DNA of 64,000 nt from the NCBI GenBank assembly GCA_965209035.1, contig OZ242372.1, positions 64,001-128,000 of the forward strand. Direction: 5' to 3'. Under the pieces are notes generated by a model. The model saw only the letters and a program-made list of their open reading frames with translations. It ran no database searches and was not told the origin of the DNA. The position numbers were made by a program, and so were the translations under genes. Below, piece by piece: positions 1 through 64,000 of the stretch. The stretch is from Gammaproteobacteria bacterium (lineage in GTDB: Bacteria; Pseudomonadota; Gammaproteobacteria; CBDBNL01; JAAOII01). Each line of letters starts with the position of its first letter. Within the stretch, counting starts at the first letter, position 1.

Positions 1-292
1 ATTCATTTTTAAGTATTTGGCAAAGGTATTCCTCCAAAACAGTTGAAGAAAATTTACTTTGTGCCGAATACTTTATACCCAGTTCCGCTTGAGTGTTAAT
101 AAAATCTTTATACGCATTAAATGATGCTGTTGCTCGCTTTAGGTCGCCCGAAGTAATTGCCCGGTAAAACTTTTGATACTCTTCAAAAAATGAGTTAATA
201 TCTTTGGTCTCTCTTTTTGCCAGTATATTGCGACCATGGATATGTCTCTTGTCAAGTTGTTCTAAAAACCTTATTTGTTCTTTGGTAAGCAT
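1..292 (-). CDS. Partial (runs off window) probable Bpu10I-family type II restriction endonuclease
   Basis: Not in the ORF track. Manual translation from ATG at 292 is open to base 1: MLTKEQIRFLEQLDKRHIHGRNIL...KYSAQSKFSSTVLEEYLCQILKNE. The HG and SQSK..STVLEE.L pattern recalls Bpu10I-family N-termini; it lies 21 bp downstream of a methyltransferase. Confidence 0.55.
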   Translation of the reverse strand, partial: MLTKEQIRFLEQLDKRHIHGRNILAKRETKDINSFFEEYQKFYRAITSGDLKRATASFNAYKDFINTQAELGIKYSAQSKFSSTVLEEYLCQILKNE

Positions 293-313
293 AGCCGTGC
301 CGGTAATTGATGA

Positions 314-1300
314 TTACAAGTTTTGTAATGACATCTGACTGTTCTTAAGGTTGCCCTCTTTGATCCTCTGTTCGGCAATATCACAATATTCCTGCGATAT
401 GTCTATGCCCAGATAGTTTCTGCCGGTTTTATTGGCAACAAGCGTCGTTGTCCCCGCTCCGTTAAAAGGATCCAGTATAAAATCACCGCGGAAACTGAAC
501 AGTTTTAGAACCCGGTTGGCAATTTCTTCCGGGAACATCGCCGGATGTCCGTATTTCTTCATATTGCGCTCCGGGGCGACAGACCACTTGGCAAGAACCC
601 ATGTTTTGAACTCATCTATGGTGATGTCTATATTCTGTTTATCGCCCTCTTTTTTCAAGATTCCCTTACAAAACACCTCTATGAACTCCCAAGTGTACTT
701 GAGATACGGACTACTCGGGCTATGCCAACTACCCCAAGCGGTATATTTGCAGTTATAGTTATTCTTTTCCCACAGAATTTCACCCTTCCAAATCAGCCCC
801 CTATCCATCAAATGCTTACTAATTAAATGATGACTCGGTATGTAATCCGAAAAAAGTGGCTGAACATTCACAACCAGCCTACCGCCATGTTTGAGAACAC
901 GGATACACTCATCCAATACGGCAAACAACTGATTAAAGTATTGTTCCCAATCCATGGCATCCGACGCGGTTCCATACTCCAAGCCAAAATTATATGGCGG
1001 TGAAGTGAAAACCAGGTCCGTGCAGTTGTCCGGCATCTGTCGCAGGACATTCAAACTGTCCCCGCATAAAATCTTATTTTTCAGATCTCCTGGCACCGCA
1101 GAATTGTTGTGAGCATCTTGTTTGGCAAAGGCACCATTCGCATAAAAATACTTGCCGCGAACCTCTTCCTTGACTTTTCTGTTCTTAACCTTGCGTTCGA
1201 CACGATAGACTGCAAATTCTTCCTTGCTCTTTGCAGTTCTTGGGGACATTGCTTCGGGCTTTGGCGGTGTTACTTTCTTTGTTGGTTCTGCGGTGCTCAT
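314..1300 (-). CDS. Site-specific DNA amino-methyltransferase (N6_N4_Mtase, beta class, probably m4C)
   Basis: Motif IV TSPPY precedes motif I DPFNGAGTT; also HPAMFP and YLGIDIS motifs. Confidence 0.92.
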   Translation of the reverse strand: MSTAEPTKKVTPPKPEAMSPRTAKSKEEFAVYRVERKVKNRKVKEEVRGKYFYANGAFAKQDAHNNSAVPGDLKNKILCGDSLNVLRQMPDNCTDLVFTSPPYNFGLEYGTASDAMDWEQYFNQLFAVLDECIRVLKHGGRLVVNVQPLFSDYIPSHHLISKHLMDRGLIWKGEILWEKNNYNCKYTAWGSWHSPSSPYLKYTWEFIEVFCKGILKKEGDKQNIDITIDEFKTWVLAKWSVAPERNMKKYGHPAMFPEEIANRVLKLFSFRGDFILDPFNGAGTTTLVANKTGRNYLGIDISQEYCDIAEQRIKEGNLKNSQMSLQNL

Positions 1301-2208
1301 TTGTTACCGGGCGTGTTGTTATTCTTGCTTTGCCGGATCTTGCGACGACATTTCTTTATTGCTTCCGGGTTTCCGTAATATTTTTTCAGTTTCTCCAATA
1401 ACAGGATGATCATCAGTAAAATCTCTATTTTTGTAATTTCTGTTTCCTCAGGGTGTGCGCCCTTATTTCCAACTTCCCGAATGTAATCATATGCTTCTTC
1501 ATAGCATTCCGGGCATGATTTTTTCAAGATATTGATCCTGTTAGATAATGACACTTTTTTGTTTTCCTTTTCCTTTACCTTTAGTCCGTAAAGATCCTCT
1601 AACATCGCTTCTAAGCAGACGCGAAGGCGCACTCCCCCTGTTGACGGATGTTGTGCACAGAGTTTATAAGCACTTTGCCAAATAGTAATAATTTTTTCTG
1701 GAATAAGTCCTGGCGTTTCTTTTGAATACTTATTAATATATTCTTCCACACATTTCTCTATACATTCCCCAACTATCTTTAAAGGTTCCGAAGGATCTTT
1801 TGTTATTACCGGATCTTTCGATGGAACAACGGGACTTGGTTTTCTCGGAATAGAAAGTACGGACAGGTTTATTCCCAAGATAACATGAGGATGCAGCCGG
1901 AAGGATACCAGCTTGTTAATCGCCGCCCTATTTGTCCCGTTCCCCATGTCTCCAAAATATTCATACTTTCCATTGCGAGAATATTCCTTGGCAATCTCTT
2001 TGAGCTTGTCAATATCTATGTTGTAAAGATCTAATATTACGCCTCCTTCTTCATTTTCCGCCCAATGGATGGCTATTTTGTCAATTCCATAAACATAAGA
2101 TTCGATCGTAATAATCGTATGCGGACTGCCGTTCTTACCGACGGTTCGCATCCATCTTATGAAATGAGTAGTTGATATTCGTGTGTTGAGCAGCTTTTCC
2201 ATAAACAA
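1297..2208 (-). CDS. Two-domain protein: uncharacterised N-terminal domain plus C-terminal DUF4145 (HEPN-like) domain
   Basis: C-terminal LRVCLEAML...LSNRINIL...IREVGNKGAH (RxxxNxxxH-type). The N-terminal ~100 aa is homologous to ORF 4373-4717. 4-bp overlap with the MTase start. Confidence 0.7.
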   Translation of the reverse strand: MFMEKLLNTRISTTHFIRWMRTVGKNGSPHTIITIESYVYGIDKIAIHWAENEEGGVILDLYNIDIDKLKEIAKEYSRNGKYEYFGDMGNGTNRAAINKLVSFRLHPHVILGINLSVLSIPRKPSPVVPSKDPVITKDPSEPLKIVGECIEKCVEEYINKYSKETPGLIPEKIITIWQSAYKLCAQHPSTGGVRLRVCLEAMLEDLYGLKVKEKENKKVSLSNRINILKKSCPECYEEAYDYIREVGNKGAHPEETEITKIEILLMIILLLEKLKKYYGNPEAIKKCRRKIRQSKNNNTPGNK

Positions 2209-2259
2209 TTTTAATCCTCGGTGTCGTTCATCGTTTTTTTGCTGCTAAACATCCAAACA

Positions 2260-3138
2260 TCAATACTCCATTTCGTGCCTTGATAAGTGTTGCGGCAATC
2301 CTATAATCTGCACATCAAACTTAAGGGAAGGTGTTACCTTGCTCTCTGCGTTGTGTATTCTAAAGGACATTTGCCAACCCTTATCAAAATAGTACATAAG
2401 CGTTGTTTTGGAAGATTGTGTATGCTGTGCTATAGTAGATGGAAGGGATAATTTTTTACCCCATTTAAGAGTGCGGTTGATATTGAAGGATTGAATGACC
2501 GCCTTGCCGTTCTCTTTCGCTACTTTGTAGAAGTCATAATACCCCAATAAATAATGCAGTAGGTTTTTCGGCACATTATCCTTATCCATAGCATAAATGC
2601 GTTGCATTTCCAAGTTGAAGGCGTGCAATATCGGCACATAAAATCGGTCCTCTTTATCGGGTATATCTCGCCATAATTGATTTCTCTTCTTTCGGCTGCG
2701 CATTTGTTCAAACAAAGGCACGACTGCATCCCAATATTCTTGCGATACATTATGCCCCAACCATTTTTTGCCAAAATCTATTTTGTCTGACAGTCGAGGA
2801 TTCTTAACTCCAAAATGTCTGTTTTTTGCCGATATTCCTATTTCTTCCCCGGGCGTTTCAATAATCAGGTCTCTTACATCCCCCTTGCCGCCCTCTTGGT
2901 CTGATTGCATTCTGACCGTGCAATGTTGTTGTTTTATTCTTGTGTCGTGTCCGATCAGAAAGATGACAATTTTCTCGGCGGCCTTCATGATCTTATCCCG
3001 CTCTGCATCACTACACCGGTTGAAATAAGAGCGACTATTTTCCAAATACCCGCTTTGCACCGGCGTGACCCCTGCTATCTTTTGCAGTTGGTATGCAATG
3101 CCGTACTCAAATCCCTTACCACTTTGTACTTGGCTCAA
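2260..3138 (-). CDS. HaeIII-family restriction endonuclease
   Basis: GKGFEY, QSD..G..GDVRD, IGISAKNRH..VK.PRLS..IDFG.KWLG and FRIHNA..KV.PSLKFD.Q are typical of the RE_HaeIII family. Confidence 0.85.
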   Translation of the reverse strand: MSQVQSGKGFEYGIAYQLQKIAGVTPVQSGYLENSRSYFNRCSDAERDKIMKAAEKIVIFLIGHDTRIKQQHCTVRMQSDQEGGKGDVRDLIIETPGEEIGISAKNRHFGVKNPRLSDKIDFGKKWLGHNVSQEYWDAVVPLFEQMRSRKKRNQLWRDIPDKEDRFYVPILHAFNLEMQRIYAMDKDNVPKNLLHYLLGYYDFYKVAKENGKAVIQSFNINRTLKWGKKLSLPSTIAQHTQSSKTTLMYYFDKGWQMSFRIHNAESKVTPSLKFDVQIIGLPQHLSRHEMEY

Positions 3139-4010
3139 GCGACCCTCTCCAAATCGTGAGACAGCACCACTATTTCGTTAGATTTTTTACTGTTCCCCAT
3201 TCCATATTTCCAGCCCGCCCTTAAGATTGGATAATCCTGATACCATTTTCTTATGGTAGGACAATCGTTATAGGATAGTATCCAGTTATCTCGTTGGTCC
3301 AGCAGTTCTTTTAGTGATTCGTGGTTGAACCCTGCGTGCGTATCTCCTTTCACCCCGTATAGTTTTTGCCCGTTAAGGTATGGCGGGTCAAGATAAAGAA
3401 AAGCATCCGGGTTATCGGCGATTGATTGCCGATAGTCCGCTTTCTTTACCGTAAAATTGTCTGTCGCAAACTCTCTTAGTTTCTCCATTGAACTTTGATT
3501 AAAACGGGGATGCCCTATGGACATACCGCCCGAGAGAGTAATCCCCGAAAATGACGACCGATTGAGCACATAAAATACCGCCGCCCGCTCTAAGGCATTT
3601 TCAAGCACGGGAAACCTTCGCTGCAAAGCATAGAATTGCGTTCTCTCCAACGGATGATATTCCTCTACCCTATCGGCCAGCTTATTGGGGTCATCTAACA
3701 GGCATTGCCAAAAGTCCACCAGCGGCGCAAATATATCATATCCCTTAACCTCCAGACCCGCCGCTACGCAAGCCAATTCAATGGAAGCCCCCCCTACAAA
3801 CGGGGAGCATACCACTTCAGTCTCATTCGGTATCAAAGGCAGTATCTGCGATACCGCTCTGCTTTTGCCACCCGGGTACCTCAAGGGAGAGCGCATATAT
3901 TGACCGGGTAGATCAACATCACCCACACAGGTATGCTGACGAATGGTTTGTACTCCGGCTTGATGTTCGAGATCTAAAATTTGTTGAGCGACCATAGTGT
4001 ATTTTGCCAA
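3135..4010 (-). CDS. Dam-like (D12 class, alpha) DNA adenine methyltransferase
   Basis: SPLRYPGGKS, PFVGGASI, YLDPPY and WILSYND motifs; 4-bp overlap with the REase. Confidence 0.9.
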   Translation of the reverse strand: MAKYTMVAQQILDLEHQAGVQTIRQHTCVGDVDLPGQYMRSPLRYPGGKSRAVSQILPLIPNETEVVCSPFVGGASIELACVAAGLEVKGYDIFAPLVDFWQCLLDDPNKLADRVEEYHPLERTQFYALQRRFPVLENALERAAVFYVLNRSSFSGITLSGGMSIGHPRFNQSSMEKLREFATDNFTVKKADYRQSIADNPDAFLYLDPPYLNGQKLYGVKGDTHAGFNHESLKELLDQRDNWILSYNDCPTIRKWYQDYPILRAGWKYGMGNSKKSNEIVVLSHDLERVA

Positions 4011-4086
4011 ACTATAATAATTTGTTCTATGTCTCTATTCTATTACGGCTTTAACAGAAAAAGGAAGTATTGCCATTCTCTACCAA

Positions 4087-4269
4087 TTATGGTTGAATGC
4101 CTGCTTGTCCAATAGAATTAGCATTTCTTTTTATGTCATCGATCTCACGTCTTACTTCGGATTCATTTGAACATACCTTTATTGCCGTGGCTACCGGTTG
4201 TCTTCCATTCATAAGCACCCAACGATAACCATCTTTAACCGGTTCTATAAGAAAATAATATTGCTGCAT
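4087..4269 (-). CDS. Small YegP/DUF1508-like protein
   Basis: 60 aa with pattern F.I....DG.YRW.L..NG...VA......N......I..IK.NA, typical of DUF1508. Confidence 0.6.
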   Translation of the reverse strand: MQQYYFLIEPVKDGYRWVLMNGRQPVATAIKVCSNESEVRREIDDIKRNANSIGQAGIQP

Positions 4270-4372
4270 AACTTGATTTATTTAATATGGTTAATTGTTA
4301 ATCTTTATTATAACTGGGTGCAACTAATAGATGTCAAACTTTTCTAAGATGATATTCCCCGCATCCGATACA

Positions 4373-4717
4373 TCATTTTCGGGTAGTTTCCCATTCGCGA
4401 AACTCAACGAAGCAGGTTATCGCTGCACTATATGTTCCGTGTCCCTTTCTTTCCTCGCCAATTTCTTCGTGTTCACCCCCTTTTTTGTATTTACAAGCGA
4501 TTTTCCTAAGTTGCTCTAAATCATTGATAAGGTATAAATCTGTAATTTTTGTTTCATGCTGAGACCAGTGTTTAGAAAGGATAAAAATTGACCTGGCATA
4601 ATCTTTAGCCGTCCCATTTGTGTAGTGTTCACCGTGTTTCCTTTTATTCCAGGCAATTGTTTTTAGATATTCTATAAACTTTCTGGCATGCTCGGTATCG
4701 TACTTGCTTGTCATCAA
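4373..4717 (-). CDS. Hypothetical single-domain protein, paralog of the N-terminal domain of 1297-2208
   Basis: Shared FI....T, HW...E, DLY.I.D...L..IA..Y...G..E..G and G.GT..AAI...V.FR. Confidence 0.7.
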   Translation of the reverse strand: MMTSKYDTEHARKFIEYLKTIAWNKRKHGEHYTNGTAKDYARSIFILSKHWSQHETKITDLYLINDLEQLRKIACKYKKGGEHEEIGEERKGHGTYSAAITCFVEFREWETTRK

Positions 4718-4925
4718 TATTGAAATCAGTGATTTGATAAATGCCGTGTTTCTTTCATTTGGTTATTTTACTATTTATGCTCCTTCTCACCGCCCCACTC
4801 TTACATCTATACTAGTATTGGTGCATAATTGCATAATCTCAAAACAGATCTACTTCACTTACAATAAGGCATTAAATATCAAAACTTAACTACTTATTTT
4901 AATTTTTACCAAAGGAGTATTTCAA

Positions 4926-5408
4926 ATGCAACAAGAAATAAAAGATTATGTCACGGCTCTGGCAAGTTTTCTTGTCAAGAACAAGAAAAAGATGTCTTAT
5001 AAAGATCTAATTCAACACTTACGATTTAATGATATTTTGGAGTATAAGGAACCGATAGGTATCGGTCAAGGAATTGCTTCACTTTACCGTGGATTAATTA
5101 AAGAAGGCAAGGAAAAGGAGGCCGGTAATGTCGCTCTGGCCTTTTGTGGGCATAACAAAAAATATGCTTGGGATAAGGACGACCCCAAGATGTCCTTATA
5201 TCAAAAACAAGAAGGAATATGTGCCGGTTGCAATAAATTTTTTGTGCCCGGTAATCTCAGCGTAGACCATATAGTCCCCAAAGCCAAAGGAGGCTCGGAA
5301 GATTCAAAAAATCTCCAACTTCTTTGCCGTAGTTGCAATAGCATTAAAGGGGACCGCACTATGGACTATCTAAAAGAACAGTTAACAGCCAAAGGCTACA
5401 ACAAATAA
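4926..5408 (+). CDS. HNH endonuclease fused to an N-terminal helical domain of unknown function
   Basis: C-terminal CAGC...VDHIVPKAKGG....NLQLLCRSCNSIKG (McrA-type HNH); AAGGAG RBS upstream. Confidence 0.88.
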   Translation: MQQEIKDYVTALASFLVKNKKKMSYKDLIQHLRFNDILEYKEPIGIGQGIASLYRGLIKEGKEKEAGNVALAFCGHNKKYAWDKDDPKMSLYQKQEGICAGCNKFFVPGNLSVDHIVPKAKGGSEDSKNLQLLCRSCNSIKGDRTMDYLKEQLTAKGYNK

Positions 5409-5493
5409 AAACTCTGTGAATAACATTAACCATAAGCGTCTCCCAACACCTCAAGTCTAAACATAGCACCAAGGAAAATATAATATCACAGCA

Positions 5494-6729
5494 ATGACAT
5501 CATATAAAGGACTGTATCATGAAGCACTTTCGCGACTGGAAGACCTTAATAAAAAAATAGCAGATTTTCAAGAAACACAACAAGCTTGGGATACTCAAAA
5601 AAATAAACTACAAGAAGAATTAGAAGATAGCAAACATCTATTTCAACAACAACTAGATAGTAACAAGAAACAATTTCAACAGGCACAAGAAAATTGGGAA
5701 TCTCAAAAAAACCAACTACAAAAAGCATTAGAGAATAACGAGAATAAATTTCAACAAAAATTAAAGAATGACGAGAAGCAATTTCAACAGACACAAAAAG
5801 GCTGGAAGAATAAACATAATCAATTTCAACAAGAATTAGAGGATAATGAGAAGCAATTTCAACAGACACAAAAAGACTGGAATAATAAACATAATCAATT
5901 TCAACAAGAATTAAAGGGTAACGAGAAGAAATTTCAACAGACACAAAAAGACTGGGAATCTCAAAAAACCCAACTTCAACAAGAATTAGAGGATAGCAAG
6001 AATCAATTTCAACAAGAATTAGAGAATAAATTACAACAGGCTAGCCAAGATTTAGGAGATAAAGAAAAAGAGATAGACACATTCTTTGGCAAGATGAATG
6101 ATTTCTATGAGGGCGAAGAAATCGGTGAAATTATGGAGGATGGAAAAAAGAAAAGAACCGGGGGAATGAGAGGCAAGGTTAGTCTACTTCAAAAAGAATT
6201 CGAGGAATTGGTAGCAGATCGAACAAAGGAAGCTTTGGCAAAAATATTCGAGGAGCAAGCCGAGAAACATAAAAAGCGTTCCGATGTTGCTACGCTGTGG
6301 TTCAATAGTTCAATTATCGGATTAGTAGGTTTACTATTGGTGATTATCTCAGTTTTTGTATTTACAGAATTAACTTTTAATCTTTCTCTTTATCCTTTAT
6401 TTTCGATCGTAACTTTTGCTTCCGGATATCTTTTATTCCGTCTTAATAAAACTATTTCCGAAGAAACTCGTTTATTCACCGAATATACACACAAGCATTC
6501 TTTGGCAAAGGCATATACGGGATATAAAAAAGAAGCGGAAGGGAACGAGGATTTGCGCCAAAAATTATTATCCGATTTGACCGATGCCATCGCCCAAAAC
6601 CCTGTTCGTCTCTTATCAATTATCCACTCAAAAGAAAAAAACCCGCATCAAGAATTCGTGGATGGTATAAAAAAGACTGCTAAGTCCGCCAAACGACAAG
6701 TGAAAATACCCGGAATGGATTCGGATTGA
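5494..6729 (+). CDS. Long coiled-coil protein with two C-terminal transmembrane helices
   Basis: Q/E/K-rich heptads with 25-aa repeats, two hydrophobic segments, then a EY.HK.SLA.AY.GYK motif. Confidence 0.8.
   Translation: MTSYKGLYHEALSRLEDLNKKIADFQETQQAWDTQKNKLQEELEDSKHLFQQQLDSNKKQFQQAQENWESQKNQLQKALENNENKFQQKLKNDEKQFQQTQKGWKNKHNQFQQELEDNEKQFQQTQKDWNNKHNQFQQELKGNEKKFQQTQKDWESQKTQLQQELEDSKNQFQQELENKLQQASQDLGDKEKEIDTFFGKMNDFYEGEEIGEIMEDGKKKRTGGMRGKVSLLQKEFEELVADRTKEALAKIFEEQAEKHKKRSDVATLWFNSSIIGLVGLLLVIISVFVFTELTFNLSLYPLFSIVTFASGYLLFRLNKTISEETRLFTEYTHKHSLAKAYTGYKKEAEGNEDLRQKLLSDLTDAIAQNPVRLLSIIHSKEKNPHQEFVDGIKKTAKSAKRQVKIPGMDSD
5745..6030 (+). repeat. 75-bp (25-aa) tandem repeat, about 3.5 copies
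   Basis: Unit QFQQELEDNEKQFQQTQKDWNNKHN; aatttcaaca recurs at 75-bp period. Confidence 0.85.
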
Positions 6730-6736
6730 TTAGGCG

Positions 6737-7411
6737 GTGACAAACAAAAAGTTAAAGTTGGAGAATATCCTATGGCATCGCAAGTATCCTCAGATCATTC
6801 CGTATATCGGCTCCAAATATAAAGAGAAACGATTGTTATTGATCCTTGAAAGTCATTTTCTACCTGATGAAAGTAAAATTCACTTGGATCCGAAAGCTTG
6901 GTATGAAGGCGATGAATCACTTTTGAGTGAGGAAGAAAAAGGGTGGATATACACCAAGAAAACTATGAGAGGTCATGCCCTTTCACAACCCCAAAATACG
7001 GCGATACCAAAAGTTTATAAAGCAATAGAAGAAACCCGGCTATTCTCAAACTCAGATACAGATAAGGAAGATCCTTTTCCGTATTTTGCTCTGATGAACT
7101 ATTTTGTAAGGCCTGCTATATGTGGCAAAGGAATGGAACGAAGTTATGATAAAGAAGAGATATGGAAACATGATGTTGAACCGGCTAACGAAAGGCTGGA
7201 AAAAGTCGTTGAGATTTTAAAGCCTAAGGGAGTTATCTTTTTATCCTGCTTTGCGTATGACTGTTGCAATGACAGTGGTGGAATCTCCAAACTGAAAACA
7301 AGAGTGGGAGAAGATAAAGTGAGCCGTCAGTATCATCCCAGTTCCAGGGACTGGGATACAAAAGAAAAAGAAGAGTTTCAGCAATGTTTGCGTTCTTTTT
7401 GGAATTTATAA
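6737..7411 (+). CDS. Uracil-DNA glycosylase-superfamily-like protein
   Basis: N-terminal PYIG..Y...RLLLILESH, central NYF.RP, LKP..VIF and C-terminal HPSS match UDG-like motif A/B spacing. Confidence 0.65.
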   Translation: MTNKKLKLENILWHRKYPQIIPYIGSKYKEKRLLLILESHFLPDESKIHLDPKAWYEGDESLLSEEEKGWIYTKKTMRGHALSQPQNTAIPKVYKAIEETRLFSNSDTDKEDPFPYFALMNYFVRPAICGKGMERSYDKEEIWKHDVEPANERLEKVVEILKPKGVIFLSCFAYDCCNDSGGISKLKTRVGEDKVSRQYHPSSRDWDTKEKEEFQQCLRSFWNL

Positions 7412-7432
7412 AACCAGTAAAAAAATAAAGCT

Positions 7433-8362
7433 ATGAAAAAAATAATGTTATCTTTATTATCAGTGTTAACAGTATTATCATTACCACTATTACTATTAGT
7501 GTCTTGGCTGAATGTATTTCCTCTCTTAAGAATGATAAGTTTATTCTTCATAGCCACACTATTATTCGACAGCGATGAATTTTTTATAGTAGGACTAATA
7601 GCAATTTGGAGTTTCGTTCCTGCGTTCTGGTCTGTTACAAAAGGATATACTCTTTCCAGTGGTTGGTCTGTTGCATTTTTAATTACTTGTTTTTTTACCT
7701 TTATTGCCTTGAGTGTACATGACCCTTTTAGAAGTATTGCTTTATTTGTTGGTTTTCTTACTCCAATGATTATCAATTGGGTCTATCCAAATTATAATTC
7801 TGACCCTGTTAATAATTTTTTCTTGACAGATGAATCAAAGGAAAATATTTCTGCGGAAGTAAATGCAGGCATTATGATTAATATGCGACGCGGTGCTTAT
7901 CTTGGTCTCTGGGCTGGGTTAATGATTGGCTGGGGAATTCCTCTCTTTATATTTCTGTTGATTTCATGGTATTCACTTGATGAATTCGCTTATTATTACT
8001 ATGAGTATGAGGCTGTCGGTGCCTCTCTTATCCTTGCTCCCTTTGGCTTCGTGCTCTTTGGAGGTTTGCTCGGTGGTCTATTTCGCCCCCCTTTGGCTTG
8101 GTATGTGACTTGGATGACCGGGAGAATGCTGGGGGCACTTTTTATGTTTCTTATATTCTATAAGTTCCCTTCTTTGAAGCAAAGAGTGGCACTGGTTGGT
8201 GCGATTTCTGGTGTGATCTCTGGTGGGGTGCTGGCAGGGATTATCTCGCTGACAGAACAAGATGGTATCGGATATGTTTTTATCGTTATAATTTTCTGCT
8301 CGCTTCTAGGGTTTGCATTCGGGAAACTTACCGAATACATCGCTAAGCGTCGTGGTTGGTAG
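7433..8362 (+). CDS. Polytopic membrane protein, unknown function
   Basis: About 8-9 hydrophobic Gly-rich segments in 309 aa. Confidence 0.75.
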   Translation: MKKIMLSLLSVLTVLSLPLLLLVSWLNVFPLLRMISLFFIATLLFDSDEFFIVGLIAIWSFVPAFWSVTKGYTLSSGWSVAFLITCFFTFIALSVHDPFRSIALFVGFLTPMIINWVYPNYNSDPVNNFFLTDESKENISAEVNAGIMINMRRGAYLGLWAGLMIGWGIPLFIFLLISWYSLDEFAYYYYEYEAVGASLILAPFGFVLFGGLLGGLFRPPLAWYVTWMTGRMLGALFMFLIFYKFPSLKQRVALVGAISGVISGGVLAGIISLTEQDGIGYVFIVIIFCSLLGFAFGKLTEYIAKRRGW

Positions 8363-8470
8363 ATACAGTGACTCTTTCTATATCTTGCAATATAATAATC
8401 TTTTTACAAAGGTCACTAAATTAGGGGATAACTTAGCAGCTAAACTCAAAGAATCTCCCCATAGCATCTG

Positions 8471-8866
8471 TTAATCCACTCTTGTTGCATTTGCAACAAG
8501 AAAGTCCCGGCACCGGACAAACCGCCCTCTGCGTATCCAATAATGGCATTGATATTTGCAGAAAGATTGCATACCCCGTATGGAAGGGTCTAAACTGATA
8601 GTTCCCTTTTTCCACCACCTATGGATCCTTAATCGCCAACGAGGATCCAAACTTGCGTGCACATCCACATAAATGATCTGCCGGCAATCGGCATACGGAC
8701 ATTTGTAGGCAACTTGAAAGGGTTCTCCCCGCTTACCGAGGAGATACATTTTATTTTGCTCCAACTTGGACGGCAAATCCGTCACCTCAACTGCTTCGTA
8801 ATAATGCCATCTTTGTTGTAAACGCTTTTTAAGTAATCCAAAAGATGCAATGATTTTACTAAGCAT
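8471..8866 (-). CDS. DUF6527-family Cys/His-rich protein
   Basis: CP..DC...I......PRW......ISL.PSI......C..HYWIRRG motif; last gene of the Ubl operon, 8-bp overlap. Confidence 0.8.
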   Translation of the reverse strand: MLSKIIASFGLLKKRLQQRWHYYEAVEVTDLPSKLEQNKMYLLGKRGEPFQVAYKCPYADCRQIIYVDVHASLDPRWRLRIHRWWKKGTISLDPSIRGMQSFCKYQCHYWIRRGRFVRCRDFLVANATRVD

Positions 8867-10367
8867 AATTTAGCAGTTCGCTCTTGTCGCCCATCGCCCG
8901 ATATTTATCAAAGATCTCTTTTTTAGGAGAACAATTGGCGTGAGCATAGTAGCCGTTGGATAAACTGAATCTCTGAGATTCAAAATCTCTGTTGTCATCG
9001 AATCGAAACCTATGCAAGCGGGCTAAAAAATCATTGACCGCCATGCATGCTGCCTGCATATTCACCGAGATAACTGCCGGTTGATCCTCGTTCACAGCGG
9101 CTAAGTACCCGACCTTTCTTTGTTCCGCATAGTGTTTTCGATCGGTATGATAATAATCTTCGGCAGCCAGTTGTTCCGAAGTATAAACGCCGCGTGTTAG
9201 TAGCCCGGGACCTAAAGGGCTGACATAGTGGGCCGCCATGTCTATTCCCAGGATCTCTCCTTTTTTGTCACCTTCGCTGCTATCTCTAACATCCCCAATA
9301 TCACCACCGTCTCCAACCGCCCCGGCTTCCCCAACTTCCCCGACTTCTATGTGAACTCCGACATCAAAAAGTGGAATTGCATATGCCGAGGCAATCACAT
9401 CCAAGTGATATCGCCCTCTTACCGAATCCACACAACCGAACAGGACATCACAGGTTTTCAAACTGTCTTTTACCGCGGGTGATGTTGTTGTATCATTCAA
9501 TAATTCAACTTGGGTGCCCATACCCATTTCTTTAATTGCCCTGCCGATGACTTGCACTTTGGAGCGAGAGGCGGCGGCGTCTTTTTTGCCGCTGTTTAAT
9601 ATGCGGTTTAGATTTTTATCTTCTATCACATCATCATCTGCCAACACCAACTTGCCGATACAGTTTCTTGCCAAGAGTTCAATCACAATACTGCCGGTGC
9701 CGGAGCAGCCGACCACTCCTATTTTTAGTTGGCGTAAAACATCCAAGGTCCCTTTACCAAAAGTTTGTAAAATTCTCTTGGTAAATGCCGGCTCCTTGTT
9801 CCTGCCCTTGCTCCACTCTTTGTTACCTCTTTTCCAGAAAAACAGATCCTCGCCGCAGGCGGATACGGATTGAATGGGCACAAACCGCCGAGAATGAGTG
9901 ACAATACGCGCGATGATTTCACCTGTCGGCAGCATGATGGCGGAGCCTAACGGGCGTTTATCATCAAACCAGTGATTGGCGGACGCAAAGAACAATTTAT
10001 CGTTGGTATCATCCGTTGTTGAAAAATGCCGGAACCCGGACGGATGGCTGTGTATCGTCAAAAAAGAAAGACCTTGCTTGTCCATATCGGTTATTAGTTC
10101 GGGGGTGATTACATTCTTGGTTGCCCATTCAAGATAGGTGGCGTCGCGCTGAGTGGATTGAGCATACGGAACCAAGATGAGCGAATGTGTAACCAAGCGA
10201 CAGCAATCTTTGGCATCACCTCTGTGGCAGAGTAATATGGCGGCGGCTTCCGCCCCGTCTGCCGGTAGTAAATGCTTTTTTAAGTCCGTATGCTGTTTTT
10301 CATTTAGAACTAACTGATAAGTTTTAGTTGCTTTTGACATGTCTTCAAGATTGACCTTCTCGGTCAA
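8859..10367 (-). CDS. JAB/MPN peptidase - ThiF/E1 fusion (BubCD-like)
   Basis: N-terminal EAAA...HSHP....FS.TDD..D (JAB); C-terminal VGCSGTGS, D.D.IEDKNLNR, GCVD and PAVISVN (E1 adenylation domain). Confidence 0.9.
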   Translation of the reverse strand: MTEKVNLEDMSKATKTYQLVLNEKQHTDLKKHLLPADGAEAAAILLCHRGDAKDCCRLVTHSLILVPYAQSTQRDATYLEWATKNVITPELITDMDKQGLSFLTIHSHPSGFRHFSTTDDTNDKLFFASANHWFDDKRPLGSAIMLPTGEIIARIVTHSRRFVPIQSVSACGEDLFFWKRGNKEWSKGRNKEPAFTKRILQTFGKGTLDVLRQLKIGVVGCSGTGSIVIELLARNCIGKLVLADDDVIEDKNLNRILNSGKKDAAASRSKVQVIGRAIKEMGMGTQVELLNDTTTSPAVKDSLKTCDVLFGCVDSVRGRYHLDVIASAYAIPLFDVGVHIEVGEVGEAGAVGDGGDIGDVRDSSEGDKKGEILGIDMAAHYVSPLGPGLLTRGVYTSEQLAAEDYYHTDRKHYAEQRKVGYLAAVNEDQPAVISVNMQAACMAVNDFLARLHRFRFDDNRDFESQRFSLSNGYYAHANCSPKKEIFDKYRAMGDKSELLNYA

Positions 10368-10755
10368 GAACTTCCTTCATATTGTTAATATGAGTTCCGA
10401 TATTATCAACGCCTGCTTGCCATGGATAATGCCGAGACCATCGCTGCCACTTTTTATTTAAATGTGTTTCTGATACTAAAGCGTTTATAGGCCGATTATT
10501 TGTTTTCCGGATGCCCGGGTAAAGATAAAACATATCCAAACGTGCTGTAGGATAGTTAGGCGGAATAATAAACATAAATTCCCTCGTGTTGTGTTGATCC
10601 GACAACTCCACGGGAAATGATAACCACTGATATCCATCAGGAATATCAAAATTCCGAATGATCAGATACGAATTACTTCCTTCGGAAACTAATTCCCAAG
10701 CATCCGGATAGTGGATATTAAGCCATTCCAGGTCTTCGGATGTTAACGGACTCAA
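10345..10755 (-). CDS. Prokaryotic E2 (Prok-E2_E / BubB-like), cysteine-free
   Basis: IP.GY, IP..YP...LDMFY..P and WQRWSRH..W..G.D.I.TH; no Cys anywhere in the protein. Confidence 0.85.
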   Translation of the reverse strand: MSPLTSEDLEWLNIHYPDAWELVSEGSNSYLIIRNFDIPDGYQWLSFPVELSDQHNTREFMFIIPPNYPTARLDMFYLYPGIRKTNNRPINALVSETHLNKKWQRWSRHYPWQAGVDNIGTHINNMKEVLDREGQS

Positions 10756-10765
10756 ACTTAATTTC

Positions 10766-11071
10766 TTATCCCTGTTGTATCTGCGTTCGTATTGTTTCGA
10801 ATCTTTCCGGACAAGGATACTTAACCAGATCTACTCTATCTTCCGGGTTGATTCTATTGCGAGTTCCATCACTCAACTTTTCTTGTAAATAATACTCGTT
10901 AACTGGTCTGCGTGCTAAGGTCAGTATTTCCTTCCCTGTTATAGTAGGTTTTTCAACTTGATAGTATTTGCCATCTACTTTGATAATGTAAGCACGTCCA
11001 AAATACGGCTTCTTGCCTTCTTTCGCACATTCTTCGAGATTAATAATATCGTTTTTTTCTTGTTCTGTCAT
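10766..11071 (-). CDS. Ubiquitin-like (multi-ubiquitin family) protein
   Basis: I.VD...Y.V....ITG.EIL.LA......Y.L.....G....I...D.VDL......ERF.T beta-grasp pattern; ends in Gly (IQQG). Confidence 0.85.
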   Translation of the reverse strand: MTEQEKNDIINLEECAKEGKKPYFGRAYIIKVDGKYYQVEKPTITGKEILTLARRPVNEYYLQEKLSDGTRNRINPEDRVDLVKYPCPERFETIRTQIQQG

Positions 11072-11073
11072 AA

Positions 11074-12450
11074 TTAATTAATGTCGTTCTTTAATGGTTT
11101 AAAAATCTTAGGATTATTCTTTCGCAGTTCTTTTACGTGATCAGCATCTAACCCTATAACATTATACAAACATTTTGCCTTTGCTAACTGTGCCAGTGTC
11201 AAATTCTGACACCCGGTAAAATCAGAGCCGGTAAAATCAGAATCACTTAAATCTGCCCCCTTAAAATTTGCATCTCTAATATTTAAAAAAGTGATGCGTA
11301 CTCCTTTCAATTTCGCTTTTACAAATCCTGCACCGGATAAATTTCCTCCGGAACTAATATTAATACCACTTAAATCTGCTTTGAAAAAATTTATGCCTGA
11401 CAGATCTGAAGGTAACTTGACTTTTTCCAAGTATACCTCAGACATATCAATTCCAAGAAGGGTTGCTGTGATAGTAACTTCTTTATTTTCGTCCCGTACT
11501 TTCTTGTTTTCTCTATACATTTGCATTATTGATTTAGGATCTATAGACGGCTTAAAAAAGAGATCAATAATCAATTGTTTTATTTCAATAGCATCATCTT
11601 TTGAAAATATTGGTATAGACTTAGACATAGATATCTTGTCATATCCAGCCCTTTCCATTGTTATCGATGAATTTTCAATAGTAATTTTTTTATTTTTATC
11701 CTCTGCTTTCTTATTTATTGATTTAAGGTCTATAGATGGCTTAAAAGAGAGGTTAATATCCCATGGTTTTATTTCAAAAATATCTTTTTTCGTTATCGGT
11801 GCATTTTCAAATGAATTTAATATCTTAATCACTAAACTCATAATAATTGAAGTGTAATCTTGTGGTTCGCGTATATGATTTTTAGTGTCTTCTCTATACT
11901 TGTCGTTCGTTTTATAGGCAAGATCACGCAACATGAATAATCCCGCCTGTTGGTCAATATTCTTTTCAGAAGATAATTTATCTATTGCCTTATCAAATAT
12001 ATCAGATTTGATAGTCGCCAACTGCGTTTGTGCCGTATGTCCTTGTGCTATAGTCCTTCTATTGAGAATTGTCAATCCCCAAACAACTACTACCCCGGAT
12101 AGCATATAACCCAAAGCCATTAGGCTATGCCACTTTTTACCTTTATTCTCTTTACCCTCATTCTCTGCTGCTCCCAGCATCATATCTATCCAGTCATTGG
12201 GGCTACTATCGCACCAAAGAACATCAGACAATGCACGCCAGAGGATTAAAAAAATGATAAAGAGTGCAAAAGAAAGCAACAACCGCAAAAACATATTTCG
12301 CAAAAACACACTTAATGTGTGCCACCACTCTTTAAATGTATGCCACCCTTTTTTTAATCTGTGCCACCACTCTTTAAATGTGTGCCACCCTTTTTTTAAT
12401 CTGTGCCACCACTCTTTAAATGTGTGCCACCCTTTTTTAATAGCCCTCAC
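11074..12450 (-). CDS. Membrane-anchored pentapeptide-repeat protein
   Basis: Two TM segments and C-terminal A(D/N)LSG-type pentapeptide repeats; GGAGG 9 nt before the GTG; stop 2 bp from the Ubl ATG. Confidence 0.85.
   Translation of the reverse strand: MRAIKKGWHTFKEWWHRLKKGWHTFKEWWHRLKKGWHTFKEWWHTLSVFLRNMFLRLLLSFALFIIFLILWRALSDVLWCDSSPNDWIDMMLGAAENEGKENKGKKWHSLMALGYMLSGVVVVWGLTILNRRTIAQGHTAQTQLATIKSDIFDKAIDKLSSEKNIDQQAGLFMLRDLAYKTNDKYREDTKNHIREPQDYTSIIMSLVIKILNSFENAPITKKDIFEIKPWDINLSFKPSIDLKSINKKAEDKNKKITIENSSITMERAGYDKISMSKSIPIFSKDDAIEIKQLIIDLFFKPSIDPKSIMQMYRENKKVRDENKEVTITATLLGIDMSEVYLEKVKLPSDLSGINFFKADLSGINISSGGNLSGAGFVKAKLKGVRITFLNIRDANFKGADLSDSDFTGSDFTGCQNLTLAQLAKAKCLYNVIGLDADHVKELRKNNPKIFKPLKNDIN
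12318..12441. repeat. 42-bp tandem repeat x3 (KKGWHTFKEWWHRL)
   Basis: gtgccaccactctttaaatgtgtgccacccttttttt aatct repeated nearly exactly. Confidence 0.95.
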
Positions 12451-12534
12451 TGCATAAATCCTCCATACAAAATATTATAAGAAGTTAAATTATCTCATCC
12501 GATCCCCTACTCTCCGCAACTGCCTATTCATTAA

Positions 12535-13713
12535 TCACCCGTCCTCCAACAATTCTTCCGGCAGATCCCCCCGCATAAACCCCTCATAAGCATCCAGATC
12601 CGCAAAGTCAATCGCAAACAGGCCGTCCTCTAACTTGGTAATGCGGACGCTGTCGGTATTGGCTTTCAGTAGTTTGTCATAGGTCATCAGTTCCCGGTCT
12701 TTGAGATTAAATATGCCACGCAATAGCCACTTGGCGAGTGCATCGTTGGGGTTGGTCATCAGGGCTTTGCTGTTGTCTTGGCACATCTTGGCGTCGTAGA
12801 TCTCCCCTGTCGGCACCTTCAATCGAAAAGTGGTATCTCGGGGCGGGAAAAAGTCGCCGTATCTTTTGTGGATATCCCACGGCACCGGGATATAAACTTC
12901 GCCGGACTTTCGTTCTCGCCCGCGCGCATTCCATTGATTTAATCCGCTGTGTTGGGGGACATATTTTTCACCCCCTTTGATGACGGAGCGGGTGGAATAC
13001 AACGGCAAAATAACAAACGGCTCTTGCCGATAGGTTTTTTGGGGCTGAAGTTGGGCAAAACGCAACAACATTTCATAAGGGTCCTCAAGAATTTGTATAT
13101 CTATTTTGACAGCATCTGCGGGGATGTGAAAGGTCTTGAATAAAGTGCTTTTTGAAGGGTTGTAGTTATAGCGGTGCTTGCCGTCTTCAAACGAAACCCG
13201 TTTTGTATCTCTCGAAGTGGAATTTGAAGTGGGATTGTTTAATGTCAAAGAAGCGGTGTCTATCGGCTCGTATGTTTCGGAAAAAAGTAACAGATGCTTT
13301 TCCCGTCTTGCCACACAATGATAAAATCCTTGCCGGACGCCGTAAGTCCTGTTCGCCCATTCTATGCGGGCATTGCGATAGTCCGCCAGTGCCTTCACCA
13401 GCGTCATCCCTTGCATATCTCGCAAAGTGGTGCTGAGTTTGTTAAACTCGGCAACCTTTTCCGTTTTGTGCTCGCCCGGTGCCACAAAGGTTTTAATCCC
13501 TATGCCGGTGTTTCCCTTGATGGCGTCATATGCGCCGTCTTCTCTTGCCATGTTTTTTGCCGCAAAGGATTTGCAGGATACATTTTCCACCAATCGGTAA
13601 TAGAGCAGCGGGACCTTTGAGTCGCTGAACAACCGGGATAATGCGGATGACGCTCTCAGGTAATCGGCGTAAAGGCGAAATTCGTTGTTGTTATGATTTA
13701 AGAATTCTCGCAT
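12535..13713 (-). CDS. Restriction endonuclease with NgoFVII-type C-terminal DNA-binding domain
   Basis: N-terminal PD-(D/E)xK-like DA.K...GIGIKTF and EKVAEFN; C-terminal SGLNQWNA.GR.R...EVYIP, FFP and KALMTNPN. Confidence 0.78.
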   Translation of the reverse strand: MREFLNHNNNEFRLYADYLRASSALSRLFSDSKVPLLYYRLVENVSCKSFAAKNMAREDGAYDAIKGNTGIGIKTFVAPGEHKTEKVAEFNKLSTTLRDMQGMTLVKALADYRNARIEWANRTYGVRQGFYHCVARREKHLLLFSETYEPIDTASLTLNNPTSNSTSRDTKRVSFEDGKHRYNYNPSKSTLFKTFHIPADAVKIDIQILEDPYEMLLRFAQLQPQKTYRQEPFVILPLYSTRSVIKGGEKYVPQHSGLNQWNARGRERKSGEVYIPVPWDIHKRYGDFFPPRDTTFRLKVPTGEIYDAKMCQDNSKALMTNPNDALAKWLLRGIFNLKDRELMTYDKLLKANTDSVRITKLEDGLFAIDFADLDAYEGFMRGDLPEELLEDG

Positions 13714-14579
13714 ATACCCAGTTCCGCGGTTAATTCTTGTTTGATATGATTTATGCGCTCTTCACTTTGTTGGCAAAACTTTTTATTGAGTTCAAAACCT
13801 ATGTATCGTCTGCCGGTTTCCACGGCTGCAGCGGCGGTGGTTCCGCTGCCCATGAAGGGATCCAGGACAATATCGTTTTCCTTTGAGGTGGTTAGAACAA
13901 ACGGCCGAATCAATGACAAAGGATAAGATGCCTGATGGTCGCGGAAAGGTTCTATGCCGTTTTTGATGACATCCCGATGGTGTTGGTACTTCCGGGCGGT
14001 GTCCAAATCAAAATAGTATTTGGGGGACTTGACAAAATGAAAGAAGTGTTCGTACACGGGATAGCGTCTGTCCTTGGAATAGCTCGGAATCGGGTTTGGT
14101 TTTTCCCAGATGATCTTGTTGCGCAAGAGCCAGCCCTGCTCCTGCATCCCCATTGCCACCCTTTCCGGTAGCATCAAGAGTTGTTTGTGTTGCAGGTAAC
14201 GGCCGTCCGGTCGCACAATCTTATGCTCTTTATAGTGTTGGTCGGTTTTTCTGGCATATCGCCCTTTGTTGCGAACGAACCCTTTGGAGCCGAAGTAGAT
14301 GTCGCCGATATTCAAATAAAAGGACCCTTGCGGATGCAGGACACGCCGCAACTCGTCCATAAATTGAAGGAGATGTTTGACATAAGCCAGGGGATGTTCT
14401 TCCCGCCCGAGTGTTTCGTCCCCGTATACGCGACAACCGAAGTATGGCGGGCTGGTGATAATCAGGTTCACGAAGTCCTCCGGTAATTGAGAGGTCAATT
14501 CCAAAGAATCACCGCATATGATTTTATTGATCCATTTTTCAGTCATAGTCTGCCCCGCCTTGCAAATGTTTTGTATCAA
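13698..14579 (-). CDS. Site-specific DNA amino-methyltransferase (beta class, probably m4C)
   Basis: TSPPY ... DPFMGSGTT ... YIGFELN; overlaps the REase start. Likely ATG start at MTEKW. Confidence 0.92.
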   Translation of the reverse strand: MIQNICKAGQTMTEKWINKIICGDSLELTSQLPEDFVNLIITSPPYFGCRVYGDETLGREEHPLAYVKHLLQFMDELRRVLHPQGSFYLNIGDIYFGSKGFVRNKGRYARKTDQHYKEHKIVRPDGRYLQHKQLLMLPERVAMGMQEQGWLLRNKIIWEKPNPIPSYSKDRRYPVYEHFFHFVKSPKYYFDLDTARKYQHHRDVIKNGIEPFRDHQASYPLSLIRPFVLTTSKENDIVLDPFMGSGTTAAAAVETGRRYIGFELNKKFCQQSEERINHIKQELTAELGICENS

Positions 14580-14690
14580 TAAAAGAAATCGTTCAAATAA
14601 TATGTTTTTTAATATTTTATGATAGTTGGTGGCGGTAGAAACAGAAATGAGTAGGAAGTGACCGTCTGTGCCGGACTTTCCAATAGCATC

Positions 14691-14775
14691 CTAAGAACTG
14701 TATTTGCTCTCCCGGACAAAAGGACCATAACGCCGGATAACCTTGGCGATGAAATCTTTCATCCGTTCTGTCTGT
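14691..14775 (-). pseudogene. Displaced copy of the xylB 3' end
   Basis: 14713-14775 matches 21341-21403 at 58/63 nt with a 31-bp perfect core; encodes QTERMKDFIAKVIRRYGPFVR versus QTEQMKGFIAEVIRRYGPFVR; stop at the same offset. Confidence 0.9.
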
Positions 14776-14956
14776 GATTTGCCAGATCTATCCTCAAGTG
14801 TTCGGCACGCATCGGGTAAAAATGCTCTGGCGTTTTTGGTGTTTTCTATAACATCGTGGCAAGCATTACAAGACAAAACTTTGCCGTTTGGTTCTTTTTG
14901 TCAGACTGCTTGGCAAGGTCGGACCGGAATATCCTTGGTTTCGTTGAAAATTACTT

Positions 14957-15024
14957 GATGTTTAGAGCAAGAACTGGCTTGACAAAAGGAACAAAATGCC
15001 AATCAGAGGTTAATTGGATTAGAT
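14957..15024. repeat. Trailer repeat copy 1 (second copy at 16458-16524)
   Basis: gatgtttagagcaagaactggcttgacaaaa versus gatgtttaaagcaagaactagcttgacaaaa. Confidence 0.8.
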
Positions 15025-15172
15025 AAGATAGATAGTGTGACTTGCCTCAATCAATCTTTCTTGGATATGCTTTCAGGTTCGAGGATTTTCCATTTTTGTG
15101 TCCCGCCCCGAAGTATACACAGAGCAGAATAGCTTAAATTTTTTCATATTATCTGAGACATCAGTATTCGGT

Positions 15173-16165
15173 TTATTCACACAGAATTTTCTTTAAATAC
15201 TTATTCACGCCGCCACCCGTTCGATCGACGTCATACCCATTTTTTTCCCACAATTTAACTGTTTTATGATAGGAAATAAGGTTTTTTCTCACATCATCCT
15301 CAGTGATTTCAGAGGTACCGGAGACACCGAAGAATTTGGCAACATAATATAGTATTAACTTAAGAGTGGTCGTGTCTTTGTAATCACGCCAAGAATGTCT
15401 CTTATTAAAATACATTATCGAAGTATCTTTTAGCCCAACTAACACAGTGTCACCCTCACCTCTACCTGCTTGTTTTGAAAAATTAAGCAGATGGATGTCT
15501 ATTATCGGGAAAATTGCATGCAATTCTATAGGCGGGGTTAAAGACTTATTACTATTTATTGCGCGCCAAAGTCCTGAAATGAAGGTGGCCCCACCAGTGC
15601 CACGTGTCACCACGTTATCCACTAAATTTTCTCTTATCAATTCACTTAATGTTTTAGCTGCTTCGTGTTTTTCGTAGAAATTGCGGCGACTACTATCTGA
15701 ATCTCTAGTCCCCCATTTCCCCTGTTCAACACGTGCCTGGCTATCCTTAATATAATAAATAGTATGCGGCATCTCCTTTTTGGATCCCTTCCCTTTATTA
15801 CATAATGTGTAGAAGTTTTTAAATATTTTCTTGTTAATTTGAGTTGCCCCAAACTTTCTTTCCGCCCGTCGCCCGATATAAAAAATCCTCCGGCCACCTC
15901 CTCCTTTTACCTTATTATTAAGTTCTTCTATAAATTTTGCAATCCCTTCCTTATCATTACTCCATTTTTGCATTTTTCCTGTTCCTGGTGGCGGGACATG
16001 ATAAATATACCCGTCATTTTGTTCCTGTTTTTTAGTGGTCGACGACAGAATATCAATACCACGTTCCGACACAAAAATGATCGATGCCACAATACCAACA
16101 ATAGAAAAGACAGACACCAAGGTCAAAACTTTTCTCTTCATAACATATTTTAAAAATGTTTTCAT
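15173..16165 (-). CDS. Hypothetical protein with N-terminal membrane anchor
   Basis: Long Lys-rich ORF with hydrophobic segment VLTLVSVFSIVGIVASIIFV; ATG at 16165 preferred over TTG at 16225. No family recognised. Confidence 0.7.
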   Translation of the reverse strand: MKTFLKYVMKRKVLTLVSVFSIVGIVASIIFVSERGIDILSSTTKKQEQNDGYIYHVPPPGTGKMQKWSNDKEGIAKFIEELNNKVKGGGGRRIFYIGRRAERKFGATQINKKIFKNFYTLCNKGKGSKKEMPHTIYYIKDSQARVEQGKWGTRDSDSSRRNFYEKHEAAKTLSELIRENLVDNVVTRGTGGATFISGLWRAINSNKSLTPPIELHAIFPIIDIHLLNFSKQAGRGEGDTVLVGLKDTSIMYFNKRHSWRDYKDTTTLKLILYYVAKFFGVSGTSEITEDDVRKNLISYHKTVKLWEKNGYDVDRTGGGVNKYLKKILCE

Positions 16166-16248
16166 GATAATATTTTTTATATTTTTATAGTAGATATAAT
16201 TTAATTTTTGGCTGAATTCAGCCAACCTTAAAAATTTAAGATTTCCTT

Positions 16249-16456
16249 ATTTTAGCTTTTTTTTGCTAAAAATATCAATTTTTAGAAAAAATTTAGATAA
16301 TTTGTAAATTCGTTAAAATTTGTAATACTTTGGAAATACATATATTAACACCACTTTCTGTGCCTCTATTTCGCTGGCAAAGTTAAATAGATACTTCCTC
16401 AATAGCCTCTTGGTTCGCAATTTCAAATCACTGTCGGACACCTGGTCTTTCAGATG
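16249..16456 (-). promoter_or_regulatory. Leader repeat copy 1 with sigma70-like promoter
   Basis: About 200 bp homologous to 17557-17768; minus strand TTGATA-18 nt-TAAAAT at 16278-16249. Confidence 0.7.
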
Positions 16457-16499
16457 GGATGTTTAAAGCAAGAACTAGCTTGACAAAAAAGAATAAATG

Positions 16500-17513
16500 T
16501 CAAGCGGGGGTTGATTGATTGGATGTTGATTTATTGGGTTTCGGTTCGAAAGGAACTTCGCCGATAATTTCTCGCCAAACGCGGTCCCCATAACAGGGAT
16601 GCCATTCGTCGTGTAATCTATCCCTGGAATCCGGATTAATTGAAATACTATTCTTATACGAAAATTGCAAATTAGTGCTTTTACTAACGCAATTTATCAT
16701 CCACTCCAAAGTGATGTCGGAAAGACCGGAATGCACATATCCTCCCCCGATATCACTGTGAACACCGCGAAACCATTCTTGAGCGAATGTGCACTTCTGC
16801 TGCGGATCCGGCTTCTCCCAGAGAGTGGGCAAAAACGTACGCCTTCTTTCATCCAATGCTACTGCGTGAAAAGCGCATTTTACTTTCGGGCTCAATTTCA
16901 CATCGTGGAATTGATAAGTGCTTATGGCATCGATGATTTCGCGATCAATAAAACCAAAATTAATGGCAGAAATATCTATAGAAGATATATTCGGAATCCC
17001 CAAGCTACCGACCGTGTCCCAAACACCGATGCAGGCAATATCATCGATATCTATATTACTGGCAAAGTTCTTCACTTGGTTACGATAAGAATTCCAACTT
17101 TTTTTTAGTGCCTCTTCTTTGAATACCTCTTCTTTGAAGGTCGGAATCCCTTGCCTTGCCAATAAACCACCCAAACTTCGTACCGTATAGGCTCCTCGCG
17201 AAAAGCCAAACAAGTATATTTCATCTCCCAGTTCGTAATGCTCGGCAATCACCCGATAACAATCCATGATATTCTTATTCAAGCCAAAACCAAAAATACC
17301 AGTGTATTGATCATACATATGTGTCCTAACCCCGGCGTGATAAAATACGATTTGTTCCACACCATCACTGGCTTCCCCCAAAATACGCAATGGCCGGCGT
17401 ATTGCTCTTCTTCCACAGAGTGCCTGATATATCTTGGCGACATTTGTTTGTTCACATACCTCTTCATCGGGTCTATTCCAAGTGCCGTCAGCACAAACAA
17501 CAATTCTTTTCAT
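16500..17513 (-). CDS. DUF2235 / Tle1-like alpha/beta hydrolase (phospholipase-type)
   Basis: MKRIVVC.DGTWN, GFSRGAY, IGVWDTV, HAVALDERR and WF.GVHSDIGGG. Confidence 0.9.
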   Translation of the reverse strand: MKRIVVCADGTWNRPDEEVCEQTNVAKIYQALCGRRAIRRPLRILGEASDGVEQIVFYHAGVRTHMYDQYTGIFGFGLNKNIMDCYRVIAEHYELGDEIYLFGFSRGAYTVRSLGGLLARQGIPTFKEEVFKEEALKKSWNSYRNQVKNFASNIDIDDIACIGVWDTVGSLGIPNISSIDISAINFGFIDREIIDAISTYQFHDVKLSPKVKCAFHAVALDERRRTFLPTLWEKPDPQQKCTFAQEWFRGVHSDIGGGYVHSGLSDITLEWMINCVSKSTNLQFSYKNSISINPDSRDRLHDEWHPCYGDRVWREIIGEVPFEPKPNKSTSNQSTPA

Positions 17514-17556
17514 TGAATTTCTCCTATCTTCAATATGTAATAAAACTTATTTTTTA

Positions 17557-17768
17557 ATTATACTTATTTTTTGTTGAAAATAGCAGTTTTTAGAAAAATT
17601 AGATGATTCGTAAATTCGCTAATATTTGTAATATTTTGGAAATACATATATTAACATCACTTTCTGTGCCGCTATTTCGCCGGCACAATAAACCAGGCAC
17701 TTCCTCAATAGCTTCTTGCTCTTGGTTCGCAATTCCAAATCACTGTCGGACACTCGGTCTTTCGGATG
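17557..17768 (-). promoter_or_regulatory. Leader repeat copy 2 with sigma70-like promoter
   Basis: Homolog of 16249-16456; minus strand CTGCTA-18 nt-TATAAT at 17586-17557. Confidence 0.7.
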
Positions 17769-17876
17769 CTTGGACAGTGCCTTACCGATATTCCGGATCG
17801 CCTTGCCCTCAAATATTTCAACGGCAATTCTATTGCACCGATCGAGACGACTTAAGTTTTAGTCTTTTATGTTTTG

Positions 17877-19652
17877 CTATACTTTCAATTGTTTTTGTTC
17901 CAATGCAAAGGTTCTGTTACGAATTACCTCCCGGTTATCCGGGCTTATCCGCAGTGCTTTGTTATAGTCGTCGATCGCCGCGTCATATTGCTTTAATGCA
18001 AGTTTGGCATTTCCCCGGTGGAAGTATACTGTGGCGTATTCCGGGTTAATTTGTATGACACGATCATAATCGGCAATGGCCTGTTCATACTGCCCTAATT
18101 TAAACTTACTAAATCCTCGATTAGGGTATGCGTCCGTATATTCCGGATTAATTTCAAGGGCACAATTATAATCATCGATCGCCGCGTCATATTGCTTCAA
18201 TGCAAGTTTGGCATTTCCTCGGTGGAAGTATGTTGTGGCGTGTTCCGGATTAATTTTTATGGCACGATCATAATCGGCAATTGCCGCGTCATACTGCCCT
18301 AATTCAAACTTGGTAAATCCTCGATTGGAATATGCACCCGCATATTCCGGATTAATTTCAAGGGCACAATCATAATCGGCAATCGCCGCGTCATACTGCT
18401 TTAATGTAAGTTTAACAGTTCCTCTATTGAAGAATTTCTCCGTATTATGGGGATCAATTTGAACCGCGCGGTCATAATCGGCAAGAGCCTTTTCGTATTG
18501 TTTCAACTGGGCCCGGGTAGTCCCTCGATGGAAGTATGCGTCTGCATATCCCGGATTAATTTCAAGGACACGATCATAATCGGCAAGAGATTGTTTGTAT
18601 TGTTTCAACTGGGCATAGGTACTTCCCCGATTATGGTATGCATCTGCATATCTCGGATTAATTTCAATGGCACGATCATAATCAGCAAGAGACTGGGCAT
18701 ACTTCTGTAATTTAACCTTGGCATTTCCCCGAGTGAAATATGCTTCGGCGTACTCCGGATTAATTTTTATGACACGATCATAATCGGCAATCGCCTGTTC
18801 ATACAGTCCTAATTCAAACTTGATATTTCCCTGATCAAAGTATCCATCCTCATATTTCGAATTAATTGCAATGGCTAGCTCATACTGATGTAATTTAAAC
18901 TTAGCATGTTCCCGGTTGAAGTATGCGTCCATATATCCCGGATTAATTTCAATGGCACGATCATAATCGGCAATCGCCTGTTCGTATTGTTTCAACTGGG
19001 CATGAGCATTTCCCCGATTAAAGCATGCGTCCATATATCCCGGATTAATTTCAATGGCACGATCATAATCGGCAATCGCCTGTTCGTATTGCTTCAACTG
19101 GGCATGAGCACTTCCCCGATTGTTATATGCTTCCGCGTATCCCGGATTAAGTTCAAGGGCACGATCATCATCGGCAATAGCCTGTTCATACCGTTCTAAT
19201 TCAAACTTGGCGTGTCCCCGATTGGAGTATGCTTCAGCCGATGCAGGATTAAGTTGAATGACGCGGTCATAATCGACAAGAGCCTGTTCATACTGATTTA
19301 ATGTAAGTTTGACAGTTCCTCTATTGAATAATATCTCCGAGCTGTGAGGATCAATTTGAACGGCGCGGTCATAATCGGCAAGAGCCTGTACATATCTTTG
19401 TAATTCAAACTTGGCATTTCCGCGATTGTTATATGCTTCAGCCAATTCAGGATCAAATTGAATGGCACAGTCATAGTCGGCAATAGCCTGTTCATATTGT
19501 TTCAACAGGGCATAAACAGTTCCCCGATTGCTGTATGCCTCGGTATATTTTGGATCCTGTTCAATGGCTAGGCTATACTCTTTTATCGCACCCGGATAGT
19601 CCTGCTGTTGCCCAAGGGCGTTGCCTCTTTCAAAATACTCTTTTGCGGTCAT
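17877..19652 (-). CDS. All-TPR protein (about 17 repeats)
   Basis: 34-aa repeats AY.NRG.A...L.QYEQAIADYDRAI.INP; near-identical 102-bp DNA units. Confidence 0.95.
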   Translation of the reverse strand: MTAKEYFERGNALGQQQDYPGAIKEYSLAIEQDPKYTEAYSNRGTVYALLKQYEQAIADYDCAIQFDPELAEAYNNRGNAKFELQRYVQALADYDRAVQIDPHSSEILFNRGTVKLTLNQYEQALVDYDRVIQLNPASAEAYSNRGHAKFELERYEQAIADDDRALELNPGYAEAYNNRGSAHAQLKQYEQAIADYDRAIEINPGYMDACFNRGNAHAQLKQYEQAIADYDRAIEINPGYMDAYFNREHAKFKLHQYELAIAINSKYEDGYFDQGNIKFELGLYEQAIADYDRVIKINPEYAEAYFTRGNAKVKLQKYAQSLADYDRAIEINPRYADAYHNRGSTYAQLKQYKQSLADYDRVLEINPGYADAYFHRGTTRAQLKQYEKALADYDRAVQIDPHNTEKFFNRGTVKLTLKQYDAAIADYDCALEINPEYAGAYSNRGFTKFELGQYDAAIADYDRAIKINPEHATTYFHRGNAKLALKQYDAAIDDYNCALEINPEYTDAYPNRGFSKFKLGQYEQAIADYDRVIQINPEYATVYFHRGNAKLALKQYDAAIDDYNKALRISPDNREVIRNRTFALEQKQLKV

Positions 19653-19797
19653 GATCGATCTTGTTGGTAAACTCTTGGTGGGTAGTGTTGTGGTGAATAA
19701 CGAACTCGGTTAGTCCCTCGCTATTTCTTGCTCCTTTATATTTATATCTCTTTCTTCGCCTTTCGTATTCACTGCATGTTTTATCAAATGTTTTTTG

Positions 19798-21192
19798 CTA
19801 ACCTTTCGATTGTTTTTGTTCCAATGCATAGGCTATGTTATTACGAATTACCCCCTGGAAATGCGGGTTTATCTGCAACACTTTGTTATAGTCTTCTATC
19901 GCCCCGTCATACTGTTTTAATGCAAGTTTGGCACTTCCCCGATTGTTGTATGCGCCCGCATATTCCGGATTAATTTGTATGGCGTGGTCATAATCAGCAA
20001 TAGCCTGCTCATACTTCTGTAATTTAAACTTGGTAGTTCCCCGATTGAAGTATGCTTTGGTGTATTCCGGATTAATTGCAATGGCACGATCATAATCGAC
20101 TATCGCCTGTTGATACTGTTCTAATTTAACCTCGGCATTTCCCCGATTGAGATATGCTTTGGCTAATTCAGGATTAAGTTCAATGGCGCGATCATAATCG
20201 GCAAGAGATTGTTGATACTGCCCTAGCTCAAACTTGGCAACTCCGCGATTGGTGTATGCTTCGGTGTCTTGAGGATTAAGTTCAATGGCGCGATCATAAT
20301 CGGCAAGAGCCTGTTGATACTTCTGTAATTTAAACTTGGTAACTCCCCGCTGGAAGTATACTTGGGCGTCTTCCGGATTAATTGCAATGGCACGATCATA
20401 ATCGGCAATCGCCTGTTGATACTGCCCTAATTTATTTTTGGCCCTTCCTCGATTGTTGTATGCACTCGCATATTCCGGATTAATTTGTATGGCACGGTCA
20501 TAATCAGCAATAGATTGTTCGTATTGTATCAATTGAGCATGGGCAGTTCCCCGATGGAAGTATACTTCGGCGTCTTCCGAATTAAGCTGAATAGCGTGGT
20601 TATAACTGGCAATAGCCTCTTCATACTGCTCTAATTCAAACTTAGCAAGTCCCCGATTACTGTATGCTCCCGTCAATTTAGGATTAAGTTGAATGGCGCG
20701 ATCATAATCGGCAATCGCCTGTTCATACCACCTTAATTTAAACTTGGCAAGTCCCCGCGTGAAGTATGCGTCCGTATATCCCGGATTAATTGCAATGACG
20801 CGATCATAATCGGCAATCGCCTGTTTATGCTGTCCTAATTTATCCTTGGTAAGTCCCCGAGCGAAGTATGCGGATGCCCGTCCCGGGTCAAGTGCAATGA
20901 CACGATCATAATCGGCAATCGCCTGTTTATGCTGCCCTAGTTTATCCTTGGTAAGTCCCCGAATGGAGTATGCTTCAGCCGAAGCAGGGTGAAGTTGAAT
21001 GACGCGGTCATAGTATGCAAGAGCCTGTTCGTATTGTTTTAACAGGATATGGGCAGTTCCCAGATTTAAGTATGCGACAACATCTTTTGGGTCCTGCTTA
21101 ATAGCAAGACTATATTCCTTTATCGCCCCGGTATAGTCCTGCTTCTGCATCAGGGCGTTGCCTTTATTCAAATATTCTTCTTTTGTGGTCAT
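19798..21192 (-). CDS. All-TPR protein (about 13 repeats), tandem paralog
   Basis: Same repeat consensus. Start placed at MTTKEEY by homology with MTAKEY of the paralog; C-terminal ALEQKQ is shared. Confidence 0.95.
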   Translation of the reverse strand: MTTKEEYLNKGNALMQKQDYTGAIKEYSLAIKQDPKDVVAYLNLGTAHILLKQYEQALAYYDRVIQLHPASAEAYSIRGLTKDKLGQHKQAIADYDRVIALDPGRASAYFARGLTKDKLGQHKQAIADYDRVIAINPGYTDAYFTRGLAKFKLRWYEQAIADYDRAIQLNPKLTGAYSNRGLAKFELEQYEEAIASYNHAIQLNSEDAEVYFHRGTAHAQLIQYEQSIADYDRAIQINPEYASAYNNRGRAKNKLGQYQQAIADYDRAIAINPEDAQVYFQRGVTKFKLQKYQQALADYDRAIELNPQDTEAYTNRGVAKFELGQYQQSLADYDRAIELNPELAKAYLNRGNAEVKLEQYQQAIVDYDRAIAINPEYTKAYFNRGTTKFKLQKYEQAIADYDHAIQINPEYAGAYNNRGSAKLALKQYDGAIEDYNKVLQINPHFQGVIRNNIAYALEQKQSKG

Positions 21193-21318
21193 GATTAATG
21201 TTCTTGGTAACAACTTGGTTGTGTTAGTGGTGAATAACACACTTGGTTAGTCCCTTGCTTTCCCCATTGTTTAAATTTTTGTCGAACATGTTTTATTATA
21301 CTTTTTAAGTTTTAGTAT

Positions 21319-23448
21319 TTAAGAAGTATCTTTATTCTGTCGGACAAAAGGACCATAACGCCGGATAACCTCGGCGATGAAACCCTTCATTTGTTCTGTC
21401 TGTTGCTTGCTTGCCCGGACTGGCTGTTGATTGCCGATGAGATCTGTTGCCAGTTTTTCCGCCTCTTCTTTGTTGCAGAGGGATGCGTATGCGGACAGGG
21501 CCGCGCCCATGGGTGTGCCGACTTCGCTGATGGAACATACCGGGCGGTTCCAGATTGCACTGACGCGCTCCAAAACGGCTCGGGATGCCGATGCGCCGCC
21601 GGTAACATATAAGATTTTTTCGGTCGGCGGCTGTGAGCCGGAACTGGCGGGGTTGGTTGTTGTTTCACCGCCCGCACTGTCACTCTCTCCTGTTGTAGAA
21701 ATAAAATGAGCGGACAACTTATCCTCACCGGCACTGCCCTCTCTTGTCGCTGAAACGGAATCAGTGAGTGCGTTCGGGGCATTTGGATGCCCTCCCACAC
21801 CAGTACTGCCACCCTTTCCTGTCGCTGAAACGGAATCAGTGAGTGCGTTCGGGGCATTTGGATGCCCTCCCACACCAGTACTGCCACCCTTTCCTGTCGC
21901 TGAAACGAAATCAACGGGTACGTTTGGATGCCCGTCCCCGCCCGCGCTGCCGGACCAAATAGCGAGAATTGCGAGTACTGTGTCTATGATGGCGGGATAG
22001 TCTTTACGGACATCTCCTGTTTGGCCGATCGGGTCAATGATCGGGGATACGGGGAAGGATTCTTTGAGGGGCTGCCATATTAAAAACTGCTTGCCGAATT
22101 GGGCGAATTGGGTATTGGTCAGAATCTTTTCCGCCTCTGCGTAGGTGAGGTTGCCGCGCAGTTTGTCCCAGACGAGTGCGCCGTTGGTGCGCGGGAAGAA
22201 GTAAAAGGGTCTGTCCAGTCCATCGTACATGCCGTTCGCTCCGGTTGCCGCAGAGTGTGGCGGTCTTTCCGCAGTGGTCTCGCTCGCATCCGCCTCCCCC
22301 CCTGCCTCTGTTTTGGCGAATACTTCGGGTGATGATTCGGATGCTTCTTTTGCGCTCACACTCCCACTCCCACTTCCACTCGCCCCCTGCTCCATCGCAC
22401 TCCTCGCATCCTGCCCCGCATTCACTCGCACCCGGGCGGGAACAGATGCCGATACCTCCTCGCCGCCATGCCGGTGCCCGTCACTGTCCCCGTCCCGGAA
22501 ACTGCCGGTCTCTTGCATATAGACAAAACTGGTCCCCAATGAAAGCAGGTCGCCTTTTATCAGAGATTTCGTATGCGGGTTGTCGCCGCCACCGCTTGCG
22601 ACCAGGCAATTCGGTGAAAAGCCGTGCCGTCTTATCCAGTATTCGGAAAGGCACTGAGGCGCCAGGTAGGCGGATGCCAAAGGCGGTAACTTGTCCCTTA
22701 GCGCGTCCTTGCCACCGGGCAATCCTGCGGCAACCGCGTCCAGCAGTGTGTCCGACCATTCTCGCCGGCGGTAGTCCATCAACAGCATCCCGCTGGCATT
22801 GCCGAAATCAATCGGATGACGTGGACTGGCGGTCAGTAATGCGGTAAGGAAACTACTGATGAGATGGATGCAAGCGGTTCGGCGATAGGCGTCCGGTTGC
22901 TCTTGTCCGATGCGGCGGATAATGACGCCGGTGAAACGCAACGGGACATCGGCGCCGGCAATCTGTTCCGCCCGGGCGGAACCGCCCAAGGCGGCGCGGA
23001 TTTCGTCCGCGGGGCGTTTGGTGTTGGCGGTCATCCAGATGGGGCTGTGCGGATAAGAGAAGCAATCCCGCAAAAGAGCCACGGGCGGTCTGTCGGCTTT
23101 TGCCAAATCACTCACGGAAAATATGGGCGACCGCTCAAAGGATGCGTTCATATAGACATGGCTGTGTTGTTGTGCCGATACGCTGATTGATTCTATGCGT
23201 GAGATGCAGCCGCTTTCTTTTAGAGCAAAAAAGAGTTTGTCAAGACATTCAACAAACATCAGAGGCGGCTGTTCAAATGCACCCGGTGGCAGACCGTCCA
23301 GGGAAAAGGTTCGGGGATTTAGACCGAAGTCCGCCGCAAGTTCCCGGTAGGGGATGCTGTGCTTCCAAATGGTTTGTCGGTCATCGCTGTTTAGGAGAAT
23401 ACCGCTGCAACTTTGGGTGCTCATATCCACCCCGAGGCAAATGCTCAT
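21319..23448 (-). CDS. xylB: Xylulokinase (FGGY family, eukaryote-like subtype) with two long low-complexity insertions
   Basis: LGVDMSTQS, SAQQH, SPIWM, RFTG..IR, IHLISSF, GDNP, SLGTS and VTGGAS; lies in the operon with xylA. Confidence 0.85.
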   Translation of the reverse strand: MSICLGVDMSTQSCSGILLNSDDRQTIWKHSIPYRELAADFGLNPRTFSLDGLPPGAFEQPPLMFVECLDKLFFALKESGCISRIESISVSAQQHSHVYMNASFERSPIFSVSDLAKADRPPVALLRDCFSYPHSPIWMTANTKRPADEIRAALGGSARAEQIAGADVPLRFTGVIIRRIGQEQPDAYRRTACIHLISSFLTALLTASPRHPIDFGNASGMLLMDYRRREWSDTLLDAVAAGLPGGKDALRDKLPPLASAYLAPQCLSEYWIRRHGFSPNCLVASGGGDNPHTKSLIKGDLLSLGTSFVYMQETGSFRDGDSDGHRHGGEEVSASVPARVRVNAGQDARSAMEQGASGSGSGSVSAKEASESSPEVFAKTEAGGEADASETTAERPPHSAATGANGMYDGLDRPFYFFPRTNGALVWDKLRGNLTYAEAEKILTNTQFAQFGKQFLIWQPLKESFPVSPIIDPIGQTGDVRKDYPAIIDTVLAILAIWSGSAGGDGHPNVPVDFVSATGKGGSTGVGGHPNAPNALTDSVSATGKGGSTGVGGHPNAPNALTDSVSATREGSAGEDKLSAHFISTTGESDSAGGETTTNPASSGSQPPTEKILYVTGGASASRAVLERVSAIWNRPVCSISEVGTPMGAALSAYASLCNKEEAEKLATDLIGNQQPVRASKQQTEQMKGFIAEVIRRYGPFVRQNKDTS
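21745..21932. repeat. 75-bp tandem repeat, about 2.5 copies, inside xylB
   Basis: tgtcgctgaaacg at 21745, 21820 and 21895; encodes SVSATGKGGSTGVGGHPNAPNALTD. Confidence 0.95.
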
Positions 23449-23579
23449 CGGCGGCGGGTAGGTATAAGCAACAATAGAAATAGAAACATCTTGCGGAGTC
23501 GTTCAAGAGGCAAAGGCATTAAAGGAAAGGCAACCATTCATTCATTCATCCGGCCCCCTTCACCTCTCACCCCTTCATT

Positions 23580-23680
23580 CCTTTTTATCTTTGGCACACG
23601 CAAGTCCCGCCGCTTTTTCTTTTGGAGCGAAAACAAAAAAAGCGAACGGGAACAAAGAGAACGAGTGCGGAATAAAGAGG
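23580..23680. other. Long imperfect intergenic hairpin
   Basis: Nested arms cctttttat/ataaagagg, gcacacg/cgagtgc, cccg/cggg and cgcttttt/aaaaagcg. Confidence 0.55.
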
Positions 23681-23700
23681 CGCGCGTGTTCCCCGTGATG

Positions 23701-24723
23701 TTAAGACAACAGAGAAGATATCTTTTCTATTTGCGCCGAACTCAGTTTTTCAAACCGCATGGTGCCGGCATTTTCTTTTGCTTGAGCGACTGTCCGAATC
23801 CCGGGGATTGGAATGGTATTGGGCGAGCGAGACCACAACCAGCAGAGCGCACCCTGGGCGAGACTGCGTCCGTCTTCGGTTAGAACGGAGCGAATTGCCC
23901 GCACCTTTTCATACCACTCCGGCGACGGCTTGCCTCCCTTGAAATACTTCATCCAGTCCGGGCTTGCCCGGCCGCGAACATCGTCTGCGGACAGCTGCGA
24001 ATCCGCGGCATACTTGCCGCTGAGCAGCCCCATTGCCAAGGGACCTCGGTTAATGAGAGCCAGATTTTCCGCCTCGCAAAGGCGCACCATTTCGGCATTG
24101 TCATCCAGAACATTTATTTGTGCCTGAATGGCCGCGCAGTTTTGCCCCTTGGCAAAGACCGCGGCACGCTCCGGGAAGTCGGTGCTCCAGCCGTAGGCGC
24201 GAATGCGTCCCAGACGCACCAGATCTTCCAAAGTATCTCGCACGGACTCCGCCTTTTGCGGCGAATATTCGTTCAGGTGAAACTGATACAGATCTATGTA
24301 GTCGGTATTCAGGCGTTTCAGCGAGGCTTCGCAGGCACTGCGAATGTAATCGGGCGAGGCGTCCATCCCGTCCACGATTCTCTTGCCGGTATCCCCCGTG
24401 TCTGTTTGGGTTTTGGCTTTGAAAGTAAAGCCGAACTTGGTGGCGATGACCACCTTGTCGCGCTTGTTGGCAAAAACCTTGCCGACGAGTGTCTCGCTGT
24501 GTCCGGTGCCATAGATGTCCGCCGTATCGTAAAAGGTGATGCCCTGCTCGTAGGCGGTTTCCAACGCACGGCAGGATTCGGCATCATCGGAAGCACCCCA
24601 GCCAACCGGCGTGCCGTCTGCCTGATAAAAAGGACCGCCGATCGCCCAGCAGCCCATACCCAGCGGGCTAACTTTGATGCCGCTGCGTCCGAGAGTTCTC
24701 TTTTTTTGAATTATTTCTGTCAT
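23701..24723 (-). CDS. Aldo/keto reductase
   Basis: LGMGCWAIGG, DTADIYG.G.SE, IATKFG, SLKRLNTDYIDLYQFH and IPIPG. Confidence 0.95.
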   Translation of the reverse strand: MTEIIQKKRTLGRSGIKVSPLGMGCWAIGGPFYQADGTPVGWGASDDAESCRALETAYEQGITFYDTADIYGTGHSETLVGKVFANKRDKVVIATKFGFTFKAKTQTDTGDTGKRIVDGMDASPDYIRSACEASLKRLNTDYIDLYQFHLNEYSPQKAESVRDTLEDLVRLGRIRAYGWSTDFPERAAVFAKGQNCAAIQAQINVLDDNAEMVRLCEAENLALINRGPLAMGLLSGKYAADSQLSADDVRGRASPDWMKYFKGGKPSPEWYEKVRAIRSVLTEDGRSLAQGALCWLWSRSPNTIPIPGIRTVAQAKENAGTMRFEKLSSAQIEKISSLLS

Positions 24724-24920
24724 TGTTTTGATGTGATTGTTATGATTATGAATATAAGTAAGATAAAAATCTGTTGCTCCCGTTATGTTAGCGGGCTAAC
24801 TTTGATGCCGTTGCGTCCGAGAGTTCTTTTTTCTTGAATTGTTTTTGTCATTGTTTTGATGTGATTGTTATGATTATGAATATAAGTAAAATAAAAATCT
24901 GTTGTTCCCGTTATGTTAGC
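24662..24920. repeat. 128-bp tandem duplication of the AKR 5' end and leader
   Basis: agcgggctaactttgatgccg begins at 24662 and at 24790; the copies differ by a few substitutions. Confidence 0.95.
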
Positions 24921-24958
24921 AGAGTTAGAGGATTAGCGAGGTTAGAGGGCTAGCCGGG

Positions 24959-26755
24959 TTAAGGGGTTAACGAAAAGTCACCTTCCTCGTACAGAAAATA
25001 GTCAAAATCCGCAGGCATGCGGCGACCGGACATATCGTGGCATGCCATGCCGACAAAGGTACCGGTGAATCCCATCGGATAAGCATGTTCGTCGGACAGG
25101 ATATCGGCCGGCAAGACGGGGCCGACCGGCTTCCAATCCGTCCCGGTTTTCCCGGAACTTTCGGCATCCTCGCTATCAGCCGCGGGAGCGTGCACCGAAT
25201 AGTAAAACTGCAATTTTTCGCGCCGGGTGACGACTCGTAATCGCACCGCGCCGCTTTGCGGCAAGGGGATCTCACCCTCACCGCCCGCGCAACTTAAGGG
25301 CATCCGGAATCTGCCGCCGTCAAAGATAATGATGCCGAGGACTCTGCCCAATTTTTCATCGTAACTGATGCGCAGATAGTACTGATTTTCTTCGTCATAA
25401 CGAACAATCAGTCCCGCCATCTGCTGAAAGTATGTCGGTGTGCAATTTAGACTTGTCTCCGCCATATAACAAAAGTCCTGTTGGCGGCGCGCGATGACAC
25501 TCTGACGAAACTGCGAGGAAAACCCCTCCTGCCCGTAAAGCCGCAGAAAGCCGGGATGCTCTTTGAGCGAACACCATTCTTCGCCGACCGGGATGCGCAG
25601 AGATTGAAAGTCGGTGTGTAACTCCGGTTCGTCAAAATCTGTGCGATGCCGGGTTTGTCGCATGTCTTTGGTATCGCCGGCAATCTCGAACCTTTCCAAT
25701 GGGGCGTTATGACTTCCTCCGTCCCCGCCACCTATGCCATCTCCGCCCCCTCCGTCATCTCCGCGAATGTAAAGCCAGTCATCGTCCTTCCATTCCAGCG
25801 GCTGAACGGCTGTTTCTCGTCCCAAGGGACATGGACATGCCATCTTCCCGGTCCCTTTCTCAGCCCCTTTCTCAGACATATTCCCGGTTAAGGGACGGCC
25901 GCACAGATGAAACAGAAGCCAATCGCCGCCTTCGGTTTGGCAAATACTGCCATGCCCGGCTTTCTGCAGGAGGAGATCCGGCCTGCCGGCGGCAGTGAGC
26001 AAGGGATTTTGCGGGCGGACCTCATAGGGTCCAAACAGCCTGTCGGACCTGGCAAGAGTGACGGCATGCGCATAACTCGTCCCGCCTTCGGCCGTCAACA
26101 GGTAGTATTTGCCTCTCCAATGATACAAGTGCGGACCTTCGGTAAACCCCAACTCGGTTCCGGTAAAGATCTTGTGAACATCTCCGGTTAATTGCCGTTT
26201 TTGCGGGTCGTATTCTTGCAGTAAGATGCCACCGAAATAGCGGGCAAACTGCGAAGGGTCGGCGGTCTGCTCGTTGCCGGGGTCTTCCGGGATGGCGCGG
26301 TAATCCCATTCCATGTTCACCAGCCATTTGCGTCCGTCCGGGGCGTGAAACAGCGACGGGTCAAAACCGCTGCTGTTTAGATAAGCCGGCTCACTCCAGG
26401 GACCGCGGATGTTTGCCGCGGTAACCAGATAATTGTGATTATCGTGTGCCGGGCAGTTGTTCCTGCCCTTCCATGTTTTGACATCCGTGTAAATCAGATA
26501 AAAAATCCCGTCCGCATAGGAAAGTGCCGGCGCCCAAATACCGCCGGACGCAGGATTGCCGGCGAGGTTTAACTGACTTAAGCGCGTCAGCGGATAAGGA
26601 AGTGTTTCCCAGTTAACAAGATCGCGCGTTCGGTGCAGGCGAATACCCGGGAACCATTCAAAAGTGGAAGTTGCAACATACAGGTCCTTGCCGACACAAC
26701 AAACGGAAGGATCCGGATGGAATCCGCGCAATACCGGATTGATGACTGTCGTCAA
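24959..26755 (-). CDS. xynB: GH43 beta-xylosidase
   Basis: NPVLRGFHPDPS, STFEWFPG, GIWAP, FDPSLF, EGPH, AEGGT and GFTG.FVG. Confidence 0.92.
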   Translation of the reverse strand: MTTVINPVLRGFHPDPSVCCVGKDLYVATSTFEWFPGIRLHRTRDLVNWETLPYPLTRLSQLNLAGNPASGGIWAPALSYADGIFYLIYTDVKTWKGRNNCPAHDNHNYLVTAANIRGPWSEPAYLNSSGFDPSLFHAPDGRKWLVNMEWDYRAIPEDPGNEQTADPSQFARYFGGILLQEYDPQKRQLTGDVHKIFTGTELGFTEGPHLYHWRGKYYLLTAEGGTSYAHAVTLARSDRLFGPYEVRPQNPLLTAAGRPDLLLQKAGHGSICQTEGGDWLLFHLCGRPLTGNMSEKGAEKGTGKMACPCPLGRETAVQPLEWKDDDWLYIRGDDGGGGDGIGGGDGGSHNAPLERFEIAGDTKDMRQTRHRTDFDEPELHTDFQSLRIPVGEEWCSLKEHPGFLRLYGQEGFSSQFRQSVIARRQQDFCYMAETSLNCTPTYFQQMAGLIVRYDEENQYYLRISYDEKLGRVLGIIIFDGGRFRMPLSCAGGEGEIPLPQSGAVRLRVVTRREKLQFYYSVHAPAADSEDAESSGKTGTDWKPVGPVLPADILSDEHAYPMGFTGTFVGMACHDMSGRRMPADFDYFLYEEGDFSLTP

Positions 26756-27595
26756 CTATTTGACCGAACCAGCCGACAAGCCCGCGATGATGTATCGAGA
26801 AAGAACGATGAAAGCAATTAAAATTGGGATCACGCTGAATGCGATGGCAAGATAAATGACACCGTAGTCCAGCGCAAATGCGGTGCCTCTCAATTCGGCG
26901 ATGATCAACGGCAGAGTGTACTTGTCTTTGGAAAAGATGATAATCAGGGGCGAAAGAAAGTTGTTCCAAGAAGCCACGAAATTGAATATGGACAAGGTGG
27001 CAACCGCCGGCAACATTAAAGGCAAAAAGATGTAATGAAAAATCTGTAATTCGCCGGCACCATCCAAACGGCTCTGCGCCAGCAGATCGCGCGAGACTGC
27101 CACCTCGGCATATTGTTTGATAAAAAAGATCATCGCGCCGTTTGCAATTGCCGGCAGAATTAATGGCCAGAAGGTATCCAACAGACCCAACTTGACATTG
27201 AGGTCAAAAAAACCGATGATGCCCAAATGCGCCGGAATGAGCAGCGTAAAAATAACGATGGCAAAAACAAGATTGCGACCGGGAAACTTGTCAAATGCCC
27301 AGAAACCGTAAACAGCCAGGGGGGCGAAATAGGCGGACAAGAGGACGGATGCGGAGGTGATGATCAGGCTGTTCTTCAAACCCGACCAGACCGCTGTTTT
27401 GGCAACCAAGCGGGTGTAGTTGTCCGCCAAGGCATCGCCGGGAAAGATGGAAAGGCCCTGCCCGATTGCCACAGTATCCCGGGTGGCGTTCACCAACATC
27501 ACATAAAAAGGAAATAGACTGACCAACGCCAGAAAAATTAGAAAGGCGTAAAGGAAAACGCGATTAGTAATGTGGAAAAAGCCGTAGGGTGTCAT
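26756..27595 (-). CDS. Carbohydrate ABC transporter permease (MalG-like)
   Basis: Six TM segments, degenerate EAA loop (SRLDGA) and WNNFL.PL. Confidence 0.92.
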   Translation of the reverse strand: MTPYGFFHITNRVFLYAFLIFLALVSLFPFYVMLVNATRDTVAIGQGLSIFPGDALADNYTRLVAKTAVWSGLKNSLIITSASVLLSAYFAPLAVYGFWAFDKFPGRNLVFAIVIFTLLIPAHLGIIGFFDLNVKLGLLDTFWPLILPAIANGAMIFFIKQYAEVAVSRDLLAQSRLDGAGELQIFHYIFLPLMLPAVATLSIFNFVASWNNFLSPLIIIFSKDKYTLPLIIAELRGTAFALDYGVIYLAIAFSVIPILIAFIVLSRYIIAGLSAGSVK

Positions 27596-27607
27596 TTTTG
27601 CCGATGT

Positions 27608-28519
27608 TTATTTTTGAGCGACCAGATTACCGCGAATGGAACGAAACAGAAACAGAGTGCCAACCAGCATGATCAAGAAGATCCCCCAAGAAATAGCCGA
27701 AGCATAGCCGTAATTTTGATATTCAAAGGCCTGTGCGTACATATGCACAGTCATCGTCAATAAGGAGTTATCGGGTCCCCTGCCCGGATGCACCAGATAG
27801 GGGATCTCAAAAATCTGCATACCGCCTATCAGGGAAGTAACCAGGATGAACAACATAGTCGGTCGCATCATCGGCAAGGTAATGTGCCAAAATACCTGGC
27901 TTGGCTTGGCGCCGTCCACCCGTGCCGCCTCGTAAACCTGCATGGGGATGGCCGTCATCCCCGCCATACAAAGAATGGCACTGTGTCCGAACCACATCCA
28001 CCACTGGACGAAAGAGACGATGCCGCGCGCCGCCACCGGGTAGGACATCCAATAGACCTTTTCGTCTATGAGACCCAACGCCAAAAGAACCTGATTGAGT
28101 GCGCCGTATTCCCAGTCGGTCAGGGCAAAGAACAGAATCGCCATAGATGCGGCGGCGACCAGGTTGGGAAAGTAGAAAATGGCGCGAAAAAATGGCATTC
28201 CCTTAACGCGGCCGTATGTGAAGACCGCCCCCAAGAACAAGCCCAGGAAGATCTGCGGCAGGAAGTTAACCAGCCAAATCACCCATGTATTAAAAACACT
28301 CAAAAGGAAATAGGAATCCGTTACCAAACGAACATAATTTTTAGCGCCGATAAACACCGGCGGACTGAAGCCGTCGTATTGCGTGAAGCTGAGATATAGC
28401 GTATAAACCACCGGGTAAAGCCCGAACACCAAAAAGGTGAGGAGGAAAGGAGCGAGAAACCAATAGGCCTTGTAAAAACGGAAGGGACCGACTTTTGTGT
28501 ATTGATGAAAATCACTCAT
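27608..28519 (-). CDS. Carbohydrate ABC transporter permease (MalF-like)
   Basis: YEAARVDGA EAA motif, ITLP and YGYASA. Confidence 0.93.
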   Translation of the reverse strand: MSDFHQYTKVGPFRFYKAYWFLAPFLLTFLVFGLYPVVYTLYLSFTQYDGFSPPVFIGAKNYVRLVTDSYFLLSVFNTWVIWLVNFLPQIFLGLFLGAVFTYGRVKGMPFFRAIFYFPNLVAAASMAILFFALTDWEYGALNQVLLALGLIDEKVYWMSYPVAARGIVSFVQWWMWFGHSAILCMAGMTAIPMQVYEAARVDGAKPSQVFWHITLPMMRPTMLFILVTSLIGGMQIFEIPYLVHPGRGPDNSLLTMTVHMYAQAFEYQNYGYASAISWGIFLIMLVGTLFLFRSIRGNLVAQK

Positions 28520-28741
28520 AATAATTTGTTGTTTTTTACATTATACGGATTTTTGCCTTGCCGAGTGTATGCGAGGCGTTGGCGAAGGTGAGCAACAGCA
28601 CTATTAACTTCATTTATATGTCTCGGCTTCTAATCAGATGTTAGCCTGACAGGCATATTCCCGTAGAATTAAATATTTGTATTTAAGCGGCGAGGAGTTT
28701 TCATGCTTTTCTTTTATTCTTTTTTGTTGAATAGTGTTTTT

Positions 28742-29544
28742 CTATTCTTTCTTTTTCCTTTTTGCTGTTTCCCGATTTGAAATGCTCTTGTAAAAAGACT
28801 GACATCTTTTCTTAAGTTTTCCCATCAGTCGATAGCACCCGCGCGATAACATCCGAGAAATATTGACGGATATATATTGTTGCCAAAAAGTGGGGTTCTT
28901 AACATACAAAGCATCACCGCTATTTTTTCTCTTTTATTTGTCCAAGAAGTGACCATCCGCTGAAAACCAAATTGATCAAGATAACCATCCAATTCTTCCA
29001 CAAGAGCACACCCCTGATACATTTCTGTGCCATTAATTTCCGAGATGATATAATCTACTTCACTTAGCGTTTTTGCCGCACCTTTCAAGACCTCCAATTC
29101 ATAGCCCTGAACATCTATAAACAAAAAATTATAATGCCGGACAGGCAATGCTTTCCTTACCATCAAATTATCCAATGTGATCATCCCCACTTGTTCTTTT
29201 TCATTAAACTCAATGTGTGGTTGGAGTTCTAAATGTTTTTTAGGTTCTAAAACAGAAGAACTCGCGCCTTTATTTGCAGTATCTACATGCATAATCACCT
29301 TGCTCGTTTTGTTACCCAAAGCCACTCTTTCCAATAACAAACTATTAAACTTTTTCTTATACAAAGCCGTATGATCGGTCAACTTCACGAATGTTTTTGG
29401 CAACGGCTCAATCATTAACAAGTTTTTAACCCCCGCATCGTTGAATCCTTGTATCTCTTGCCCATCATGGGCACCAATCTGAATAACACCCCTAATTTTG
29501 AGACGAAAAAGTTTTTTTAGAAAACGAAAAGAATACCCAAACAT
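28742..29544 (-). CDS. FkbM-family methyltransferase, frameshifted near the 3' end at an A6 tract
   Basis: IGAHDG.E, IEP, SS.L and IDVQGYELEVLKGA. The expected terminal GDALY lies in another frame just after T6 at 28923-28928; that frame runs to TAG at 28742. The called ORF ends at 28825. Confidence 0.8.
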
Positions 29545-29550
29545 AAAATC

Positions 29551-29586
29551 CTATTTTACATAGCAAAAATACCTGTTTGATTTCAT
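29551..29586 (-). pseudogene. 5' stub of a fourth glycosyltransferase-like paralog (MKSNRYFCYVK*)
   Basis: Same 32-bp spacer and first 10 codons as the paralogs upstream, then a stop just before the FkbM ATG. Confidence 0.75.
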
Positions 29587-29619
29587 ATTGAAGTATTTTT
29601 TATTTTTGACAGAACAACA

Positions 29620-30735
29620 TCATTCTTTCGCGTTGAGGTTAAACCGTGCGAACGCTTCCCGGTTACTAGCCAGATGTAGATAAGTTAACACCAAGCTATC
29701 TGCGCTATGTTTTATCAAAGCTCTTTCAATGAGTTTCAATTTTGCCGTATCGGGGGTTTCCGGCGAACCCAACGCGGATATTTCCGGGAAGTCATCGCAA
29801 AAGTAGAGTTCAAATGCATCCCCCAAAGGGCGAAAATGCTCTTTATCGTAAGGATTCCAAAGATTAGATGCTATGTACAACTTACTGCCTTTCGGAAATA
29901 TTTCTAACAAGCGTTGCTTTAAATCTTCGGCAGATAAAAAATGCCGTAACATTTTGGATGCTTGACGAGACGCCGGACGTCTCCGGACATAATCATTAAT
30001 ATATTGATTCAGAAGGTCCATACTAAACGGACCGTATCGATCCCAAGGGAATCTACACATTAAAAAATAATTTCTGCCAAGTTTGGCAGACACTTTCCGG
30101 GCGGTCTTCTCCACTTGCTCGGATAATTTCAAACTGACTGTCGTTGTACAGTAGAAATGTTTGAACGGATTATTTTTTGACATTCGGGTTACATTAAGAG
30201 CCGCAGGATACGTAGGATTCAAATATCGAATGATGATCGTGTTTTTATGGCTTTCTTTTGGAATACCGGGCTTCTTTGTCCTGAATACACAAACACGATA
30301 ACGACCCCGCAATTGTGACAGGTCGTTGAGAAGAATGTAATTTAACTTTTGCCTTTTTCTTCCTCCTTTTGCCGTTGTCATGTAAGATTTTGACAGATTG
30401 TAGTACTCCTCGACAGACCGGCTTATCCCTTTACCAAAATTGTGACCGGGCGATATCCTCATTGGAAAAATGATCGGGGTTGCCTTTACATAAAATGCCT
30501 CTTTCAGCAGGCACTCAAGATTGAAAGTAAGATGATCTATACCTGCCGAAAAAATTACATGCTCCATTAATAGGGATGAGTATCTTCCGGGATATCTAAA
30601 CTTCCAAAAATAGAGTGTTCTTAGGCGAACGGATTGGATAAGATATTTCGGGTTTCCTTTAATAACAAGTTCAAAAATACTCCTCTTGTAACTTGGAGGG
30701 CGAACAACATAGCAAAAATATCGGTTTGATTTCAT
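29620..30735 (-). CDS. Putative GT-B glycosyltransferase (O-fucosyltransferase-like), paralog 1
   Basis: GIDH....L..LL.EA......P..FP......HN and LYIASN......F.PL...F......DF......IE..L resemble O-FucT/NodZ-like motifs; the family call is tentative. Confidence 0.5.
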   Translation of the reverse strand: MKSNRYFCYVVRPPSYKRSIFELVIKGNPKYLIQSVRLRTLYFWKFRYPGRYSSLLMEHVIFSAGIDHLTFNLECLLKEAFYVKATPIIFPMRISPGHNFGKGISRSVEEYYNLSKSYMTTAKGGRKRQKLNYILLNDLSQLRGRYRVCVFRTKKPGIPKESHKNTIIIRYLNPTYPAALNVTRMSKNNPFKHFYCTTTVSLKLSEQVEKTARKVSAKLGRNYFLMCRFPWDRYGPFSMDLLNQYINDYVRRRPASRQASKMLRHFLSAEDLKQRLLEIFPKGSKLYIASNLWNPYDKEHFRPLGDAFELYFCDDFPEISALGSPETPDTAKLKLIERALIKHSADSLVLTYLHLASNREAFARFNLNAKE

Positions 30736-30767
30736 ATTGAAGTATTTTTATTTTTGACAGAACAACA

Positions 30768-31892
30768 TCATTCTTTCGCATTAAGGAGGTTAAACCGTGC
30801 GAACACTTCCCGGTTCTTATTACTAGCCGGATATAAATAGGTTAACACTAAACTATCCGCGCTATGTTTTATCAAAGACCTTTCAATGAGTTTCAATTTT
30901 GCCGTATCGGGGGTTTCCGGCGAACCCAACGCGGATATTTCCGGGAAGTCATCGCAAAAGTAGAGTTCAAATGCATCCGCCAACGGACGAAAATGCTCTT
31001 GGTTATAAGGATTCCAAAGATTAGACGCTATGTATAACTGACTGCCTTTCGGGAATATTTCTAATAAGCGTTGTTTCAGATCTTCGGCGGATAAAAAATG
31101 CCGTAACATTTTGGATGCTTGACGAGACGCCGGACGTCTCCGGACATAATCATTAATATATTGATTTAGAAGATCCATACTAAACGGGCCGTATTGTGAC
31201 CAAGGAAATCTGCACATTAAAAAATAATATTTGCCAAGTTTGGAAGACACCTTCCGGGCGGTCTTCTCCACTTGCTCGGATAATTTCAAACTGACTGTCG
31301 TTGTACAGTAGAAATGTTTGAACGGATTATTTTTTGACATTCGGGTTACATTAAGAGCCGCATGATACATAGGATCCAAATATCGAATGATGATCGTGTT
31401 TTGATGGCTTTCTTTTGGAATACCGGGCTTTCTTGTACTGAATACACAAACACGATAACGCCCCCGCAATTGTGACAGGTCGTTGAGAAGAATATAATTT
31501 AACTTTTGCCTTTCCCTTCCTCCTTTTGCCGTTGTTAGATAAGACTTTGACAGATTGTAGTATTCCTCAACAGGCCGACTTGTCTTTTTACCAAAATTGT
31601 GACCGGGCGATATCCTCATTGGAAAAATGATCGGGGTTGCCTTTACATAAAGCCCCTCTTTCAGCAAGCACTCAAGATTGAAAGTAAGATGATCTATACC
31701 TGCCGAAAAAATTACATGCTCCATTAATACGGATGAGTATCTTCCGGGATATCGAAACTTCCAAAAATAGAGTGTTCTTAGGCGAACGGATTGGATAAGA
31801 TATTTCGGATTTCTTTTAATCACAAGTTCAAAAATACTCCTCTTGTAACTTGGAGGGCGAACAACATAGCAAAAATATCTGTTAGATTTCAT
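30768..31892 (-). CDS. Putative glycosyltransferase, paralog 2
   Basis: Highly similar to paralogs 1 and 3 in protein and DNA. Confidence 0.5.
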   Translation of the reverse strand: MKSNRYFCYVVRPPSYKRSIFELVIKRNPKYLIQSVRLRTLYFWKFRYPGRYSSVLMEHVIFSAGIDHLTFNLECLLKEGLYVKATPIIFPMRISPGHNFGKKTSRPVEEYYNLSKSYLTTAKGGRERQKLNYILLNDLSQLRGRYRVCVFSTRKPGIPKESHQNTIIIRYLDPMYHAALNVTRMSKNNPFKHFYCTTTVSLKLSEQVEKTARKVSSKLGKYYFLMCRFPWSQYGPFSMDLLNQYINDYVRRRPASRQASKMLRHFLSAEDLKQRLLEIFPKGSQLYIASNLWNPYNQEHFRPLADAFELYFCDDFPEISALGSPETPDTAKLKLIERSLIKHSADSLVLTYLYPASNKNREVFARFNLLNAKE

Positions 31893-31924
31893 AATGAAGT
31901 ATTTTTATTTTTGACAGAACAACA

Positions 31925-33085
31925 TCATTCTTTCGCATTAAGGAGGTTAAACCGTGCGAACACTTCCCGGTTCATATCCGGATATAAATAGGTCAAGACC
32001 AAACTATCCGCGCTATCTTTTATCAAAGTTCTTTCAATGAGTTTCAATTTTGCCGTATCGGGGGTTTCCGGCGAACCCAACGCGGATATTTCCGAGAAGT
32101 CATCGCAAAAGTAGAGTTCAAATGCATCCGCCAACGGACGAAAATGCTCTTGGTTATAAGGCTTCCAAAGATTAGACGCTATATATAACTGACTGCCTTT
32201 CGGGAATATTTCTAATAAGCGTTGCTTCAGATCTTCGGCGGATAAAAAATGCCGTATCATTTTCAATGTATTCTTATGATTCGGATGCGAGAGATAGCCA
32301 TTAACATATTTCTTTAGAAGGTCTGTGTCAAACGGGCCGTATCGATCCCAAGGAAATCTGCACATTAAAAAGAAAAAACAATAATTTCCGCCAAGTTTGG
32401 CAGACACCTTCCGGGCGGTCTTCTCCACTTGATCGGATAATTTAAAATTGACCTTCGTTGTCCGGTAGAAATGTTTAAACGGATGATCTTCCGGCATTCC
32501 TCCCACATTAAGACCGGCATTATACCTACGATCCAAATATCGAATGATGATCGTGTTTTGATGGCTTTTTGGGGGAATACGGGGCTTTCTTGGATTGAAT
32601 ACACAAACACGATAACGCCCCCGCAATTGTGACAGGTCATTGAGAAGAATATAATTTAACCTTTGCCTTTCCCTTCCTCCTTTTGCCGTTGTCAGATAAG
32701 ACTTTGACAGATTGTAGTATTCATCGACAGATCGGTTGATCTCTTTACCAAAATTGTGAACGGGTGATGTCCTGATTGGGAAAATGATCGGAGTTGCTTT
32801 TACATAAAGTGCCTCTTTCAACAGGCTCGTAAGATTGTTAGTAATATGATCTATACCCCCCGTAAAAATCATATCCTGCATTAATGCGGATGAGTATTTT
32901 CCGGGATATCTCAGTCTCCAAAAATTTAATCTTCTGAGTATTCTTAGACGAACGGATTGGATAAGGCACTTCGGATTTCCTTTAATAACCAGTTCAAAAA
33001 TACTCCTCTTGTAACTTGGAGGGCGAACTACATAGCAAAAATATCGGTTTGATTTCATATTGATATGATACCGGGACTTAGGCAT
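31925..33085 (-). CDS. Putative glycosyltransferase, paralog 3
   Basis: Most divergent copy; the equivalent MKSNRY start is at 33058. Confidence 0.5.
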   Translation of the reverse strand: MPKSRYHINMKSNRYFCYVVRPPSYKRSIFELVIKGNPKCLIQSVRLRILRRLNFWRLRYPGKYSSALMQDMIFTGGIDHITNNLTSLLKEALYVKATPIIFPIRTSPVHNFGKEINRSVDEYYNLSKSYLTTAKGGRERQRLNYILLNDLSQLRGRYRVCVFNPRKPRIPPKSHQNTIIIRYLDRRYNAGLNVGGMPEDHPFKHFYRTTKVNFKLSDQVEKTARKVSAKLGGNYCFFFLMCRFPWDRYGPFDTDLLKKYVNGYLSHPNHKNTLKMIRHFLSAEDLKQRLLEIFPKGSQLYIASNLWKPYNQEHFRPLADAFELYFCDDFSEISALGSPETPDTAKLKLIERTLIKDSADSLVLTYLYPDMNREVFARFNLLNAKE

Positions 33086-33124
33086 CTTACCTTATTACAT
33101 AAAATCTTGTCCATCCTTGTATAA
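32956..33124. repeat. 169-bp target-site duplication, left copy
   Basis: Identical to 35111-35279; abuts the left TIR. Confidence 0.95.
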
Positions 33125-35110
33125 CTTGACTTCGGAAAGAAATTATTATATTTTTAAAAAACCTTGTATTTTCAAGGTTTTTTTAGGATCTTTAATAGTG
33201 TATAATTAAAAGCATAATATGTATATTCGCGAATTCACTCGAAAAAACGGGCAGGTTCTGTCCGTGGTTTTTTCTTTTTATCGGTCCAAGCACAAGCAGC
33301 CGAACAATATGACTCTGTATACCAGCCAACCGGTGGAAGCCGACAGTGCGGAATATGCGGTGGTGCGGGCCGAGATGGAGCAACGCTGCCGCCGCTTGGA
33401 GAAGGAATTAAGACAAAGCACCTCACTGAATGCGTTTTTAACAAAACATCAAAAGGTGGTGGGCTGTGGTCGTGGCCATGCTATCCGGCGCAACGACCGG
33501 GTGGATGACGATGGACCGGGGGCACTTTCGGCCTTAAGAACTTTAGGTGCGCGCAGTTACGGTCTGCCCTATGTCATGGAGAAATTATTTGCGTCCATGG
33601 GCTTGGATACGTTGGTGGCACCGCGGCGCCAACGGCTGAATGCCTGTTTGCGGGTGCTCAGTTGGGGGCGGCTGACGGCCGAGCGGATTAGTAAACGGCA
33701 ATTGTCGCAGCTGTTGGAAGAAGAATATGGGATCCACTGGTCTGAGGACAGCATGTACAAAGCGATGGATCATTTGGATGATGCCGAGATTGAGCGCATT
33801 CAGATGCGGGTGGCACGTTCCAATTTGGCATTACTTAACCAAAAGACGGTGCAGCTGTTGCTGTATGACACGACGACCTTTTATTTTGAATCGGTGCAGG
33901 CGGATGACTTCCGCTGCAGAGGTTGGTCCAAAGACGGCAAAGCCCATCGGACGCAGGTGGTCTTTGGGATGTGGATGACGCCTTGTGGCTTGCCGTTGGG
34001 CTACAAACTATTTACCGGTAAGACCGCGGATGTGTCGACCTTGTTGCCGGCTTTGGACGAGATGCAGCGGCGGCTGGGGGCCCAAAAGACGGTGGTGATT
34101 GCTGACAACGGCCTCCTCAGTGAAGACAACTTGGCGGCGATTACGGCGGCCGGGCATGCGTTTGTCATGGCCTGTTCGCCACGCAAGTTACCCAAAGAGA
34201 TCCGCACGGCGGTCTACAACTATGATTTTGAAGGCGGGGCCCGCATCTTTGAGATCGGCTTGCTACCACCCGCGCGCACCCAACTTGCCGACAACGACCG
34301 CCCTCTGGTGGCACGCAATTATTATGCCAACTTCTCCTCCAAGCGCGCCCGCCGCGATCTCCATCAGCTGCATCTGGCCTTGAAGCGGGCCAAAAACAGT
34401 ACCGGCCGCAACCACCAAGCTCTGCGGGGGATTGCCTGTCCCGATATCCGTAAGTTCTTATCCAACAACGGCATCACCACACTGAACCCCACAGCCATCA
34501 ACCGGGCGATGCAAGAAATCGGTCTCTATGGCGTGCAGGCCTCGCCCAATATTGACTACCAAACCGCCTACACTTACTACAAACAACTGTATGCCATTGA
34601 ACACGGCTTCCGGGATCTTAAAAGTGATCTGCAAATCCGCCCGACCTTCCATTGGAAACCCGAGCGCATCCGCGCCCATTTCGCCCTCTGCTATCTGGCG
34701 TTTGCCGCCATCCGCCGCTTGCGGTATGTCCTCCGCCAACAAAAGCCCGCACCCACCACCGTGTGGACCACCGAAATGCTGCCGTTCACCGATCTAGATG
34801 CCCGACCGCAGCCGCCGCAAAAAAACAAGACCGAGGAAATCGTCACCACCAAGAAGATCCTCAAAGAACTGCGCAACTTCAAAGCAACTATCCAACGCAA
34901 TCCCGTTGGCAACTATTACAGCAGCCCACACCAACTCACCCCGGGACAGCAACGCATTTTACAAGCCGTTCAACTAAAACCCAAACAACCTGCTCTGTTG
35001 GATCACAAACACTAAGCGCAAGAAGCAAAGTCGCAAGGGCTCATAGTGTATAAAAACGGCCCGCAAACCCTTATAAAAACAGGGTTTTTTAAGAAGTTTC
35101 CGAAGTCAAG
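33125..35110 (+). mobile_element. IS1634-family insertion sequence (1986 bp)
   Basis: 14-bp perfect TIR cttgacttcggaaa / tttccgaagtcaag, subterminal palindromes (33156-33183, 35065-35087), one transposase ORF and long flanking direct repeats. Confidence 0.93.
33219..35015 (+). CDS. IS1634-family DDE transposase
   Basis: YDTTTFYFE, G.SKDGK...QV, VIADNG and IE..FR.LKS.L.IRP.FHW..ERIRAH..LC. Confidence 0.93.
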   Translation: MYIREFTRKNGQVLSVVFSFYRSKHKQPNNMTLYTSQPVEADSAEYAVVRAEMEQRCRRLEKELRQSTSLNAFLTKHQKVVGCGRGHAIRRNDRVDDDGPGALSALRTLGARSYGLPYVMEKLFASMGLDTLVAPRRQRLNACLRVLSWGRLTAERISKRQLSQLLEEEYGIHWSEDSMYKAMDHLDDAEIERIQMRVARSNLALLNQKTVQLLLYDTTTFYFESVQADDFRCRGWSKDGKAHRTQVVFGMWMTPCGLPLGYKLFTGKTADVSTLLPALDEMQRRLGAQKTVVIADNGLLSEDNLAAITAAGHAFVMACSPRKLPKEIRTAVYNYDFEGGARIFEIGLLPPARTQLADNDRPLVARNYYANFSSKRARRDLHQLHLALKRAKNSTGRNHQALRGIACPDIRKFLSNNGITTLNPTAINRAMQEIGLYGVQASPNIDYQTAYTYYKQLYAIEHGFRDLKSDLQIRPTFHWKPERIRAHFALCYLAFAAIRRLRYVLRQQKPAPTTVWTTEMLPFTDLDARPQPPQKNKTEEIVTTKKILKELRNFKATIQRNPVGNYYSSPHQLTPGQQRILQAVQLKPKQPALLDHKH

Positions 35111-35279
35111 ATTGGATAAGGCACTTCGGATTTCCTTTAATAACCAGTTCAAAAATACTCCTCTTGTAACTTGGAGGGCGAACTACATAGCAAAAATATC
35201 GGTTTGATTTCATATTGATATGATACCGGGACTTAGGCATCTTACCTTATTACATAAAATCTTGTCCATCCTTGTATAA
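35111..35279. repeat. 169-bp target-site duplication, right copy
   Basis: Identical to 32956-33124; carries a truncated 5' end of paralog 3. Confidence 0.95.
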
Positions 35280-35386
35280 TCCTACCCTTCCTGTCCTTCC
35301 CGATCTTACCGCTCTTATTGCCTCTTTCTTGTTGTCAGCCGAAGCACGGGGATAACACCGGAAAAATGCAATTCCACGGTTGCCAC

Positions 35387-36823
35387 TCAATCTTGCCAAA
35401 TGAACCGGTTGACCAGGTTTTCCAGGGCTTCCTGATGACCGGATTTTGGGGCAGGCTGCTCGTCTTTTGTAAGAACTCTTTGACTGATTTCTTCCAAAGT
35501 GGAATCCTGTTTCAGCATCCGCAAATTCTCCGGCAGATCCCAACCGGCATATCGTTCTCCCGTTTGTTTTGCCGGCATCTTTGCTTCTCGCATCGCAGCG
35601 GCTGCTTTGAATGCCTTGGCACAGGCATCCATACCGCCGATATGGGCAAGCAGCAGATCCGCCGGGTCTGTGGATTGGCGGCGCAACTTCGCATCAAAGT
35701 TGAGGCCGCCCTGCCCCAAACCGCCTTTAACGCTTTCACCGCCAACGCTTTCACCGCCAACGCTTTCACCGCCAACGCTTTCACCGCCTTTAAGTAATTC
35801 GTAAAATGCCAGAGTCAATTCGGGAACATTGTTCGGAAACTGATCCGTATCCCAGCCGGATTGGTAGTCGCCGCGGTTAATGTCCAGCGAGCCGAAAATG
35901 CCCAACGCAATCGCCAGGGCAATCTCGTGTTCAAAGGAATGCCCCGCCATGATGGCATGGTTCTGTTCTATGTTGACACGGACCTCTTTTTCCAACCCAT
36001 AACTTTGTAAAAAGCCATAAACGCCCGCCACATCAAAATCATATTGATGTTTTGTCGGCTCTTGGGGTTTGGGTTCTATAAGGATCTGCCCGCGAAAATT
36101 GATCCGGTGTTTGTGTTCCACCACCATGCATAAAAACCGTCCCAGTTGATGCAGTTCGCGTTTAAGATCGGTATTTAGAAGCGTCTCATAGCCCTCTCGG
36201 CCGCCCCATAACACATAATTCTCTCCGCCCAGGCTGTGGGTGATATCCAAACAGTGTTTAACCTGTGCCGCCGCATAGGCAAAAACCTCCGGGTCGGGGT
36301 TAGTGGCGGCTCCGGCCATATAGCGCGGGTGCGAAAAGAGGTTTGCCGTCCCCCATAGCAACCTAACTCCCGTCTGTTCCATCTTGCGGGAAAAAACCTC
36401 CGCCATCTCGCTAACATTTCTGTTGGATGCGGCAAGGCAGTCACCCTCGGGGGCAATGTCCCGGTCGTGAAAAGTAAAGAACGGCACACGCAACAAACGA
36501 AACAACTCAAACGCAAAATCCGCTTTGCGTTTTGCCTGTTGCATTTGTTGTATTGGTTCTTCGTTTGCCGCCATCCAAGGTCTTTGAAAGGCGGGCATGC
36601 CAAAGGTATCTCGGCCGTCCCAACAAAAAGTGTGCCAATAACAAACGGCGAAACGGAGATGTTCGGCAAGCGGTTTGCCAAGTACAATTTCATCCGGATT
36701 GTAAGCGGTAAATTCGGGCGATTTCCAATCGCCGGCCGGCCCGTCGATGGCAGAGCCGGGACAAAAAGGAACCGGCTCATTGATACCGTAAAAATCTTGC
36801 AAAGAAGTGTCTTTCTTATGCAA
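35387..36823 (-). CDS. xylA: Xylose isomerase (class II)
   Basis: [44 protein letters not shown] and GGLNFDAK. Confidence 0.97.
35729..35788. repeat. 15-bp perfect tandem repeat x4 inside xylA (GGESV)4
   Basis: aacgctttcaccgcc four times. Confidence 0.97.
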
Positions 36824-36843
36824 TATTACTTATCTGTTACTGA

Positions 36844-38298
36844 TCACTGATCACTTAACTTGCCTGCCCTCGCCTGCCCGGCCTCGCTTTGCCGTTGAAT
36901 TACCCGACGGTAAACGAAGGCACTGTCTTTCCATACCCGCCGTTGTTCCTTCTCATAATCGCAATAAATGATACCAAACCTCTTGGAGTAGCCTTTCGCC
37001 CACTCAAAATTGTCGAGCAGAGACCAACAATAATAACCTTCCAGCGGGACGCCGGCGTCTATTGCCTGCCGACATGCTCGCAAATGAGATAGCAGGTAAT
37101 CCGTGCGTTCGGGGTCCGCCACCTTGTCGCCCGAAAGTTTGTCGTCCCAAGCACTGCCGTTTTCTGTGACGAACATTCGCTTCACATCGTAATCTTTGGC
37201 AGTCCGGATCAGCAGGTCTGTCAACCCGTCCGGGTAAACCGGCCAATGCATCGCCGTGTGCGGCAAGTGCTCTCGCTCACACACCCGAGCACGCGTAATC
37301 ACGGCAAGCGGATTTGTGTCGGCGGGAAAGGTCCCCGAACCGGCAAAGGTCTCTTTAATACCGGGCAGTTTGGTATCTTCTGCAAGCCACACCGGAAAAT
37401 AGTAGTTCAATCCGAGAAAATCAATGGGCTGTCGGATGATCTTCAGATCCTGCGCTTCCATCTTCGGCAAGAATTCTCCCAAAAGTTCGGATATTTTTTG
37501 AGGATATTCTCCTTTAAAGAGAGCATCCGTGTAGATTCCGTTATTCAACTCGCCGGATAATTCCGCAACCCGTCGGTCTTCTTTTTTATCGGGGTCATTG
37601 GGATAGAATTGTTGTAAATTTAAAGTGATTCCACTCAATGCTTTTGGCGCCCGACTGCGAATCACTTCCTGTGCCATACCGTGTCCGAGCAGCAAGTGAT
37701 GCACGGCACTCAAAAACATTCGCAGGTTGCGTTTGCCCGGGGCATGCTCCCCCGAAAGATAACCGAGTGTCGCCGAACACCATGGCTCGTTAAGAGTGGC
37801 GACCGAGTGCATTCTATCGCCGATTCTTGCCAAAAGAGTATCCGCGTAATTCACAAAATGCTCCGCTGTGGTTCTGACGGTCCAACCGCCCTCATCTTCC
37901 AATAATTGCGGCAGATCCCAATGATACAGGGTGAGACAAGGTTGAATTCCGGCTTCCAGTAAGGCGTCTGTTAACTTGTCGTAAAAACCCAAACCCGCCG
38001 GGTTCACCTTGCCATAGCCATTCGGATAAATGCGCGGCCAGGCGGCTGAAAAACGATAAGCACCCACCCCCAATTCTTTCATAATGGCAATGTCTTCCGG
38101 GTATCTGTGATAATGATCACAGGCGATATCACCGTTATGCCCTTGAAACACCTTGCCGGGTGTGCGGCTAAATGTGTCCCAAATACTGCAACCGCGCCCG
38201 TCCTCCCGGGCGGCGCCTTCTATTTGGTAAGATGCCGTGGCTGTTCCAAATAAGAAGTTAGGCGGAAAAAGAGGAAGCGGATGTTCTTGCTCTGTCAT
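36844..38298 (-). CDS. GH1 beta-glucosidase
   Basis: FLFGTATASYQIEG, TLYHWDLP, TLNEPW, VTENG and DNFEW. Start set at MTEQEH because the longer call overlaps a terminator. Confidence 0.95.
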   Translation of the reverse strand: MTEQEHPLPLFPPNFLFGTATASYQIEGAAREDGRGCSIWDTFSRTPGKVFQGHNGDIACDHYHRYPEDIAIMKELGVGAYRFSAAWPRIYPNGYGKVNPAGLGFYDKLTDALLEAGIQPCLTLYHWDLPQLLEDEGGWTVRTTAEHFVNYADTLLARIGDRMHSVATLNEPWCSATLGYLSGEHAPGKRNLRMFLSAVHHLLLGHGMAQEVIRSRAPKALSGITLNLQQFYPNDPDKKEDRRVAELSGELNNGIYTDALFKGEYPQKISELLGEFLPKMEAQDLKIIRQPIDFLGLNYYFPVWLAEDTKLPGIKETFAGSGTFPADTNPLAVITRARVCEREHLPHTAMHWPVYPDGLTDLLIRTAKDYDVKRMFVTENGSAWDDKLSGDKVADPERTDYLLSHLRACRQAIDAGVPLEGYYCWSLLDNFEWAKGYSKRFGIIYCDYEKEQRRVWKDSAFVYRRVIQRQSEAGQARAGKLSDQ

Positions 38299-38333
38299 AT
38301 ACGGATATATGGCTACCTCAGTGAATACAAATA

Positions 38334-38368
38334 AAAATGCCGGCAGCAATATGCACTACCGGCATTTT
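38334..38368 (-). terminator. Intrinsic terminator or mRNA-stabilising hairpin after the solute-binding gene
   Basis: aaaatgccgg...ccggcatttt 10-bp stem followed by a U-rich tail on the minus strand. Confidence 0.75.
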
Positions 38369-38385
38369 CAATGAGTGCGGACGAG

Positions 38386-39669
38386 TTACTTGATCGAGAG
38401 ATTGGGGTATGCATTGGCAACATTTTCCTTAAATGCCTTCAATGCCGCCGCCTTGCTTTTGGCGCCCGTGGCATAGTCGTTGACCGCTTCGGAGATCATC
38501 GCGTTCAATCTTTCGTCATACTTGGTGACCAGATGGGCGATGTCGCGCCGGCCGGCTTCGTTGCTAAAGAACTCATAGTGTCTTTGACCTGCCAAAAAGG
38601 GATCATCCAAACTTGCAAGAGACTTCTGAACCTTCAGGTTAGACAAGAAGTCGCCGGTGCGTTTGGCATACTCTGTCATATACTCGTCATCCAAGGTCAG
38701 CATCTCAATAAACTTAAACGCCAAATCCTTCTTTTTGGATTTTGCATATATGCCAATCCAGGTCCCGCCCCAATAATAGTTCACCGGCGGGCGTGCCAAA
38801 GCATAGTCGCTTTTAATGCCCTCGGCATTGGGTTTTAGCACATAGTGCAGCCCCCATGTCGGCAAGAAATATCCGAACACACTGCCGTCTTTCATTCCGT
38901 TGAACCATGCGGGTTGCCATTGCCGGGCTCTGGCGGTGAGACCCTGATCAAACATTTTCTTGGCAACATCAAAATAGGTGTCTATGGCAGGATCAATATT
39001 CAGTTTTTCACCGACAACCCAACCTTGTTGACGCTGTGCCAAAAACGGATTGGTCAGGTCAAAGTTAGAACCGATCATCTTGACCTTTCCGCCGGAACCT
39101 TGCTTGATCTTGGCGGCCGCGGCATAAAACTTGTCCCAATCGGCAAGCATTGCGCTCACTTTCTCGGGATCATCCGTGCCGAGATACTGCTTGGCAAGAC
39201 TGCGCCGATAATAAAAACCGCCCGGTGTTGCCTGCCAAGAAAGTGCCTTGACCTTGCCTTTGCTGTCCTTGCCAAGATTCCAAACCGCCGGCACAAAGTT
39301 ATTGGCGAGACGATCCACCTTGTATTTGCGGGAAAGATCCAGCCAAAAGGGACCGTCCACAAACTGTTTGACAATGGCGATTTCACCGGTAAAGATATCC
39401 GGCGCGTTACGGCCGGTTGTCAAAACAGGGCGCAGTTTGTTTAAATAGTTTTCCAGGGCAAAGGTTGTGTATTTAACCGTAACGCCCGGGTTGCGTTTTT
39501 CAAAGTCTGCGGCAACGGGTTTTAGTTCGTCGGTAAAAGACCATATCTCGAGGGTCTCGGCTTGCGCTGTCGACCAAGAGAAAAATGCAAAGATTGCGAC
39601 CATGATGCCTGTTTTTTTCAAACCGGGAAGAGTCGCTAAACTTATTTTTGAAGTGTATTTTTTCATCAT
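38386..39669 (-). CDS. Sugar ABC transporter solute-binding protein
   Basis: Signal peptide (AQA), IWSF, APDIF, YYRR and GGTW.GI. Confidence 0.92.
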   Translation of the reverse strand: MMKKYTSKISLATLPGLKKTGIMVAIFAFFSWSTAQAETLEIWSFTDELKPVAADFEKRNPGVTVKYTTFALENYLNKLRPVLTTGRNAPDIFTGEIAIVKQFVDGPFWLDLSRKYKVDRLANNFVPAVWNLGKDSKGKVKALSWQATPGGFYYRRSLAKQYLGTDDPEKVSAMLADWDKFYAAAAKIKQGSGGKVKMIGSNFDLTNPFLAQRQQGWVVGEKLNIDPAIDTYFDVAKKMFDQGLTARARQWQPAWFNGMKDGSVFGYFLPTWGLHYVLKPNAEGIKSDYALARPPVNYYWGGTWIGIYAKSKKKDLAFKFIEMLTLDDEYMTEYAKRTGDFLSNLKVQKSLASLDDPFLAGQRHYEFFSNEAGRRDIAHLVTKYDERLNAMISEAVNDYATGAKSKAAALKAFKENVANAYPNLSIK

Positions 39670-39831
39670 AATGTTATAGTTTTGTAGTTTTGTAGCTTTG
39701 TAGTTTTTTAATTTTATAGTTTTTAGATTAACGGGTTTTCTTTAAGGTCGCCGATGTTAAAAACACCGAAGCGACCGGAACACCCTAATATCTTTAATAT
39801 CTTTTACAAGAATCCCGGCTATTTTTTGTTT

Positions 39832-42357
39832 TTATTGCCTTTGCCTTTCCGCACCGCCCGAGGTGCAAGTCAGGGCCGGATACTGGGTGCTGTTGCCAAG
39901 ATTCCATGCCCGATTTGCGTCTATCGCCAAGTCGCTATCGTCGGCATCGGTTGTGAATTCACCCGTATCGGGATCACACCAGAAATCGCCCCAGTTGGCA
40001 TAGATGCCTTCAAAGGTCGTTTGGCTTTGTAGGGCCTCTGTTGTCTTGCCCGTGCCGAAACGACCGCTTCTGCTTGCCGGAATATCTGTTGTATTAAGAT
40101 CCCAATAGTTGTCTTCAAAAGTGGTAGACGAAGGGATTCCCGCTGTAACTCCCACTATACCGCCGATTGCGTCGAAGACGGTATTGCTTGTCTCAAAACT
40201 TGCCAAAGAGGCACTTATTTGTAAGGTGGCTCCGACCCCTACGATGCCAGCGATTATTCCTGTCGTTCCTCTATGTTTTATATTACCGCCTGTGGCATAA
40301 CTGGCCGTAATTTCTAAGGTCAGTTCGCTAAACCCTATAAGTCCTCCGATATGTCTTGTTTGTCCTGCACCTTCAACATCTACTCTGTTTGCATAAGAAG
40401 CATTGATATAACTGCCTCGATGAGCAAATCTAGTCGAGGATGACGAAAATCCACCCAAACCCCCTACATCACTGGCGGCAAAGACACTCGTATCGGCAGC
40501 ATAAGACGAGACAATATTTGAACCCTCTAGCAGACCAAGCAAACCACCCGCACGCGTCCCGCCGAGAACACTGATTCTGCTGTCTGATACACTCGTCCTT
40601 ATTAACATGCTCTCTGTAGCTCTGCCCACCAATCCTCCATTACTACTTCTTGCAACATTTCCGGGCTGATTGGTTTCTGTTAGTGTAAGCGTTCCTCTCA
40701 TAACATGCACATTTTCTAACTGTGAACGAAAAGCCCAACCAACAAGCAATCCCACATAAGTCGGAAATTTACTTGAACTGTAACTTGCATCTAACAGTTG
40801 CAGATTGCGCATTGTGCCGCTGTCCAGTCCGGCAAACAGGCCAAGCCCATAAACCACAACCTCAACATTCGGATGGCGAATTTTTAAATGACTAATATTG
40901 TGATGATTGCCATCAAAGATGCCTCTATAAAATCGACAGGTGCTGAGAGCTCCTCCACTACAAGATCCTATCGGCGTCCAGCCCTCGCCGGTCCACTCGG
41001 CCATATTTTCACTATTGTCGGCATAAGAACTCGCATTCGTAAAATCAAGCGAGCGCATCAACTCGTAGCCATTGCAACCCAACTCGGGGCAGCCGGCATT
41101 GCCCGGGGCCGTAATGTTGTCATCATTGCCGTCATCTATCCCATCGGCATTGAGATCATCGCGCAGCCACGCCAAGTCATCCAAAGTGTAGATCTCTATC
41201 AGACCATTATTATCGTCATCCACATCTTCGGCATCCGCATATGCATCACCATCCAGATTCGGTACCGTAACCGCAAACACCCGGTTTGTATAAGAGTTGT
41301 CCTCGTCCGCTATCAGAGTAACGGCGACCGTGTAATTGGTGTCGGTAGTCAAGCGGGAAATGGTATAGGCAGTTCTTGTCTCCGAAGCAATGGTGCCGTT
41401 ATTTACACTTGATACGCTTGTCTCATCATCCAATCTGCCCGAAGAGTCCGAATCGGATCGGTCATCACTCGGAAACCAAGTGATCTCAAAGGCATCAATG
41501 AAGCCAACCGAGGGGTTGATCCAACTGAGTATCAAACTTGTTTCGGTCGATGCTACCGACAGACCGATGACTCCCATTGTCGCCGGAATATCCGCCGGAT
41601 CTTCCTCGCAGGCATCGCCCTCACCATCCTGATTGACATCCGCCTGATCTGTGTTCTGCGGGCAATTATCCTCTTCGTTGTTTATGCCATCACCGTCTAT
41701 ATCGTCATCCAGGATATCCGGCAATGTGTCATTGTCCAGGTTGCTGCCGGGCACAGCCTCCGGCACAGTTTGAACCGATGCTCTTCTGTTAGCACTGTTA
41801 GTGGAATTCAACAACAGCAACAAAGTTACCCGATAGGTGTTACCGTTCTCTATTCCTGTCGTTGCCTCATAAGAGGCGGGCATACCGGAGCCGAGGTCAT
41901 CCGTCTTTTGGGCACGAAACACCTCGCCTGTTGGCGCACCGTCAACAACCTGTTGCCAACTGATATTAAATCCCGCAATCAGGTTATCCTCTCCCGCCGT
42001 CACCGGGTTAGTCCAACGCAACGATAAACTGTTGTTGTTGGGAATGACCGTCAGACCTGTCACTGCCAGGAGTGTTGGGTCGCTACCGCCATCGCTGCCC
42101 CCCCCCCCGCCACCGCCGCAAGCGGACAGTAACAATAAACAGCCGATAAGAAGCGAAGCAAAAAAGTGAGCCAGTCCCCGAAAGCATATCGAAAAAGGCA
42201 TGGAAGAAGATTTCGAAGAGGACTTCGCAGGCATAGAATGCATCGGAACAAGCCCGAACAGGCTGCCTGCCAGGCTGCCTGTATTGTCTCTTAAACAAGA
42301 ATGTAAAGTTTGTATCATTTGTATCATTGGATTTTTCTTAGTTGGTGGTGAATTCAC
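39832..42357 (-). CDS. Surface lipoprotein/adhesin with FN3, thrombospondin type 3 and GLUG-like beta-helix regions, copy 1
   Basis: Lipobox LLSAC plus poly-Gly; two FN3-like domains; D.D.DG....DNC...D.NQDG.GDAC; GWTPIG...FDGN.H.IS.L; repeated GGLVG. True start is probably downstream of the called one. Confidence 0.8.
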   Translation of the reverse strand: MNSPPTKKNPMIQMIQTLHSCLRDNTGSLAGSLFGLVPMHSMPAKSSSKSSSMPFSICFRGLAHFFASLLIGCLLLLSACGGGGGGGSDGGSDPTLLAVTGLTVIPNNNSLSLRWTNPVTAGEDNLIAGFNISWQQVVDGAPTGEVFRAQKTDDLGSGMPASYEATTGIENGNTYRVTLLLLLNSTNSANRRASVQTVPEAVPGSNLDNDTLPDILDDDIDGDGINNEEDNCPQNTDQADVNQDGEGDACEEDPADIPATMGVIGLSVASTETSLILSWINPSVGFIDAFEITWFPSDDRSDSDSSGRLDDETSVSSVNNGTIASETRTAYTISRLTTDTNYTVAVTLIADEDNSYTNRVFAVTVPNLDGDAYADAEDVDDDNNGLIEIYTLDDLAWLRDDLNADGIDDGNDDNITAPGNAGCPELGCNGYELMRSLDFTNASSYADNSENMAEWTGEGWTPIGSCSGGALSTCRFYRGIFDGNHHNISHLKIRHPNVEVVVYGLGLFAGLDSGTMRNLQLLDASYSSSKFPTYVGLLVGWAFRSQLENVHVMRGTLTLTETNQPGNVARSSNGGLVGRATESMLIRTSVSDSRISVLGGTRAGGLLGLLEGSNIVSSYAADTSVFAASDVGGLGGFSSSSTRFAHRGSYINASYANRVDVEGAGQTRHIGGLIGFSELTLEITASYATGGNIKHRGTTGIIAGIVGVGATLQISASLASFETSNTVFDAIGGIVGVTAGIPSSTTFEDNYWDLNTTDIPASRSGRFGTGKTTEALQSQTTFEGIYANWGDFWCDPDTGEFTTDADDSDLAIDANRAWNLGNSTQYPALTCTSGGAERQRQ

Positions 42358-42508
42358 CGTTTCATTTCATAATTTAATAAGGTATTAACTCTTGTTAATA
42401 GTATACTCTAACTTTCTTTTAATCCAAGTAGGCTAACTTGTCAAATAGGTTTCTTAATATCTTTATGCCTTTGATAACTTTTACAAGAATCTCCGCTGTT
42501 TTTTATCT

Positions 42509-45034
42509 TTATTGCCTTTGCCTGTCCGCACCGCCCGGGGTGCAAGTCAGGGCCGGATACTGGGTGCTGTTGCCAAGGTCCCATGCCCGATTTGCGACTA
42601 TCGCCAAGGGACTGCCGGCATCGGTTGTGAATTCACCCGTATCGGGATCACACCAGAAATCGCCCCAGTTGGCATAGATGCCTTCAAAGTTCGTTTGGCT
42701 TTGTAGGGCCTGTGCTGTCTTGCCCCGACTGTCTCCGCTTGCCGCCGAAATACCTGTTGTATTAAGATCCCAATAGGTGTCTTCAATAACAAAAGTATCG
42801 GCATTAGATGATAGCCCGTGGGCGGATATGGGATTTTGGGGATTTGGTACCTCAACACCAACACTCGCGTAAGAGGCATTTATTTGTCCGCTACTTGCCA
42901 TACTATCTCCTCCTCCTGTTCCTACAATGCCACCGGCTTGCCCTATGGGTCCTTGCCTAATCACACCGCCTCTGACATAACTGGCTATAACTTCTATTTT
43001 CGCTTCGCCTGTCCCTACAAGCCCTCCGAGCTGAGACGATTCGGTACTGTTAACATCTATTTCGGTTACATAAGAAGCAATGATAGCACTGGGACCGGCG
43101 AGTACAGTTCCGATCATACCTCCTACCCCGGTTAAGAAGATGGGGATGGGGATAAAGACATCGGCAACATAAGACGCAACAATCTCTGTGACCGCTACTG
43201 CACCGACCATCCCGCCTATTCTCCTTCCACTGTTGAAGGGAAACTGCAGCGTGATATTCGAAACACTCGTCCTTATTAACCTACTATCCTCAACCCTGCC
43301 TGCCAATCCCCCGATATTGTCTTTTCCAGCAAGTGACCCTTGCGATAGCTTAATTTTTCCTCTCATAATATGCACATTTTCCAACCGTGAACGAGTAACC
43401 CAACCAACAAGCAATCCCGAATAACTTGGTTCTCTGTTTGTTTCGAAACTTGCATCTAATAGTTGCAGATTGCGCATTGTGCCGCCGTTCAGCCCGGCAA
43501 ACATGCCAAGCCCATAAACCACACTCCGATTCGGGGGGCGAATTTTCAAATCACTAATACTGTGATCATTGCCATCAAAGATGCCACTATAAAGTCGACA
43601 GGTGCTGAGAGCTTTTCCACCACAAGATCCTATCGGCGTCCAGCCCTCGCCGGTCCACTCGGCCATGTTGGCACTGCCGGATGTGGTATTGGCATAAGAA
43701 CTCGCATTCGTAAAATCAAGCGAGCGCATCAACTCATAGCCCTTGCAACCCGAATCGGGACAGCCGGCATCGCCCGGGGCCGTAATGCTGTCATCATTGT
43801 CGTCATCTATCCCATTAGCATTGAGATCATCGCGCAGCCACGCCAAGTCATCCAAAGTGTAGATCTCTATCAGACCATTATTATCGTCATCCACATCTTC
43901 GGCATCCCCATATGCATCACCATCCGCATTCGCACCCGTCACCGCAAACACCCGGTTTGTATAAGAGTTGTCCTCGTCCGCTATTAAAGTAACGGCGATC
44001 GAGTAATTGGTGTCGGTAGCCAAGTCGGAAATGATATAGGCAGTTCTTGTCTCCGAAGCAATGGTGCCGCCATTTACGCTTGATACGCTTGTCTCATCAT
44101 CCAATCTGTCCGAGGAGTCCGAATCGGATGGAGCATCACTCGGAAACCAAGTGATCTCAAAGGCATCAATGAAGCCTGCCGGGTTAGCCCAACTGAGCAT
44201 CAAACTTGTTTCAGTTGGTAGTGCTGATAGATTGCTCACCCCCTTGGTCGTCGGCAGCTCCGCCGGATCTTCCTCGCAGGCATCGCCCTCACCATCCTGA
44301 TTGACATCCGCCTGATCTGTGTTCCGCATCAGCCGGCAATTATCCTCTTCGTTGTCTATGCCATCACCGTCCATATCGGGGTCCAGGCTATCCGGCAATG
44401 TGTCATTGTCCAGGTTGCTGCCAGGCACAGGATCATTCGGCACAGTTTGCACCTCTGTTCTACTATTGGCGCCGTTGGTGGGATTCAACAGCAGCAACAA
44501 AGTTACCCGATACGAGTTACCATTCTCTATTCCTGTCGTTACCTCATAAGAGGCGGACATACCGGATCTGAGGTCATTCGTCTTTTGGGCACGAAACACC
44601 TCGCCTGTTGGCGCACCGTCAACAACCTGTTGCCAACTGATATTAAATCCCACAATCAGGTTATCCTCTCCCGCCGTCACCGGGTTAGTCCAACGCAACG
44701 ATAAACTGTTGTTGTTGGGAATGACCGTCAGATCCGTCACTTGCAGGAGTGTTGGGTCGCTACCGCCATCGCTGCCCCCCCCCCCGCCACCGCCGCAAGC
44801 GGACAGTAACAATAAACAGCCGATAAGAAGCGAAGTAAAAAAGTGAGTCAGTCCCCGAAAGTATATCGAAAAAGGCATGGAAGAAGATTTCGAAGAAGAC
44901 TTCGCAGGCATAGAATGCATCGGAGCAAGCCCGAACAGGCTGCCTGCCAGGCTGCCTGTATTGTCTCTTAAACAAGAATGTAAAGTTTGTATCATTTGTA
45001 TCATTGGATTTTTCTTAGTTGGTGGTGAATTCAC
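42509..45034 (-). CDS. Surface lipoprotein/adhesin, copy 2
   Basis: Tandem paralog (starts 2677 bp apart) with near-identical leader, N- and C-termini and a divergent GLUG region. Confidence 0.8.
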   Translation of the reverse strand: MNSPPTKKNPMIQMIQTLHSCLRDNTGSLAGSLFGLAPMHSMPAKSSSKSSSMPFSIYFRGLTHFFTSLLIGCLLLLSACGGGGGGGSDGGSDPTLLQVTDLTVIPNNNSLSLRWTNPVTAGEDNLIVGFNISWQQVVDGAPTGEVFRAQKTNDLRSGMSASYEVTTGIENGNSYRVTLLLLLNPTNGANSRTEVQTVPNDPVPGSNLDNDTLPDSLDPDMDGDGIDNEEDNCRLMRNTDQADVNQDGEGDACEEDPAELPTTKGVSNLSALPTETSLMLSWANPAGFIDAFEITWFPSDAPSDSDSSDRLDDETSVSSVNGGTIASETRTAYIISDLATDTNYSIAVTLIADEDNSYTNRVFAVTGANADGDAYGDAEDVDDDNNGLIEIYTLDDLAWLRDDLNANGIDDDNDDSITAPGDAGCPDSGCKGYELMRSLDFTNASSYANTTSGSANMAEWTGEGWTPIGSCGGKALSTCRLYSGIFDGNDHSISDLKIRPPNRSVVYGLGMFAGLNGGTMRNLQLLDASFETNREPSYSGLLVGWVTRSRLENVHIMRGKIKLSQGSLAGKDNIGGLAGRVEDSRLIRTSVSNITLQFPFNSGRRIGGMVGAVAVTEIVASYVADVFIPIPIFLTGVGGMIGTVLAGPSAIIASYVTEIDVNSTESSQLGGLVGTGEAKIEVIASYVRGGVIRQGPIGQAGGIVGTGGGDSMASSGQINASYASVGVEVPNPQNPISAHGLSSNADTFVIEDTYWDLNTTGISAASGDSRGKTAQALQSQTNFEGIYANWGDFWCDPDTGEFTTDAGSPLAIVANRAWDLGNSTQYPALTCTPGGADRQRQ

Positions 45035-45208
45035 CGTTTCATTTCATAATTTAATAAGGTATTAACTCTTGTTAATAGTATACTCTATTTTTGTTTTAAT
45101 CTTTAATAAGATAAATGAGTTAAGTATTTAAACCACCGCTTTTTGCACCGGAACGAAAGTGCGCTCGAACCTTCTTTTAATCTTTAATAAGGAAGTAAGA
45201 TCTGTAAC

Positions 45209-46519
45209 CTAAGCCGCCGCTTTTTGCACCACACCGAAAGCGCGATCTATCTTATCCAAGGCTTCGGCGATAGCGTCTTCGCCGATATTCAGCGGCGGTG
45301 CGATTCGGATGACATTTCCGTATAAGCCGCCCTTGCCAATGAGAAGTCCCAGTTTCTTGGTCTCTTCAAAAATATGGTTAACCTCTTCGGGGGCGGGCTC
45401 TTTTGTTGTTCTGTTTTTGACCAGTTCAAGCCCCATCATCAATCCCTTGCCGCGCACATCGCCAATCAGACTGTATTTTTCTTGCAGTTTTAGCAATCCT
45501 TCCAGCAAGATTTCGCCCATAGCCCGGCAATGTTCCGGCCCGGCTTCTTCTTCCAAAACCTCAATTGTTGCCGTGGCTGCCATTGTCGTTACGGGGTTGC
45601 CGCCAAAAGTGTTAATAATCAGCCCGGCACCTTCCATTCCTTTGGAAACCTTATCGGTGGCAATGACATTTCCCAGCGGGAAGCCGTTGGCAATTCCTTT
45701 TGCCATGGTCATCATATCCGGTTCAACATCCCAGTGACTGACACTAAACCAGTGTTTGCCGGTTCTCCCAAAACCGCCCTGAACCTCATCCGCAATCACC
45801 AACCCGTCGTATTGGCGGGCGATTTCGCTGATAATTTTCAAAAAATCCGGCGGTGGCGTGATAAACCCGCCCACTCCTTGAATGGGCTCAAACAACACAG
45901 CCGCAATCTTACCGGAAGTTGTGGTGCGTATCACATTTTCCAGATCCTGGGCACAGGCTGTTCCGCAAGTTTCCGGTTTGAGATTAAAAGGACATCTGTA
46001 ACAATAACCGTTATGCGTGTACTTAATGCCGGCTGTCATGATGGGGTCAAATCTCCAGGAATCCTGCGCGGTCAGCGATTTGGTGACGGCTGTTCCGCCG
46101 CTGTAACCGTGCCGCAAAGCGATAATATCCATATTCCCCGTATGCTGGCGTGCGGCGAGAACCGCCAGTTCGTTCGCCTCGCTGCCGCTGTTGGTAAAGT
46201 AAGAGGTTTCCAGTTGGCCGGGTGTCAGTTCGGCAAGTTTTTCCGCCAAAGCGACCTGGTTTGCGTGCGGGTAAAGAGTTGAAGTATGAATCACCTTGGC
46301 AATCTGCTCACTCACGCGCTTCACAATTTTGGGGTGGTTATTGCCAACGCTGGTCGTCAGAATGCCACCGAAAAAGTCCAGATATTTGTTATCGTCAACA
46401 TCGTAAATGTAAGCACCCTCGCCGCGATCAAAGGCAACAGGTTCCTTGTAATAAAGAATGTGGCTTGACCAGAGATGCTTTTTATGGCGTTGGGTGATTT
46501 TTTGGGAGTTATTTGTCAT
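45209..46519 (-). CDS. Class III aminotransferase (beta-alanine aminotransferase, PydD/AGXT2-like)
   Basis: YLDFFGG, NSGSEAN, EPIQG.GG, DEVQ.GFGRTG and MAKGIANG; pyrimidine catabolism context. Confidence 0.88.
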   Translation of the reverse strand: MTNNSQKITQRHKKHLWSSHILYYKEPVAFDRGEGAYIYDVDDNKYLDFFGGILTTSVGNNHPKIVKRVSEQIAKVIHTSTLYPHANQVALAEKLAELTPGQLETSYFTNSGSEANELAVLAARQHTGNMDIIALRHGYSGGTAVTKSLTAQDSWRFDPIMTAGIKYTHNGYCYRCPFNLKPETCGTACAQDLENVIRTTTSGKIAAVLFEPIQGVGGFITPPPDFLKIISEIARQYDGLVIADEVQGGFGRTGKHWFSVSHWDVEPDMMTMAKGIANGFPLGNVIATDKVSKGMEGAGLIINTFGGNPVTTMAATATIEVLEEEAGPEHCRAMGEILLEGLLKLQEKYSLIGDVRGKGLMMGLELVKNRTTKEPAPEEVNHIFEETKKLGLLIGKGGLYGNVIRIAPPLNIGEDAIAEALDKIDRAFGVVQKAAA

Positions 46520-46545
46520 GTTTTTGTCCTTTCTGTCAAAATAAA

Positions 46546-47982
46546 TTAGCGATTAACGGCAGTCGGGTGAGAAGTTTGCACATGCTTGCGCAGATCGTCA
46601 AAGCACGGAGCAAACGGCGGCCGGGAAACAAAATTGCCGGCACCCTCTTCCACCATAGGTTCTCCTTCCCGGAAAACAACGCGCCCGTTGGCAATAGTCA
46701 CTCGGTTAATCCCCTCTACTGTGCGGCCTTCAAATACATTAAAATCCACATTTTGCAAATGCTCCTTGGCGGAAATAGTCCGCTTCGCTTTCGGATCCCA
46801 AACAACAACATCCGCATCCGCCCCGACATTTAATGAGCCTTTGCGCGGGTAAATGTTAAATATTTTTGCGGCATTGGCGGAAGTGAGTGCCACAAAATCG
46901 TTCATTGTGATGCGTCCTTTGTTCACCCCGTAATGCCACAGGAGGTGCATTCTGTCCTGCAAGCCGTTGGTGCCGTTGGGGATCTTGGTAAAATCGCCCT
47001 TGCCCATGGCCTTTTGTGCGTGCTTGAATACGCAATGATCCGTGCCAATCACCATAATGTCGCCGTTGTTCAGGGCATTCCAAAGTGCTTCTTGATGCTC
47101 TTTGGGACGAAACGGCGGGCTCATCACATGGGCGGCCGCCTTCGTCCAATCCTTGTCGTAATAGACTGCCTCGTTCACGAGAAGGTGACCAATTAAGGCC
47201 TCACCAATCACGGTTTTACCGCTGCGTCTCCCCCGACTGATTGCATCCAAAGCCTGCTTACAGGATGTGTGCACAATGTAAACTGGTACACCCAGTTCGT
47301 TGGCAATCACAATTGCCCGATTTGCCGCCTCGCCTTCCACTTCCGGCGGGCGCGAGAGCGGATGCCCTTCCGGCCCCGTAATTCCGGCTTTAAGCAACTC
47401 TTTCTGTTTGCGAAAGACCAGTTCGCCGTTTTCGGCGTGAATGGTGCATATAGCCCCCAGTTCGCGCGCTGTCCGGAAACTGCTGACCATAATTTCGTCA
47501 TCCACCATAATGGCGCCTTTGTATGCCATGAAATGCTTAAAACTGTTAATGCCGGACTTAACAATTTCCGCCATTTCCGCGGGCATATCCTCATCCCACC
47601 AGGTCACTGCCATATGGAAACTGTAATCCATGCATGCCTTTTGGGCCCGCTCTTGCCACTGTTTCAAGGCATCCTTCATCCGTTGTTGCGGATTTGGAAT
47701 GACAAAGTCTATCAACATGGTCGTTCCGCCCGCCAGGGCGGCCCGGGTGCCGGTGAAGAAATCATCCGCGGAGACTGTCCCCATAAAGGGCAATTCCATA
47801 TGTGTGTGCGGGTCAATACCACCGGGCATCACATAGCAGCCTGTGGCATCAATCACTTCTTTAACTCCGGAACTGCCAATGTTATCTTCCGCGCAAGAAA
47901 TGTGCCCATCCTCTATTAAGAGGTCCGCCGGCCGACTGCTTTCCGCAGTGACCAGCGTTCCGTTTTTAATTAAGATACTCAT
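46546..47982 (-). CDS. hydA: Dihydropyrimidinase
   Basis: PGGIDPHTH, SFKHFMAYK, HAENG, MSPP.R, TDHC and IPNG. Confidence 0.95.
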   Translation of the reverse strand: MSILIKNGTLVTAESSRPADLLIEDGHISCAEDNIGSSGVKEVIDATGCYVMPGGIDPHTHMELPFMGTVSADDFFTGTRAALAGGTTMLIDFVIPNPQQRMKDALKQWQERAQKACMDYSFHMAVTWWDEDMPAEMAEIVKSGINSFKHFMAYKGAIMVDDEIMVSSFRTARELGAICTIHAENGELVFRKQKELLKAGITGPEGHPLSRPPEVEGEAANRAIVIANELGVPVYIVHTSCKQALDAISRGRRSGKTVIGEALIGHLLVNEAVYYDKDWTKAAAHVMSPPFRPKEHQEALWNALNNGDIMVIGTDHCVFKHAQKAMGKGDFTKIPNGTNGLQDRMHLLWHYGVNKGRITMNDFVALTSANAAKIFNIYPRKGSLNVGADADVVVWDPKAKRTISAKEHLQNVDFNVFEGRTVEGINRVTIANGRVVFREGEPMVEEGAGNFVSRPPFAPCFDDLRKHVQTSHPTAVNR

Positions 47983-47999
47983 TATTCTTATCCTTATCC

Positions 48000-49271
48000 T
48001 TATTCTTTGCCTTCTTTTATTTTATTCATATTCATCACCATAGAAAGAGCCGAATAGAGCACAAAGCCCGCAATAACGCCCATCAAAGGTGGCACAAACG
48101 GACTATAAAATGCGATCAAACAACCGCCGACATAGGACAAGAGCCCGACGAAATTCAACGATTGAATGGTGTTCCCCGCTTCCGCGAGCAACGGATACTT
48201 CCCTCTGTGGACAACAAAGAAATCGGCAATCAGAATGCCGCCGATGGGCGGAATAAAGGTGCTAAGAAACAAGGTGAACGGGACAATTGCATTGTGAAAT
48301 CCGAGCAAGGCGACAATTGTTCCAATCAGCGCGCCGGCCAGGGTAATGGTTTTTCTGCGGTCTGTCCGAAAGAAATTGCTTCCCGCAACGGAAAAGTTGT
48401 AGATGGTGTTATCTTGTGTTGTCCAGATATTCAAGAACAACATCATAATACCCAATACGAGCAACCCTTGTGTGACAAGAATGTCGGCGATGTCCGCTTG
48501 TTGATAAATCAAGGAACCGTATGCCCCCATAAACACCATTAAGCCGTTGACAAACAAGAAGGCAAACAATGCCGTCCAAACTGCCGAAGATGGCTTGGAA
48601 GCAAAGCGTGTCCAGTTGGTGGACTGGGTGCCACCGCTAACAAATGTACCGACAATCACCGCAATTGCCGTGGCAACCGTCAGGTCTCCCGTTCCTTGGA
48701 GCGATTGCAAACCGTCAAAGCCACCGGCATCCCGGGAAGCGATGACAATACTGACAATGATGAGAATGAACATCAAAGGCACCGCCACGATGGAAAGGCG
48801 TTCCAGCCCGCGATAGCCGATAAAAGCCGTCCAACAAAATGCCAAGCCAAAAAAGACCATCAAAGCATAAATAAACGTTTGACTGTCTATCCCCGTGTAT
48901 CTTGCCAAGATTTCGGCAATGGTTCCCGTTCCCCAGGCATACCAGAGAACCTGGGTGAGACCGAGTACCAGATCCACCAGTTTGCTGCCCTGATCGCCAA
49001 AACTAAATCGGGCAAGAAGGACGGTATTGAGTCCTGTCTTGGCGGCAATATAGCCGAGAACGGCAACATAGGAACCCAGTAACAGGTTACCTAACAAAAT
49101 AACCAGAATCAGGTCCGGGAAAAAGTTAAAAGAACCTCCTATTCTGGCACCTGCGAACATGGTGGCGGAAAAAAAGGTGAACCCTGTCAGAACCCAGAGC
49201 AAGGACCAAACGCTTTTGCGTTGGCCTTGGGGAACTTCTTGTAAGGGAAAGTCTTGCGAGTTTTTGTTCAT
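48000..49271 (-). CDS. codB: Cytosine permease
   Basis: GFTFFSA.M, L.RFSFG..GS, G.F.SGGT and NIWTT.DN..Y; start placed at MNKNSQ. Confidence 0.88.
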   Translation of the reverse strand: MNKNSQDFPLQEVPQGQRKSVWSLLWVLTGFTFFSATMFAGARIGGSFNFFPDLILVILLGNLLLGSYVAVLGYIAAKTGLNTVLLARFSFGDQGSKLVDLVLGLTQVLWYAWGTGTIAEILARYTGIDSQTFIYALMVFFGLAFCWTAFIGYRGLERLSIVAVPLMFILIIVSIVIASRDAGGFDGLQSLQGTGDLTVATAIAVIVGTFVSGGTQSTNWTRFASKPSSAVWTALFAFLFVNGLMVFMGAYGSLIYQQADIADILVTQGLLVLGIMMLFLNIWTTQDNTIYNFSVAGSNFFRTDRRKTITLAGALIGTIVALLGFHNAIVPFTLFLSTFIPPIGGILIADFFVVHRGKYPLLAEAGNTIQSLNFVGLLSYVGGCLIAFYSPFVPPLMGVIAGFVLYSALSMVMNMNKIKEGKE

Positions 49272-49315
49272 AATATTTCTTCTTGTTGAGATTGAGATTA
49301 AAAAATTAAATCGTC

Positions 49316-49750
49316 TTAGTCGCCGATATCCTCGTTCCAGAGATCGGGTTTGTTTGCGATGAATGTTTTCATCATATCTATGCATTCTTTCAGTTCCAAG
49401 TCAAGCACCGCGACGCCTTTGGAACGCAGCAGGTCCGCGGAACCGGGGAAATTGACCGACTCACCGACCACCACCTTGGGGATCTTAAACTGAACAATGG
49501 TCCCGCCACACATATAACAAGGAAACAGAGTGGAATAAAGCACGGTGTCGCGATAGTTGCCGATACGCCCGGCATTATTTAAGCAATCCATCTCGGCGTG
49601 GAGAATTGGATTTTTTTCTTGCACTCTTTTGTTATGCCCTTTGGCAATCACTTCATTATTGCGGACAAGGACAGAACCAATCGGAATTCCGCCTTCTTGT
49701 AAACTCTTTTGGGCCTGTTCTATTGCCAAACGCATGAACGGGTCTGTCAT
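49316..49750 (-). CDS. Cytosine deaminase, yeast FCY1-like (CDA fold)
   Basis: EGGIPIGSVL, HN.RVQ, HAE, PCYMC and WNEDIG. Confidence 0.88.
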   Translation of the reverse strand: MTDPFMRLAIEQAQKSLQEGGIPIGSVLVRNNEVIAKGHNKRVQEKNPILHAEMDCLNNAGRIGNYRDTVLYSTLFPCYMCGGTIVQFKIPKVVVGESVNFPGSADLLRSKGVAVLDLELKECIDMMKTFIANKPDLWNEDIGD

Positions 49751-51030
49751 TTAACCGCCAACACGGTATCCGTCGGGTTAAATCTCTTTTCTTTAATCAT
49801 CCGATTCCAGGAGTCAAACGCGCTGTCGGGGTTCTTGTCTTCCATGGTGATGCAGTCGTCCACAGGACAAACAAGGGCACAAAGATTACACCCCACACAT
49901 TCGTCATACAGGATTTCCGGCACACGGTTATTTTGAGCCGAATTCTCAACGGAAATTGCCTGATGCGAACCGTCTTCGCACGCAATATAACAAAGTTGGC
50001 AACCGATGCACTTATCCGCATCAATGCGCGCAATTGCCCTGTAATTGATATCCAGATCGCCCCACTCGCGATACTGCGGAATCGCCTTACCGCGCAGTTC
50101 GTCGACGGAATGCATTCCCTTGCTATCAAGATAATTACTCAACCCGGCGATCATATCTTGCACAATGCGGTAGCCGTAATGCATGGGTGCCGTGCAGGCC
50201 TGGACGGAAAAACAGCCCAAAGCAATGAACTCGGCCGCATCTCGCCAGTTGGAAACACCGCCTATGCCGGACATCCCAATTTTGAAATCGGGATGGCGCG
50301 CCAAACTGGCAACCATATGCATTGCAATCGGCTTAACTGCCGGACCGCAATAACCGCCGTTGGTGGACGCACCGCGCCCTTTCGGGAAAGGAACAAACTC
50401 ATCCAGATCCACGCCGACAATACTCTTGATGGTATTGATCAAAGAAACACCGTCCGCATTGCCGCGTTGTGCGGCAAGTCCGGGATCCGTAATATCCGTA
50501 ATATTGGGAGTCAACTTGGCAAGAACCGGAATTTGGGCAATATCCGTGACCCAACTGAGGAGTTCTTCCAAAACACGCGGCTCTTGCCCCACCGCGGAAC
50601 CCATACCCCGCTCACACATACCATGCGGGCAACCAAAATTAAGTTCCAGGGCATCCGCACCGGCGTCCTCGCATCGGCGAACGATGGTTTTCCATTCTTC
50701 GCGAGTTTCCACCATCAAAGAGGCGATGATCGCGTTTTGCGGAAACAGCCGTTTGACTTCGGCAATTTCTTTTAGATTCTCGCTAACACCTCTGTCGGAA
50801 ATCAGTTCCAAATTGTTCAGCCCCATCATCTTGCGGCCGCCGTAGTTCACCGAACCGTAAAGGCTGGAAACATTCTTAATCGGGTTGCCTATGGTTTTCC
50901 AGACCACCCCGCCCCAGCCCGCCTCAAAAGCGTTGATGGCTTGGTGTTTGGTATTGGCGGCAGGTCCCGATGCAATCCAAAAAGGATTGGGCGATCTAAT
51001 GCCTTTGAAGTTGATTCTTAAATCTGCCAT
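49747..51030 (-). CDS. preA: Dihydropyrimidine dehydrogenase subunit PreA
   Basis: NPFW.ASGP, GWGGVVWKT, ELNFGCPHGM.ERGMG, KLTPN and two C-terminal 4Fe-4S motifs. Confidence 0.95.
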   Translation of the reverse strand: MADLRINFKGIRSPNPFWIASGPAANTKHQAINAFEAGWGGVVWKTIGNPIKNVSSLYGSVNYGGRKMMGLNNLELISDRGVSENLKEIAEVKRLFPQNAIIASLMVETREEWKTIVRRCEDAGADALELNFGCPHGMCERGMGSAVGQEPRVLEELLSWVTDIAQIPVLAKLTPNITDITDPGLAAQRGNADGVSLINTIKSIVGVDLDEFVPFPKGRGASTNGGYCGPAVKPIAMHMVASLARHPDFKIGMSGIGGVSNWRDAAEFIALGCFSVQACTAPMHYGYRIVQDMIAGLSNYLDSKGMHSVDELRGKAIPQYREWGDLDINYRAIARIDADKCIGCQLCYIACEDGSHQAISVENSAQNNRVPEILYDECVGCNLCALVCPVDDCITMEDKNPDSAFDSWNRMIKEKRFNPTDTVLAVK

Positions 51031-52351
51031 AATAAATTTTTAGTTTTTTTTCTATAAGAACATTGTAAGCCGCTTCCCTGCCCTCGGCAACCGCATTAAC
51101 CACTTCCTTGCCGCCGTTAGCACAGTCGCCGCCGGCATATAGTTTATCCAGGTTGGTTTTCTGAAACTTATCCGCCCGGACACAACCGTTGTCTTCAAGA
51201 ACCAGCTTTGGAAACCACTCCCCAAAAGGATGCCGCTTCTGCCCGGTAGCAAAGACGACCAAATCAGCGGGTACTGTAACTTCCGATGTCGTCGTATCCG
51301 CTCCCGCTTCCGCTTGGGCATACCCAGTCCGAAACACCGCACCGGTCACACGCCCGTTTTTGGTTTCAATCCTTAAAGGAGAATGATGTTGCAAAAATTG
51401 AACACCGAACGAAAGCGCATATCGGAGTTCGTGCCCGTAACCGCTCATCTCTTTTTCCCCTTTGCGGTATGCCAAAGAAACATTCGGGACACCGCAAAGT
51501 GCCAGTTCTTGAACCACATCCAAAGCCGTATTTCCGCCGCCGATCACCAAGGCATTTTTAATGTCTCGGACAGCATCCGGACCGCTATTTTTTAACTTCG
51601 CTATCAATGGCAAGGCACCCGTAATCCCCGCCGTATTTGACGGCACCTCAATTGCCGTTTTATCCGCGGCCAGACCGACACCGATAAAAACAGCATCGTG
51701 TTCTTTCAGGAGGCCGGCCGGATCCGCATCCTCGCCGACTTTTTGGTTATAAAGAATTCGGACACCGAGTTTTTCAATCATTTCCACCTCATTCAAACTG
51801 TTTTTCCGGGATAGTTTGTAAGGCGCAACACCATAGGTGTTCAGACCGCCCGCTTTCTCGGCCGCCTCATAGACGGTGGCATTGCCTCCATTAAGAACAA
51901 TATATGCGGCGAAGGCTAACGAGGCGGGGCCGCCGCCTATGGTACAGACATTCACCTCTTGCCGGGGGGTGTCTTTCTTTAAGGAAGCAATATTTTCATC
52001 CAAGTTCTCCGTATAAAAATGCTCCGTGGCGTACTTCTGTAAGTCGCCGATTCGGATCGGCGGTTCTTCCAGTTTGTTATATACGCAAGAGCCTTCGCAA
52101 AGAACCTCCACAGGACACACTGTCGCGCAAGAATGCCCGAGGATGTTGGAAGCGAGAATGGACTGTGCCGAACCCAACAGATCGTCGGATCCGATACGCG
52201 AGATGAATTGCGGAATGTTAATGCCGGTCGGACATGCGTCAATACAAGGAGCATCAAAACAATTGATGCACCTGTTCGCCTCAACCATTGCATGTTCCGG
52301 TCCGAGAACCGGATGACGGGGAGAATCAAGTTGTTCTTTTTTACGCATCAC
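50996..52351 (-). CDS. preT: Dihydropyrimidine dehydrogenase subunit PreT
   Basis: EA.RC..CFDAPC..ACPT, C..VCP.E.LCEG.C, GGGPA and GGGNTA.D. Confidence 0.9.
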   Translation of the reverse strand: MMRKKEQLDSPRHPVLGPEHAMVEANRCINCFDAPCIDACPTGINIPQFISRIGSDDLLGSAQSILASNILGHSCATVCPVEVLCEGSCVYNKLEEPPIRIGDLQKYATEHFYTENLDENIASLKKDTPRQEVNVCTIGGGPASLAFAAYIVLNGGNATVYEAAEKAGGLNTYGVAPYKLSRKNSLNEVEMIEKLGVRILYNQKVGEDADPAGLLKEHDAVFIGVGLAADKTAIEVPSNTAGITGALPLIAKLKNSGPDAVRDIKNALVIGGGNTALDVVQELALCGVPNVSLAYRKGEKEMSGYGHELRYALSFGVQFLQHHSPLRIETKNGRVTGAVFRTGYAQAEAGADTTTSEVTVPADLVVFATGQKRHPFGEWFPKLVLEDNGCVRADKFQKTNLDKLYAGGDCANGGKEVVNAVAEGREAAYNVLIEKKLKIYYGRFKNQLQRH

Positions 52352-52448
52352 TTATCTTATATGTTTATGTTTATGTTATATGTTTTCTATGCATGTTTTG
52401 CATGTTTCCCGTTCTCTGTTCCCCGGTTGCCGCTATATGTAATGTATG

Positions 52449-53315
52449 CTATATTTCAAGCATCTTATCGTAGGTTTCCGGTCGTCTGTCGCGGAAAAAA
52501 TGCCACACATTTCGCACTTCATTGATCATATCCAGGTCCAGTTCCGATATCACAAGAGCGTCATTGTCACGCGGTCCGATATCCAAAATCTTCCCGCGCG
52601 GATCCACATGATAACTGCTGCCGTAAAACTCGCCGATATTCCACGGGGATTCCTTGCCAACCCGATTAATGCATCCCATAAAGTAACCGTTTGCCACGGC
52701 ATGCGCCGGCTGTTCCAGTTTCCACAGATACTCGGACAGCCCCGCCACTGTGGCGGAAGGATTATAAACAATCTCGGCACCGTTTAGCCCGAGAATGCGC
52801 GCACCCTCCGGGAAATGGCGATCGTAACAAATGTAAACCCCCACACGGCCATAACGCGTTTGAAATACCGGATAGGTCGGGTCGCCGGGCTTGAAGAAAT
52901 ACTTCTCCCAAAAACCGCTGGTATGCGGGATATGCTTTTTACGATACTTCCCCAAATACTTTCCGTCCGCATCCACAACGGCCGCCGTATTGTAGTAGAT
53001 GCCGTCCCGCACTTTTTCATATACGGGAATCACCATGACCATTTCGTATTTCTTGGCGTAAGGAACCAGGGCTTCCACAGTCGGCCCCGGTACAGGTTCC
53101 GCCGCCGCATACCAGCGCGGATCCTGTGAAGGGCAAAAATAGGGGCCGTTAAAAATTTCTTGCAGACACAGAATCTGCACGCCCTTTTTACCGGCATCCT
53201 CTATGAAAGGAATATGATGGTCGAAAGCCGCCTGTTGAATTTCGGCAACAGGCTTGCTTTCATCGTTAAGCGGATTGCGGCATTGAATTAAGCCGCTGAT
53301 AACTTTCCGAGACAT
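52449..53315 (-). CDS. Beta-ureidopropionase (nitrilase family)
   Basis: LQEIF, YRK.HIP, FWEK.FF and ICYDRHFPEG. Confidence 0.9.
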   Translation of the reverse strand: MSRKVISGLIQCRNPLNDESKPVAEIQQAAFDHHIPFIEDAGKKGVQILCLQEIFNGPYFCPSQDPRWYAAAEPVPGPTVEALVPYAKKYEMVMVIPVYEKVRDGIYYNTAAVVDADGKYLGKYRKKHIPHTSGFWEKYFFKPGDPTYPVFQTRYGRVGVYICYDRHFPEGARILGLNGAEIVYNPSATVAGLSEYLWKLEQPAHAVANGYFMGCINRVGKESPWNIGEFYGSSYHVDPRGKILDIGPRDNDALVISELDLDMINEVRNVWHFFRDRRPETYDKMLEI

Positions 53316-53336
53316 GCTATTCTCTTTGTCGACCAG

Positions 53337-54806
53337 TTAAGCGGTCGCTTCCTTGGGTCCGACCATCGGAGAAAGCATCACATACAGAACCAATCCGATA
53401 AAAGCACCCGAAAACCAGCCGTACTGATACAACCAGAATATGGGACTCTCGCTGCCGGCATTGAAAGCAATCAGCGCCAAAGCCGCCGGCAACAGGAAAG
53501 AAATGATTCCCGCCCAGTTGTACTTGCCATAAGAACTGTCATCCTTGTAGAGTTCCGGGACATTTAATTTTTGTCTGCGGATAAGATAAAAGTCGGCAAT
53601 CATCACGCCCGCAATCGGTCCGAGCAAACTGGAATAGGACAACAACCAATTGGAATAAAGCGACTCAAGACTCACCTCGGAAGTAACAAAACCGCTGCGC
53701 CGCAGAACTTCCCAGATCACCAACAAGGTGGCGACCAAGGCGGTCAGCAGCACGCCGCGCGACATGTTGATCACGCGTGGCATGATGTTTTGAAAGTCAT
53801 TCGTAGGGGCAACCATATTTGCGGCGGCATTCGTGGAAATTGTCGCCAGAATAATGATCACCATGGCAATAACAACCCAAAAACCGCTGTCTATTTTGCC
53901 GATCAGGGTAACGGGATCCGATATGGTTTCGCCAAACAGGCTCAACGAAGCGGCTGTCATCACAACCCCAAGTGCGGAAAACAAAAACATCGTCACCGGC
54001 AAGCCGATAATTTGTCCGGTGATTTGATCTTTCTGTGAAACGACATAACGCGAGAAATCCGGAATGTTTAACGCAAGAGTAGCCCAAAAGCCCACCATAG
54101 CGGTTAAGCCGCCCAGAAAATAAGGAATGAAACTTGCATTCGGATCGCGATTTGCCGGCTGTGAAAACACCGCCGCCATATCCGCATTGATCCAACCCCA
54201 GATCAACAACACGACTCCCACTACCAAAAGAAGAGGCGCCGCAATGGTTTCCAACATCTTAATGGACTCAAAGCCGCGAATTACCACATACACATTGAGA
54301 GCCATAAAGAGAAAGAACCCGATGAAAAAGCCAACTCCGCCAAGAGCCGACCAGCCGGGGATCAAGTTGTCAAAAAGGATGTCCACGGCAAGTCCGCCAA
54401 ACAGACATTGGATACCGAACCAACCACACGCAATCAGACCGCGCAAAACTGCCGGAATATTGGAGCCGATCACGCCAAAAGATGAGCGCAACAGGACGGG
54501 AAACGGTATGCCGTATTTTGTCCCGGGAACCGCGTTCAAAAGAAGCGGCACCAGAATAATAATGTTTGCCAGCAGAATCGTAACCAACGCTTCAGTTACC
54601 GACAAGCCAAAATAAGCGACCAAAACGCCGCCGAGAGTATAAGTGGGGACACAAATGGACATGCCAACCCAAAGGGCGGAAACATGCCATTTGTTCCAGG
54701 TTCTTTCGGCGCGCTTGGAGGGCGCGAGATTATTGTTGAACGCCTTTTGATCGGAGATCTTTTGCAGATCGCCAACCGACAGTTCGTAGATTTCAGAATT
54801 AGACAT
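53337..54806 (-). CDS. NCS1 nucleobase:cation symporter (uracil/pyrimidine)
   Basis: LWVGM, G.KYGIPFPV..R.SFG..G, FWATL.LNIPDFSRY and N.AAN.V.P. Confidence 0.93.
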   Translation of the reverse strand: MSNSEIYELSVGDLQKISDQKAFNNNLAPSKRAERTWNKWHVSALWVGMSICVPTYTLGGVLVAYFGLSVTEALVTILLANIIILVPLLLNAVPGTKYGIPFPVLLRSSFGVIGSNIPAVLRGLIACGWFGIQCLFGGLAVDILFDNLIPGWSALGGVGFFIGFFLFMALNVYVVIRGFESIKMLETIAAPLLLVVGVVLLIWGWINADMAAVFSQPANRDPNASFIPYFLGGLTAMVGFWATLALNIPDFSRYVVSQKDQITGQIIGLPVTMFLFSALGVVMTAASLSLFGETISDPVTLIGKIDSGFWVVIAMVIIILATISTNAAANMVAPTNDFQNIMPRVINMSRGVLLTALVATLLVIWEVLRRSGFVTSEVSLESLYSNWLLSYSSLLGPIAGVMIADFYLIRRQKLNVPELYKDDSSYGKYNWAGIISFLLPAALALIAFNAGSESPIFWLYQYGWFSGAFIGLVLYVMLSPMVGPKEATA

Positions 54807-55047
54807 AATTAATATTTAGTTTGTTTTAATTAAGTTATAAATTTTATATTTCTCATTATAAAGAGAAAATATCTTTAATGACATTTTGCAACTCTTTAAG
54901 AGAATAATTTAAAAAACACAGATCCGCGGAATTTTTCCAATAAATGTATGTATATCTATGTCCGCCAAAGTGCTTGAACTGTTTGGCGTGTGATTGCCTG
55001 TCTGTCGTTTTCTTTTATCGCGCGACAGAACGCGCAAATCGGGAAAA

Positions 55048-56007
55048 TTAGGAAAAACGGGAAAAACGAACCGAAAAATCCGTCGCAATCACATCCTTGG
55101 TCAGCCGCCCCAAAGAGATCCTGTCGGGTTGCAGTTGCATTACATCCGTTAGTTCGCTCTCGTTCTTGATACCGGAAACCTCCAAACACACATTGCGGTT
55201 AGTCAGATTTCTTAATGCTATGGCATCTTGCAGATCCTTGGCGGAAAAGTTATCCAAAAGGATCACATCCCGGCCGTCTCCTCCCTCCGCAGGATAGGTC
55301 CCCAAGTAGCGGAGACCGGCCCGCACTTCCGCCAAGTTCTCCGTTTCCAAAATCAGTTCCCGCCCCGGGGACGCAAGACGGGCGCGGCGAATTAAGGATT
55401 CCACATCGCTTTGCACTGATTGCGCTGCCAGAATATGATTTTCTTTAATGAGAATCGCATCATACAGCCCCATCCGGTGATTGTCGCAGCCGCCGATGCG
55501 CACCGCGTACTTTTGCGCGTCTCTCAGTCCCGGCACGGTCTTGCGCGTATCTAAAATCTTGCCCCGATAACCACAAGATTTTGCCAGGTTGGCGTAATAG
55601 GCGGCGCGCGTCGCCGTGCCGGAAAGAGTCTGCAATAAATTCAAAGCGGTCCGTTCTCCCGCCAAAAGAAGTTTTGCCCGACCGGATAGCCGGCAGACAT
55701 CGCCCGGGGTGAGATGCTCGCCTTCTTTTTTCAACCAGTGCATCATGATCCGGTTGCCCTGCTTCTTTAAAGGACCCGGATACTCGGCAAGTTGCCGAAA
55801 ACATTCCGCAAACCAAGAACAACCGCACAAAACCGCCTTTTCATTGAGACGCACCCTCGCTTCAACGATGCTGTCTTCCCCGAGCAACGATGCGGTGATG
55901 TCGGCTTTCAAACTCTTCCGGTTAAGGTCTTCCGCCAAAGCGGTTGCAACGAGCGAACGCATTGCGGTCGCTGACGGGGGTCGGTTATTTTTGTTATGCA
56001 AGTTCAT
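55048..56007 (-). CDS. nadC: Quinolinate phosphoribosyltransferase
   Basis: ERTALN.LQ.LSG.AT, DTRKT.PG.R, HR.GL.D.ILIKENH, LLDN and LEVSG. Confidence 0.95.
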   Translation of the reverse strand: MNLHNKNNRPPSATAMRSLVATALAEDLNRKSLKADITASLLGEDSIVEARVRLNEKAVLCGCSWFAECFRQLAEYPGPLKKQGNRIMMHWLKKEGEHLTPGDVCRLSGRAKLLLAGERTALNLLQTLSGTATRAAYYANLAKSCGYRGKILDTRKTVPGLRDAQKYAVRIGGCDNHRMGLYDAILIKENHILAAQSVQSDVESLIRRARLASPGRELILETENLAEVRAGLRYLGTYPAEGGDGRDVILLDNFSAKDLQDAIALRNLTNRNVCLEVSGIKNESELTDVMQLQPDRISLGRLTKDVIATDFSVRFSRFS

Positions 56008-56138
56008 ACCAAGATTTTAAGCAAAGCCGTTTCTCTTACCGCATTTTCCGGTATGATTGTCGCCGAACCGACAATGCTTTGGTGATTTTTGGTGATTAAT
56101 GTGCCAACACAAAAAGCAAAACATACTAAAATAATTCT

Positions 56139-57539
56139 ATGACGATTATGAACAAAAGCATTCCCCGGGAGATCTTTCGCGCATACGACATCCGAGGCAT
56201 TCTCGGCAGCCAGTTAACCCCGGCGTTGTTTGAAAAGATTGGTATGGGCTTCGGCACGATGATGCGCGATGAAAAACAAGACGCCCTGGCAGTCGGTTAT
56301 GACGGCAGATTATCAAGCCCCGACCTGGCGGCGGGCCTCATCAAAGGCCTAAGACACACAGGGCGGAAGGTCATCCGTGTTGGTATGGTGCCTACCCCTT
56401 GTTTGTATCATGCGGTGCATAAACTGAAATTGGGCGGCGGCATTATGATCACAGGCAGCCATAACCCGCCCGAATACAACGGTTGCAAAATGATGATGAG
56501 CGGCCGAACCCTTGCCATGGACGACATCCAAAGACTATACGGATACTGTGCGGATGCCGGTCTTCCAAATAGTAACAGCAGCGGCACCCAGGAAGAACCG
56601 GACTTCCCGCCGCAATACGCGCGGGATCTAATAGACCACCGGCCATTAAGTCGCTCTTGCAGGCTGGTGGTGGACAGTGGCAACGGGGTCACCGGGGCAT
56701 TTGCGCCGGCAATTTATCGCGCCCTCGGCGCGGAAGTGGACGAACTGTATTGCGAAGTGGACGGCAATTTTCCAAACCATCATCCGGATCCGGGCAAACC
56801 GGAAAATCTGCGTGATCTCCAAAAGGAGGTCGCGCGCAAAAAAGCCGACCTTGGTTTTGCGTTTGACGGCGACGGAGATCGACTCGGTCTGGTAACCGGC
56901 GCCGGCACCATTATTTACCCGGATCGGATGATGATGCTCTTTGCCCGGGATCTGCTGCAACGCAAGCCGGGCGCCAAAATCGTGTTTGATGTGAAATGCA
57001 CCTCGCGGCTGCCCGAGTTCATCAAAGCGCACGGCGGCGAGCCGATTATGTGGAAAACAGGCCATTCGCTAATTAAACGCAAAATGAAAGAAACCGGCGC
57101 CCTCTTGGGCGGTGAAATGAGCGGGCATCTGTTTTTTGCCGAAGATTGGACGGGAGCGGACGATGCCCTGCTGGCGGGTGTTCGTCTGCTGCGCATAATA
57201 GAAAAATCCGGTAAGAATATTGAAGACCTCTGCGCCGAACTGCCGGACAGCATCAGCACCCCGGAAATTAACTTGACCGTGGGCGAAAAAGAAAAGTCCG
57301 ATATTATGGACAAACTCATAACGCAAGGAACCTTTGAAACCGACAAGATCATTACGATAGACGGACTGCGCGCCGAATACGCCGACGGTTGGGGGCTTGT
57401 GCGGGCTTCCAACACCAGTCCCATCTTGGTGCTGCGCTTTGAAGCCGAAACCCGCAATGCGCTGCAACGGATTGCGGCAATCTTTCGGCGGGAGCTCAAA
57501 AAATGTTCCGTGCGGACAGAGACGGATTTTGGGGCATAG
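56139..57539 (+). CDS. algC: Phosphomannomutase/phosphoglucomutase
   Basis: FRAYDIRG, TGSHNP, FDGDGDR, GEMSGH and RASNT. Confidence 0.95.
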   Translation: MTIMNKSIPREIFRAYDIRGILGSQLTPALFEKIGMGFGTMMRDEKQDALAVGYDGRLSSPDLAAGLIKGLRHTGRKVIRVGMVPTPCLYHAVHKLKLGGGIMITGSHNPPEYNGCKMMMSGRTLAMDDIQRLYGYCADAGLPNSNSSGTQEEPDFPPQYARDLIDHRPLSRSCRLVVDSGNGVTGAFAPAIYRALGAEVDELYCEVDGNFPNHHPDPGKPENLRDLQKEVARKKADLGFAFDGDGDRLGLVTGAGTIIYPDRMMMLFARDLLQRKPGAKIVFDVKCTSRLPEFIKAHGGEPIMWKTGHSLIKRKMKETGALLGGEMSGHLFFAEDWTGADDALLAGVRLLRIIEKSGKNIEDLCAELPDSISTPEINLTVGEKEKSDIMDKLITQGTFETDKIITIDGLRAEYADGWGLVRASNTSPILVLRFEAETRNALQRIAAIFRRELKKCSVRTETDFGA

Positions 57540-57545
57540 GATAGA

Positions 57546-58520
57546 TTGCGGATTGCGGGCTCCCCGATAGTTTTTTTACGGACTGCGTCCTCTAATCTGT
57601 TGCCGGAACACAAAAATCCCGTCCCGCCTTCACTGTCACAGGATCTGAAGAAGTTTTTTCCTTATGTGACATCGGACGGAGCCACAAAATTGGGAGGCAA
57701 GCATCCGGTGATTAAGTTCGGCGGCAGTTTGCTGGCGGAGAGCAACATTCGCCAAAACATCATTCACCAACTGGTCGTTCTGCAACAACTGGGCGTGCGG
57801 GTCACTCTGGTGCATGGCGGCGGCGCGGCTATCGGCGATGCCCTAAAACAACGGGGTATTGAGACGCATTTTGTGCGCGGACTGCGCGTAACACCCAAAG
57901 ATGCCCTGAGCGTGATGACGGAAACGCTGGACAAACTCAACGCCGAGTTGGTTGCTCTCACCAATGCAGCCGGCGGGCATGCGGTGGGATGCCGGGCAAT
58001 ACTTTCGCCGCTCAGAGCCGTCCCATTGGATCCGGCAATCTGGGGGCATGTTGGCAAGGTGACCCGTGTCCGCACGGACAAACTGAAAGAATTTCCCGCA
58101 AACCGCATTCTGTTTCTGTCGTGCCTTGCAAAAGAGATCCGAGATGACGGGGATGACATTCAAGATGACATTAAAGGTGACATTAAACAAGAAGAATCTC
58201 TCTGTAATGTCAATGCGGATGCGGCGGCAGCGGCGGTCGCCGTCGCGGTTGCTTCGGGCTCTTTGATTTACCTGACGGATCAAACCGGCATATTGGATCG
58301 CTCGGGGAATCTTTTGAGCGAGTTATCCGCAGGCCGGATCCGAGAGTTGCGAGAAAGCGGCGTCATCACAACCGGAATGCTGCCCAAAAGCGATGCAATG
58401 CTGGCTGCCCTGAACGGCGGTGTGCATCATGTGCGTGTTGTCGGCGGCAGGTTACAAAATTGTATCCTTAATAGTCTCTGCACAGACGCCACCATCGGGA
58501 CACGGCTAATTGCCGATTGA
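57546..58520 (+). CDS. argB: Acetylglutamate kinase (start uncertain)
   Basis: VIKFGGS, VHGGG, GLRVT, NVNAD, LTD..G and GMLPK. Confidence 0.9.
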   Translation: MRIAGSPIVFLRTASSNLLPEHKNPVPPSLSQDLKKFFPYVTSDGATKLGGKHPVIKFGGSLLAESNIRQNIIHQLVVLQQLGVRVTLVHGGGAAIGDALKQRGIETHFVRGLRVTPKDALSVMTETLDKLNAELVALTNAAGGHAVGCRAILSPLRAVPLDPAIWGHVGKVTRVRTDKLKEFPANRILFLSCLAKEIRDDGDDIQDDIKGDIKQEESLCNVNADAAAAAVAVAVASGSLIYLTDQTGILDRSGNLLSELSAGRIRELRESGVITTGMLPKSDAMLAALNGGVHHVRVVGGRLQNCILNSLCTDATIGTRLIAD

Positions 58521-58700
58521 TCTGTGCGCCGGATCTATGGAACTATGCGATGGATCTATTGATCCATTAACGCCGGGTGTTATGTTGTGGTGTGGTGTTT
58601 GTAAGGTTCTAGGTCTTAGCCCGGTTTAATCCAACTTCTTGGACGAAACGGAGCCTATTCGTCCGTTCGTCTGCCTGCCCGCCTGTGCCCCGCCCGCCGG

Positions 58701-59408
58701 CTATTTTGGCAAGGCCTCTCCCGCCGGGGAAAAACGGCTCAGATAATCTTGCACCAACGCCGGCGGTTCCTCCCCGACCGGCACAAAGAGCAAAGATGCC
58801 GAGTTAATACAATATCTCAAACCGGTCGGCGGCGGTCCGTCTTCAAAGACATGGCCAAGGTGCGAGCCGCTGGAACTGTCCGTTATCTCTATGCGGGTGA
58901 GCAGCAGTTTTTTATCCAAAAAATAATCCACGGCTTCTTCGTCAATCGGTTGCCAAAAACTGGGCCAGCCGGTCCGCGAATCATACTTATGTTCGGAACT
59001 AAAAAGAGGTTGGCCGGTGGCACGGGAATAGTAAACGCCCTTCCGCTTCTCTTTGTTGAGGGCACCCGTGAAGGCGTACTCGGTTCCTTCCTCGCGCAAA
59101 ATCTTATATTCAAAAGCCGAAAGACGCGCGCGCCATTCCCGAGTGCTCAGACGAATCGGGTACACCTTGTTGGGATCCGCCGCTCGGATGCGAACACTGC
59201 CGGCGTCATCCGCGGGCGCGGGTTCGGTGTCATCGCTTTGGCGGGCGGAAGCATCGGACAACTCCGTTGCAGGCTCGGCCGCATACGGCGTCCCTTGTCC
59301 CGAGTCGGCCGACAGGGTCCGCAACATAACGATTGACCCGACAAAAAAGAACAATAGCACAACCGATAAGATGCCGATTCTTCCGGGACTTGCAAGTTTT
59401 GTTTTCAT
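58701..59408 (-). CDS. msrB: Methionine-R-sulfoxide reductase with N-terminal signal/anchor
   Basis: GTE.AF, GWPSF, HLGHVF.DGP and RYCINS. Confidence 0.93.
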   Translation of the reverse strand: MKTKLASPGRIGILSVVLLFFFVGSIVMLRTLSADSGQGTPYAAEPATELSDASARQSDDTEPAPADDAGSVRIRAADPNKVYPIRLSTREWRARLSAFEYKILREEGTEYAFTGALNKEKRKGVYYSRATGQPLFSSEHKYDSRTGWPSFWQPIDEEAVDYFLDKKLLLTRIEITDSSSGSHLGHVFEDGPPPTGLRYCINSASLLFVPVGEEPPALVQDYLSRFSPAGEALPK

Positions 59409-59867
59409 ATTAAAAATGAGTGAGTGAATAAATGAATAAACGCATAAATGATGATATTAAGGGAATTATATACTTTGTTGACCCATAAAAAAGTAAGTGT
59501 CATTATTATTACATTAAATGAGAGTTGAGAAGTAAAATATGAGCATAAATACTGGTAAATACAAGGAAAAAGAGGGTTATTTTCTGTTCGCGACCTTCAG
59601 AATGGAAGTTTTGGCAGATCCCCAGGCTGTTTGCAATGGATCTTGAGGCAAATGGCAAATTTTTTGAAGTGCATAGGTTGTCAAGTGTATCATTCCCGAT
59701 ATTAATTAAATGTATAGTCCCACCCATTTTCGGACTTTTGGTGTTTTTGCAAGAACCGGAAAGACGAGAGTTATTGTGGGAAAAACAAACTAAAACCTGC
59801 GACCCAATCCATTCGGAAGAAAAGAGGGCACTGAAAATAGCCGGAATACCTATTCTGTTGAGATGTT

Positions 59868-60824
59868 TCACTCCCGGGCGGGTTTGTTTTTTGACGGATC
59901 GTATTTGTCTATTTCTTTAATAATCCAATTGTTTTCTTTAAAAAATTTGTTGCGGGAATACAGACGCGCCAAAAAACGCAGTGTTGATAACGAACCCACT
60001 TCTTCTATCATTGATGAATGGTCGTCTGTCGCGACAATATTTTCTTCAACAAAAGAAAAAATTTCTTGTTGAATCTTATAAAGATCCCCCGTATGTTTTT
60101 TGAATAAGTTCAGTGCATGTAATTTCTTACCCCATTCTTTCCAATGGTCGTCAACATATTTTTTAATGCCACTTTCTTCCAGCATTTCCCAGCCAAGTTC
60201 GGTCATATCAAGAGGAGAAAACTCTGTGGCAGCCAGTACTTTTATGGCATCACCCTTCTTGCCCAAAAGCATCAACTGCAAAGTTTTGCAAACAGACCTG
60301 AAACCTTTTTTTGTTACTTCCTCAAACTCTTTTTGTTCTGTTCTGACTCTCGCAATATCCTCTTTGAGTTCCGTTCTGACTCTCGCAATATCCTCTTTTT
60401 GTCCTATTCTGACTTCAGTAATTTCTTCTTTGACTTCCTCTATATTAACTTCTATTTTGTGATTTGTTTTTCCCACTGCCTGGTATAACGAAACTATGGC
60501 ATATTCGCCGATCAGACCAAGAATGAACACAAAAAAAGCCAACAGAAAAAGAATAAACCAACTGCCCTCCGGTATCAATTTGTATGTAAGGGCGGAATCG
60601 TAAAGGGTAAGAGAAGAGAATACTGTAAATACAATCAATCCGATTGCACACAAGATGTATGTCATAACGCTTATTTTTGCTTCCGACTGACCAATGTTAT
60701 ATTGCTTGGCCGGTTTTTCCTCGACTGTGTTGTAGTCTATATCCTCTTTTGTCATTTTTCTTAAATTCATAAAATAACCTATAAAATTATAACATCTTTT
60801 GCTGTATTTTTTACGCATCAGCAA
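59868..60824 (-). CDS. Hypothetical membrane protein with coiled-coil repeat
   Basis: Two TM segments followed by KEDIARVRTE repeats (33-bp period, about 60341-60414). Confidence 0.7.
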   Translation of the reverse strand: MLMRKKYSKRCYNFIGYFMNLRKMTKEDIDYNTVEEKPAKQYNIGQSEAKISVMTYILCAIGLIVFTVFSSLTLYDSALTYKLIPEGSWFILFLLAFFVFILGLIGEYAIVSLYQAVGKTNHKIEVNIEEVKEEITEVRIGQKEDIARVRTELKEDIARVRTEQKEFEEVTKKGFRSVCKTLQLMLLGKKGDAIKVLAATEFSPLDMTELGWEMLEESGIKKYVDDHWKEWGKKLHALNLFKKHTGDLYKIQQEIFSFVEENIVATDDHSSMIEEVGSLSTLRFLARLYSRNKFFKENNWIIKEIDKYDPSKNKPARE

Positions 60825-60968
60825 GAAAGTTATTTGATGTCATTGAAATTAGGTTTCAAATTCCAATGTGATTATCTGCGGTGAGAAAGCATTCTTAACT
60901 ATTTTCTTAAAACAATTCCATATTTTTGGTCCGCTATGTTGGTGTTGGTTGCGATACCGGCTTGTCGG

Positions 60969-61577
60969 TCAAAATTCAAACGAAACTTGAAACAAGGTTC
61001 CCAGGTATCGCATACGAAAACTATGAATATAACCGGCCTTGGCGCCCAGCATCCACACAACAGACCCGGTTTCCCACAGATAACCGGCGCCAAGTGCCGC
61101 TCTGTAATCTGTTGTTGACCTTGCCGGTAAGGAGCCGACAAACTCGTTGGCGGAGCTCACCTGCCGGCGAGCATTCAACTCCAGCCGCACAATACCCACT
61201 TCGGTGATGACGAGCGGCTTGAAATATCGCGCCCAACGGAGACGCCGGGCAAATCGGTACACACTGCCGATTTCTTCGGCACTCCCCACTTCGTCTTTAA
61301 TGTGATAATCGTATTCGGCAAAGGTAAGATCCAGCCAATGGAAATTATCGCGCCCTTGACGGAACAAGGAGGAGTAACCGTAACCCAAAGAAGAAAACCC
61401 TTTTGCTTCTTTCTGTTCCAGAATAACGGAAACTCCGTATGCCAGAACCCGGTTGGGCAAAAATAAGAATAAGAACAAGCAAAAAAGACAACCGGCAAAC
61501 AGGCGATGTCGCGACAGAGCAAGGCGGATAGCAGCCTGCGGATTGTCTTTTTCGGTTCCCGTCTGCGGCAGGCTCAT
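60969..61577 (-). CDS. Putative small outer-membrane beta-barrel protein
   Basis: Signal-like segment, alternating amphipathic strands and C-terminal FQVSFEF. Confidence 0.55.
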   Translation of the reverse strand: MSLPQTGTEKDNPQAAIRLALSRHRLFAGCLFCLFLFLFLPNRVLAYGVSVILEQKEAKGFSSLGYGYSSLFRQGRDNFHWLDLTFAEYDYHIKDEVGSAEEIGSVYRFARRLRWARYFKPLVITEVGIVRLELNARRQVSSANEFVGSLPARSTTDYRAALGAGYLWETGSVVWMLGAKAGYIHSFRMRYLGTLFQVSFEF

Positions 61578-62701
61578 CAGAAAGAGCGACCAAAACGCAC
61601 CAAGGCATCACCGGGCGAAACTTCCACGGAAAAGTTTGGCGCACGCGGCAAGGTTCTTTGGTTTGCCTGCAAAACATCCTGTGCCACACCGCCGGCAAGG
61701 GCTGCACCGGGGTTCCCCGGTGTCTGTCTGCTTAATTCCTCTTTTGTTGTCTCCAATACCCCGGATTTAACGGAAAGATCGGCAATTCTGTCGGAGTGGG
61801 TGATGATTGCCCCGGCAAGCCCGGCCGCCTTATTGGTTCCATGGACGGTGCCGATAATCGCATACTCTTCTCCGCCGGGCAACACCATGAGAGACAAATC
61901 CATATCCAGGCGTTGGGTGACCGGGTTAATCCGGTGGCGCGCAAAGAAGATTGTCCCTGTCGGAAGTTTCCTGTGTGTTCCAAAAAGATCCGCGGCGAGT
62001 TCCAATTCAATATCGGCCGTTTCGCTTGAAGAAACCTTCCGGGGTAAGAATACGCGCACCCAGGTCCCCGCCCGAATTCCAAACTTTTTGCGAGAACCGA
62101 AAGGGTTAAGTTCTACAGAATGCTTGAGTTCCGAGTTACCGGCATCGGTATTATTCTTTGGGCGCGAGCGCGGTGCCGGCCGTTCTTGCGCTTGTTTTTG
62201 TCCTTTTCCCGGCCGCTGTTGCGGACCTTTGGAAAGCCGGTTCTTTGCCGGTGCTGTTCCGGTCTTAACCTCAGCGGCGCGCCCCGTCGTCGCAGATGCC
62301 GGTGCCGGCCGGGCATCCTCTTTGACAACAAAATGATGTCCGAATTGTTTGGTATTCTTGCCTGTCTCCGTCAGACAGACTACCAGCTGTTCTTGTGCGT
62401 TGTAAGTTCCCTTAATCACGGTGTTACCCAGCAAGCAGCCGGGTTGCCGTTGCCCCGAAGCAAGCATCGCCGGGAAAATTTGATTGCGAATGAGGATGCC
62501 CGGATACACATTTTTACCGTCGGAATATAATTGGCCGCGTTGATCCAACAGCGTATCACTCTGCAAGCGCGTTTTGCGTTCTCTTTGGTTCCGGATCACT
62601 TCCTCGGTCCGACTGCGCAGTTCCTCTTTGGTCATAGCCGCAGACTGGGTTGCGACAGTGGTGCCCAACAACAAACTAATAAAACAAACGCTGAATCTCA
62701 T
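61577..62701 (-). CDS. VirB10/TrbI/TraB-like protein
   Basis: Pro/Gln-rich linker then I.AGT.V...L...VSS, LP.GT, P.G, AGL.G.I and V.PG....V.F. Confidence 0.7.
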   Translation of the reverse strand: MRFSVCFISLLLGTTVATQSAAMTKEELRSRTEEVIRNQRERKTRLQSDTLLDQRGQLYSDGKNVYPGILIRNQIFPAMLASGQRQPGCLLGNTVIKGTYNAQEQLVVCLTETGKNTKQFGHHFVVKEDARPAPASATTGRAAEVKTGTAPAKNRLSKGPQQRPGKGQKQAQERPAPRSRPKNNTDAGNSELKHSVELNPFGSRKKFGIRAGTWVRVFLPRKVSSSETADIELELAADLFGTHRKLPTGTIFFARHRINPVTQRLDMDLSLMVLPGGEEYAIIGTVHGTNKAAGLAGAIITHSDRIADLSVKSGVLETTKEELSRQTPGNPGAALAGGVAQDVLQANQRTLPRAPNFSVEVSPGDALVRFGRSF

Positions 62702-63557
62702 TGTTGTCGGCTGTCATGGTAATTTGCAGTCGGAATTTTTCTTTTATCAAAATATCGTTCTTGGTTAGGTAAATACATTCGTCTAACTTTTTCCCCGCAT
62801 CAAAGCAAAACAGACGACCTTCGACGGCGATTTCGGAACCGCTTTGATTCTGTGCCCGGACATTCAACGCGGCAAGAGAAAACTTTTTGCCGTAGTGTTC
62901 CACCCAAAAATGCAATCCATAGGCACTGTGCGGATAGTAAAGAAAGTGATCCAAGTACACATCCGCCGTCTTAAATCCGCTGTCGCCGCCGCGGAACATC
63001 TGCTTGATGTTTCTTTTACGCACACCGCGCAGCATCAATAACGCCAGATCTTCCCGATTGGTTAATGTATTCGCGGTCAGTAACCGCCTTTCGTAGTCTT
63101 CCCGCAACTGTGCCCGGATGGTTTCCACCCGATGGTTGATCAGAAAGTTTCGTTTTTCTTCGCTCAGCTCCAAGTAAACATCGCTAATGTGATCCGGGAT
63201 CCGATTGCTGACAATCAAGTTGATTGCCAAGTTGTAGCCGGCAATGCTCATATACAACTTGCCGACACGCTCGTTTTTGCCGGTTGAAGTGATTAAGAAA
63301 ACATTTTGTCCGATGAGATTGCCAACATCCCGGGTTACCGCAAAGTTCCCGGTATTGACCAGTTTGTAATTCAAAGGAGGTTTGAGTTCGGGGTCGTCCA
63401 ACAAGAACGGAAACAATAGCCTGGTGCCGAGGTTTGGAACCACCTTAAGCGTGAACTGAGTGCGCTCTTGCAATGGGATCTTGAGTACTTCGCCGCTAAA
63501 CGCATGCGCCGCATCGGACAAGAAGAGGACGCCGATTAAAGAAATTGCACGGAACAT
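62676..63557 (-). CDS. Secreted protein, possible VirB9/TraK-like
   Basis: Signal peptide (AHA); two beta-rich domains joined by a helix; located between VirB8-like and VirB10-like genes. Confidence 0.45.
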   Translation of the reverse strand: MFRAISLIGVLFLSDAAHAFSGEVLKIPLQERTQFTLKVVPNLGTRLLFPFLLDDPELKPPLNYKLVNTGNFAVTRDVGNLIGQNVFLITSTGKNERVGKLYMSIAGYNLAINLIVSNRIPDHISDVYLELSEEKRNFLINHRVETIRAQLREDYERRLLTANTLTNREDLALLMLRGVRKRNIKQMFRGGDSGFKTADVYLDHFLYYPHSAYGLHFWVEHYGKKFSLAALNVRAQNQSGSEIAVEGRLFCFDAGKKLDECIYLTKNDILIKEKFRLQITMTADNNEIQRLFY

Positions 63558-64000
63558 ACTTCAATGCCCAAATAATTGCGCTCGGAAATGGGAACCTGAC
63601 GCATCGCCAATTCCAAGCGAAATATGCCGGAATTGTTTTGAATGTCCGCGGTAACATCGGTTTGATCGCTAATCAAAACCTTCCCCAGAAGTGAAACTTG
63701 AATATCATCCGTATTCAAATATTTCAAAATATTAAATTCGGTGAAAATAACGCGAGAAATCTGGACTCTTTGAATGATCTCGGCAAGTCTGCCGCCTTCA
63801 ATCCACTCTTTCTGGGTCTTGAGACGCAATGCGGGACACATGGCCGCCAAAGCAATTTCGGCATCCGAATACACGGTCGCCGAATTTTGGCTCAGATAAT
63901 GCGCGACAAAACGCTTGCTGACAGATTCCAATTGTGCTTCGGTAATGGGGGGCTGGCGTTGGTACTCAATGTGTCCTATAAATCTGCCGTCCTTGTCCGC
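63536..64000 (-). CDS. Partial VirB8/TraE-like protein (5' end outside window)
   Basis: Frame is open to 64000 (ADKDGRFIGHIEY...KRFVAHYLSQNSATV); NTF2-like pattern ending R..P....NYLGIEV. Confidence 0.55.
   Translation of the reverse strand, partial: ADKDGRFIGHIEYQRQPPITEAQLESVSKRFVAHYLSQNSATVYSDAEIALAAMCPALRLKTQKEWIEGGRLAEIIQRVQISRVIFTEFNILKYLNTDDIQVSLLGKVLISDQTDVTADIQNNSGIFRLELAMRQVPISERNYLGIEVCSVQFL

Follow-up and report, generated by a model that had tools for sequence, protein, structure and literature searches.

Among the bacterial conjugation systems described so far, Bil operons encode a Ubl, an E2, a JAB and an E1 and conjugate the Ubl to targets, with no E3 gene (PMC11601596). Type I Bub operons are defined by a JAB fused to the E1 (BubCD), an E2 with Ser, His and Asp, and a Ubl that is fused to the E2 (BubAB), while Type II Bub operons carry an E2-E1 fusion (BubBD), usually have no JAB and use an E2 site composed of Ser, Lys and His (PMC11601596). 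DUF6527 is BubE, a Ser-His protease that was shown to cleave Ubl conjugates (PMC11601596). PMC11601596 and PMC13373217 leave the function of Bub open, in agreement with an earlier note on the DNA studied here; in both, no Bub operon is demonstrated as antiphage and no target is reported.

We analyzed a stretch of 64,000 nt, here called the window, in which all coordinates are given. On the minus strand we found five closely spaced genes: PRP, Ubl, E2, JAB-E1 and DUF6527. Judged by sequence, the Ubl, E2, JAB-E1 and DUF6527 genes are the Bub (6E/DUF6527) pathway, an already described type (PMC11601596). The PRP part of the operon is, as far as could be seen, new. The features are as follows.

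11074..12450, minus strand: ORF of PRP, a 2-TM pentapeptide-repeat protein, 458 aa from GTG, heading the cassette (Pfam Pentapeptide 8.4e-12)
10766..11071, minus strand: ORF of the BubA-type Ubl with one beta-grasp domain, 101 aa, C-terminus IQQG with Gly101 (Multi_ubiq 7e-9)
10345..10755, minus strand: ORF of the BubB-type E2, 136 aa, without Cys, with D74, S107 and H109 (Prok-E2_E 2.1e-24)
8859..10367, minus strand: BubCD, 502 aa, JAB peptidase (aa ~30-124) and E1 adenylation domain (aa ~199-340 and beyond) (Prok-JAB 1.8e-5, ThiF 2.4e-25)
8471..8866, minus strand: BubE (DUF6527), 131 aa, Ser-His protease with C4 site and hydrophobic N-terminus (DUF6527 PF20137 5.1e-10)
12459..12464, minus strand: Shine-Dalgarno (SD)-like GGAGGA, 8 nt before the PRP GTG start, read from the sequence
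12474-12479, minus strand: TATAAT, read from the sequence
12312..12438, minus strand: 42-bp tandem repeat x3, Trp/Lys-rich 14-aa unit, PRP N-terminus (TRF)
12238..12294, minus strand: TM helix 1 of PRP, aa 53-71 (Kyte-Doolittle)
12067..12123, minus strand: TM helix 2 of PRP, aa 110-128, followed by NRR (hydropathy 1.96)
11170..11406, minus strand: pentapeptide beta-helix of PRP, aa ~349-427, predicted cytoplasmic (Pfam and NCBIfam stretches; AF2)
12535-13713, minus strand: context, type II REase upstream of PRP (PADLOC REase_II 8.7e-114)
13698-14579, minus strand: context, N4/N6 MTase upstream of the REase (Pfam N6_N4_Mtase 4e-47)

In the order PRP to DUF6527, the genes are spaced by gaps of 2 and 10 bp and then overlap by 23 and 8 bp; the coordinates, gaps and overlaps of all five ORFs agree with the earlier note. 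Its description of the surroundings as an RM-rich island holds as well. The type II REase and the N4/N6 MTase lie directly upstream, and more RM genes are present at 314-5408, where we find a HaeIII REase, two further MTases, a DUF4145 protein and an HNH protein. As evidence of linkage, however, the tight packing is weak: 22 of 75 related loci have a tightly abutting upstream gene, mostly an unrelated defence gene, from varied families including GmrSD and AAA_21. The Ubl gene starts 2 nt past the PRP stop without an evident SD. Regulators of the CapW, CapH/CapP or CapK/CapS type were not seen adjoining the cassette, and a promoter scan of the region gave 18 sites against 14.1 expected, which is no better than chance.

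All catalytic residues published for Bub are retained in the window genes. Profile searches matched Multi_ubiq, Prok-E2_E, ThiF and DUF6527, and the Pfam matches of all five genes exceed the curated cut-offs; PADLOC returned no matches for Ubl, E2 or DUF6527. The Ubl matches the ZDHYS365 multi-ubiquitin protein (PDB 9cd2) at 1.7e-6. Its ORF indeed ends with the IQQG that had been read earlier, and the C-terminal G101 is found in 78 of 78 aligned sequences. The E2 proved to be free of Cys (0 Cys) and to keep WSRH, at 106-109, both as first noted. This motif, inside which S107 lies, is present in 79/79 aligned sequences, and together with LDMFY it aligns with Citrobacter BubB (9eae, 1e-11). BubCD matches Citrobacter BubCD (9ea4) at 6.3e-69, and its residues E40, H106, H108, D119, R255 and Y421 align with the published E28, H91, H93, D104, R227 and Y370 (the 9ea4 chain numbering is that of the paper plus 2, chain Y372 being published Y370). 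These window residues are invariant in alignment A1 (Y421 in 26/26 sequences). The Pfam matches and the alignments to Citrobacter BubB and BubCD hence bear out the earlier assignment to the Bub type, in which JAB and E1 are fused and the E2 is Ser-type. Two points of that assignment have to be adjusted. The E1 does lack CxxC, and residues 313 to 440, a span that covers the crossover region, are free of Cys, but the missing CxxC is not the key feature: the E1 acts via a crossover-loop Tyr, here Y421. DUF6527 was correctly counted as a member of the operon, but it is already known as BubE, the conjugate-cleaving protease (PMC11601596). In BubE, C56, C61, C103, C107, S95 and H108 each recur in 70-73 of the 73 sequences aligned, with S95/H108 equated to Citrobacter S92/H102 by motif order only.

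The composition of the cassette is Type I-like, but the Ubl and the E2 are separate genes. The JAB is fused to the E1 and the E2 possesses the Ser, His and Asp (S107, H109, D74) of Type I; the BubAB fusion is absent. Instead, a stop follows directly after Gly101 and the E2 begins past the 10-bp gap in another frame. This departure from the published Type I definition, a point absent from the earlier note, is the majority form among the related loci: Ubl and E2 are split in 56/77 and fused in 21/77. With Ubl and E2 separate, Gly101 is exposed without any cut by the JAB. The window BubCD has an intact JAB active site, and since the operon offers neither a fusion nor a tail to process, the JAB probably deconjugates or trims Ubl conjugates, as the earlier note reasonably supposed.

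The public protein database annotates the PRP with 406 aa from Met53. We favour the 458-aa form, because GGAGGA is situated 8 nt before the GTG at 12450. The two TM segments ascribed to the PRP were recovered as two hydrophobic stretches, aa 53-71 (mean 2.57) and aa 110-128 (1.96), on a Kyte-Doolittle scan with 19-residue windows. The N-terminus before TM1 contains 13 K+R versus 3 D+E, and the tandem repeat (TRF; period 42, 3.0 copies, 97% matches) encodes a Trp/Lys-rich unit that is single copy in the PRP relatives (alignment A2) and present three times in the window. G114, Y115 and R132 are invariant in this family alignment. Based on the charge distribution, namely the 13 N-terminal K+R and the NRR that follows TM2, the beta-helix is predicted to be cytoplasmic. 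The pentapeptide match reaches 44.9 bits versus a cut-off of 20.2 (PF00805), and in the AF2 model the strands follow one another regularly (pLDDT 84-92 over ~350-450). A fold search with the model of a homologue from the PRP family matched solved pentapeptide proteins, including NleL, MfpA and Qnr.

A profile search in all ORFs of 80 related Bub loci found members of the PRP family in L027 and L066 only (78/80 without). In these two loci and in L092, a metagenome contig, the PRP homologue is positioned directly upstream of the Ubl gene. With the Ubl ORF taken from its longest start codon, the PRP genes of L027 and L066 run 4-14 bp into it. Of the Ubl in L092, just 12 codons are visible; the PRP stop overlaps the ATG that opens them, and 10/12 match the N-terminus of the L027 Ubl. 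Counting the window, a Bub Ubl thus follows every close-subfamily PRP gene whose downstream DNA can be seen (4/4). The flanking genes are unlike in these four linked loci, the only ones known and all metagenome-derived sequence, and the window, L027 and L066 have these five genes in common and nothing else within ~6 kb on each side. Between the window and L027 the identity is 47% for the E1 and 30% for the PRP, and between L027 and L066 it is 69% and 39%, respectively; the PRP divergence parallels that of the other cassette genes, at the highest rate. On the E1 trees, what we term the window trio groups with the clade of L027 and L066 (SH-aLRT 97 and 99), both trees being quick searches with long branches (window, L090). 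L031, inside the same E1 clade, has CapH/CapP in place of the PRP, which is therefore dispensable, and the genomes of L031 and L090 gave no match to the PRP family. The nearest E1 relatives, P0011 (93%) and P0012 (88%), are on contigs whose recorded lengths differ from those of the nearest PRP relatives, P0002 and P0003. The word "pentapeptide" has 0 occurrences in the main text of the published Bub accounts searched, in line with the earlier note, which did not know the PRP as a Bub component. Its proposal of a candidate new subtype is now supported by three further loci that fall within one E1 clade; the attached role of the PRP as sensor, adaptor or substrate we can only infer.

The PRP belongs to a wide, unnamed family of 2-TM pentapeptide-repeat proteins, whose N-terminal module is matched by 1696 cluster representatives. 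The close subfamily comprises 11 representatives at E below 1e-30 and is linked to Bub wherever the context is visible. Farther out in the 2-TM family, 12 PRP genes from 9 loci have no Bub gene within 15-20 kb, and three of them adjoin purL, in 3 genomes. This distribution, with Bub beside the close relatives and not beside the distant ones, points to a specific, small offshoot of the wide 2-TM family that would have been recruited into one Bub branch.

For the five-gene cassette we thus favour, as a moderately probable reading, a Bub pathway with a recruited PRP that serves as a membrane-tethered specificity or recruitment factor. The activities in this organism we infer from homology with the Citrobacter system. 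The E1 domain of BubCD would adenylate the C-terminal Gly of the Ubl, which would then be carried on Tyr421 as an oxyester and handed to Ser107 of the E2, aided by His109 and Asp74. The E2 would move the Ubl onto target amines, BubE (Ser95-His108) would take conjugates off, and the JAB domain probably also trims them. The PRP and Ubl genes would be co-transcribed and are probably translationally coupled. The PRP, in which a Trp/Lys-rich helix at the N-terminus is followed by the 2-TM hairpin, a helical linker and the putatively cytoplasmic pentapeptide beta-helix, could be membrane adaptor, target or effector; we suppose that it binds the protein to be tagged or is itself the tagged anchor. 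It would so place conjugation at the inner membrane, where the hydrophobic end of BubE may act too.

That the PRP has its own job, was fixed beside Bub in one ancestor and now co-travels in a defence-island block, independent of the Ubl machinery, is possible, although we rate it as rather unlikely. A Bub Ubl follows each of the 4/4 close-subfamily PRPs whose context can be seen, with nothing in common farther upstream; the linkage has outlasted passage from one phylum to another and a drop of PRP identity to 30%; and the window Ubl start has no SD of its own. Yet a module of a type III-like methylase, an NsnB-like ATPase and a PIN-like component is found directly upstream of Bub in 17/80 loci, equally packed and co-inherited. 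These loci also cluster on the E1 tree, and the module, which PADLOC matches in its own right, is plausibly independent of Bub, showing that co-inheritance alone is no proof of joint function. The tight upstream ORFs of varied families, the occurrence of the wider 2-TM family elsewhere, as beside purL, and L031, which manages without the PRP, are likewise in accord with an independent PRP.

Small TM effectors are known from CBASS and Pycsar systems. The PRP could similarly be an effector whose 2-TM hairpin and amphipathic Trp/Lys-rich helix oligomerise on Ubl conjugation or release and harm the inner membrane, causing abortive infection. The hairpin, the interfacial-type Trp/Lys-rich N-terminal helix, with three copies in the window, and the fact that the described Bub operons are otherwise without obvious effector (PMC11601596) would fit. 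We consider this improbable, given that the PRP is missing from 78/80 Bub loci and that the same TM hairpin is found in distant relatives with housekeeping neighbours such as purL, a setting that speaks against inherent toxicity of the module. Hardly credible is, finally, that the PRP belongs to the upstream RM pair, for example as a DNA-mimic nuclease regulator: DNA mimicry occurs among pentapeptide proteins, the fold matches of the PRP-family model include MfpA and Qnr, the PRP is on the same strand as the REase and 84 bp downstream of it, and upstream of the PRP L092 has an ORF that, on visual reading, is the C-terminal portion of an HsdS-like type I specificity subunit and L027 an Eco57I-type methylase, but the RM genes are of unrelated types across the window, L027 and L092, a lipase gene lies in between in L027, L066 has no RM gene upstream, and the PRP has its own SD after the 84-bp gap and a GC3 of 0.32 (Ubl 0.31, E2 0.37) versus 0.57 of the RM pair.

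With the PRP as the putative membrane-tethered recruitment factor, its presence in one small Bub branch may give a handle on the targets of Bub pathways. Compared with known systems, the window is closest in composition to the Type I Bub operon of Citrobacter, with which it shares the BubCD fusion, the Cys-free E2 with Ser-x-His and Asp, BubE, the Gly-ended Ubl and the crossover-loop Tyr. In contrast, BubAB is fused there and its Ubl part has three beta-grasp domains, while the window has a free E2, a free Ubl with one such domain, and the additional 2-TM PRP gene that heads the operon. Type II Bub shares BubA, BubE and, in the window by homology, the oxyester chemistry; we rejected this class, as the window E2 is a separate 136-aa ORF, the E1 bears the JAB and the site is Ser+His+Asp. 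Bil shares the operon of Ubl, E2, JAB and E1 without an E3 gene, but its chemistry uses Cys thioesters, its E1 is a tandem IAD-AAD-CYS protein and its JAB is unfused, none of which is found in the window. It was likewise rejected, with the E2 lacking Cys and the E1 consisting of one adenylation domain that resembles BubCD; the defence role and the phage tail target demonstrated for Bil do not apply to the window.

On the side of the PRP, the wide 2-TM family shares the TM hairpin with the KW...GY...NRR signature, the helical linker, the beta-helix and the C-terminal cap, but the 12 distant members examined are not beside Bub. MfpA, Qnr and AlbG have the same right-handed quadrilateral beta-helix fold; they are, however, soluble ~200-aa dimers acting on gyrase, while the 458-aa PRP has a 2-TM membrane anchor and a helical linker, and with 17.4 bits versus a cut-off of 240 for NCBIfam Qnr we rejected a topoisomerase-protecting PRP of the Qnr/MfpA kind. 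In the HECT-like E3 ligases of the NleL/SopA type, a precedent for the recruitment role, an N-terminal pentapeptide beta-helix is also physically tied to ubiquitin-type conjugation, and in NleL it presumably has a substrate-binding role. NleL (chains 3naw and 3sqv) is matched by the PRP-family model at ~1e-5 and by the profile at 2e-9. In these ligases, the helix forms one protein with the HECT-like catalytic domain, a secreted effector that acts on host ubiquitin, whereas the PRP is a separate membrane protein without a catalytic domain.

The five genes lie on the minus strand of the window between 8471 and 12450 and are packed just as the earlier note had read them, down to each gap and overlap. 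In a Pfam search, every domain of the cassette scored above its curated cut-off.

Genes of the cassette (window positions)
11074-12450, minus strand: pentapeptide-repeat protein with two TM helices (PRP), 458 aa; 2-bp gap to the Ubl gene
10766-11071, minus strand: ubiquitin-like protein (Ubl), 101 aa, C-terminal IQQG; 10-bp gap to the E2 gene
10345-10755, minus strand: E2, 136 aa; 23-bp overlap with the JAB-E1 gene
8859-10367, minus strand: JAB-E1 fusion (BubCD), 502 aa; 8-bp overlap with the DUF6527 gene
8471-8866, minus strand: DUF6527 protein (BubE), 131 aa

Judged by homology, the four genes behind the PRP are the Bub pathway and hence a known system, the 6E/DUF6527 operons having been named Bub by Ye, Gong, Chambers and Corbett (PMC11601596). 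According to that paper, the Ubl is loaded onto a Tyr in the crossover loop of the E1 and then onto a Ser of a Cys-free E2, while DUF6527 is a Ser-His protease for conjugate removal, so that it no longer counts as a protein of unknown function. The window E2 matches the solved Citrobacter BubB (9eae, 1e-11), WSRH and LDMFY lining up between the two, and the JAB-E1 matches the solved Citrobacter BubCD (9ea4, 6.3e-69). The chain numbering of 9ea4 equals the published number plus 2, an offset that both the JAMM motif and R227 bear out.

Residues of the window JAB-E1 and their published counterparts in the BubCD alignment
E40: published E28
H106: published H91
H108: published H93
D119: published D104
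R255: published R227
Y421: published Y370

All of these are invariant in the 26 of 26 aligned E1s. Y395 had been a candidate for the catalytic E1 Tyr and is ruled out by the alignment to the solved BubCD, which gives Y421. Among the relatives (best 80 of 182 loci), D74, S107 and H109 of the E2 are kept in 77-79 of 79 sequences, C56, C61, C103, C107, S95 and H108 of BubE in 70-73 of 73, and the final Gly of the Ubl in 78 of 78. The sequences bear out that the E2 is free of Cys and the E1 free of CxxC; for the E1, however, the key feature is the crossover-loop Tyr rather than the absent CxxC. By homology, the Bub steps in the window would follow the published mechanism. PADLOC, in a release older than the Bub papers, picked up just the E1, through weak E1-E2 matches, and none of the PRP, Ubl, E2 and BubE. 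Just before the crossover loop, the E1 carries a Gly/Asp/Glu-rich low-complexity insert (aa about 343-368, window 9270-9350) that is built from 9- and 18-bp repeats. A source-sample contig lacks 45 nt here, the nearest E1 relatives P0011 and P0012 have a shorter version, and it is missing from the other 23 aligned E1s.

Behind a Trp/Lys-rich N-terminus, the PRP has hydrophobic helices at aa 53-71 and 110-128. These lead into a long linker, internally duplicated and in part of low complexity, and the chain ends with a short beta-helix of pentapeptide repeats (about aa 349-427) and a helical cap. The N-terminus holds three copies of a 14-aa Trp/Lys-rich unit, of which relatives have just one; they are encoded by a tandem repeat of 42-bp period at 12312-12438 (3.0 copies, 97% matches). 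The linker contains a 76-nt direct repeat (11526-11601/11715-11790, 80% identical, 189 nt apart), giving a roughly 63-aa internal duplication that is absent in P0002 and P0003, the nearest PRP homologues. From the charge distribution (13 K+R against 3 D+E before the first TM helix, 5 against 7 in the 38-aa loop, NRR after the second helix) we infer that the N-terminus and everything past the second helix are cytoplasmic. The public database call has 406 aa and starts at Met53, after the tandem repeat; GGAGGA located 8 nt ahead of the GTG at 12450 favours the long 458-aa form.

Among 5.8 billion proteins, a word-based search picked out P0002 and P0003 as the only full-length homologues (70-74% identical in the alignment). 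With a profile of the N-terminal module (TM hairpin plus linker), we obtained 1696 matches at E<=1e-3, 207 at <=1e-10 and 11 at <=1e-30 among 1.84 billion representatives. The PRP therefore sits in a wide unnamed family of two-TM pentapeptide proteins with a small close subfamily. Viral contigs scanned with the PRP alignment gave no relative, a protein atlas search gave generic pentapeptide clusters only, and a metagenome scan gave a single 1.7-kb contig, L092. The AF2 model of the window PRP (5-row alignment) had a mean pLDDT of 55 and was usable only for the N-terminal helix and the beta-helix. Because of this poor model, we modelled the homologue from the related Bub locus L027 instead (12-row alignment, pLDDT 83.4), in which the hairpin is followed by a linker of four helices, the beta-helix and the cap. 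Matches to solved structures cover the beta-helix only: synthetic solenoids, Np275/276, HetL, MfpA, AlbG, Qnr and, more weakly, the E3 ligase NleL.

For the comparison of loci, we scanned one genome per species with the BubCD alignment, which gave 182 matches, and kept the best 80 as loci. Their ORFs were called by the longest-ORF rule, so that the starts are approximate, and the upstream genes were clustered. Nearly all of these best 80 of 182 loci come from metagenome-assembled genomes of more than ten phyla, and the taxa named are either sponge-associated (Poriferihabitans, Spongiihabitans, Porisulfidus, Tethybacter) or from phyla common in sponges. The E1 tree cuts across host taxonomy in these sponge-habitat loci. 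The data suggest much exchange of Bub cassettes within the sponge habitat.

Directly upstream and on the same strand, 17 of the best 80 of 182 loci carry a type III-like methylase, an NsnB-like AAA ATPase and a PIN-like protein (L011, L016, L017, L019, L020, L022, L023, L026, L028, L030, L035, L036, L054, L087 and others). The module (methylase of ~860 aa, NsnB/PDC-M55A-like ATPase of ~430 aa, PIN-like protein of ~180 aa) spans several phyla; it may form a conserved super-operon with Bub, or the two may be a defence pair that travels together. In the same set, a CapH/CapP-like pair (HTH_3 and Peptidase_M78) is oriented divergently in 11 loci, two unknown genes stand upstream in 4, and others have GmrSD, AAA_21 or further families. 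A same-strand ORF ends between -30 and +60 nt from the Ubl start in 22 of 75 evaluable loci, again from the best 80 of 182; these are 13 PIN-like, 2 PRP, 2 GmrSD-like and 5 singleton ORFs. Tight packing alone says little.

Profile searches of all ORFs in these best 80 of 182 loci found PRP-family members in L027 and L066 only. Both are confirmed pentapeptide proteins, and their genes run 14 or 4 bp into the called Ubl ORF. Within this set, the count of TM-pentapeptide genes upstream of Bub that had been proposed earlier comes to 2 of 80 loci; L092 and the window carry one as well. On L092 (1720 bp), the PRP stop overlaps an ATG that opens 12 codons before the contig end, and 10 of these 12 codons match the L027 Ubl start. 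In the window, the Ubl start has no SD and lies 2 nt past the PRP stop. A Bub Ubl consequently follows the PRP in 4 of 4 close-subfamily genes with visible downstream DNA, and these four loci are the sample for the linkage.

Upstream neighbours of the PRP gene
Window: REase
L027: Eco57I-type methylase and lipase
L066: opposite-strand genes
L092: ORF that on visual inspection looks like part of a type I specificity subunit

The window, L027 and L066 have exactly the five genes in common and share no flank gene within about 6 kb on either side. Between the window and L027 the identities are 47% for the E1, 45% for the Ubl, 43% for the E2, 35% for BubE and 30% for the PRP; between L027 and L066 they are 69, 57, 61, 60 and 39%, respectively. 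The five genes hence drop in parallel, the PRP fastest. A 79-row E1 tree places the window with L027, L066, L031 and L090 (SH-aLRT 97), and a 57-row tree with added sequences gives a 29-row set (SH-aLRT 99), both from a quick search and with long branches. This set holds the window with two near relatives, L090, and a 25-row clade in which L027 and L066 sit on different sub-branches. No Bub gene lies within 15-20 kb of twelve more distant PRP-family genes (9 loci, 9 genomes). Three of the twelve (L102, L103, L104, in genomes of one order) adjoin purL (FGAR amidotransferase), so that the wider family has a conserved housekeeping neighbourhood.

Against a specific linkage stands the methylase-ATPase-PIN module, probably a separate system, which shows the same conserved, clade-wide linkage to Bub, so co-inheritance within mobile defence blocks does happen here. 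In addition, L031 is nested in the E1 clade and carries CapH/CapP instead of a PRP, and neither the L031 nor the L090 genome gave a PRP-family match. It is less likely, though quite possible, in spite of the changing flanks and the parallel divergence, that the PRP only hitch-hikes next to Bub. We nevertheless favour the reading that the PRP would be a membrane-tethered specificity or recruitment factor for Bub conjugation, because it is the fastest-evolving of the five and putatively co-expressed with the Ubl, because BubE has the type of hydrophobic N-terminus for which contact with membranes has been suggested (PMC11601596), and because NleL combines an E3 ligase with a pentapeptide helix. 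Its cytoplasmic beta-helix would bind the protein to be tagged, or would itself be tagged. We propose only tentatively that the PRP is a dedicated membrane partner of this Bub branch, either tag-target receptor or tagged anchor, with conjugation localised at the membrane, for example where phage DNA enters or where the envelope is under stress. A complex prediction for PRP 130-458, E2 and Ubl, each supplied as an alignment, scored 0.01 in a run without controls, a value that weighs in neither direction on binding. That the two-helix PRP acts as a membrane effector we consider improbable. Least credible of all is that it belongs to the RM pair, which lies upstream on the same strand; GC3 puts the PRP (0.32) with the Ubl (0.31) and E2 (0.37), apart from these RM genes (0.57).

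The RM-rich surroundings were recognised correctly from the start: a type II REase (12535-13713) and an N4/N6 methylase (13698-14579) stand directly upstream of the cassette on its strand, and 314-5408 holds a HaeIII-type REase, a Dam-type methylase, a further N4/N6 methylase, a DUF4145 protein and an HNH protein. Three plus-strand genes without Pfam families (5494-8362) converge on the Bub cassette. One product, of 411 aa, is a coiled-coil protein rich in Gln and Lys whose TM segments are C-terminal and whose only matches are weak ones to the ZorA/JetC coiled coil; the other two have 224 aa and, with multiple TM segments, 309 aa. On the other side, a protein with a Tle1-like phospholipase domain (7.3e-72) adjoins two large TPR-repeat proteins (16500-17513, 17877-21240). 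Inside the cassette GC3 forms a gradient, continuing from E2 to BubE (0.43) and E1 (0.48). The source genomes of L027 and L066 are GC-poor (locus GC 0.30 and 0.33).

The host genome is small (2.24 Mb, 2 contigs). A BubCD match was found in 0 of 30 related genomes and a full-length PRP match in 0 of 60; because of these absences the five-gene block appears to be horizontally acquired, a reading that they fit without going further. We found no flanking direct repeats bounding the cassette, and a promoter/terminator scan of the region stayed at chance level (18 vs 14.1 and 11 vs 7.6). Read mapping to the source sample (low depth, 85% likeness, metagenome) revealed variants about 90% identical to the window, and one 503-nt contig of this sample spans the PRP-Ubl junction. 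Contigs of variant strains, like reads of another sample, break off at 8460, which is 11 nt beyond the stop codon of BubE, and at 12503-12570, a short way upstream of the PRP gene. These breaks coincide with the limits of the cassette. Two reads of run X4 connect 12647 back to 8460, at very low depth. This hints that the five-gene block may be mobile as one unit.

The Bub core was already known; the new part would be the PRP linkage, with comparative evidence from four loci. The word pentapeptide is absent from the main text of the Bub-related papers searched, whose supplementary lists (544 operons) may already record PRP or split forms. The accessible parts of the literature joining pentapeptide repeats, transmembrane proteins and anti-phage defence do not mention the linkage, and a search pairing pentapeptide repeats with the Pfam families of Bub parts gave only unrelated papers among the matches listed. 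As far as the accessible text of PMC11601596 and PMC13373217 goes, Bub has no known target and no operon is yet phage-protective. The biochemistry of Bub is solved, its biology is blank. Here the PRP branch offers a candidate partner, an extra fast-evolving and membrane-anchored protein, together with a place to look, the inner membrane. The linkage is thereby a testable lead on Bub targets, and the membrane-partner reading, if true, would be the first concrete handle on these targets and on the biological role of Bub.

In its content the cassette resembles Type I Bub, with a JAB-E1 fusion and an E2 having Ser, His and Asp. Published Type I also has a Ubl-E2 fusion (BubAB) that is cut by the JAB (PMC11601596); in contrast, Ubl and E2 of the window each have a gene of their own, and the two reading frames differ. 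Among related loci with both genes seen (best 80 of 182), the two are split in 56 of 77 and fused in 21 of 77, three further loci interrupted by contig ends lying outside this count. The split form is frequent in this clade and departs from the published Type I definition, which is too narrow here given the 56 split relatives. This large clade is mostly associated with sponge symbionts. Exactly in Gly terminate 21 of the 56 split Ubl ORFs, and 35 of 56 have extra residues behind the Gly, mostly tails of one to five. The JAB site is intact in the window though its Ubl needs no trimming, as in the 21 of 56 split relatives ending in Gly, which makes it fair to infer that the JAB probably removes conjugates. 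PMC11601596 suggests that the JAB may mainly serve BubAB cleavage, and the pairing of an intact JAB with a ready-made Ubl bears on its function beyond this cut. In NleL, finally, the pentapeptide helix is joined to the E3 ligase, while in the window it is part of a separate membrane protein encoded ahead of the Ubl.
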